A stretch of DNA of 64,000 bases from Ruditapes philippinarum (GCF_026571515.1 NW_026859820.1:124001-188000); one strand, 5' to 3'; positions 1-64,000 are shown, counted from the stretch's first letter. Translations and numbers: made by a program. Notes: a model not told the origin generated them from the letters alone.

Positions 1-741
1 ACAGTACTTTAAGTTACAAGTTCACGGTAAAAAGTATCTTATCCACTGATCCTGATTTCTTCACCCGTCAGAAAAAATTTAAAACTCACATTAAAAAAAA
101 ACTGAAATGATTTACATAGATAGCGAGTCGAGAACATGCTATAGCATTTTTGGTCATAATTTGGAAATTCTGTGTCAAATCACTTCTTTTTTAACAAAGG
201 AAATACTGTTTAATAACAAATGTTTTGAATAATAAATAGGACGGATGTTTTCCCACTGAGTTTTAAAATCTAACGCTAGGTTTGAACGCAAAAGTCAAGG
301 GAAAATGATAAAAACAAAACAAACAGACTGATGTGTAAAACATAAGTCAACCAGGCTAACAAATCTATTTATTTAGATAAAAAGAAAGAACTAAAGTATG
401 ATTGACAATAATGAAAGATTTGATATGATTCATTTGCATATTCAGGTTAACACTTTTAAATAGTTTTAAAAACATACAGTTTTCAAAGTGATGTGACTTC
501 ATTCAGTAAGAAAAAATAGCCTTAGTTTCTTTCCTTTTTTTTATTTTTTTTTACCAATACTAATACATATGTAGAAAATTCTACAACAAATCTATTATTC
601 CTACTTTAGAGACAAACGTATTAAGGCGTATTCTTTGACTAATTCTAGAGGAAAATCCACCGTACTTCTTAAATCACCTAAGGAGTTTGACTTTTTCTTG
701 TAAAAGAAATCTGCTATGTTTATTAATTGTATAATTTTCGG

Positions 742-1617
742 TTATAATTTATTTATATAAAAGATGGACTTACTTCTTAGATCATCAATCTCTACCTCAA
801 CTTCTTCTGTTTCTTCAGGAATAGTTTCCATTTTAGGTCCGTGTGATGACGAAAGTCGCAAACCGGCATCAGCGATGTCTGGAGATTCAAACGCATCGTC
901 ACTATCCACGTTCCCATCACTGTCAGTATCCGTCACGTCTTCATCAAGATCTTCGGTGTTATCTTTGTCTTTATGTTTTACATTACCCGTTCTAGGCGAA
1001 TCTTCGGTTGACTTTGTTCTACCGTTTCTTAAATATTTATCCTCTCTTGTAGAATGTAATCCATTAGTTTCATCCAAAATGTTTTCCTCGGAATCATTTA
1101 ATTTATTGTCTTTATCGACTTTCTCGATTTCCTGGTTCGATTTTTCTTTCTCCTCAGAGCCATGAATAAGTTGTTTATTTCCCGACACACGGAGAACATC
1201 TACGTTCCCTTTCAGGTTGTTTTCACCGCTCCTGTACGATCTGGCAATAGCTACGTTCTCTTTAAACTTTTGTACTACTTTCATCATCAACATTCTTGTC
1301 TTAATATCCTTCAATTTCACTCGTATCTCTTCTTGATGTCTCGCATATTCTCTCTTTTTAGATCGCCGTATTTCAGTCTTAAGTTTTTTACGTGATTGGT
1401 ATAATTTCTCTTGTTCTTTATTTAAAGATCCGATCGTGAATAATTGCTCTTTAAACCAGAGGTCTAATTGGCGTCCCATTTGGCCGACGTTGTGTCTTAA
1501 ATTATGTTGCACTAACGGCTCTAGTTCACTTTTCCTCATGAATCGAAGTCGGTATAAATCTTCTGCCTTACCCTTGGTAACTTCGAAGGGAAACTTCATT
1601 TTTTTGTAAACTTTCAT
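742..1617 (-). CDS. Uncharacterized intronless protein, 291 aa; basic predicted coiled-coil N-half and acidic low-complexity C-half
   Basis: Uninterrupted 876-nt ATG-to-stop ORF in AT-rich DNA. K/E/R-rich helical stretch (EQEKLYQSRKKLKTEIRRSKKREYARHQEEIRVKLKDIK) and a D/E-rich tail. No recognisable domain. Confidence 0.7.
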   Translation of the reverse strand: MKVYKKMKFPFEVTKGKAEDLYRLRFMRKSELEPLVQHNLRHNVGQMGRQLDLWFKEQLFTIGSLNKEQEKLYQSRKKLKTEIRRSKKREYARHQEEIRVKLKDIKTRMLMMKVVQKFKENVAIARSYRSGENNLKGNVDVLRVSGNKQLIHGSEEKEKSNQEIEKVDKDNKLNDSEENILDETNGLHSTREDKYLRNGRTKSTEDSPRTGNVKHKDKDNTEDLDEDVTDTDSDGNVDSDDAFESPDIADAGLRLSSSHGPKMETIPEETEEVEVEIDDLRSKSIFYINKL

Positions 1618-2719
1618 TTTTGTAAGATTTTGTTTTGTTCAGTAGTGAAACGATACAATATACGAGTGTTGAAGGAATGTACCGGTGTATTTTAAACTAT
1701 TTTGGCGAAACTGTGCATGTGATAGAAAAAGTTATTCATTTTAAAATAGTTTTCCCCATTTTTAGGTAAAACAATAGCGTATTTAACTTATAAGGCATTA
1801 GCCATTTAAAGCAGAAACGCGGATTACTACTTCGATTTTTTTGTACCGCTCACGAAAAAAATAATGTAATTATAGATAATTATCGTAAAACTGTCCTTTT
1901 TCGCATTTTAAATTAGCCAATAATTTAAACAATATACGATAGGTACACTATCCGAACGGCGAGATAATTCTTTCTAAATTATTTCAAACTTTTGATAAAT
2001 TGTTGTAATTTTCTTACTGTCCCTATCCGAAGTACTTAGCCGTATCCCTTTCTTTATATTGATGAGATAAAAACACCGCGCATTGTTAAATGTTAACCGT
2101 TGAATAGTTACCCAAGGATTTTTGTGAAATTTGGAGGTTTCATAATTTGGTCCGAACAATGCATTCATTCCTATGTAACATTAATATATCTACCCGAAGT
2201 GTCTTGTTTGCTACATAAATAAACCTGAACAGATTTTTCAATGTAGTTTATTTCATTGAACTGTATTATTTACTCGGGTTTATTTGCACACATTGCCAAT
2301 AACAAATGCAATTTATTATTAAAAGAAAGTGATTCAAATGATTTTAATAGACAGTACACAAGTAGTTTACGTATATTGTCATACGGGATTATGTGAATAC
2401 GCAAGAGGAGAGTATACTAAATAGAATTTAAAAAAATTAGTATGCAAGTTTTTAACATCGGTATAAATTTCATTTAAAAAACTAATAATCATGTTTTTCA
2501 CTGTGAATGTTACCATATGTAAGTTTAAAGGGGAATTAAAATACATCTACTGTAAAATACTTGAATATATCATTCCGATTATATAGCACAGCCAGCCGAC
2601 GACGTTCAACCAGTGTTGAGCAAAATGTACCGTTTTAAAAGTAAAAATGCGTAAGACTTGTAATATTAATAATATGTTGTATGTAACGGTTACATCGCTG
2701 TACTTTTGATGTATCAAAG

Positions 2720-4985
2720 TCACTTAAGTAAACACTCTTCTCGTGGAGAAATTAATATCGATAAACATGAACCTCTAGGAGACACCAAAAACGTTAAACA
2801 CTCATCTCTAACAGTCACAAATATCGGTAAACACTCAACTCTAGGAGTCACAAATATCGGTAAACACTCATCTATAGGAGAAATCAAAATCGGTAAACAC
2901 TCATCTATAGGAGAAATCAAAATCGTTAAACACTCATCTCAAGCAGTCACCAATAACGGTAAACACTCATCTCTTGAAGACACCAATATCGGTAAACACT
3001 CATTTCTAGGAGACACCAATATCGGTTAACACTTATCTCTAGAACACACCAATATTGGTAAACACTTATCTCAAGGAGATACCGATATCGGTTAACACAC
3101 ATCTCATGGAGAAATCGATATCGGTATAATCGCATCTCTAGGAGTCACCAATATCGGTAAATACTCATCTCAAGCATAATACAATATCGGTAAACATGCA
3201 TCTCTAGGATACACCAATATCGTTAAACACTTATCTCTAGGATACACCAATATCGCTAAACACTTATCTCTAGGAGATATCGATATAGATAAACACTCAT
3301 CTCATGGATAAATCGATATCGGTAAAATAGCATCTCTATGAGTCACCAATGTCAGTAAACACTCATCTCATGGAAAAATAAATATTGATCAACATGCATC
3401 TCTAGGAGACACCAAAATCGTTAAACACTCATCTCTAAGAGTCAATAATATCGGTAAACACTCAACTCTAAAAGTCGCCAATATCGGTAAACACTCAACT
3501 CAAGGAGAAATCAAAATCGTTTAACATGCATCTCTAGGAGACAAGAATATCGTTAAACACTTATCGCGAGGCGACACCAATATCGGTAAACACTCATCGC
3601 TAGGCGACACCAATATCGGTAAACACTCATCTCTAGGAATCACCAATATCGGCAAACACTAATCTCAATGAGAAAAAAATATCGGTAAAATTTGAGCTCA
3701 AGAAGTCACCAATATCGGTAAACACACATCTCTTGAAGTCACCAATATCGGTAAACACTCATCTCTAGGAGTCACCAATATCGGTTAACACTCATCTCAA
3801 ATAGGAAAACAATATAGGTAAACATGCATCTCTAGGACACACCAATAGTGTTTAAGATTTATCGCCAGGCGACACCAACATCGGTAAACACTTATCTCTA
3901 GGAATCACCAATATCGGTAAACACTCATCTCAAGGAGAAAACAATATTGGTAAACTCTCATATCAAGGAGAAAACAATATTGGTAAATATGCATCTCTAG
4001 AACTAACCAATATCGTTGAACAATTATAGCTAGGCGACACCAATATCGGAAAACAGTCATCTGTAGGAGTCACCAATATCGGCAAACACTCATCTCAATG
4101 AGAAATCATATCGGTAAAATTGCATCCCAAGCAGGTACCAATAACGGTAAACACTCATCTCTTGAATACACCAATATCGGTAAACACTCATCTCTTGGAG
4201 ATACCAATATCGGTTAACACTTATCTCTAGGACACACCAATATCGGTGAACACTTATCTTAAGGAGATGCCGATATCGGTTAACACTCATCTCATGGAGA
4301 AATCGATATCGGTATAATCGCATCTCTAGGAGTCACCAATATCGGTAAATACTCATCTCAAGCATAATACAATATCGGTAAACATGCATCTCTAGGACAC
4401 ACCAATATCGGTAAACACTCATCTCTAGGATACACCAATATCGTTAAACACTTATCTCTAGGAGATATCGATATCGATAAACACTCATCTCACGGATAAA
4501 TCGATATCGGTAAAATTGCATCTCTATGAGTCACCAATGTCGGTAAACACTCATCTCATGGAGAAGTTAATATTGATAAGCATGCATCTCTAGGAGACAC
4601 CAAAATCGTTAAACACTCATCTTTAAGAGTCAATAATATCGGTAAACACTCATCTCTATGAGTCGCCAATATCGATAAACACTCATCTCAAGGAGAAACC
4701 AAACTCGTTAAACATGCATCTCTAGGAGACAACAATATCGTTAAACACTTATAGCTAGGCGACACCAATATCGGTAAACACTCATCGATAGGCGACACCA
4801 ATATCGATAAGCACTCACTTCTAGGAATCACCAATATCGGCAAACACTCATCTCAATGAGAAATAAATATCGGTAAAATTGCATCTCAAGAAGTCAGCAA
4901 TATCGGTAAACACTCCAATCTAGGAGTCAGAATATTGGTAAACACACATCTCTTGAAGTCACCAATATCGGTAAATACCCAATTC
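2720..4985. repeat. 33-bp minisatellite array, block 1 (unit ~ACCAATATCGGTAAACACTCATCTCTAGGAGTC)
   Basis: Tandem AATATCGGTAAACAC...TCTAGG units every 33 bp, with a 1188-bp (36-unit) higher-order repeat (3121 matches 4309). Confidence 0.95.
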
Positions 4986-5415
4986 GGGCCCCGTGTTCAC
5001 AAAGAAAAGATCAGGATCACTTGATCCAGATTTTATTTTTATTGTTTTATGTTACTAAAATTTATCGTCTTTTGCTAGAATTAAATGGTACATATTCAAA
5101 ATGTACAAAAATGCTGATTTACAAAGAAAACAACTTATTCTAGGATAAAATCAACGAATAACAAAACAAATACAAAAATAACCGGATCAAATTAAGGATC
5201 AATTTTAGGATCAAGATCAATATTTGCATCAACTGTAAAATGCCGTGATCTTGCAAAATAGCAATAAATTTATTCTAAAATTTCATAAACATGTTATTCA
5301 AGTCCAGTTTTATCAAGTTAATATTAAATATTTAATCTCTGAACTAAACAATGGAGAATATATGATTTTTTTAAAATTTGATCATGATCTTGGTCCTTAT
5401 CCTTAAATCTTTGTG
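4986..5415. mobile_element. ~430-bp non-autonomous DNA-element insertion splitting the minisatellite (possible PIF/Harbinger-like MITE, right end truncated)
   Basis: Abrupt non-repeat sequence. Left end GGGCCCCGTGTTCACAAAGA; CACAAAGA (4998-5005) is the reverse complement of TCTTTGTG (5408-5415). GATC-rich subterminal motifs at both ends. Confidence 0.55.
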
Positions 5416-6330
5416 CCTGGAAGACACCAACATCGGTAAACACTTATCTCTAGGAGTCACCAATATCGGTAAACACTCATCTCAAGTAGAAAACAATATC
5501 GGTAAACATGCATCTCTAGAACACACCAATATCGGTAAACACTTATCTCTAGGATACACCAATATCGGTAAACACTCATCTCTAGGAGATACCGATATCG
5601 GTAAACACTCATCTCAAGGAGAAAACATGCATCCTTAGGACACACCAATATCGGTAAACACTTATCTCTAGGATACACCAATATCGTTAAACACTCATCA
5701 CTAGGAGACACCAATATCGTTAAACACTCATCACTAGGAGTCACCAATATCGGTAAATATTCATCTCTAGGACAAACCAATATCGGTAAACACTTATCTC
5801 TAGGAGTCACCAATATCGGTAAACACTCATCTCAAGTAGAAAACAATATCGGTAAACATGCATCTCTAGAACACACCAATATCGGTAAACACTTATCTCT
5901 AGGATACACCAATATCGGTAAACACTCATCTCTAGGAGATACCGATATCGGTAAACACTCATCTCAAGGAGAAAACATGCATCCTTAGGACACACCAATA
6001 TCGGTAAACACTTATCTCTAGGATACACCAATATCGTTAAACACTCATCACTAGGAGACACCAATATCGTTAAACACTCATCACTAGGAGTCACCAATAT
6101 CGGTAAATATTCATCTCTAGGACACACCAATATCGGTAAACACTTATCTCTAGGATACACCAATATCGTTAAACACTTATCTCTAGGAGATACCGATATC
6201 AGTAAACACTCATCTCATGGAGAAATCGGTATCTGTAAAATTGCATCTGTAGTAGTCACCAATATCGGTAAACACTTATCTTATGGAGAAAAAAAACGCT
6301 CATCTCTAGTTGTCACCGATATCGATGAAC
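5416..6330. repeat. 33-bp minisatellite array, block 2, containing a near-exact 350-bp tandem duplication
   Basis: Same unit as block 1. ORF-track peptides 5457-5813 and 5807-6163 are nearly identical. Degenerate units continue to ~6505. Confidence 0.95.
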
Positions 6331-6688
6331 AATCATCTCAAGGTGTCAAAAAAAGATAATTGTAAACATTCATTTCTATTGGTAGCCTCTATTGGTAAAA
6401 ACTCTTCTCAGGGAGTCGCCTATATTATTTATCACTTATCTCGGGGAACCACCACTATCTGTTATATCTTATCTCAAGTGGCCATCATTATCGGTAAACA
6501 CTTATTGCTACGAAATAAGACAAAAGATAAATAATTAGTTGTAAACAACTAAATTAAAAATAAAAATCACAAGTTGATAATAAAATAAAACAAAGGTCTT
6601 GCTTACTTATTTTTTTTTTTTCGTGAAACTTGAAATATTTTCACTAGTCGGTGTGATATATTCTATATCAATTAAAGTCAAATAGATA

Positions 6689-6925
6689 TGAGCCGCGTCA
6701 CGACAAAACCAACATAATGGGTTTACGACCAGCATGGATCCAGACCAGCCTGCGCATCCGCGCAGTCCGATCAGGATCCATGCTGTTCGCTATCAGTTTC
6801 TCTACTTGTTATAGGGTTTGTAAGCGAACAGCATGGATCCTGATCAGACTGCGCGGATGCGCAGGCTGGTCTGGATCCATGCTGGTCGCAAACCCATTAT
6901 GTTGGTTTTGTCGTGACACGGCTCA
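6689..6925. mobile_element. Palindromic MITE, copy 1 (~237 bp)
   Basis: TGAGCCGCGTCACGACAAAACCAACATAATGGG...CCCATTATGTTGGTTTTGTCGTGACACGGCTCA; ~100-bp inverted arms with a short spacer, flanked ta/ta. Confidence 0.9.
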
Positions 6926-7119
6926 TATAATTTAAGTAAACATTGTAATGTGACCTGTATGACAGTTAATGTTCAGTCATCAGTATTTTTACTTAATATT
7001 AAGCCATTGTTTTATCAAACTCATCACATGATACAGATGTCCGTATCTATAAACACCTGACGTTCTCACTTAATAAAGCACCTTTTCAATTTGTTCAGTC
7101 CTAGAAACTCTGTGCAAAA

Positions 7120-9736
7120 ATGATGAAACTGTGGACGCTCGCTGCAATAGCGTTCGTGTTTGTAGCTAACGCGCACGCGGATGTTATGTCATGCACGTTT
7201 ACTGACGCTAAAACTGGAAAATCGTACGACTTTTCTTCTCTCGTGAACCCGTGAGTATTGAGCTACATGTACTTATATTTCTTTTTTATCAGAAAAATAC
7301 TAATGAATTGTTTATAAGCTGTGCACTAAGTACTTACAATGTGCAAAGTGTAAATGCGTATACATGTACGCAGCAATTAAAGCGTACTAGGAAATATCAG
7401 AATACTTTGAACAATGTCTTTTGTCAAGAATTCTGAGATAAACGTTGATTGGACATGGAAAATTGCAAAAGAAACGATATAAATGAAGGCATCTCGCAGT
7501 AGAGATCTTGATTTATTTATTTATTTATTCATTCATTCATTCATTCATTCATTCATTCATTCATTCATTCATTCATTCATTCATTCATTTATTTATGAGT
7601 GTCCTGTTTAGTAGAGCGGAAGTAAACTAGTACGTACACATTTCTATTCAGGGCAGGGTTCTATGCATTTAGCAATGTAATATGGAGCGTTAATGGATAC
7701 AGTCTAGATTCCCTCGTGGCTGATACACAGGTGAATGTAACCTTCTACCTGCAGGTATGCCGGAACATTCGAAACCCTCCCACCGGATGTACCGACGTTG
7801 GCGCCATTTACACGGTAAGTTAAAGAAACAGGATAAAATCGAAACAGTTACAGTCGTTTATTAAAATATATCGACATAGATAAAATATAAACAGTCTTTT
7901 ATTTATTCATTTTTATTTTAATTGTGGGTTGAGATCTTGTTTACATGTATTCTTAAACAACGCCACGGATGACCTTTTCTTAACTTTTAGACTCTTTATA
8001 TGTAATATCTTCTCTGTCTGTGATGTATCTTAAACATGACAGCTATATCTTTAACTCTTTAACAGGTCCATTTAAAAATATTGAGAAGATTTTATTTGAT
8101 CAACTTAATAAAAACCTATATCAATTTTGCGTTTTTTCAGGTAACGCCCGATGGAAAATGTCAGTCTTGGGGCGATGTCAATGTAGCAATTTTCGACCCA
8201 AACCCGTATCAGGATGGTATGTTTAGTTTAAAGCTATATTGCTAAAAATACTTGCAACAAATAATGAAACTCAAAGTGCAGGCAAGGCAAGCAACCATGG
8301 TTTTCTTCATTAATGACACGTGTCGAGTTACTTCCCCTGAAACTTCTTAATAATAAGTCCTTTACAAAATTAGACGAAAAAAAAAGAAATCCAAAAGAAC
8401 GCCTTTATTCTAAATTTAAAATATTCCAATGAAACGTATAATATATGTTATCAAATTGGATCCATGCTGGTCGCAAACGCATTATGTTGGTTTTGTCGTG
8501 ACGCGGCTCAATTATAAATAAACGATGTTTGTAAATATTCGTGAAAGCGAGTGGTGGCGCATAATCAAAGCCTGATCAATTAAATTTTATAAATACACAT
8601 GTACATACTAATAAACTTTAACGTATACTTAGAAAGCCGACGAAAGTGACTGCTATTTTGTTCTGGAACTTTTTTAGACTTTGTTTTAAAGATTTAATAT
8701 TGGCTAGTGTTTAAAAGTAAGCATGTACTAAAAATTAATTTGATAAAGCACGGTGTTTGAAAATAATTTAGTCAAACTGTTGATTTAATAAACCGATTAA
8801 TTTAGCCGATTAATAAGTAAGTGTGGTATGATGCATTTGAAATACTGCAAATCTATTGGTAAAAGAATCATATCATACACTTATGTGTGTTATTCTAAGA
8901 ATAACAGAGGCATTATGTTTAAATTCTTTGTGAAAAAATAACGATAAATTTTACGGGAGATAGAATGTTCTGTAAATTAGTCTTTTGTCCGAGGGTGTAA
9001 ATCATATTTACGTAGTTTACACAAACAGTTCAATAAGTTCAATATAATACTTACACCAGCATATTTTCTGTAAATAAGTTGAATGACTGGTGTCCGAGGA
9101 GGTTGAAGGTAATTGACCTAACTCGAAAATCTTGCATACATTTCTGTAAATTACATTTACATATAATATTAACAACGCTTGTTGATAATTGCATTGACGC
9201 ATTCTCTTAGATGACCCCTTATTTAAGTGCTGTTTTATCAAAATCTTATTTTTTAAAGTCCATTTATAATTTAAAAAAGTAACTTATTGACCTATTACTT
9301 GAAACATCTTTTTCTCCTTTTGCTTTTTGGCGTTAAGTACAGGTCAATAATGATTTAGCTGTTTTTATGGAAGTCTAAATACAACTTTGCTATTTTTTTT
9401 TCTTTTATGACCAATAATTTCACATTCAATACTACAGATAATAAGCATCTAACATGCTCTTTAACGTTTATCTGAACGTATAAAAATTCATTATTTGCAC
9501 GTTTATTTATTCGTTTCTGATGCAAAATAATTTCTTTTTCTGTTTTTGTTATAGGTGTGAACTTGAAAATGTACCACGGCACAGCAATTGACCACCTTTC
9601 GTACAACTCCGCCAACTTATATTTCGTTTGTAACGAGGGTATGAAGAATGTGAAGGCAGACATGCCAATGTTTGAGCACGTGAAGGCATCTATTAATCAG
9701 GCCCATTTCAAAATATTTACAAAACTTGCATGCTAG
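7120..9736 (+). CDS. Secreted single MRH (mannose-6-phosphate receptor homology)-like domain protein, 183 aa
   Basis: Exons 7120-7250, 7652-7814, 8141-8216, 9555-9736, all GT-AG with compatible phases (2,0,1); 552 nt. Signal peptide MMKLWTLAAIAFVFVANAHA, then CTFTDAKTGKSYDFSSL, FYLQVCRNI, CQSWG, GVNLKMYHG, ANLYFVC and HFKIFTKLAC*. This matches the YD(L/F)S.L / FY.NVC / F.C / T..AC pattern of MRH repeats. Confidence 0.8.
7511..7595. repeat. (ATTT)n/(ATTC)n microsatellite in intron 1 of the MRH gene
   Basis: Direct reading. Confidence 0.95.
8457..8510. mobile_element. Truncated MITE (single arm end only)
   Basis: TGGATCCATGCTGGTCGCAAACGCATTATGTTGGTTTTGTCGTGACGCGGCTCA matches the end of copy 1. 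Confidence 0.85.
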
Positions 9737-9909
9737 GTGCATCACGCTTTTTACGGGACAATTCTTGAATAAAAATGAAACAAAATGCGTTTTGTAAAAA
9801 ACATGTATATAAACATTAGATAGAAAACGTAAAAATCTCCACGTACAGATTAATTTTTTCAGATAAATAGTTAATTAGTAGAGTGTTTTTATATATTGTA
9901 ACAAAATCA

Positions 9910-10556
9910 GTAGATTGTTTTTATTTGTTTGGGTCGTCAGACCAAACAAATAATGGTAGCGAAATTTCAGACTCTGATGCTGTTAATTGCAAATGCCGAA
10001 AGTAGTCCGCTTTTTTGAAGCGGTTACTTCCCTTTATATGTACACTAACGCCAAAAAATTCAGGGGAGATCACTGCGTAAAGATGGTCAAATGACAGGCG
10101 CATTAAATTTCAAGCAAAATAGTTCCCGAATGGTCGAAGATTTCTTATATTGTTTTATTCTTTATAGATATACATGCTTATAGTAAGCTCCATGATTATT
10201 TACATCTGTGTTAAACAACAGTTAGCGTCGTTACAAACCCTGATTTAGAATGATATGATTTTCATCAGGCCGTTAACTTCGTCTTGGCCGAGGGGTTTGC
10301 GCGCTCGCTTACCAAGCGAGAGGTCTTGAGTTCAAATCCCAGTTAAGACAACTCAATTTTTCAAATTGTTTCAGTCAAATAAACAGTGAATTGAATATCA
10401 TTGTTTCAATTAGTCTTATAGCCAATTTACTACAATTAAAACGCTGGAAAGCATTGGCGGCACTATACAAAAACAAATTGGTTTATAATCTCACAACCTT
10501 CACCTTTCAGACATTCTGAGACCCAAACAAATTCAGCGCCTTCTGTGCTTTGATTT
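9910..10556 (+). mobile_element. Helentron/HINE-like non-autonomous element with an internal tRNA-like segment
   Basis: ATTTGTTTGGGTC (9923) with a nearby inverted copy forming a 5' hairpin; matching 3' GACCCAAACAAAT (10520-10532) followed by hairpin AGCGC-CTTCT-GTGCT. Degenerate Pol III A/B boxes at ~10286-10340. Confidence 0.55.
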
Positions 10557-10715
10557 TATATTGTAACAAAATCAAACTATGAATAAATGATTATTACAAA
10601 AAAAACACTTCGTCCTGTTTTTATTCATATCATTCCGCCATATTTTCTTGCTTTCGTCTTAATTTTGTGAACTTATTTGGACATGTATATATTGACATTC
10701 TATACACATTTTGTA

Positions 10716-10958
10716 TTGATGCGTTGTCCTGGGACCCTCTTTCTGACATCATTTACATAAAATTTTGTTCTCCTTTATTTCACTTTAATATATTTTGTAT
10801 TTAATTTATTTTTGTTAAAACGAAATATTAATTCGTTTAAACGAAAAATAACTCGTTAAGAAACATAAAACAAAATATATACAACTAAAAAAGAGGGGAA
10901 CAAACCTAATATACTAGTAAATTGTGACAGTTAAGGGGCCCCTTAGCAACGCATCAAG
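10716..10958. repeat. Degenerate foldback / old MITE relic
   Basis: TTGATGCGTTG (10716) and CAACGCATCAA (10948-10958) are inverted repeats, with further partial complementarity inward. Confidence 0.4.
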
Positions 10959-11075
10959 ATCATATCTTGGGCCATTCCTTGGTCAAAATATTAAAAACAG
11001 TGTATAAAAATGTATCCTAACATCAACTCAACTACTGGATTTTATTATGCTATTATGTTATTACATGTATATAAA

Positions 11076-11312
11076 TGAGCCGTGTCATGACAAAGCCAAC
11101 ATAATGGGTTTGCGACCAGCATGGATCCAGACCAGCCTGCGCATCCGCGCAGTCTGATCAGGATCCATGCTGTTCGCTTACAAACCCTATATCAAGTAGA
11201 GAAACTGTTAGCGAACAGCATGGATCCTGATCAGACTGCGCGGGTGCGCAGGCTGGTCTGGATCTATGCTGGTCGCAAACCCATTATGTTGGTTTTGTCA
11301 TGACGCGGCTCA
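11076..11312. mobile_element. Palindromic MITE, copy 2
   Basis: Same TGAGCC...GGCTCA family; spacer in the opposite orientation to copy 1; flanked aa/aa. Confidence 0.9.
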
Positions 11313-12784
11313 AATGTAGTTTTGAAATACGACTCATTCCAAACAACTTTATTAACCAAGAACTTGCTGAATTTCTGAAATAGACTTTTCCTGTTTGTCA
11401 ATTATAAATTGTGGGAAAAAAATCAAGATGAAAATTTAAAGTTTGTCAGCCTACAGTATAGAGTCTGGTTAGTTAGCACATATGTGCTGACTGGCCTAGC
11501 TCTATACTGGTTGAAATGGCTATTTACTTTCGGTTTAAGCAGGATTGGGGTTACAGAGTTCTGTTGTTGTTGTTGTTGAACTTAAAATCACGCTGTCATC
11601 GGTTCATTCATAATGCGGAAAAAGAAATGCATGCGATACAATGCAATCATACAACCTCGTGGACAATTATCTATTTTATCTATTAGTATGTGTCCAAGAT
11701 AACAGTTATCACATTGAGAAGATAACAGTGTTCTGTTTACTCATATGAGAGATTATCACATTATCTTATGACATTATAAACATTGGTTACATCAATGGTG
11801 CTGAATTATTCATTTATTTCTTGTTGATCAAAGAACATAAACCGGCATAAAAGTTTTGTTATTTAACTTTCGTGTGTTTTAATAAAATAAGAAGGACAAA
11901 ATGACCGTTCCATGTGTAAAGGTAATCACATTTATTTTAATTTCCCAACCTCTTATGCTGAAAGAATAAAGTGTTATTTGAACTTGAATCACCTTAGTAT
12001 AATTATGTTTACTCACTTTGGAGAATTTGTCTTTTTATTGGTATACATTGTATTTCAAATTACAAATGGCTGATACTTTTCTTTTTATAAGAGATTCAGA
12101 TTTAAAATGGACTGGTCTTCAATGGGCACATTTTCCATAAAAAATTAACTTAAGAAGCTCCTGTTGTGCAAAGAATTTGAAATTTACCGTATTTGACCCT
12201 TCCAGAGGGTCTCACTTGCACAATCTAACTAAAGTTTAGATATACTTACGTTATTTCTTCCATGTAGATCTGATTGCCACATATTAGTTTTGCCCTCTTT
12301 TTGATTCGGATTTCCCGAGAAAGCTATTTTTAGCCATACAATCAAACCGTTCTTTACATATAGGTATGAATATCGCTATCCGTGGAAGTATAACACATTG
12401 TTGATTTGTTTTGTTTTTTTTGTCATAAAAAAGTTGTTTGAATTAATTTGAAATAAATAAATTTGAAAAAATAGACTCATTTTTTAATGGGCGAGATTAA
12501 TTGTTTTGCCAGTTTACCTGCCGGTAAGTTTATCACTTGCAAGACATTATGGAATCATGCCGGTTCAAGAAGGGAAACGTAATCTACTGAATGTTCAGAT
12601 TCTGTGCAAGTTCAGGTCAAATAAAAAACAACAACAAAAAACTGCAAGTGTGCTGACACGAAGTTATTGACGCATGGATAACATGCAATCACAGAGTGTC
12701 ACCAGGACCAACGATTGCCAGGTTGAAAAATCATCTATCCTTTCAAACGTTATATTTTATTTGTTTATGTCTATCCTTTTTCAG

Positions 12785-22998
<10,214 letters not shown>

Positions 22999-23303
22999 AC
23001 ACCGTGTTTGTAACAAGGAAAACCATTGGTTCATTTTCATTCATGGATTGATGTAAAAGTTGTGCATGGACGTATTACAGCAAAGACCATAATCTTACAC
23101 AAAACAGTTCTTTCCTGTAGGAAATAATACTAGGAAATTATAATGCTTATCTCCATCATATTGATAAAATTTAAGTTTGCGTTCATGCTACTAGTAGATC
23201 GACACAACGCTTTGAGTAAAAATTTGAAATGATTGATGTGCCAATGTTCGCAGAACAAACAAATAGATCTACAAGACAGTTTTATAGTACATTTTATTTG
23301 TAA

Positions 23304-24068
23304 TTACATGTAAACATCAGCTGGGTCGATATTTTGTTGATTTGTCTTCCGATCGATACTATCGATTGAATGATAATATCCAGAATTTGTAGACGATAGC
23401 GTCTCGGATTTGGGCTCTTCCTTTACGATTGGTTCTTGCTGTGACGTCACTTCATCTGCGTTGTAATAGACGCTGTCTCCAATCTTCGTCATTTGCATAT
23501 TTTCTGTTTTAGTCTCCTTTTCTGGAATGTTTTGATTATCTTTGATGAATACGATACTGGGTGGGGGCGGTGTTTCCGTACAATATGCGCAGAGTAACCA
23601 CAGTATAATGAACAGGACAAGTGCACAGCCTGCAGCAATTCCACCAACCATTGCGTCATGTTTTAACTCTTTCGTCAGTTCCGGTCCATAATAAGGTCCA
23701 TCTACATTGATCCCTATTTTTACAACCTGCGTTCCGTTTACCCCTGTATCTACAATGCAATAATATACCCCGAAGTCTTCATCGTCAAGCCTGGCAATGG
23801 ACAAAAGGAATCCATTGTTTCTGACAGCGATTTGGCCATCTTTAACATCTGTATCCGATCCAGTCAACCAAACGTCACTAGACGGCATTATCCAAGCTTT
23901 TACAGAATGAATGACGGCACTATGTTTATAGAATTTAGCACAGTCTAAATCTACTTTCTCAAAATATTCAACGTTCTGGTTCCATGCATCATTTTCGCCA
24001 CGCACGAGTGACAGTGGCAACTCGGGTAATGCAAGGAACAACAGGAATGAAATTTGAAACAAAACCAT
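23304..24068 (-). CDS. Single-Ig-domain type I membrane protein, paralog A (254 aa)
   Basis: Signal peptide; B-strand VDLDC (C43), C-strand KAWIMP, E-strand LSIARL, DEDFGVYYC (C104); TM AMVGGIAAGCALVLFIILWLLC; ~90-aa tail with several Tyr. Confidence 0.9.
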   Translation of the reverse strand: MVLFQISFLLFLALPELPLSLVRGENDAWNQNVEYFEKVDLDCAKFYKHSAVIHSVKAWIMPSSDVWLTGSDTDVKDGQIAVRNNGFLLSIARLDDEDFGVYYCIVDTGVNGTQVVKIGINVDGPYYGPELTKELKHDAMVGGIAAGCALVLFIILWLLCAYCTETPPPPSIVFIKDNQNIPEKETKTENMQMTKIGDSVYYNADEVTSQQEPIVKEEPKSETLSSTNSGYYHSIDSIDRKTNQQNIDPADVYM

Positions 24069-25735
24069 TTTTGTTTTTGGTTATGTCCGCTATCAGACGA
24101 ACTAAATTTTCCTCTGCCTTTTAAAGCGTACAGATGTGTGCAGGCAATGCTTTGCCGTATTCTCAACGAACGATCGTTTTTACAACGTCATGTGACGTCA
24201 CAGAATATCTATAAAGAAAACAAAAATCTTGATTAGCGAAACGTTAATGAAATTGAAATAACCATAGCTGTGATACTAGAAAGGGGGAAATTGTTTTCGA
24301 TTTTTGGAATAAATTATTGCCAACTTATACCTTTGTACAATCGATCTTGACAAAACTCTTTTATATATTTGAACCTAAGTATTCAACCAATCAACTACAA
24401 GACTATTGAAAAAAGTTAAGATATATTCCTTACTACCTTGTCAATCAGACGCTGTGGTTGCATAACCTATTTGAGCCATTTTATAATATAATTAACAATA
24501 AGAGCACCAAGACCAAAAGAAAATTTAACGTTCTTACCTTAACTTACAAGTCCTTTCTGTTAAATGAGAGTAACAGTGGTATAAGGGTAAAACATATTCT
24601 TCACCGTTATCATAGGTTCACCCGTAAAACACAGAACATGACAACAACACTGTAATGTTATCAAGATATGTACGTAAACATTAGCAAGAAGGAAGTTCTT
24701 TATAGATACCAAAATATTTGCTAAGTGTGTAAAGAACGTGAAGGTTAAATTTCAAGCGCTTCATAAAAATAATTTTGTCATTACAAAAACAGTGAACTCC
24801 GTACTACTCGGCATGAGTTTTGAAGAGGTCTTTGTAGTTTCTCTTTGTATAATGGTTGTTTTATAAAATTCATAAACTCTGGAACAGAACAGAGCATAAT
24901 TATCTTTTAAATTATTAGCTTAAATTACATATCAAGCAACACACGCATGAGTATACATAAAAACAGTGGTTTTTCCCCTTAAATTAACACATAACATTAT
25001 TTTATATAATACTTCTACATGCAGTACCATATTAGGTATTTATTAAGAGGAAAACTAACAATTATCACGAGAGATAGAAAAAAACGACACATTTTAATTA
25101 GGGCTTGTTTAAACTGAATACCGTACCTTTTCAACTTTACCAGATTATTTCAGGCGCGAGTGGGAACCTGTCGGAGAGATATCAAAAATAAAAATAAAAA
25201 TAATTAAATATTAAATAAATAAATAAATCGTAAAGATAAAAAACCACGCAATCGAGATAAAGAAAGATAATAATAAATGAATGTTCTTTACTTTTGAACA
25301 CGGTATGTATCCATGCATCCATAAATGGATACTTCAAGGAAGATAAACTTGTCAGCTAGCTCGTCTAAGCTAGGCTATGTCAATGTAGCTACTTATCTCG
25401 CTTTGGTATCTCAAGTAAAAGTTTGATTTAAAATATGATTTAAACAATAAAGATTAGATTTTTTTTCACGAACGGTGAAAAGCGATGGGTCGAAATCTTT
25501 GGTGATTTTCACCATGACCCAGATGCTTTTTTTAAAAAACCATAGCATTTTTATCACATAGATGGGATTGAAAATTGGCACATTTAGTGACAGGTCAAAG
25601 TAGAAACAATTTACTAGTCTTCCAGTCTGTTATTATCACCATGACCTGGCAGTATCATCGAACTCTGGAGGACTGGATACATACCGTGTTGAAATGCCGT
25701 TACAGATTTCATATTTAACAACCTTTGAATTGAAA

Positions 25736-25972
25736 TGAGCCGCGCCATGACAAAACCAACATAATGGATTTGCGACCAGCATGGATCCAGACCAGCCTGC
25801 GCATCCGCGCAGTCTGATCAGGATCCATGCTGTTCGCTTAAAAACTCTATAACAAGTAGAGAAACTGATAGCGAACATCATGGATCCTGATCAGACTGTG
25901 CGGATGCGCAGGCTGGTCTGGATCCATGCTGGTCGCAAACCAATTATGTTGATTTTGTCGTGACGCGGCTCA
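25736..25972. mobile_element. Palindromic MITE, copy 4
   Basis: TGAGCC...GGCTCA, flanked aa/aa. Confidence 0.9.
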
Positions 25973-27667
25973 AATCATCAATAAAACTGTTCATGTATTC
26001 CACGAAAGGGACCGTCATCTAGGCCTTCAGATTATATTTTATGCTTAATTTTTACACCTTTGACTGGAAGGTTTGATATTGGAAAAACGTCAATGACCAT
26101 CTATGACATATATAATAACCATTTAAAATTCACATAACATGTTATTAAATCCTATTTTAACTGGATTTCAAAGATAAATACATAGAAGTTTCTTATTTAT
26201 TCTTCTTGTTTTATATTTTGGATAACCTTTATTGTATTTAAATGAGGTCTGATGAAAGCGTTTCGGCCGATTATTTATATTGTAAATATTTGATAAGCAC
26301 CTTTAAAGTAAAGAATAGTATACAATGTGAAGGCTTCGTTTATACTAAGATATTTATGATAGTAAATCTTTTCTAGATAAACATAATAAAAACCCATGAT
26401 GACTCTGTTATGATAATAAAACACGAACTTTACATGTTTGTACACAATTTACATGTACAGTGTACATATTCAGTGTACATGATTTAAATTATATTTGTAC
26501 ATAACTTTCAATTTTTTATCAATCTAATGTGCCCGACAACCTTATTACTTTATACACTCTCTTAAAATTGATTATAAAGCAACAACAACAACAACATAAA
26601 AAACATCGTCGGATACCCACGGCCAATCCATTAACATTTATCTGATAACATGTTATGTTACATGTTAATCATTCGTGGGTATCCGATGATGAAAACACCG
26701 TTTTTATCAATTGAAGTCGCGTCTTTGAAAGGGTTGGGTATGACCGGTTCACAGGTCCAGTTGTTCGACCGTATGGCGTCCCACCCTTTCTCCCTTTGTT
26801 AACCTCTTGGATATTTCTTCTTTCTTCTTCTGATTTTAATCATTTCCAAAACCGTGCCCTTATAAAATGTGTTCCCATACTCCCTATAAAACAAGCGGCA
26901 GATCTATGCATGCTTGTACGAGAAACGCGGTGGAATATTTTTAATTACAGTTGTAAATGTCGGTAAAACCTGACTACTTTATCAATCCGCATTTGAAGTT
27001 ATATTCACGACAATGCATACATTTGAATGATAAATTATTTAAATACCTTCAAAATAATGTTTACACATGATCACTTTATGTTATCTTTATCTTAACTGTT
27101 GAAATACCGTATTATACTATTTAAACTGCTCTCATTTGGAATGTTCAGTAATAGCTAGTTCGCTTTAAAGTGAACTGGTCTATAAAGGAAGGTCTGTTAT
27201 ACCATGATTAATTATGTTTATTGTGTAAAATATCAAGGGGACAACAAAACAGGAAGATGGTGTATGTACGTGTAAGATACATGATCCGGTATGACATATC
27301 CAAATATAGTCGATAATAATTTGTTCTAAAGGAAAATATTATTATTCAATATTCAATATTTATAAATGTTGTAAAACACTTAGAAACTATCAGAATTTTG
27401 TTTTCAATGAGCATTTTATATGAATATTGTTTTTATCAATAACTTTATGGAAAATGGGCAAACTGTAGACCAATTCACTTTAAACAATAATTTAATATCT
27501 TTGAAAGCTCGTACCACCTGAAAGGCCATTTTTATGGCATATTATAGCAGTTTTAATCGTAAGTCTACATGTCAGGAGACAAGACTAGCCCCCCCCCCCC
27601 CTATTCCCCTATTCACAACAAAAGGACCAGGACCAATGTCAAACGATCTTGATTTTATTTTAATTGC

Positions 27668-29312
27668 TTTTTATGCCCCCATTTTGAAAAAAAGGGGGTA
27701 TATTGCTTTGCACTTGTCGGTCCGTCGGTCTGTCGGTCCGTCGGTCCGTCGGTCCGTAGACCAAATGGTTTCCGAGTGATAACTAAAGAACCCTTAGGCC
27801 TAGGAACTTCAAACTTGGTATGGTGATTGGTCATGACCAGTAGATGACCCCTATTGATTTTGGGGTCAAGGGGTCAAAGGTCAAGGTCACATTGACCTTG
27901 AAAGCAAAAACGGTTTCCGATCAATAACTAAAGAACCTTAAGGCCTAGGAACTTCAAACTTGGTATGGTGATTGGTCATGACCAGTAGATGACCCCTATT
28001 GATTTTGGGGTCAAGGGGTCAAAGGTCAAGGTCACATTGACCTTGAAAGCAAAAACGGTTTTCCGATCAATAACTAAAGAACCTTAAGGCCTAGGAACTT
28101 CAAACTTGGTATGGTGATTGGTCATGATCAGTAGATGCCCCTATTGATTTTGGAGTCAAGGGGTCAAAGGTCAAGGTCACATTGACCTTGAAAGCAAAAA
28201 CAGTTTTCCGATCAATAACTAAAGAACCTTAAGGCCTAGGAACTTCAAACTTGGTATGGTGATTAGTCATGACCAGTAGATGACCCCTATTGATTTTGGG
28301 GGTCAAGGGGTCAAAGGTCAAGGTCACATTGACCTTAAAAGCAAAAACGGTTTCCGATCAATAACTAAAGAACCTTAAGGCCTAGCAACTTTAAACTTGG
28401 TATGGTGATTGGTCATGATCAGTAGATGACCCCTATTGATTTTGGGGTCAAGGGGTCAAAGGTCAAGGTCACATTGACATTGTAGGTAAAAACGGTTTCC
28501 GATCAATACCTAAAGAACCTTAAGGCTTAGGAACATTAAACTTGGTATTGTGATTGGTCATGATCAGTAGATGACCCCTATTGATTTTGGGGTCAAGGGG
28601 TCAAAGGTCAAGGTCACATTGACCTTGTAGGTAAAAACGGTTTCTGATCAATAACTCAAGAACGCTTAGGCCTAGGAACTTCAAACTTGGTATGGTGATT
28701 TGTCATGACCAGCAGATTACTCCTATTGATTTTGGGATCAAGGGGTCAAAGGTCAAGGTCACAATGACCTTGTAAGTAAAAACGGTTTCTGATCAATAAC
28801 TAAAGAACGCTTCGGCCTAGAAACTTCAAACTTGGCATGGTGATTGGTCATGACCAGCAGATGACCCCTTTTGATTTTGGGGTCAAAGGTCAAGGTCACA
28901 TTGACCTTGTATGTTAAAACGGTTTCCGATCAATAATAAGAGAACCCTTAGGCCTAAGAACTTCAAACTTGGCATGCTGATTGGTCATGACCAGCAGATG
29001 ACCCCTATTGATTTTGGGGTCAAAGGTCAAGGTCACATTGACCTTGTAGGTTAAAAAGGTTTCTGATCAATTTACTAAAAACGCCTAGGCCTAGGAACTT
29101 CAAACTTTGTATGATGATTGGTCGTGACCAGCAGATGACCCCTATTGAGTTTTGGGTCAAGGGGTCAAAGGTCAAGGTCATGACCAGTAGATACTTTATA
29201 ACCCTTATTAATTGTTTGATCACTGGGTCAGACATCATGCATAATAACCTTATCACATGACTAATTGGCTGCTGATGGGGGGCATACATGTTTTACAAAC
29301 ATATCTTGTTTT
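27668..29312 (+). mobile_element. Helentron/HINE-like element carrying a ~145-bp satellite array
   Basis: 5' TTTTATGCCCCC, a (GTCG/GTCC)n microsatellite, ~10 tandem 137-146-bp units containing GGTCAAAGGTCAAGGTCAC (27771-29180), then 3' GGGGGGCATA (inverse of the 5' subterminal repeat), short hairpin ATGTTT-TAC-AAACAT and CTTGTTTT. Confidence 0.85.
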
Positions 29313-31033
29313 AAACTAACATTGATCATATTGGGCTAAAATTATATGGTACTTAAACATTATGTCAAATTTCTGATTTGTAAAGAAGCAAAACTTAAAC
29401 TGATGAATAAGAATAGAAAATATAAGACTGTTCCGATAAAAGAATCAATTTTAGGACCAAATAAACCATATCCTTAATACTAGGTCAATTTATAACTGGG
29501 CATTTCTTTTTGCGTTTGTCACGATAAACTTTAAAATGTTTTTAAATTGTAAAGCAAGTGTTCATATGTTTATAGTATAGAAATAGTCAGTTACTAATTA
29601 TGTTCATGTTATCATAGATACAGAATGCACATTTATGATAAAAGTATCTTGATTTGAAACAAACGAACGAATGAGCGAAAATCGTTTGAAATAAATTTGT
29701 GAATTTATTTGTATATTTACGGTAGTATTAATAAATACAAACATGTTTATAAATGAAATCAAAGTTATTAGATAAGGGAAGCTGATATAATTCAAATACA
29801 CCATTCAATTAAAAAAAGGAGTACATGTAAGGGGTACAGATTTAATTTCGAAATTTGGATAAATACCAAAGGCTCTGAAAATGCAGAGGTTATAGGAAGT
29901 GTCCAAGTTGATGATTTAAAGCTGAGAAGGTAAGTAAATTTAATATTGATATGTCAATAGCATTTTTTAAAGTGGTGTACTTGAGTGCCACATTTCACTA
30001 TTAATTCTTAATATTTAAATGCCTTCGCGACCGATTTTAGGCGTATCTTGAATAATATTCCCCGTACTATTTCGAAGATCGAATCCAGTCCGGGACGTTG
30101 ATCGCATGTATCCGAAAGGTCGATAATTCTACCGATGTGTTCGTTTGAAAAGGACACTTAGACTATTTTGTGCATTTCAGCAAAAATCTAAAAATGGCAC
30201 ACATGCCTACCTTGAATTTCAACATGTAGCTAATTTGGGTACCACTCTTTTAAAGGCACTCCACTGAGGTCTAAAATCTCAAAAACATGAAACTTGAATA
30301 TCACATGCACATCTATAGATCATTAGGGGCGCTTAAAACAAACAGATACCCAAAAGATGACAGAGAAAATGCATCTCAAAAATATATTGAAAATCGTATT
30401 TTTGTCCAATTTAACGCTTTTCAATTTGCATCATTTTTACAATTAGAAGATCTACAATTTTGCACATATACGTTGTTGGTTTAGATAAACATCAAATAGA
30501 ATATTAGCCTTGAAAATAAAGTCTAGTCCCATCAAGTAACAAGAACCTGGGATATACGATAACTTATCGTATGTCCCAGCAAGAACGCAGTTGGGTCCCT
30601 TTAAATTGAGTTAAGGGTGTCTGCCATGTTTTAACCATATCATAAACTAGTTAGTCTTAGAACGGACTTAAATAATTTATAAAATTTTGAAAAATGTTAT
30701 GTACAATGGCGTAAGCCTTCTTACAAGTTTCCTCACCCCCTCATTTATGGGAATGTAAGCCACGTTTACGTAGATAGCCCGAGTCTGAGTTTCTAAATTT
30801 ATCAAACTGTGTCCCTGAACCTTATTTTCAGTTAAGTAAATTTTATAAATTGCCCTCAAAAGTGGCTGAATGTGACTGAATTTTAAGAGTATGATTCTTT
30901 CATTGAAATCAGTTCGATTTTCGGACAGATCTAATTCGGATAACCAAGTTTGAGTTAGGTTTAATAAAACGGTCTTTAAAAGTCTGTGATCGAAAAGTAC
31001 ACATTTTAACATTTTGTTTTTGTTATATTTCAG

Positions 31034-31648
31034 ATGAAGTGGCTAACGTTTGCCTGTTTCCTGATTGTTTTACTCGGCACTATTGCTGAGGATTTCCATT
31101 TAGAGTATTACTCAACTGTGACACTGGAATGCGATGACACTAAATATAACTTTACAAATTCTGGTCAAATCAACAAGCGCTACTGGGGGTCCCCAAAAAG
31201 GACCTTTTTTCCCCCCTCTCAGGTAGCGGCCTTTTTTAAAATTGAAACCCAAAATTTTTTACCTTGATGTAAAAAAAAATAAGCGATGTGACTTTGGACT
31301 TTTTCGTATCTTAGTGGTTCTGGAAAAATCGGGACAAATTATGCAGGGTGTAAAACCATGGTCCTTTTTTGAGATCTGTTAAAGAAGTACAGGCACAATG
31401 CTAGATTGGTAAATCGCGGCGGGTTTTCCCTTTTCTAGTAGGGGCCCCGGAAGCTTTTTATATTTTTTGGCAATTGGGGTATCAAGGAAAAAAGTAAAAA
31501 GGAACAAGGGCCGTAGACGAGCTGTTTAAAGGATTTGAGGATATGATTCAGAGCTTTTAACTTTGGGTTTAGAAAACGTAAAAATTAAAGGAAAAGCAAG
31601 GGGGGAGCAAAAATTGTTGGGAAATTTTATGATGAAAAGAAAATGTAG
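31034..31648 (+). pseudogene. Single-Ig membrane protein, paralog B; frameshifted in this sequence (pseudogene or assembly error)
   Basis: tttcag|ATG, signal peptide MKWLTFACFLIVLLGTIA, then EYYSTVTLEC...KRYW. Broken remnants follow: KISD..DFG, KKYRHNA..IG..AAG, AVDEL.KG..GYDS. Probable stop at 31646-31648; candidate 5'UTR donor at 29930. Confidence 0.7.
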
Positions 31649-32220
31649 CAGCTCCAGTGTTCAAGCGTTTTAACTGTTGTGTCTGAAACATTACGTTAGC
31701 ATCACAAGAAGCCAATGGTTCTAATTGTGCATTTCAAAGTTCAATGATATTCTATGATAGAAAACAGAAAACAGTGTATACAGAATATTTACTTACAAAA
31801 TGTACTCGTATTTTCATAATTGTTTTATAGCAGTGGAATTATATTAGAACAAACTATTTAAGCGTTTAAATTACCGGCATTATTGTGCGTAAAAAATAGT
31901 GACAGGTTCTTCTTGGCATAAACAAACCTAAGTTATATTTAAAACTTTCTTGGAAACAAATAAAAAGAGAACAATATAATTATTTACTTAGTATGTGGTT
32001 TTTATTACTAAGATGATCTTGAATCCAACAGTGATTCTTTATTTACTAAGCATAAAACATTGCATGTTTTCTATTCTATAATAAGACTAAATGTAAATTT
32101 CAAATATACTTGTACCATGTCCTTGTAGAACGAGTTTGTTCGTTTGGCTATTTAAGAAATAGAAAATAAGACACCGTATTTCAGTTGCTTTCTCTCGCAA
32201 AAAATAAAAAGTTAGAAAAA

Positions 32221-32340
32221 TTCTGGTCAAATCTACAAGCGCTACTGGCTGGTGCCCAACGGAGACCTTATTTCAGCCTCTCAAGGTAGCGGCCATTTTG
32301 AAATTGTACCTTGACTGTAAACAAAATAAGCGACGATGAG
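32221..32340 (+). pseudogene. Duplicated internal fragment of the paralog B Ig exon
   Basis: Reads SGQIYKRYWLVPNGDLISASQGSGHFEIV, then after a deletion TLTVNKISDD. Nucleotide match to 31159-31290. Confidence 0.75.
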
Positions 32341-33188
32341 CAGAAGAAGGGAAACAATCTGAAGGTCTGTTGAAGCATCACGAGTTGTCTCTCTTCGATA
32401 TATATAAAAGCAGTAGAAACTACGAAATAGTTCGTATATTTCCGTCATGTCTTATGATTGTTTTAAACAGTGTCGATTATCACTTTAGCATAATTATTAA
32501 AATAATTAAAAATCTTGTAACGTTACCAAATCAAACTATAACAACGTTTTCTGCAGCTTATAATGGACAACTACTAAAATAGAGATGCGTAGTGGTCATC
32601 TTTATAAACATTCTAACTGACAAAGATATAAAACCTTAAATATCTCCTCTAAAATTCCCTTTTATAATTAACATTCTGAATAAAGGTAAAAACATTATAG
32701 TTTGGCATCAATTATACCAGCTACGGTGTTCCCTTGATCAGTACAGGAAAAATAACGACGTGGATGCTAAACATAAGGGAGATAACTGCAGCGATGCCGA
32801 ATAATGAAGGGGAGGTCACTGCACGGATGGAAGGTCACTGCGTGCGTGGATGCCAAAGAATAACGGGGAGTTTTACTTTTAATGGATTTATTATCCTGAT
32901 TTATAAATGATTTTTTAAAACTCCTATAATTGTATTTCTTTAAAAAATCATTAGAATATAAATCTGCAAATGGCTAAATTATCATATTTAGTTTTAGTTA
33001 TAAAGTTCATAAGGCCTTATAAGAAAACGGACACCTTTACTTTTTTGTAACACAAAAACAGTTATTTCCGTTATTCAAACTGCTATTCTTATCGTTTGCT
33101 ATGTACAGATTACAAACTACACTGTTTATGATTTTTAAAATATCTTAAATCTATATATTTTTCTCTGTAGCAAGAACTGACCGGAAAT

Positions 33189-34608
33189 TTATAGATGTGC
33201 AGAGCTAATAGTAACACTTTCTCCATGAGTCGGACTTCCGGTTTTGTTCACTTTTGCATACATTTCCTCCGCGTTCGGCTGTCGCGGTTCTGAGTGATGA
33301 ACGCTACGGTTGCTTATTGCATACTCATGCTCCGCGTGACGAGATTTCATGTTGTGGGTGTAATAATCAAGATTTGACAGCGTGTCTTCATTTTTGGACT
33401 TCTTTTTACGACATCTGCAAGCAACACATACAATTATTACAATAATCACAGCCGCGCCTGCGCTGATGCAGCCAATCAAAAGGTTTCTTTGAAACGTTTC
33501 AAGTTGTCTTTTATATAACGGCCCATCCTCGTTTAAAGCCACCCGGATCACACTTGTGGTGTAAAAGATATTCTCCCATAACAATACACAGTGATATACA
33601 CCAAAATCTGGGTCATCGATACTGTCAATACGTAGGTTAAATATGTACGGATCTGGTGCCTCGATATGATATCGCTCACTTCCGGGAAAGTTGTCAGCTA
33701 AAACGGAAGTATTCGGAAGAATCCAGTATTTCTTGAAGGGAATAGTTATGCCAGGGTAGGTCAGGTTATGAAGTGTAAAATTACACGGTAGTGAGGCGTT
33801 TGTGAAGTATTCTGCTTCGTAACTTTCCCGTGCACCTGCAGCCTCGTATGAAAATACGGACACAACTGTCAAGAGAACGTAAATAGTCCGGCTAAAGATG
33901 AAGGTCCTCAAGACCAGCTGAAAAAGCAATATAATATCTACGCATTATCAAGGAATGTAACCCCCATAACATATGTCTGTAAACATCGAGACAAAGAGAG
34001 AGAAAAAATTATGAAAATTCGTCTTAAAAGAAAGTTTTTGATATAAAAGCAAAAAAAATAAAAAAATAAAAGAATGAAACATAATTTTTGTGCAGGCAAT
34101 GAAAACAGCTTTCTGTAAACCGGTTACTAGATGCCTCTTCCATTTTATGTTTATTTAAATTCGCATAGAACTATTTACATATTCATATTGCAAGCTATTC
34201 TTAATACGTACACTATGAACGCAAAAATCGTAATGCTGTAACCGTGCCTTCTTCGCAAATTAACAATTTCATGTATATGTTAAGAAAATTGTACTAATTA
34301 TATCAATTTCCGGTAAAAAAAAAGAAATATTTAGTGAGCAGAGCACCTTAAAACAGAACCTGAGAGTGTACATATACCATTTAAGGTTTTAAAATTTTTA
34401 TGCTTATATCTGGCCGTTCCAACTTATTAATTTGAGAAATAAGGCTGTGTGATATTTTTTCCGACTAAAAACCGATTGTAATGATTCAATAAAGAAAACA
34501 ATAAGTAAAAAAATCTTTAAATTTAAAAGGAAAATTCTTTATTGCTATAATACTAAACACAATATTAATAAAGAAAAAGTCAAATAGCTAGTTTACCTCG
34601 TTTTCCAT
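33189..34608 (-). CDS. Single-Ig-domain type I membrane protein, paralog C (~246 aa)
   Basis: Predicted exon 1 34608-34597 (ATG GAA AAC GAG|gtaaa) and exon 2 33917-33189 after tttttcag. Motifs EYFTNASLPC, KKYWILPN, DDPDFGVYHC, LNEDGP; TM LLIGCISAGAAVIIVIIVCVAC. Confidence 0.88.
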
Positions 34609-35979
34609 AATTCTATCCGAAATATCTCGACTGTCCGACTATTGTATCAGTAAAGTATGACTTCATATGGTAGATCTGTGGTTACAATGTAAATGTCCCA
34701 CCTATTTACACTCTTGTGTATTTAATGGAAAGATACAAGACTTTCACTCTAAACTGTTTGCTTAAAAATATTTAAACAATAGCTTTATATACATATTTGA
34801 TAATAAACACTTGAAAAATATACAGTAAATATGTGAAATTCTTTTATGTTCGCAACAAAAATCAGAATAACTAATTTCAAAAGAATTTTTGGTTCTGATA
34901 CGAAATTTGTACCCTTTGTGAATTCGAATCTTCTTCTTGTTTGTTTATTTTATTTAACTTGAATGACAATGTGTCAAAACACGTACGGTAAATGACGAAC
35001 CTTACGCAAAGTACATTTTAAAGTACATGTAAACTGGTCGTTCTCTCGTTTAATAACTGGTCTTTTACGTATACTTTAAAGTATAAACTTGAATCAAAAG
35101 TACTAAAACGTTATTTAAGGATTACACATTCTTTAATTATATTGATAATAATAATTATAGGTTTTGACATATAAATATCATCTTGACTTCCAAGAAATCT
35201 GCAGAGGGTTAGACAGAAATTTGGTCAGAATTAAGAATTAAATTGAAAATCGATTTTTGTGACTCTTGAGTGAAGGGAGCTGAAAGGTTTTTTGAACAAC
35301 AGAAATTTTGATTCTTGAAAAACGGGATGAGGAAATTATCTGAAAATTTACACACAAGTTATTGGCACGGACCTACATCAAATTGTATACAAATCTCGGG
35401 AAAATATTTCTAGTTCCGTCATGTCCTTAAACCTCAATTGAGTCTTTTTGAAATGCGACTTAAAGCGAAAATGTGACAGTAGAAAGTTAATGCATATATA
35501 TTTTATATTTTATATATTTAAGATATAATTATGCTGAAATGTGATGAGCCCGAAGATTCATCAGCGCTATTCTTGCATAATAAAAACGTATAATAAAGAC
35601 CCGTGCCCGTGTGATATCATCAGTTAATGCATGTTTTCTTCTCTATAAATGTATACCTGCATGTACTTTTTTATGCAAGACTTTAATTAATAAATTATAT
35701 GAATAAAAATGAAATCGGATCAATTGAACAATAAGAAATGACTAAATGATATATAATGCATATATTTTAATCAACATATAAAAGCAGCAATGAATGTTGA
35801 ATTTCAAGTACATGATTATAAATCAATATGTAAAAATAAATTTGACGAACAGTTTCAAAACATAATTGATCAAAAGAGGAAAATAGACGAGTCTTTTGTA
35901 AAGGACTGTGTAGTGATGAAATAAACTTTCAGGGAAATAAATTACAGGGATAATAAAAGGTCTGATTCTTGTTTTTATA

Positions 35980-37050
35980 CTAAAATTTCACAGCATCGTA
36001 ATGTCCTTTTCCGGGATATCTGGTGTCGTCCTCGAACACATATTTCTGGTCTGGATCAAAGGAAGGACTTTTGTGACATTGATCATTTCCCGCATCATAC
36101 GCGTGATTTATAAACACGAGTCTCTGCGCAGCGTTCTCGGCCTTTAGGTCGTCTTGTTCGTCGAATGAATCATTGAGGGAATGTAAAAGAGGTGGTGGCG
36201 GCGGAGGAGGCGGGACAATGACATTATTACAATCTCCATCGTCATCAGAGCACCTCGGTACTTCCGGTTGCGATATTTCAGTTGTCCCGGAAACTGGTTC
36301 AAATATTTGTATCGGTCTTCCTCCATCTTCACTGTCATCCTCTTCTTTCCTTATACTAACAGCTATTTCACCGTCACCGACCACAGTTGCGCCATCGTCA
36401 TCATAACCTTTGACAGCTTTATCTAACTCATATATTGCTTCATTTTCTTTTGTAGAATCCGTATTAGCTTTACTATTTGAATCACTTGAACTATCATCGT
36501 TTTTGTTAGACTTGGTTTTTACTTTTGCCTTTTCCTTTTTGACATCATTTTTTGTATTAACTTCGCTATATCTACACCAGTATAAGAGGCAGAAGAGACT
36601 TAGCAATGCTGCTGTTACTCCCCCAGCAATTAGACCTATTATGGCACTCTTCCGGTACTGGTCCAACAAGTCTTTATATAATGCTCCATTAACATTCAGT
36701 CCAATTTTTAGCGTATGGACTAAGTAGATGTAGTTGTCCCAAAGAATCACACAATAGTACCATCCAAAATCTTCTTCGTCTACGTTAGTAATTGTAAGAT
36801 TGAAATCCGGAGACTCCCCGACAAAGTATCTGCTGTTATTGCCGGATTCATGCCACCATTGAATTACCGATCCATTTGGTAAAATCCAATATTTTTTAAA
36901 GGTTGTATACGGAAGTGCTAAAAGTTTGTCGTCACAAGTGAGCGTAAAATTGGAGAAGTATTCCGCCTTGAATTCAACTTCAACAGACGATACGAAACGC
37001 AGCACGATGGATGATAAAATCAGGGCAACTAAATTTTGCAATGGAGGCAT
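35980..37050 (-). CDS. Single-Ig-domain type I membrane protein, paralog D (356 aa)
   Basis: Acceptor tttcatttcag then TGAC-ATG (37050); candidate UTR donor cag|gtaag near 37688. Motifs EYFSNFTLTC, KKYWILPNG, DEEDFGWYYC, LNVNGA; TM AIIGLIAGGVTAALLSLFCLLYWC; ~197-aa acidic tail with poly-Pro. Confidence 0.9.
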   Translation of the reverse strand: MPPLQNLVALILSSIVLRFVSSVEVEFKAEYFSNFTLTCDDKLLALPYTTFKKYWILPNGSVIQWWHESGNNSRYFVGESPDFNLTITNVDEEDFGWYYCVILWDNYIYLVHTLKIGLNVNGALYKDLLDQYRKSAIIGLIAGGVTAALLSLFCLLYWCRYSEVNTKNDVKKEKAKVKTKSNKNDDSSSDSNSKANTDSTKENEAIYELDKAVKGYDDDGATVVGDGEIAVSIRKEEDDSEDGGRPIQIFEPVSGTTEISQPEVPRCSDDDGDCNNVIVPPPPPPPPLLHSLNDSFDEQDDLKAENAAQRLVFINHAYDAGNDQCHKSPSFDPDQKYVFEDDTRYPGKGHYDAVKF

Positions 37051-38355
37051 GTCACTGAAATGAAAATATATTTCAGTCAACTACAAGAAATATGAGGAAG
37101 GAATCAAAATAGAATAAAACGTTATATCGTAATGAAGCTCTAAAGGTTAATTTTAAGCGTATTATAGATGCGTTTTCGTATTTTCTTTTTTATTCGGTCT
37201 CGCAAGACAGGAAGGCTCGCCAGAAATCCACAGACTAGCCTCTGTTTTTTTTTTATCTAAGTCTGACACATATTAATGCCTTTCAAGAAAATGTATGATT
37301 CCGATTATTTCAATAGAGTTTTTTTTTTCTTTTTAAGAATGTACGGTATATACCGTATCATTTACATATGATAGTTACGAAAAGACTGGACAGTGTAAGT
37401 AAATAAAATGTTTTTTTTTAATAAATGCGGCGTCAAATCGTAAATTTTATACTTAAATTTGATTAATCTGAATTGGTGTTTTCCCAAATAGTATCATAAG
37501 ACAATCTTACATCGCTCAAACTTTGTCTATTTAGCCAAAAATGCATGTAAGATGTTATAAATTCAAACAGCCTTTTTTCTTTAAATACAATGCATTGTAA
37601 ATCGTTCGATGTTTATCTTTATATAATATACGAAGGTTCTCCCGGAGTCATATTACCTGATTTTAAAATGAAAACAAAAATGGCTTACCTGACAAATAAA
37701 TGGCCGAATAAAGATTCTTAAAATCTCATTAAATTTTTATGTTTTCGTACAAAGGTTTTATCACAAATATGAGAAATTCTCAATCGCTTAAGAACAAAGT
37801 CATCACAGTTTATATTAATATAATACCTCTATAAAAATGTTACCTTTCGCAAATACGGATTTGTTTAAACAAGTTACTTGTACCCAGAGTGCATGTAAAT
37901 TTACTCTCTTGTTTTCTTAAGTTAGAACAAAGTTTTTACAATTTTAACAACCTACACGAGGGTTTGTAAACAAATAAATCGATCAATGTAACAAATTATG
38001 TTCCCTCTTCGACACTTATGCCATTTTTTTCTTCGTTTTTTTCCCCGAAATTCCTAGTTATACAAAAATATTGTATGTCAATGATTTATTATAGGAATGA
38101 AATATCTATGTACCTTTTTTACCCTAGTATAAATCATAAAACAAAGATTATAAAAGCAGTTTACATGATAATTACATGAGTTATTGAAACCAAAACGTTC
38201 GATTTTATTTATTCTTATGCATGTATTGTTTCACATTTTAAAACTCCTTTTAGAATCTGTGTACTATATAAGCATTTTTTTTAAAGTGTATTATCAGTCA
38301 ATTACATAACACCGTAAATGTAACGCGTTTGAATGATATATTGAAAATAAGATAA

Positions 38356-38357
<2 letters not shown>

Positions 38358-38420
<63 letters not shown>

Positions 38421-38530
38421 TAAAATCATTATCTCGTCTCATCTTGGTCATCATCATCATCATCATAAGCACCATCATCATCGCTTCATATTCATCGTAA
38501 TCATCATCATCACAAGCATCACAATCATCG
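38358..38530. repeat. (AAT)n and (CAT)n microsatellites between divergent paralogs D and E
   Basis: Direct reading. Confidence 0.95.
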
Positions 38531-39073
38531 TCATTATACTAGTTATCAAAATTATAATTAAAACAAAGTATACAATTGAATAATGGAGCAGTATTTATTT
38601 ATTTACGAAGAAAATTTCATTTTTCTGATTTCACTAGTTTGGAATCTTTAAACACCGTTAAAATGATTCATTCACCGTTCTCGTTATAAATAAATAGCGC
38701 GATTATTGTTGATTTTGACCTGTTAATTAAAACAATGCAACAATAACTAAAAAACAAAACTTTTCTTAATTAATAGCTAAAGAGGCCTTGCAAATGTTAT
38801 GAAACAATAAATAAAACAAAACAAGACATTAAAACGCGGTATAATGTGACAGGCGTTTTATCATAGACGTCGAATAGTGTTAAATATTTTGAAATCCTTG
38901 ACGATATAAAGTATAATCAGCACAATGTAATATTCACTTGTCATGGAATAATTTATTCAAAAACACGACCCAAGCAAAACAATAAATTTAGTGATTCGCT
39001 CCGTTAAATTCAACGCGTATTTGTTCATTTTTGTTTTTTTACAAATTTCACTTGTTCAACGAAAAAGGATGTT

Positions 39074-40620
39074 ATGGAGGTATGTCTGATTTTTGTTTTC
39101 ATTACATAATTTACATAAAGACATGTATGTATTTTCTTATCCTAGGTGCCCTTCAAAATTGCATTTTTTGCACGTTTTTAAACATGGAGATGAATTACAT
39201 TTTTGTATATAACTTGTGAAGGAAGCTACACGCTTAAAGAAACACTTTTGAATCCGTTCCTGGAATCAAACAGTAATTAGCAATAAGTGTAGTTTCTTAC
39301 TCAACAAGGCAACAGCTGAAGGCCATTGACGGGGTTTAAACCAGTGCGGCAATAGATCCTTAGATAAATAGTCCTAATACTTAACGACCATGTCACCAAC
39401 CTTTATACATTATTTCATTAGTAATGTTTCGCTATTTTCAGGTATATCAGTAGAAGACAATCATTGTGTACTTTTATTGTGATGTCAGATGAATTATGCA
39501 AAATATATTATATCTACGATAATTTAAACTTGTATGACTTAATACAAAAGATATTTTTATATACTTATAATTGAAATATTGAGAAAGATTGATGAAATAA
39601 AATACGTATTTTTATTTTTACGTATTTTCACTGTAAAAAATTACTTTTTACTGCAGTGAAACATATTTTCCATTTTGTCACTGGTGTCTTGCGGACTACT
39701 TTTTCCCAAATTCAGACAAAATAGAAAATTTAAAAAAGGATTCTTCCATAGCATACGATTAAAAAAGAAAAAGTATATAATAAACAGAAAGTTCAAGTTT
39801 TTTTCTATTAAAACAGGATTTATTTTCATCTTGTGGTATGAACATATTCTATTTCACCCGTGGCTAGTGCCACCCATGTAATATTTATTTTCATACCACT
39901 CGATGAAAATAAACATGTATTTATAAAAGAACATGAATATCCCTTTATACTCATTAATACTTAAAGCACATTTAAACACATTAAATTTTACTTTGTAATA
40001 CACATCTCTTTCAGACCGTACAGACATATTTGATAGCATCACTATATTTTTGCTGTGACGTATACAGTATGGACATTAGCCAGAAATACTTCTCTGACGT
40101 TTCAATCAGCTGTCATGAAAGTTCGTTTCGGAATGTCTCTGACAATAAGGAAGAAAACAAGTTTGCTGCAAAAAGTATATGGTTGTTACCAAATGGTGAT
40201 ATTGTTCGGACAGGTCAACATTCGGATAAACAGACAAATGTCTATTCGTCAATTATAAATGAAACATCTGTATTACATGTAAACCGAATTGATGACATAG
40301 ACTTTGGAGTGTATTGGTGTGTTCAGATATTGAACGACTCGAGTGTTGTGGCAAATAAACACACAATAAACATAGACGGGCCTCCGATGCACGAGTTTTA
40401 TGAACAGCAGCGGAGGAACGCGATCGTTGGTGCAATATCTGCCGGTGCTCTGTTAGGAATCATATTAATTACATATATTGTATGGCATTTTCAATGTAGT
40501 GAAAAGATGAGAAGAAAACGTAGACTAACTGATGACTTAGCTAAAGGAATTAACAGATATAGCACACAAATCTACGACAATGTGGGGATGGAACTTTACG
40601 TTAAGAGAACCGACAAATAG
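39074..40620 (+). CDS. Single-Ig-domain type I membrane protein, paralog E (~203 aa)
   Basis: Predicted exon 1 39074-39079 (ATG GAG|gtatgt; tentative) and exon 2 40015-40620 after ctctttcag. Motifs KYFSDVSISC, IWLLPNG, DDIDFGVYWC, INIDGP; TM AIVGAISAGALLGIILITYIVW; tail with IYDNV. Confidence 0.85.
39225..39395 (-). mobile_element. Degraded CORE-type SINE
   Basis: GAATCCGTTCCTGGAA...AGCAAT..GTGTA.TTTCTT is the reverse complement of the core at 62750-62800. Confidence 0.6.
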
Positions 40621-41394
40621 TGAATATTTCATTTTCTATATTTCAAAAATTAATTTGTTTATAGGCATTAATTTCATTCTTACATGGACTTCATCGTCGC
40701 AACCTACAGTATATATTACGTTCCACTGTTACCGGAAAAATTAAATACCTATCACTTTCGTTTTTGTTTTTCATTGGTGGACACAGAGACTAAAAAACCA
40801 ATCGACAGTGGTTACACTTTTGAGTAATTATTATGCATGCCAAGCCATTGCTGTTTTCTAAACTAAGAACATTAAGTTAATATTATGTAAAGTTTGTTGT
40901 ATAATATGTACATGCAGTGTCTTGAATATCCTTACTCACTTGAGTTTCATGGAGGTTGCCTAGTAATATCACACGAACAACTTCTTAAAGGGAGTGGATA
41001 TTTCTTTGAATGACTCGTACACGTTAATCTGAACTGATATTTAGTGAACAGCGGTTAAAATTAGAAACCGCTGTGAAAGCTCACTGATGATTGGCATTTG
41101 AAAGGTCACGAGAAGGTGACATCCTTTTGGTGTCCGTCAGATCCTAATGCGTAGGGTTATTTAGGGGCTGATTTTAATTAGATCGATAAATAGAGAATTA
41201 ATACACTTACGTTCAAGCGTAGAAGTAATTTCCCTGACGTCAATTGGTTTATTGACGTCATTTGTTTCGTCATATATCGTGTAATTATGTAATCGAATGT
41301 CCTATCGTTTTGAAAGGGGGAAATATACAGCGTCTTAGAATTTATAATAACGTAGTTTATCATTAGATAACGTATATATAAAATGTATGTCTTT

Positions 41395-44300
41395 ATGAAA
41401 TACAGCGTTATATTTTTCTTCTTGTTGTTGTTGTATATAGGTATAGTACATAGATCTATTTTGGTTTATCACATACCCGTGCCGCTTTTGCGACTCCGTT
41501 AAAATGGTGTTGCACAGCCGTGTATATATTTTGCGCTATATAAATTTACATAGTAAAAGTGCGCGAAAGAGTTAGGGCTACTTATAATGTGCGCCAATGA
41601 AAAAATGTCTCTTTTCACTTAAACTGAATGTATTTAAGGATTAAAATTATATAATGGGATGCTATGCAACGTTAAGAGTATTTTATTTGCACTTTCGTGA
41701 AAATACAAGTTTCAAATAATTTACAATTCAAGCACATAAGCATTTTACAGATTTATAAAGTTTAACATATCTTCGATTTTAGAAAAGAAGAAGTATGGAT
41801 CTAATATATAAGACATGCAGATAATAAATATCGTTCACTTTTTATATGCTTTTAAAGACATACTATGCTCAAATTTGATTTTTAAAAATATTGATAATTG
41901 CTATACAAAGTCTCTTTGTATGTATAAAATAAACAGGTTTCGACTTAATTTAAAGTAGATATGTTATGTTTTGAACTTTACATACTACAGGTGGTCACAA
42001 TATGAATATATAGTGTCATTAAAAAAACTGGCATTTTTTTTAAAGAAAATACCAACTTTAATTGACATGTAATAAGGAATACTGCTTCCCATACATAGTT
42101 TCTTCATTATTTAATTCAAATTAAACATATTCAGTAAGAATTTCATTGATTTCAAAACATTTCTAAGATAAAAATATCTTACACAAAGATGAGCATAGTA
42201 TATCTTTAAATTCATATAATTATATTAGAAATCTATATTTTATATTTATATACATGTTCATTATTCTTCTACGTTCTACATAGAAACTTTTCTTTTGTTT
42301 TTGATACAATGCTATACATTACATATTTGGGAATAGAAAAGAATATTTGAAAAAATAAATATTTTATTAAGTTATTCAATATTACGTATACTTTATTTTA
42401 CAAATGAACTTCACTTTTAAACTGACAATTAATTAATTAAGATCTGCAGAATATATTGCCAAAATGTAATGAAATATAGCAACTACGCATGATAAAGATG
42501 TCATTACATAAACATGAATACTTAGACACGGCTTTCCATACAAATGATAATGAAATTAGCAATTAGCCATAAATGATCATATATAGTCCAGGGGAGGCAA
42601 CAACGTTAGGTACATTGTAATTGCCAAAATATATTTTGGATTTGATTTAATGAATTCTTTCCAGTTGTATTTTGTATCTTCCTACTCGACACCCATGACA
42701 TCAAAAACATATGTTATTTATTCTAAATAATGTGTTTAAATGGCTAAATATAATTTCCGTCAAAGTAATGTTTCAATCACAAATCATCTAAATTTTAAAC
42801 TTTTATTGTACAATTAAACAAGAGGAAACCGATTATTTCACCGGTTTAGTATAAGGTTTGATCAGTCAAGAGTTTAAATACCGTTAATCCACTGGTCTTT
42901 AATAATTATAATATTGCGGTGTGGTTATGCCATAACAAATAAAGTTTAAAACCACATCTAGCTGATTAATTTAGAAAAATGACGACGTTAACCCCGGGAT
43001 GGTAACAATTAAAACCAGCTTTCTACTTTGGTTTAACAAGATGATGCATACCGGAGATTAGCGGATCCACCCAATTAGTCAGTCATTTCTTTTTGCATAT
43101 TTTCGGCATCTTCCGGCTGATTTCGGTTGACACAATACAGAATCATTTACATGAACATTGACAAATACGTGTGTTATAAAATTAATACATCACTGTTTCT
43201 TTGTTTTGCATTGTACATCGTTCCATTCACTAAAATGCAAACAATTAACCGCTCAATTATGAGGAATAATTCAACATTGGCCTTAATTGAAAACTTATTT
43301 CCTCTGCAAGAGGCGACATATTGAAATACATTCAGTCAAAAGGTAACGTGAAATTGTAGAAGCACGTTTGTTTGTTTTTTGCTAACGAACACTGCATATA
43401 ACCAGAGCAAATTACCTTGGAGTATTCGCTTTATATGTACGAAACCTTTCAGGGAAGAGCCGCCAATGTTTGCAAGACAGTATTTGGTGTCGGACCCATA
43501 TTTGTGGTAGGGTCTCATCTACAAAAGACTTGGGTCTTGTTTCATTAGGTTTATATACATTTCTTAGTACAGCTCCACAAGTTCAGGGCTATCATACATG
43601 GTCGAGGCTTTAGCCTAGACATGGGCTTGAGGTTATAAAACTTTTGGCAAATCTCAGGATTTTCATTGGCCAGTGTACACTCTGTAGTTGATTATGACCA
43701 ATCAAGTACCTGGAATCTGAGTTTGAGCTTAAATGATTTATTTAAAACATTTGACCCAGTAGTAGCCTTGTACGAGTCAAATAGAAACAGTATAATATTC
43801 AAAAATGTATAAGACATCTTTATTTCACACATAAGAATATATAACCAATGTATTTACAGCGTTTGCACCATGTGACCAATTTATCAATTTACCCAGAGTC
43901 CATATTTTATCCATATTATACCCCATATCATATTGCATCGTCCAAAAATATATATATCAAATGCATATCAAATCATACCATACTCCAAATAGCCTTTTAA
44001 ATCAGTGAGAGTCCTAAAATCCATATCATGTCGTTACTATGATAAAGTAACAAAGTTCTTTCAAAATGTTAAAAGATGATGGTCATCATACATTACTGAG
44101 AACAATACAGATTCTTTTTGACTCGTACACGGCTGCAAAAAGTAACTGAGACTCGATCAGCGCCTCGTCCAATATAGCTTTGACAGTTGTGTACTCGCCA
44201 TTATAGAGTTCCCATTACACCAACATTTTTTGACATTTTTCAAAAACTTGGTTACTTCAACTTCAATAAGGATATGGACGTTTGGATTCTCAAAATTAAA

Positions 44301-44425
44301 ACGAGGTCAGATGGAATATGATATTATTAATATACGGACATTTTGGACACTGGAAATGACAAGGAGGGTTTATTAATAACTTCAATAAAAATCAATATTG
44401 ATTTCAGATGAAATATCATGTGGTG

Positions 44426-44462
<37 letters not shown>

Positions 44463-47400
44463 CAAAGTACGGCGTCATGCAATAGGATTTTTTTTCTAAT
44501 TTCCAGTGATTTTAATTTATAATATTGATTATTAAAGTATTACTATCTATCAAATAAAAATGACCAACGGAGTTATTTAAATCAATGCCTCTAGGTACGC
44601 TACGATAAGGTACACAATTTCATATTATGCTTATGTGTTGTTATGGCTGTACAAGTCATCTGAGAGTATAAATCTTGTAACTTTTAAACATAACTTAGCT
44701 AGAGACTTTGATTTAAATAACTGCCTATAAGCTCAATGTAAGAATAATTTATATTTTTAACGTTATGGATTAAAAATCTCTGCACTTAAGTTTTGACGTA
44801 TTTTACTGTCAGACTATAAAAGATATTGTAATATTTTGTTTTAATCCGTTCCAACGAACTACTCTTGGTAAAGGATTAACCCCTTAATCTGTACAAAACC
44901 TATATACATGAGTATTAGCAAGATTAGATGAAACTAAGAGAAACCAAAGACCAAACTATGGTGGTGGAAATTAAACTGTGTAGCTGATAAATCAAAATGA
45001 AATAATTAAAACAATTTGTAGACAATTCTATTAAAGCAGTTTGTGTTTATATGAAAATAACTGATGGAGTGTTCACTTTAAATAAAAGGATAATAAAATG
45101 CAATATTTAATTTGTATCGTCTTTTTATCAACATTATTTTCATCAGGTTATTAAAGTGTTTCTTAGATCTTTTTTTTCTTCATCTTGTATGTTTCTTTTA
45201 TCTCACTTCTTTCATTTTTATTGTTTGAAATTATTTTTCTGTCCAGTAGGATTGCAGTATTTCGAATGAATCGTAACACATTTAAATCAACTATTTATAA
45301 TAAATAATTTCTTATTTATAAGAAATAATTTTTAACACTAAATTGGCAAGTGTTCATAAGTAACTATTTACCATATTAAATGGGTCTTGACCAATTTACA
45401 TTTGTAATTGCTTACTTATAAACACTAACCATACTTAATTGCTATTGACATGCCTTAAAATATTTTGAACGATCATCAAAACTTAAGTATGAAAGAATGA
45501 AAACTTTTATAAATTTGATGCAAGTAAATGATACAGCTGCTCCAAGTCGTTTTGACGCTTATTATGGTTGTTAATTTATGCGGAAAATAAAAATGGTTCG
45601 TATGAAGTCGGCAAACTGCGTCACCTTCCATATATAAAGTAGGTAAAATCTTATGCTAATCATTTGTTGGCAATCACCATTCCACTAAGCGGTGAATCAA
45701 TATGTCTCGTTTCTTGTTGCACAAAGCCTTTTGAATGTGTAAAAGAAAACCAAGGCATGCTTATATTACTCTTATACATGTATATTTAATGTCTTTTAAT
45801 CTATGTTTGGACTTCTCTTCTCGTTTAGCATCTGCAACATGTACGTTTCCAACCGACCTTACTGGGATATGGGAAAACCCAGGTCAAGGCAATTTGACCT
45901 TCAATGAAACACATATGACAGGATATGACGTAGACAGTTACACAGATCTGACGCTAGAATGTCATTTGTTTGCAGACGACAAATATGTTTTAAGGTAAGT
46001 TGGCTGAGGCATTTTCAACACACAGCATCTGTCCATCATATAGTGACTGATTTGGTACACTACGCGTTGCGTTGTCGATAGCGACAACAAAACCTATATC
46101 GTTATCGTCTTTTCGTTTTGTCGCTAGCGACAACACGACAAAGCGCCAAACGGCGCGTTGTCGCTGTGTCGTCTTGTCGTCCTGTCTCTAGCGAAGCAGG
46201 CCAAACGGCGCGTTGTCCTGCGGCGCATTGTTGCCCTGTCGCCTGGATTTAAAATAAATCCTTCGATTTGAACCGAGCGACAATGTTACATTGCAATAAC
46301 ACGCCACACGACAACTTGACGTGCATCGTTAACGACAGGACGACAAGACCAAAGTCAGACAACGCTTTGTCGTGATGTCGCTAGCGCCAATACGACTCAC
46401 AAAAGCGTTCAATAGTCTGCCGACGCTGATTAAGAAATGTTTTGGGAGAAGAAATCGGTTAGTTGGGGATAATTTTGTAATTACTGGTTAGTTATCCAGC
46501 CTAGGCGGTCAGGTGATCCAATCGCAGGAATATGCCAAAACATTGTGTTAAAATCGGCTTAATAAATAATATAACAAACCAACGTACTACCTATACACTA
46601 TAAATAACGCAAGTAAATATATGATAAATTTATGTATGTACGGTACATTTATGTTTGTACAATTCACATTCTTGAAATCCTCGATGTTTGTTTTAATTTT
46701 GCGCATATATTGTTTCGGTACATTTTTTGTGGAGCTTTTCTTTTGGTTAAATGTAGATCTATCTTACACAACACCCCTCCTGGCCCGATTAGTCACTTGT
46801 TGTTTCCATCAAAACAGCTATGCTGAAATTATTTTCTGACTACATATCGTTTTTCAATAAACAACAAAATTCGCTTATTATTCATGTATACTCGATATGA
46901 TTAATGTTATTGAAATTGGAAGAAAAGAAGAAAAAAGTTCATTAACTTTCCAACTTTCTCACAGCTCGACAAAACTGAGAAGTTTTCATTTACAGTTTCG
47001 AGACAAACAACTGAAATATTTAATTGTTTTGTCATGGTCTAGCCACAATCTTTACATTCAGATCTAATATTTCTAAAATTACTGATACCGGTATTGGTGG
47101 TAAACAATTTACAGTTTGTGCGGATTGATTTTGTTTACTACCACCAGTAAACAAGTCGCTAACTATTTTGTCATGCAGTATTTTTATTATTAATTTTTAT
47201 TCTGAATCATAAAATGTGTTTTGTAACGAACTGTCTTCGTACTTTAGAAGTTCAAGTAAATATCTAATTTGCTAATGATTTTACCATGCTCGATAATATA
47301 TTTTGTCGCTCTTAAATTTGATATCATACCAGTATTTTGTATCTATATGTACTTAAAACACCATAATTATACAAGTCACTATAATTATACAAGTACAATG

Positions 47401-50400
47401 CACATTAGTAAACATAACAAATATAATGAGCCGAGTCACGACAAAACCAACATAATGGGTTTGCGACCAGCATGGATCCAGACCAGACTGAGCATCCGCA
47501 TAGTCTGATCATGATCCATGCTGTTTGCTATCAGTTTCTCTACTTGTAATAGACTTGGTTTGCGAACAGCATGGATCCTGATCAGACTGCGCGGATGCAA
47601 CGGCTGGTCTGGATCCATGCTGGTCGCAAACCCATTATGTTGGTTTTGTCTTGACGTGGCTCATATCTAATAGAATATCTATATCCGATCAGCAATTGTT
47701 TGAAATCACTCTTTTTTGATTTTGTTTCAGTGTTGTTATGTTTTTTCCTAGTCCTCCGGGATCATTGATTCTGGCAAATTTAGTGTTGAAGATTTAATAC
47801 TGCATAAGCCGGTGCTAGGGGGCGTGTGGGATGTTACACTTTTCGAATATAAGATAGCATACAATTTTACATTTACAAAATATTAATTATAAAAAGAGTC
47901 CTTCAAAATATTCACCATTGACCTATACACACTTTTCCATTCTCAAAATCCATTCCGAAAAAGTTTTTTCGAAATATTCTTTGAATATACTGCTTATGCA
48001 CTGGTAAAGAGCGCTTCCGATAGCACTACGGGTGTCGAACCTGCGATCGAGAAGGCAAACTTTTATCTATGGATTTTATTCTCTGCTTATCTAAATAAGC
48101 TTGAACCAAGGCTGACTGGTGCGCAGATGAATTATCAAATTGATTTACTAAAGCAGTGAGAACATGGAGGAAAACACATATGATACATATATACTTAGGC
48201 CTGATATGTCACTTATTTCCTCCGCGGTATATCTTGCATCTTCATCAACTATGGCTTTGGCAGTGCTTATGTTTTTTCAGAGGTAGCATGAATTTTCCGC
48301 CCAGGGCGGGATTGTCCTTAACATTAGTTCTACCTTCCTTTAACATTAACACCAACCTGGCATTTATATGTTATGGAAAGACATTTTCTATATCAACTAA
48401 ATCTACATCCGTTTTTTAATATGTTCTGACGCGCATTTTCCAAATAAGCCACGCATTTTGCAATAAAAAAATTGCTCCTCTCTCAGATCACAATGCAACT
48501 CAGCTATGTTAACAACGCACGTGCAAATCGTGCGAAAATAGACTGCTGGTTTAAAAAATCAATTTTCTTTCCAACTGTATATTATACATGCACGTTCAAG
48601 TTAATTTGAGCTTAATAAAACATGCCGACGGCAAAATATGTAGATAAAGTGGTATTTCAACTTCCGTTCAAAGTACTTATTCCTTGTATTTCTTAACTGA
48701 ATAAATTGCAAAAAAAACCCAGAGGAAATAAGGTCTCAGCTATATGGAGAATGAATGACGTTTTTGAAATTGTATCTGTTACTTGTTTTCGTCATACTAT
48801 ACCAGCTAACAATAACATTAATAGCATTTTAGGTCCGCCAAAGCTCCTTGCCGCCAGTTCTTGTTGCTGGATCGTGTGAGGGTTGCGTTCATTGAACGCC
48901 TCCTTTCCTTGTTGATCATGTTTATCATTTAATGAGCCTTTAAGTTAAGTAACTTGAGTTTCTGTAGAATTTCTTTCAATACAATATCACCAAACAACAT
49001 AGTGATTCTTATAATGTAATATCAATGTCTAGATGTTAAACTTACAAACATTGGAGAAAATGATTCCATGCAGGCGACAGCATTGTCTAGAGCTAATGAA
49101 GAAAACGCTTACAATTTGTGATTTCAGATCATCCGATTTTACGTTACTTGGCCTGTCCAACGTTGTGAACGCTGCGTTTTGTATCTCCTTGACGAAACAA
49201 TCAAGTAACAAGTACACGTACTTTATTCAAACATGTAAGTATATCTTCAAATCTTTTTACAGACACGTATAAGTTGTTGTTTTTTTTTGGTATGGACCTA
49301 TTTTTTTTTATACATGTATACAATTTCGAACAGTTATTATGACGTCGGTTTGCATGCTGATAGTAAAAACGTGACACTTGTCTTATGAACCATCAATATC
49401 ACGCCTAAAATGTCACTTTTTGAGATCTTCTCGGGGCAGAAAAACAATACAAAATACTGTACAAATATCATTTTCTTAAATATATCATTGTTTTTATGGG
49501 ATTAAGTATACAGCCGACTCATTCAAGTGAGTAATCAATACATGGGAATGTTTTCTAGGACATAATTTAATATTCTTTTCATAAATTGAAACACGTGTTT
49601 GAATATATTGAAATTCATGGAGTTTCACTTTACGTAAGAAGTATTGATGTTTACTTATTAGAATAAGCCGATTGTACGCGTTTTCTCATATAAAACAATG
49701 ATATAGTATAAAGGTTCAGAAAGAAAATACTACACAAAAACCGTTCGTTGTTTGTATTGGGTTTCTTACCCTTGGAGAACATACACATACGTGAAATAGA
49801 AATAGGCATTTACATATCTTTACCTTTAGACCATATGTTCACGGTCAGGTCTGTAACGTTAAAGTGAATTTTCCTTCTTTTACCACTATAAGCAATGTCC
49901 CTTTTTTCAAGTATATTGTATAGGGACATTCATCGGCGTTACTAAACACTATTTCTGTTTTCTTCTTCGAGGAATTCAATGTTTTGCTTTGACTTACAAA
50001 TTTTCATATTCGTAAAGGTAATATCATTAAAGACGATCCGTTTAAGGAAAATAAGATAAATCTTTTGCCAATGGAGTTGTTATTTCTCTCCTTATTCTAC
50101 CATATATGGTTTATATGGAACTTTCGTGTAATATTAAACTTATTATTCTAATGATATAACTTTAATTTCAAATAACTTACTGCTTCTGTTGATATTTATA
50201 TTATATTTTATGTCCTGCAGCGCAGCTTGCCGATGCCAATTATGAACGTGTAATGTTTCTGCAGTCATCTGACGTAATCTCGTCAGTAAATGACGTTTGC
50301 AACGATACGTCAACCGTCAACGTTCCACAAGAGACAAAGCTTCTAGTGAAATTCGGTAAGTCCGTAAAATCTTTCAACAATACTTTTTCTACATATATAA

Positions 50401-53400
50401 AGCAATCTTTTATTAGCATTTATAATGTTTCAATTACACACTGTTTGGTAGTATTCCAATATACCATTGCAAATACGTTGCTTACTTTTTCTTATAAATG
50501 TTTTTCACTTCTTTTTCATTATCGGCGTCTTACAAATAGTCAAGCATGTATTTGTTAACACACAAACATATTGTGGGTCTTACCCTGTTGCACGGCTTAG
50601 NNNNNNNNNNNNNNNNNNNNNNNNNNNNNNNNNNNNNNNNNNNNNNNNNNNNNNNNNNNNNNNNNNNNNNNNNNNNNNNNNNNNNNNNNNNNNNNNNNNN
50701 NNNNNNNNNNNNNNNNNNNNNNNNNNNNNNNNNNNNNNNNNNNNNNNNNNNNNNNNNNNNNNNNNNNNNNNNNNNNNNNNNNNNNNNNNNNNNNNNNNNN
50801 NNNNNNNNNNNNNNNNNTTTTTTTAACATCTTAACAGAATTTTTACTTAAATGAGACTCACTGTAGATATGATTTTTTATTCTTTTGGAAATGGTTTGAA
50901 AACAAACTTTATTGCTAAAGACAGATGCCCAATTAAAAAAATAATGTTTTTGATTGTCAGTTCACAGGGCGGATCAAGACGTAAGACAGTGTCTGATCAC
51001 AAAGTGTTTGTGACTAAACACTTTAATAGGAATATTTAAATTAGTGCAGTCTACAATGGACACATTTTCCATTAGTATTTCAAAGATCATTAAATTATAG
51101 AAATGCATTAATTGGATATTCGTTTAATATGTTGCTCGAAAATAAAACGTTGATAAAGTTTTAAGCGATTTACCATAAATATCTATGTGATGAATAGAAT
51201 ATTTTGTTCTAGAACATTTTATCATCTGTTATATAAATATATGTAATATCGGATTATTATGTAGCACACAAGCGCCAACAACATCCATGTATAATCCTTT
51301 CGTGGTTCGTTGTTATTATGTAATGCTAGATATGTTCAACGTAATTATTCATTGTATAACAGACCTTTCATTTTATATAGACCAATTCACTTTAATGTTT
51401 TCATTTTGATTTTAAAGGGGAAGCAGTAAATGAGGCTGTCAGATGTCCGAACGATATACTAGGAACTTATTGGTACTATAATCATACAACTTGCACCGAG
51501 AGTTATTGGGACGTATGCTCAGTGACGTCACAGATGACGTTTAATTATACGATGTGCTCAGAAAAGCAGTTTTTCTCCGGTAAAAAAATAAATATAAAAA
51601 AAATCTATGATTTCGTGTTGCTTTTAGACTTAATTAATCTATGTCTGTGTGCTTTTTGTGCTGTTAATGCATCGGTTTTGTTTATATTTGAACGGGAAAC
51701 GTTTGTGCAATTTCATACTTTAAGATGAACATTTTCACGACGAAAAATTAACGATTATTCAACTTCGAAATCATGACCATATAAGCATCTGTATTACATC
51801 TGAAAGAAACTGTGTATCAGATAGGATAATATTTTGTTTTATTTCTTTTTAAAGCATTGATTTAATTTTACATAGGTAATGATGCCATTCAAAAAACTAT
51901 ATTGACATACTTTCTAGTTACCACAGGTTTCGTTTCCAGTGATAATCAACTTCACTTAAAACACATAATTTCTTTTGTTCAGATACGTCAACAGTGAATT
52001 AATGTATATCATCACATTTGATTTCAAACGTCAAATTTTATTTGAACTTTATATGACCTTTCAGCGGGAGGTGTTGTTCGTTGTCTGTACAACGTTGAAG
52101 ATAATGACGACACAGTGACGTATATATATAATGAAGATTCGACTGTTGATAACAGCGCCACCTATCAGTATTCATGCATGGTAAATACGAAATTCAGAAC
52201 ATTATAAATCTTACAATTCCATATATGTTATAACTAATTGACAATTTGTATTTGAAAGGACCCTTTTGGAAAGTGTTTGCTTTTTCCGTTGAAATCTTCC
52301 TTTCGTTGAATCTTACCTTCTGTTCGTGCTATATTCTCTGTTCGGTTATCTGCAGATAAGCTTTCAAATCTGGTTGCTCTGGTTGCACATTATACAATTT
52401 TTCTATGATAGGCTTTTTATGTACATAAAATGTCACTATTCATAAAACACAGTTATATTTTTATATTAAGCTAGGCTTTCTCTTCCGACAGTTGAAAGTC
52501 GTAAAACTTGAACCACTTAACCTAACCTCTTCTGGTAAAAATCTCACCAGAGACACAGGAAACAGCTATCCAATTACCGTTCGAAACGTCAATGGTTCTA
52601 AGTACTGTGAACTGATTTTGACATGCAAAATGGTGCACGTGATGTCCTGCATTAATGGTTAAGTCGGGAAGTCAACATGTGACCTTACTAATGTTGATAT
52701 GGGTCATAGTTAATAACTTTAATTCAAATTCATTTGTTTTCTTTATCTACAGATAGTGAAGAAGGACAGCAGCGACGGACTTGTGTACGTCACACAGTAT
52801 CCAAGAGACTGTCTTAGTAACCAGACATCTACATATGTCGTAAGCTCTGGACATTCAAACGTCCTCTCTGCCAATGGTAAAAATTCATTTTTACATTTAC
52901 TTCACTTACATAAAATTATTTAAATTGTATTGAATTAATTCAAAGTGATAAAATGAAGAACAGTTCAGAAGGAATGGAGCAATAGGAATAGGCAGGTGCA
53001 TGTTCAACTGTCAGTAACTACCAGTAGACATTTTCTCTTATACACATTATGAGCACAGAATAGCACCTTAGGCCCTAAACCACAATTTAAGCTGGAAAGT
53101 CGCCATATGATCATACAATGTTGATGCAACGTAAATCCCAATCAAATAAACAACACAAAAAAAATTCATACTATCGCATATGACATATGCAAGCTGTTTT
53201 AAAATTACCCTGATTCTTTATTTCTTCTGCTTAGATTAAACTCTTGGTGATATTTTCTGTGATCTGTATATGTTAAAGTCTTCCTGTGATATTGTCATTT
53301 TGTACGGTTTTATGTATTGTGATATGTTATAATCTTTACACAAAGACCATTTTCTCATGGGGTGTTTTGTTTTATATATATTTACAGTAACCTGTGGTAA

Positions 53401-54405
53401 GTAAGCCCATTATATATTTTAGGAATACTATGATGTACAATAACATGTTTTTGTTTTAAATGAAATTGTCTATATTAGAAACATAGTATATTTTATTTTA
53501 TAAAAGTAAATTGAATTCATACCAGGAAAGAAATATAATGCCGTTTCATTTTATAAAGTATTTATATAACGTATTACGTTACAGAAATATGACTCATAGA
53601 ATATGTGTCGAAGTTATAAAAGAACTTTCTAATTGACATTCAATATGACACAATTCAATCCACGTCAGTAACAATGGAAATGACATATTTCTTTTTAGAT
53701 TCAACTCTTTATAGATAAAGTTCGTGTACTCACAATCAAAGAACGTACATATACGTCAATGTTGATATTTCAAGTAAATGTGTATGAAAAATCCATGCTA
53801 GCAAATATTAATAACGAATGTACTTTTATCAGCTAGCACAAAGAAGTGTCGAACAGTGCTTTATGTTCTGTTACTGATATATGGGCTATATAGGGTATCT
53901 CTTATGATCTAATAATTGTTAAGTCACAATTGCTAATGTTTCAGTTCCTACCTCGGATACCAGTGTTTCTCAAGCTGGTCTAATAGCTGGGCTGGTAGTC
54001 TTATTTATCATCCTACTTGGGGCGGGCGGGGCCGCGATTGGTTACTACATATATACCAAGAAGTTTAAAAAGATCGATCCGGAGAAGCAAGTGATTGATA
54101 AAGAGAAAACCATGGACAGCAAAGATTCTCGTGCACTCGATACTGTGACGCCAAGCGTCGTAAAAACGGATATGACGTCGCCTAGAAATGGCGGCTCACA
54201 TGGTAAGATATCTCAAGTATTAGGACCTGAGTATACAATGACAAACGCGTGTGATGATGCGAAAGCAGAAGGTGAACTAACGGATGTTGATGATCAGGGA
54301 AGTCCCCGGAAACTACCCGCAATATCCACCGGAAATACACCAAGGGAAGCATTGTCTCCCTTAGATACTCAGCTGAAAAAGCCACAATTACCTCCAATTC
54401 CATAA
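41395..54405 (+). CDS. Uncharacterized Cys-rich type I membrane protein (~441 aa)
   Basis: Exons 41395-41440 (signal peptide MKYSVIFFFLLLLYI, tentative; alternative ATG at 41383), 45829-45994, 49128-49234, 50221-50355, 51418-51579, 52065-52180, 52753-52876, 53388-53396, 53945-54405. All GT-AG and phase-compatible (1326 nt). Two ectodomain modules start CTFPTDLTGIW and CPNDILGTY; TM AGLIAGLVVLFIILLGAGGAAIGYYIY; Pro-rich tail. Confidence 0.8.
41955..42200 (+). repeat. Old dispersed repeat (similar to 13930-14190)
   Basis: Colinear shared motifs with 13930-14190. Confidence 0.6.
44426..44461. repeat. (AATC)n microsatellite
   Basis: Direct reading. Confidence 0.95.
46060..46400. repeat. GC-rich element built of TTGTCG/CGACAA motifs in both orientations (probable transposon relic)
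   Basis: Many GTTGTCG and CGACAA(C) motifs and palindromes such as TTGTCGCTAGCGACAA. Confidence 0.5.
47427..47663. mobile_element. Palindromic MITE, copy 5
   Basis: TGAGCC...GGCTCA family. Confidence 0.9.
50601..50817. other. Assembly gap (N run)
   Basis: Run of n within intron 4 of the Cys-rich membrane protein gene. Confidence 1.
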
Positions 54406-55101
54406 TTCTGGGTGTTGAGTTTTTGCAGAAATGTATGTTTCAGTATAAAAGGAGACATTGCAAAGGTTTTTAGTATGTCTTTCACTTTAATGAAGCACAT
54501 GTTATATGTTCACAGTTTTGTTCTATTATTCGTTGACCTGATCTTTTTTGTCTTTAAGTATATCATATAATTGCAAAGTAGAAAGTAATAGAAATGGAAA
54601 TGCTCTAAACGTTTTCCTCCAATATATTTTAGTGTTAACAAATTGCAAATCTTTTTTGCACAAGTCGGATTACTTTGATTACAGATGCCTTTTTACATAT
54701 CCGACAAAACCTTTGTATTGGGTATGTTTTTGTATTAGACATTAAGCCAAACGGAAATAATTCAATTAAGGTCTATTGTGTATTTGTTGCATTTGAATAC
54801 CATTTATCCATTATCTGTTTGTACCAGTTACGTCTATGTGTGTTGTTATAATAATGCACTCTTTTACCAAAGGTACACATTTTTCTTTCTTTTTTATTGA
54901 TTTACGGAAAGAATAAACTTTCTTTGATAAAACGCTCGTATATTTATAACAGATTGGTCTACAATTAGCATAATTATATTCAATAAGTATTGCAGATATT
55001 GACGTATCATTTGCATATATTTATAAAATATTTCTGTAAAAAAAAATTGAAGGCACTTTAAATGATTGAGTATGAACATTTATATGATGAATAATAATAT
55101 T

Positions 55102-55338
55102 TGAGCCGCGTCACGACAAAACCAACATAATGGGTTTGCGACCAGTATGGATCCAGACCAGTCTGCGCATCCGCACAGTCTGATCAGGATCCATGCTGTT
55201 CGCTATCAGTTTCTCTACTTGTAATAGAGTTGGTAAGCGAACAGCATGGATCCTGGTCAGACTGCGCAGATGCGTAGGCTGGTCTGGATCCATGCTGGTC
55301 GCAAACGCAATATGTTGGTTTTGTCATGACACGGCTCA
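55102..55338. mobile_element. Palindromic MITE, copy 6
   Basis: TGAGCC...GGCTCA family. Confidence 0.9.
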
Positions 55339-56850
55339 TATCTTTTTTAAACAATTGATAATCTGCAATATGTAGGAGCATGTGTCTTACAAAAAACCTT
55401 CCATAACTTTTCTTGCTTGTACTAAATAATATCAACTTAATTTTTTTATGGTTTAATAGACCTTCCATTGTGGACCAACTCAAACAAATGAATAAAAATA
55501 AAAACATACTAGAGCTACAAAATTAATTACTTAAACATGGTTCGTTATTTATATTTCTTATAATGTAAGTGAATGGAATGACTGTTATGTGATAGCGATA
55601 TATCAATGTTTGAATGTTAATTATTTGATTGTTTTGATGATTTATTTGTTTTCTACGTAACACTGTTCTAACTTTGTCTTTTGATAAATAAACCTATACC
55701 AACACCAAATAACGTCTCTTGTGTGTTTTACCCCCTTACAATGTTGCTACAAAACGCCTTTGCAAAGTCTCTGATATATACTGATTGTATGTCTAAAGTT
55801 TAAACTTTGATATGAAACATTTAAACAAACAAATATCAAAACAAAAAGGCATTATCTCTTTTATTTATGGACACTCTTAGAAAAGTTAAAACTGTTTGTC
55901 CATTAGTGACGCTTTGCCATTTCCATAAATGTTTAATTGAGTAACAGAAACTTGTGAAGAATAACAGAATATTATACAATCTACTTACCATGTTAATGTA
56001 TTATCATTATTCAAACGTTATCTATGTAATTTTCTTTTTGAAAATTTAGTTGAACATTTGTGATAAACAAGGTTCCTTCTTTTATGAATTAGCTAGGCCA
56101 ACGGAGATTCAGTATTTTGCACATATGTTCCAATGATTTTTCGGATGATAAAGTAAACGAGTATAAATTACGGTGAATCTCAAAGACTGAAACCAATCAG
56201 TTCTGATGTTTAAGACAAAATCTGTAACCTAATAGCAGTTTAATAGACATTCGTTTTAGGCAATCCATTTATCATTTCAAAAATGTCGAAGTAAAAGGAG
56301 AAGCATATAATATACATTATCAAACATATTATCTATTCAATTTTGAAATTAGCAACTGAACATCACAGTCCATTTAGATAAGACCATAACCATTCAGAAC
56401 GTCCTCGAACCATTTGAACAAGCCACTTTAAGTAAGCAAAAAAATTGAAACAACAAAATGTAATAGAAAAAAGAGCGATAAAGAAATGCAACACTTGGAC
56501 TATATCGGCGAAAATAAATTATTAATGCAGAGCTAAAAGTGCATACATATTTTCTCAGTCAATTGTCATTTATTCTTATTAAGTAGGAACAATTTGTTGT
56601 TGCTTCTAAAATGCTCTTATATCCTACGACCATGAAGACATTTAAAGCTTTTTGATTTTTTAAGCATTGTTTTTCTATTTTCCAAATTACTATTCAAGCC
56701 CTTGCTTTTGATTATGAAATAAATGAATATGTTATACATGTATGTTAATTTACGCCCGTAGGCATTTTGTTAGCATTATTACACTTCGTACAAAGTTTGA
56801 CGAGTGTTGCTACTTATTTCTTATAGCACGATAGCCATCTTCTCTGGTAG

Positions 56851-58191
56851 AAATACCCTGCAATTAAACTTTCACCACATACTGTAGGGAAACGCCGACA
56901 CAAGCGCATTGGTATCAAGAAAGTCGACGGCCCTGCAGTACCTCTTCCCCCTGTCAAAATAAAATCAAGATATCGTAGAAACTTTGCCTCAAAATCCTTA
57001 ATCACCCCAAGAGATATCCGACCACCTACAAGAAAACAGTCAGATGTAGGTAATAAACAACCTGATCAGCAACCTGATGATAATCGCGATAATGCACCAA
57101 TTGTCGACACTGCACCACCTGATTTACAATTAGCTCTCGCACGAGAAGACACATTTACAGGACAATCTAGATGTAGCACAGCATTTGAAGATAAAATCGA
57201 ATTCACTCTTCAAAAAGAAAAACCAAACCTTTCAATAAAGAGCATAAAACGCCCATCAAAGAGTAGACAGTCTAGTATAATACAAAATAGCGCCAGGAAA
57301 CTAAATTCAAGGCAAAGCATTAAGAGTCGAAATGGAAAGAAAGAACCAAACAGTGCAAGGTCTTCACAGAAGAATATTGGCTTGACAGTTAAGTCGCTCC
57401 AAAGCGATAAGAATAGCTACGTTAAACATGCTAAAGCTGTTTATAAAGACAGAAATGTGATATACAGAAAGAAAATTAAACTAAAAGGAAAAATTAAGAA
57501 GAAAAAATCAATAAAATCGGCAACAAGCATAAAGCTTGATAAGATAACAAAAGAAGACATTATTGGAAAGCCAAAGGAAATTTCTGAAGAAAAAACTGTA
57601 AAAGATATTCATGTTTGTCCGGAATGTACAATAGAAGATATTACAGATAAAGTACCCGATAAAATTCAGAATGATGAAAGTGAGAAGCCAATTGTAGAAA
57701 TTAAAGAAGCATTTATTGAAAAACCTGAAGAACCTCCTACACCTGTAGACGTGTTACCGGTAACTAGTCCAAAGTCAGCTGATGAAAATTTCTTTATGTG
57801 TTCAAATGATGAGGACAACGAGTATGCTGAATTCATGGAAAAAAGAAAGAAAGAACAGGAAATGATAGAAAGGGCAGAAAAACAAAAGTATTTAAATTTT
57901 TCAATGAACTTAGTTAAAAGTATTCCAAAAGTTTCAAAGAAAAGTAAGGTAAATAAATCTTCCGATAAAAATCCAATAACATCGTTGATGCAAAATGTGG
58001 AGTCGTTTGCTCGATTTAGTGTTCTCCGTAAAAAGTTTTCATTGAAAAGCAAAAATGACGTTTCGAAGGAGAGAAAAGAAGCGGTGATAGAACAGAAAGT
58101 ATTAACACAAGTTTACTTCAACTATAATTTAAAATCCAAATCTAGACTACAACTTCGACGCCAACGCACAAGACCGTCTGTTGTTTTTTAA
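56851..58191 (+). CDS. Large coding exon (446 codons) of a Lys/Arg/Ser-rich uncharacterized protein; 5' end unresolved
   Basis: The frame of track ORF 57382-58191 is stop-free back to the TAG at 56848-56850 (KYPAIKLSPHTVGKRRHKRIGIKK...). No ATG until ~57796. Confidence 0.65.
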   Translation, partial: KYPAIKLSPHTVGKRRHKRIGIKKVDGPAVPLPPVKIKSRYRRNFASKSLITPRDIRPPTRKQSDVGNKQPDQQPDDNRDNAPIVDTAPPDLQLALAREDTFTGQSRCSTAFEDKIEFTLQKEKPNLSIKSIKRPSKSRQSSIIQNSARKLNSRQSIKSRNGKKEPNSARSSQKNIGLTVKSLQSDKNSYVKHAKAVYKDRNVIYRKKIKLKGKIKKKKSIKSATSIKLDKITKEDIIGKPKEISEEKTVKDIHVCPECTIEDITDKVPDKIQNDESEKPIVEIKEAFIEKPEEPPTPVDVLPVTSPKSADENFFMCSNDEDNEYAEFMEKRKKEQEMIERAEKQKYLNFSMNLVKSIPKVSKKSKVNKSSDKNPITSLMQNVESFARFSVLRKKFSLKSKNDVSKERKEAVIEQKVLTQVYFNYNLKSKSRLQLRRQRTRPSVVF

Positions 58192-61100
58192 AAAAGACAC
58201 TTGAAAGGTTTTCCAAACTTTTTTTAGGGAAAATTGGGGTTGAAGCAGTGACGCATAAATGCCACTATAAAAAAAACAAATTACAAGAACTACATCAATT
58301 ATGATAATGTTAAAAATCTGCGATATAAAGTGGGCTAAGTAGCATTTTGCATGACCATTACGAGACATTATTAATTGCCTTTTTTGTACAAGTGCGTTAA
58401 TTTATATAACTTAATATAATGATCAGATGTCTTTGTTTTCGCATTGCTGGCGAATTTCGACAACATATTGCTCTGACCCCGTCTTTATATAGTATCAAAA
58501 TTTTTGAATTTCGGTAATTTCTTTATTTGTTACACTTATCTGAACACTACTTACTGCGGACTGAACGACAAAAGATAAATGATGTGTTAGAGTGGATTTC
58601 GTAATTTCATACGATTAATCATGATTGTATAAAAATTGTGCTTGCTTGTTTTTTATTTGTTTTTATTTTGTTGATTTATTTTATAAAAAGATATATTTTA
58701 TTACTTTATTTTAAAATTATACAGTCGTATCTTTTTTTTGCTATCTTTTATATATCATTTATATAACATAACTTGTATGTCATTTCACAACAAAATGAGA
58801 TTATTTGAAACAATTTCTAACAAGTATAAAATAACATGTTCAACTTAAATAGTCGTAGTATTGTCTGCATAAAGCTATAAAAAGAGAGCGTTTTTTTTTC
58901 TAATCTTTATCCTGAAAATATGGGATAAAAGCATCCTCGAGAGATGTACATGTTGGAAAATTGTAGTTACTATAACAAAAAATGTTATCGTATCAGTTCA
59001 ATGATATACTGTTTTGTCTATTGTATCTTTGATAAGATAATCTTGATATATGTTAATTTATCATCATGATCACCATTCCCTGATTATTAAACTGCGGTAC
59101 ATTTTCTGTTTCCTCAGAATGTCATTGTTTCTATTTGTTTATTATTAAATTTGATGCTTTATAAAATAAATGTTGCTAAAAATGTGTGTTAAAAATTTCA
59201 CCATATCCATGTTGAATTTTGCTTAAGCCGGTGCTAGGGGCGTGGTCGGTAGTTTGCACTTGACAGCACCAAATATGAACAGGCTCAATCAAACCGAGCC
59301 CGCAACATTTTCAATATTGCAGTCTTGGACTTTCTTTAGTGATTCTTATTTTGTCTATTAAATTGCTTTCTAGCGTTAAACAAATCATTTGACCACAGAT
59401 GTTTTTGTGTTATTGGATCACGTTATCAGAAATAAGACATGCTGCGATTGTATTCTTTATTTTGCACACATACCACAATAAATGTAAACTACACTACTGT
59501 TTGGTAGCTGAAAAAATATAAAATTAATTAATTAATAAATAAAAAATAAATTACCGAAGGTAACTCGATAGGATGAATCCGATCTTTCTTGCGGCCCTCA
59601 TAAATAGTTTGAAACAGAATTGCGTATTTAAGACAGAAATTGTACAACATTAAAATAAAATGATATAACGTTTTAGGAACATTTTAATCATAATATGTAG
59701 CTTCATAGTGGCTGCTTTTTATTCTTTCTTTACAAATGTATCAAAATTGCATTATTATTTATATTATTTAGAAAACGCGAATATCTTTATCAGCAAGTAC
59801 ATCGTTACACACTTGAACTACTTGATTTTAATTTTTGAATTGGAAATTTAACAAAAGATACTTTTTTCTACACGTTTAATATTTGCATCCAAAAGACACC
59901 CAAAGTAAGCAAACTTTATCAAATATTTGGGTAAGCATGCAAATTTTATGATAAGTTTAAGTTCTTGACACAAAATTAGGTATTTTTTTATTTTTTAAAT
60001 CAGACCTTTTTGTGAATTTGGTCGTACTAGCAATTTTTTTATCTCAATAAACCAGCCGTAATATTTCAATTATGTCGTTTTTTATGTCCTTTTTGAATTG
60101 TTTTTTTCCTCGCTCAGTTGGGGGAATAAAACAAAGCAACCAAAATATTTTTTGTTTCCAATAAAAAAAGGAACGTTTTTATTTTTCACAAAACAATTGT
60201 TTACTGTTTTTGATAAAAACTGAATTTAATAAACATTTTCATTTTTTTGTTTAGATTTTACGCTATATCATTTAAGTTGACACCACTGCGCAACCTTTTC
60301 TAAATCATTCTACAGCATTTGTTGTATAAACATATATGTTTTTAAATTGGCATAATGTTCCGCTTACCCATGAGCAAGCATTTTGTGAAAAATGAAAAAA
60401 ATTTCATTGGAAAGCCTCCTGCTACAAGTTCAAACTGCTATGACACTGTAAAGAAGGCTTCAATACCGTTCAAACTTGGCAGACATGTTGACTGGACAAT
60501 AGCCTTTATAACAGCTTACTCAAACTTAAATTTCCTGTTACAACGAAAGGACTTCTCAACTTTGCCAAAAATCACGATTTTGCGTTGATTTTTCCATCAA
60601 AACTGATTTTAAAGTGCTTAAACTTCTGAATGAATAAAGATAGAGTAGATAAATTCCTTAAGGTAACCTGTAACCTTAAGCGTTTGTAACAGGTTACCTT
60701 AAGGTCGATCAGAATCCATTTTAGGCTCTCACAAGTCCAACATTTACTTGGAAATGAGGAATCTTCTGACCCCTTCAAGACCCCAAGCAGAAAGGAACCA
60801 TCCCCCTTTGGCAACCCCTTGATGAATCTTTTTGAAATGGGATGGCGCCAAAAAAGTTTGTTTACACCATTTTGCGAACAAAAACAAGTGTTTGGGGTCT
60901 AAATAGGGCATTTTGACAATATTTGATGCATCAAAGGTGATTGGGCAGTGAATGGGCATGAAAAGACATCTAGGTTAAAACTTAGAATATCGGCCAAACA
61001 GTCTTACACACATGTTTTTCAATAACATTAACAGAGAAAAACATAGAGAAAGAGGAACTTTAAAGAACTCAAACTCACTTTCTTTTTTCTATCCTTATTA

Positions 61101-62653
61101 TTTAGTATATATTGGTATAAAACTACTGTCACATGCCGATTTATTTGACAAATTTTGAGATTAAGCAATCAGCAGGTAATTGATTGTTATGTAAATGCCC
61201 ACAAGGCATTTTACATATGAAAATGATGAAATTAATTAAACAAGTTGAGTAAAGGCCCCGCCTGATCAGTATGTACAATGTATTTCCAATTTTTTTTTTT
61301 TTTTGCGAAGCAAGGGCTGTTTGTTTTATTGTCGAAGCTCATCTAACAGTCTTTTTTAAAATTATTGATATGTAAATTAAAACATTTAAATTAAAATATT
61401 AAAAAAAAACTAATTAAAAACAAAACATTAGGTAAATCAGTATTTGTAGGTTTAGAGCAGTAGAAAAAAATTTCACGTTAGACATTTACCCTGCAGTCTT
61501 AGTGCCATCATATTCAGAACAAACGAGACAGCCTTAATAAAAAAAATATGGATTCTCCTCCAAACGAAATTATAACAATTGTTAAGGGTTGTAAAGTTCC
61601 AAATAACTAAAAACACTTAAGTCTCATTAAATACTTATGATAGGATAACACAAAGACAATAATAAAGGGTTTTTAATGTCTTTGAAAAATGTAGAGCGAC
61701 CTTAAAATGACCGACAAAGACAAGATGAAACAAGACATTCATGTGACGAAAATGGAGCAGCTTTAGTCAAATAGATATCCATCATGGAGTCTCCCGCTTA
61801 TTAGACTGTCTGATATAACCAAAAGAGTAAAGTGTAGGGCCAGACTTTAATACTTGTCAACTTATCAGGAGTAAGAAATTTTATAAAATCAATTAAAATA
61901 TTGCATCAAATTGTCACCAGGGACGTCAAAATTATTCAAGGTTCGAACAGTTGATAACACATGTAGTAAGTGATGTGTTAGCTTTGCCTTGAATTTACTG
62001 AGAACTAAAACGTAACATTTTTAAAAGGATAAAACGACCATACATACAGGCAGACAGAATGGTGCATTTTGATTTCACAATTAATAGCACACGCTGACCT
62101 ACATACACAAATAACCAGCTTCCTGAAAAAACTATCATTTTTGCCGTACATATTCGATGTAAAATAATTAATGTGAAAATTTATCCCAATATGATAAATC
62201 GTATCTTTCATCTGTATCAACAAATCAAATGTGTATAATTCAAATCAATAAACATTTGAACTGCTGAAGATCTGTTTACACAGTGTCTATCATCACAATT
62301 TCAATATGATATGATCTTTTTGTACCTTACGACCCAGTCAGTATTATCTTATATTTACGCTAAACGTTTTGTTTAATGATTTGATTATTCATATTTAAAA
62401 ATAAGTTAACCAGTAAAAACAGGTAAGTTTATCAAAATGTAAAAAACCCAAGTTAAAAATATCATAAAATCTATAACAAGATGACCTAATATTATGTCAT
62501 ACTTCCTTTTCGTATTTTCAATTGTTTTGTTGGAAGCGGAAAGAGTGGAAGCTTAAAGAAAATTTTTTTTTGCGTATTTGATTCGTTGCTTGGTAAGGAA
62601 GATTTTTATAACATATTCATCCATTTAAGTACTTTGAATTATTGTTAGTAATT

Positions 62654-62830
62654 GGAACCGAAAGTGGTTAAAGCGTCGGACAAGTAGTCTAATGATCGCT
62701 AGCCCCATGGGTTCAAACCCAGTCAGGGACAAGTCGTTATTTCCTTGTGCAAGAAACTTTACACTCATTGCTCAGTACTGGTTGGTTCCAGGAACGGATT
62801 CGAAAGCGTGTCTATAAGCTTATAGATTCC
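62654..62830 (+). mobile_element. tRNA-derived CORE-type SINE
   Basis: AGTGGTTAAAGCG (A-box-like) and GGGTTCAAACCC (B box), then TCCTTGTGCAAGAAACTTTACACTCATTGCTCAGTACTGGTTGGTTCCAGGAACGGATTCG (CORE-like). Confidence 0.75.
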
Positions 62831-64000
62831 TTCACAATCGAGATTAAATAATTTCTGTTTAAACCAAAACCGAAAGTTCTTATATTTTGACACTTGTTTG
62901 TATATTGGTTAAAGCGCAGCTCACATTTTTAAAATTATTATATTATCCTAATTGACGTACTAGCTGTACATTGCGATTGATTCTTATTTTTGATCCATAT
63001 TGATTCAGCTGATCACCATTCGCTCCCAAATCAATTCGCCCCACTTTATAATGGAAACTAGAACACATTATTGACCCTGCAATTATCACGACACTTATTC
63101 GTTTATCAAGGAAACATCGTGTTTTTCAATAGAATAGCATTAATTTATTAAAAAGTAAATTAAATAAGCTTGACAGGATAGATATAATAGTAGCAACATT
63201 TCAGATACGTCTTTTATATCAAATACGTATAAAAGTTTTATATATCTCACCAATATATCATATCAGATTTCTTATTTTAAGGTATAACCACGCTAATAAG
63301 CGCTATAAGGAGCTGTAAAATTTACAAAGAAAGGCACCTGAATGCAAAAAGTAAACTAAATTTACCGTACGGTTTATAAACTATGGGCACTTTTCTAAAC
63401 TATAGTTTGGACATTAGATGGACTCTCTTTAATAACCTCTAAATCATTTATAATATCATCCTTATAAAAACATGTTATCCTATTAATTAGTTTAAGAAAA
63501 AATAATTGTTTCTACCGATTATATATTTGAAATATGTATAAAAGTGTAACCCTACCCCATCCATTTCAAACCCTTATTTTACCATTTTGGCGCTCAGAAT
63601 ATATTCATGATTCAAAATATCCTTTACATTCACTCACACAGGGTAATACTTTCAAAGTTTCCCTATTTTTTCATAGTTTGCAAGTTTTTTAGTTGATCTT
63701 CTTAAATATTTTATACTTTTACTGTGGAATTTTATTGTATTCGATTGTTAGAATATCAGGTACCATATTTGTTATCACATTTATAATTATTTAGCCAATA
63801 AATACCTTTAGTAATTCTATAATTAGAATTAAACATTTTTCCTATCTCTCCAATACTCTTGATAATGAATTACGGGAAATTTTTCCTTTAATTTCAACCA
63901 AAATCTGGCACTAATTTTTGGGTTTTCTTATCGTTTAAAAGTTTTAAATGGATAAACGACTACATGTTTATTTAAATTTTGGATTATATGAAATGTTTAT

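Follow-up and report, generated by a model that had tools for sequence, protein, structure and literature searches.

A 17-kb stretch of the Ruditapes philippinarum (Manila clam) genome, lying within the 64,000-nt window analyzed here, carries four intact genes (A, C, D, and E) and one decayed gene (B) for membrane proteins with a single Ig domain. Our preferred interpretation, held with moderate confidence, is that A, C, D, and E encode conserved adhesion or co-receptor proteins which associate through their membrane helix and may signal through Tyr and PDZ-type tail motifs, and that they do not form a variable immune repertoire. An ORF search recovered the four intact genes described in an earlier note on this DNA at 23304-24068 (A, minus strand), 33189-33929 (C, minus), 35980-37080 (D, minus), and 40030-40620 (E, plus), and the broken gene B was likewise found on the plus strand. 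These coordinates were right, but the gene extents had to be revised: the long ORFs of C and E contain no ATG ahead of the Ig domain, and D starts at 37050 rather than 37080. The features of the locus, numbered as in the window, are:

23304-24068, minus strand: gene A, complete coding sequence, 254 aa (ORF; the exact protein, P0001, is in a public collection, encoded by a 193,667-bp contig)
31034-31195, plus strand: gene B, fragment 1, with signal peptide, A and B strands, and KRYW of strand C, followed by decay of the frame
32168-32334, plus strand: gene B, fragment 2, a diverged second copy spanning the C to E strands (KRYWLVPNGDLIS ... NCTLTVNKISD), with a stop and a frameshift
33189-33917, minus strand: gene C, exon 2, with the remainder of the signal peptide, Ig domain, stalk, membrane helix, 76-aa tail, and stop
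34597-34608, minus strand: gene C, coding part of exon 1 (ATG GAA AAC GAG, then donor GTAAAC), located by pattern search
35980-37050, minus strand: gene D, coding sequence, 356 aa, ATG at 37050 (ORF; the exact 356-aa protein, from the same contig, is in NCBI/UniRef)
37425-37439, plus strand: candidate exon 1 of gene E (MRRQI, then donor GTAAAT), predicted only
40015-40620, plus strand: gene E, exon 2, with the last 18 signal-peptide residues, Ig domain, stalk, membrane helix, 45-aa tail with YDNV, and stop

The gene A protein consists of a signal peptide, one Ig domain, a GINVDGP stalk, a VGGIAAG membrane helix, and a 94-aa tail with YYN and YHSI; its Mercenaria ortholog, LOC123558896, is 63% identical. 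Gene C begins with an exon of four codons, for which the pattern search gave a single match of the expected position and strand. This exon is spliced to position 33917, directly downstream of the acceptor TTGCTTTTTCAG. The RefSeq protein for C (LOC132758010; P0167, 246 aa), which we used to analyze this gene, reads MENE followed by the exon 2 sequence. Within the 200-aa tail of D are AIYELDKAV and a stretch of eight consecutive Pro, and its C-terminus is YDAVKF. A 357-aa JGI allele of D has a start identical to that of the 356-aa protein, and the presence of an intron in the 5′UTR is suggested by an acceptor located 4 nt ahead of the ATG. Exon 2 of gene E follows an acceptor (CTCTTTCAG) at 40006-40014, which places the exon start at about 40015 and calls for an upstream exon, and the in-frame residues ahead of MDISQ align to the signal peptide of Mercenaria LOC123556899. 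Gene E probably begins on a tiny upstream exon. Scanning 37081-40010 for an ATG, a short ORF, and a donor gave four candidates; MRRQI resembles the Mercenaria ortholog in its basic start (MKKRC) and would give the same total signal-peptide length. Searches with E were made with exon 2 alone.

A, C, D, and E are alignable across the signal region, Ig domain, stalk, and membrane helix, and the alignment confirmed that they share a family signature. The invariant columns (A numbering) are Y35, F36, C43, W59, P62, L89, D95, D98, F99, G100, Y102, C104, N121, G124, G142, I144, G147, C163, and Y201. Because tblastn between paralogs gives pairwise E-values of 1e-9 to 1e-28, this likeness is not due to chance. 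Each protein has a signal peptide, followed after ∼10 residues by one I-set/V-like Ig domain with D-F-G-x-Y-x-C, a G-x-N-[VI]-[DN]-G hinge, a helical stalk running straight into a small-residue membrane helix (G-x-I-[AS]-[AG]-G), a Cys at the cytoplasmic face, and a tail. The Cys-Cys distances in A, C, D, and E are exactly 61, 65, 61, and 69, as previously counted. Variation is indeed concentrated in the loops: 20 of the 22 gap columns in the Ig domain fall outside predicted strands, chiefly in the B-C loop, and mean pairwise identity is 32% in strands vs 23% in loops.

The assignment to the Ig fold, originally based on the B-strand Cys, the C-strand Trp, and DxGxYxC, all of which are present, agrees with AF2, Foldseek, VIA, and a profile search of the PDB. 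In the AF2 model of A, pLDDT is 86-92 across residues 31-120, and stalk and membrane helix form one helix (H128-163). Foldseek returned 378 matches with E<=0.001, with Ig domains throughout among the matches listed; the best are Ig domains of NGL2/LRRC4, MuSK, LINGO, and TIGIT (E 1e-5, 19-27% identity). By VIA, the ectodomain matches OPCML, IgLON5, NEGR1, AMIGO-1, MuSK, and NCAM2 Ig1 with Z 9.7-10.5; across the wider set of neural adhesion and LRR-Ig proteins, Z is 9.4-10.5, with an rmsd of 2.4-3.1 over 82-90 residues. Since the top rows are tied in Z, these matches indicate fold and not family. The family profile reaches E 5e-11 against the PDB, matching DIP, Dscam, and antibody domains. Pfam Ig models score 15-19.5 bits on the four proteins, below the cut-offs of 21.8-30, and relatives match PF00047 with E-values down to 4.5e-8, so that we consider the Ig domain of the clam proteins to be divergent, not absent. 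Pfam matches of A, C, D, and E to Protocadherin, EphA2_TM, and TMIE were dismissed as chance hits driven by the membrane helix.

Gene B is a real broken gene which retains a start and remnants of the pattern, but it is more decayed than first described and comprises two partial, diverged copies. Fragment 2 opens with KRYWLVPNGD before its frameshift and stop, and direct repeats within B (31188-31286 vs 32251-32333) are 72-80% identical. The remnants contain no F-strand Cys, stalk, or membrane helix. The best matches of B are to a short (about 200 aa) subfamily, P0033/P0050/P0063, with E 3e-9 to 5e-7, and B belongs to a fifth subfamily, apart from A, C, D, and E.

Searches of the whole R. philippinarum genome (1.4 Gb) with two different profiles found six family members only: A, C, D, E, and two distant paralogs located elsewhere, F and G. 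In a tree, the A, C, C+D, and E clades have SH-aLRT values of 98, 99, 97, and 96, respectively, and each of these clades includes sequences of other species. The four genes represent four anciently separated subfamilies, each with orthologs in other bivalves (Mercenaria, Mactra, or Mya). Identity of the Ig domains between Ruditapes and Mercenaria ranges from 57 to 84%. The Ig domains of C and D are 80-84% identical to their nearest orthologs, exceeding the conservation of their tails, whereas in E the Ig domain is 57% and the tail 96% identical between Ruditapes and Mercenaria. All four allelic differences in gene E lie inside the Ig domain.

Further relatives occur in gastropods, the annelid Owenia, the brachiopod Lingula, and the nemertean Tubulanus. 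These distant proteins have in common the stalk Asn, a membrane helix of the VGGIAA type, YxN in the tail, and a C-terminus of hydrophobic character; D matches an Owenia protein with a BLASTP E-value of 6e-17 across Ig domain, stalk, and membrane helix. The family had been called old and lineage-specific. Its age stands, but the second term is too narrow, because the same stalk, helix, and tail recur in these gastropod, annelid, brachiopod, and nemertean proteins. Judged by sequence comparison, the family predates the divergence of the mollusc, annelid, brachiopod, and nemertean lineages, and its architecture has stayed the same. The DFG and stalk-Asn signatures proved to be family-wide: conservation among 130 representatives is 94-100% for C, W, P, G-Y-C, and the stalk Asn and 96-100% for the Ig-fold residues C43, W59, D98, G100, Y102, and C104, and in the clade of the window's genes (82 representatives) the F of DFG is found in 95%, the stalk N in 99%, and the stalk G and the first membrane-helix G in 100%. 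In line with the earlier statement that no named family fits, each named relative is annotated as 'uncharacterized' or 'hypothetical'. Literature searches on IgSF proteins in bivalves and lophotrochozoans and for the RefSeq LOC numbers retrieved no description of the family, and a comparable single-Ig family is not mentioned in a 2025 review of invertebrate IgSF. The Atlas ranks arthropod clusters (212-216 aa) beside A and F and provides no alignment for them.

Tail motifs are conserved inside each subfamily. Y[DE]N is present in 34 of 47 tails in the sister clade and in 23 of 79 in the window's clade, compared to 1.8 and 4.4 expected from shuffles; among the window's genes, only A (YYN) and E (YDN) carry YxN, and C and D lack it. 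All 47 sister-clade tails have a class I PDZ-type end, and 66 of the 79 tails in the window's clade have a hydrophobic one. The tails of A, C, D, and E end with VYM, AHL, VKF, and TDK, none of which is a class I PDZ end. Regex scans detected no ITIM, ITSM, or ITAM in these tails and no D, E, K, or R in the 21-residue membrane helices. The membrane helix is among the best-conserved parts of these proteins; that of A is 95% identical between Ruditapes and Mercenaria. A PDB search with a profile of stalk, membrane helix, and tail gave weak matches: PDZK1-interacting protein 1/MAP17 at E 0.0024, with AYEN among the matched residues, and FXYD proteins at E 0.006-0.01. The tail of E alone had no PDB match.

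The clustering of single-Ig genes in mixed orientation together with a pseudogene had invited comparison with diversifying innate immune or allorecognition repertoires of the CD300/TREM, NITR, or Hydractinia Alr type. Length variation in the B-C, C′-D, and F-G loops points the same way, as do the faster evolution of the Ig domain of E relative to its tail and the position of its allelic differences. However, a genome with six members, each paralog of the cluster belonging to an old subfamily whose orthologs occur in further species, does not resemble an expanding repertoire, the C and D Ig domains are more conserved than their tails, and the architecture has remained unchanged since before the mollusc/annelid/brachiopod split. 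As there is neither gene expansion nor an ITIM, ITAM, or charged helix residue, the analogy is unsupported, and we judge such a repertoire to be improbable. Still less probable is that the ORFs are terminal exons of larger genes or unexpressed relics. The large exons of C and E without a start codon, and our failure to find a RefSeq protein for E (C and D have one each), could be taken in this sense, but the full-length RefSeq models of C (246 aa) and D (356 aa) begin with a signal peptide, the first exon of C was located with a canonical donor, reading frames are intact, and tails are strongly conserved. Moreover, full-length orthologs of 180-370 aa occur in many species on contigs of 1-2.5 kb, the Mercenaria RefSeq models for A, C, and E have the same size as the clam genes, and Pfam reveals no LRR or second Ig domain. 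The concern that these might be parts of longer multi-domain genes was therefore not borne out, and we annotate A, C, D, and E as stand-alone genes for predicted single-Ig type I membrane proteins.

The proteins could instead be ancillary subunits that bind a transporter or channel via the conserved membrane helix and stalk, as basigin and embigin do with monocarboxylate transporters, neuroplastin with PMCA, beta subunits with Nav, and MAP17 with SGLT2. We regard this as possible, though rather unlikely. It is consistent with the near-identity of the A helix between Ruditapes and Mercenaria, with the VGGIAA-type motif common to brachiopod, nemertean, and gastropods, and with the MAP17 and FXYD profile matches. 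Moreover, look-alikes in the Atlas include basigin/embigin clusters (0.93-0.95), and VIA superposes Ig domain and helix (residues 28-157) on the basigin of the XKR8 complex with Z 9.7. Indeed, a strongly conserved membrane helix is no less expected of an accessory subunit than of an adhesion protein. On the other hand, the MAP17/FXYD matches reflect mainly hydrophobic composition, and the Atlas look-alikes come without alignment. Conserved Tyr motifs, the Pro run, and PDZ-type ends indicate signalling or scaffolding, and four or five paralogs with individually conserved, distinct Ig domains suggest distinct extracellular ligands.

In the adhesion or co-receptor model that we favor, the Ig domain would contact a partner presented by another cell or by the matrix, by homophilic or heterophilic binding and possibly from paralog to paralog. 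The small-residue membrane helix would pack on a second helix, which could belong to an identical chain, forming a dimer, or to a different protein. Adaptors would read the tail: a Grb2/Drk-type SH2 domain could bind the phosphorylated YxN motifs of A, E, and most other family members, SH3/WW/EVH1 modules could recognize the Pro run of D, and PDZ scaffolds could engage the hydrophobic C-termini. A more speculative and unlikely alternative is that these are spiralian-specific single-Ig proteins which act as obligate membrane partners via the fixed helix and the YxN/PDZ tail, or that five clustered subfamilies constitute a heterophilic code for cell recognition, as a compact counterpart in Spiralia of Dpr-DIP or Beat-Side; either would represent a conserved recognition or accessory module without a named equivalent in model organisms.

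An uncharacterized family has retained one architecture, down to the membrane helix and the tail Tyr motif, since before these phyla split, which marks a functional cell-surface module in animals with few understood surface receptors. Its signature is sharp enough for a new annotation family model, and the tempting reading as an immune repertoire can be set aside as unsupported. With its four conserved paralogs within 17 kb of the genome of a farmed clam, the locus also offers a tractable set for binding screens and expression mapping.

Among known systems, CD28, TREM, CD300, and NITR proteins share with the clam proteins the order of signal peptide, one Ig domain, stalk, membrane helix, and short tail with Tyr motifs, and the tail of CD28 uses a YxN motif (YMNM). 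In contrast to these receptors, the clam proteins have no ITIM, ITAM, charged helix residue, or stalk Cys for covalent dimers, their gene number is small and stable, and sequence kinship does not extend beyond the Ig fold. Membership among paired or diversified immune receptors (CD300/TREM, NITR, KIR-like) was rejected, as neither an expansion with rapid turnover nor a signalling motif was seen. The best structural matches of the ectodomain are in IgLONs (OPCML/NEGR1/IgLON5), NCAM2, MuSK Ig1, AMIGO-1, LINGO-1, and NGL/LRRC4, and the clam domain shares with these an I-set-like character and a Cys-Cys span of 61-69 residues. However, the neural adhesion proteins have several Ig domains, LRR-Ig proteins carry LRRs before the Ig domain, and IgLONs are GPI-anchored, whereas the clam proteins have a single Ig. 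A truncated LRR-Ig origin, which had been considered, and membership in the LRR-Ig proteins (AMIGO, LINGO, NGL/LRRC4, Kekkon) were both rejected: Pfam detects no LRR, the Ig domain follows right after the signal peptide, and the models are short.

Basigin, embigin, and neuroplastin are likewise small type I proteins that bear Ig domains and whose membrane helix is strongly conserved. Members of the basigin family carry two or three Ig domains, and their helix includes a conserved Glu. Because the clam proteins (models of 183-356 aa) have a single Ig domain and no acidic helix residue, they do not belong to this family; nor does the family profile give a standout match to it in the PDB, and the possibility that they are basigin/embigin orthologs was dropped. 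MAP17 resembles them in its single-pass, small-residue helix and in a tail that has both AYEN and a PDZ ligand at its C-terminus, and syndecans combine a conserved dimerising membrane helix with conserved Tyr residues and a PDZ end, but both lack an Ig domain. As the MAP17 match is weak and composition-prone, we view this resemblance as an analogy of design rather than shown homology.

Conserved stand-alone genes form a compact cluster at this locus; they belong to a small, old and unnamed family of type I membrane proteins, each with a single Ig domain. The four long open reading frames were confirmed at the coordinates reported in the earlier note, and the order A-B-C-D-E with orientation (-,+,-,-,+) also agrees with it.

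23304-24068, minus strand: gene A, long ORF
31034-31195 and 32168-32334, plus strand: B, two diverged partial copies with stops and a frameshift
33189-33929, minus strand: gene C, long ORF
34608-34597, minus strand: first coding exon of gene C, ATGGAAAACGAG then GTAAAC, a pattern match to MENE
35980-37080, minus strand: gene D, long ORF
37425-37439, plus strand: candidate first exon of gene E, MRRQI then GTAAAT, proposed because its charge and length fit the ortholog
40030-40620, plus strand: gene E, long ORF

An alignment of the four intact proteins, from signal region to membrane helix, has 19 columns without variation, which bears out the proposed family signature, and tblastn between pairs gave E values of 1e-9 to 1e-28. 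Invariant positions (numbered as in protein A) include the Ig landmarks C43, W59 and D98-F-G-x-Y-x-C104, stalk N121 and G124, membrane-helix G142, I144 and G147, a Cys at the cytoplasmic face and one tail Tyr. The Cys-Cys spans of A, C, D and E are indeed 61, 65, 61 and 69, and length varies in the loops as had been noticed: 20 of the 22 gap columns in the Ig domain lie outside predicted strands, most of them in the B-C loop. B was rightly described as broken, given the stops and frameshift in its two partial copies; neither copy retains an F strand, stalk or membrane helix, and its nearest relatives form a fifth, short subfamily.

Gene A has its own ATG and signal peptide. Gene D starts with an ATG at 37050, with a splice acceptor four bases upstream; the exact 356-aa protein is present in NCBI/UniRef from the same contig, and its start is shared by a JGI allele. 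The large exon of C lacks an ATG and opens directly behind TTGCTTTTTCAG. RefSeq LOC132758010 consists of MENE followed by this exon, and since the MENE-encoding exon is in place upstream, C is made up of two exons separated by an intron of 679 bp. The frame of E likewise has no ATG and opens behind CTCTTTCAG at 40014; ahead of MDISQ, the in-frame residues can be aligned with the Mercenaria ortholog LOC123556899 over its signal peptide. A search for a RefSeq protein for E returned none. C was analyzed via its RefSeq protein P0167 and E via exon 2 only, with no exons joined by hand. Should the candidate first exon of E be correct, D (-) and E (+) would be transcribed head to head from a common region of <0.4 kb (37050-37440), and the E intron would measure ~2.6 kb. 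That A, C, D and E are not independent genes seems very improbable to us.

Gene A is flanked by two copies of a palindromic, MITE-like element of about 240 bp (22116-22359 and 25731-25977; 93-99% alike), 3.6 kb apart and each with inverted arms of 87-108 nt. Short ORFs starting at 22310 and 25881 read out of these repeats, and ORF 22310-22558 runs into a stretch (22400-22558, plus strand) that resembles the C-terminal portion of papain-family (cathepsin L-like) proteases; immediately downstream of A there may thus be a further exon or a gene fragment. Outside the cluster, the long ORFs at 742-1617 (minus strand, 291 aa) and 57382-58191 (plus strand, 269 aa) are Lys/Glu/Asp-rich and of low complexity, and 217 N at 50601-50817 mark an assembly gap or masked sequence.

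An AF2 model of A, built on an 18-sequence alignment, has seven strands with pLDDT 86-92 across residues 31-120, one continuous helix for stalk and membrane span (128-163), and a disordered tail. The matches listed by Foldseek were all Ig domains, led by NGL2/LRRC4, MuSK Ig1, LINGO-1, TIGIT and AMIGO-1, and VIA gave Z scores of 10.5-9.4 for OPCML, IgLON5, NEGR1, AMIGO-1, MuSK and NCAM2 Ig1. The family profile matched DIP, Dscam and antibody chains down to E 5e-11. Pfam Ig models gave only sub-threshold matches to the four window proteins and matched relatives down to 4.5e-8. Taken together, the domain is thus a divergent I-set/V-like Ig.

In the 1.4-Gb assembly of the Manila clam Ruditapes philippinarum, two different profiles matched only eight places, namely A, C, D, E and two distant paralogs, F and G, both of which occur on two haplotype contigs. 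HMMER, run exhaustively over 1.84 billion representatives, yielded 1670 matches at E<=0.001 and 441 at 1e-10. About 130 of the best 150 of these 1670 matches are short single-Ig proteins aligned across Ig, stalk and membrane helix, the remainder being giant multi-Ig proteins. A maximum-likelihood tree of 131 of these placed A, C, D and E each in a separate clade holding sequences of other species (SH-aLRT: A 98, C 99, C+D 97, E 96), and F and G in a large sister clade. Named members of the window's clades come from Mercenaria, Mactra and Mya; wider members include Potamilus, Babylonia, Gigantopelta, Nucella and Elysia, the annelid Owenia, the brachiopod Lingula and the nemertean Tubulanus. D matches an Owenia protein across Ig, stalk and membrane helix (BLASTP 6e-17), and Lingula, Tubulanus and gastropod proteins share a G-L-N-x-x-G hinge, a VGGIAA membrane helix, a YDN motif and an [ST]-x-[LM] end. 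In the Atlas, arthropod clusters of 212-216 aa rank beside A and F and may be further relatives. Every named member is labelled uncharacterized or hypothetical, and literature searches, together with a review of invertebrate IgSF, yielded no description of the single-Ig family. A, C, D and E are IgSF single-pass proteins; their spiralian family is conserved but unstudied, and its signature is clear.

Consecutive gene numbers in Mercenaria (LOC123558896, A type; LOC123558897, C type) and almost adjacent Mactra locus tags (_010450, A type; _010452, C type) hint at possible conserved linkage of the two types. The latter Mactra antiquata protein (P0037, ACF0H5_010452) carries an additional N-terminal half Ig domain (KPYFSDV...ITWILPSG) from another subfamily; a neighbouring fragment seems to have been fused to the C gene, which recalls the B remnant beside C in the clam. 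The sister subfamily forms a second, two-gene cluster (L001 4858-5502 and L003 3959-4606, G000:C7114, about 9 kb apart; RefSeq LOC132736343 and LOC132736344, 215-217 aa) with allelic copies on L002 and L004 (G000:C1758). Its tails contain AYEN/AYDN, with TQL as the last three residues.

Over 130 representatives, conservation is 94-100% at the Ig core positions and at the stalk Asn; among members of the window's clade it is 95% for the DFG Phe and 100% for both the stalk Gly and the first Gly of the membrane helix. Identity between Ruditapes and Mercenaria in Ig, membrane helix and tail is 69%, 95% and 61% for A, 84%, 81% and 63% for C, and 57%, 81% and 96% for E; D is 80% identical to its nearest relative across the Ig and 43% across the tail. 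Tail Y[DE]N occurs in 34/47 sister-clade proteins (1.8 expected from shuffles) and in 23/79 of the window's clade (4.4 expected). Each of the 47 sister-clade proteins has a class I PDZ-type terminus, [ST]-x-hydrophobic, and 66/79 in the window's clade have a hydrophobic last residue. The window tails carry YYN, YHSI and PPPP (A), YAKV (C), YSEV, eight Pro and YDAV (D), and YDNV (E). None of the four contains an ITIM, ITSM or ITAM, and their membrane helices lack charged residues.

The analogy with variable immune repertoires drawn in the earlier note is favoured by the faster-evolving Ig of E and by the loop indels, but gene number, the orthology of A, C, D and E, sequence conservation and the absence of immune signalling motifs all speak against it, and we retain it as improbable. 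A narrower reading, in which the proteins are accessory subunits of basigin, Nav-beta or MAP17 type, is possible though rather doubtful; it draws on the conserved membrane helix, on Atlas look-alikes and on weak matches of the membrane helix and tail profile to MAP17 and FXYD.

From the I-set-like Ig, the conserved membrane helix and the tail motifs, we are inclined to see conserved adhesion or co-receptor molecules rather than a variable immune repertoire. YxN is the Grb2-type SH2 consensus, SH3/WW/EVH1 modules bind Pro runs, and PDZ domains typically take hydrophobic C-termini as ligands; together, such tail sequences suggest regulated adaptor and scaffold binding. Because the membrane helix is conserved between clam and brachiopod, it probably packs against a second helix, which may be its own copy in a dimer or belong to a different membrane protein. 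Outside the cell, binding would fall to the N-terminal I-set-like domain, a type of domain that adhesion molecules employ.
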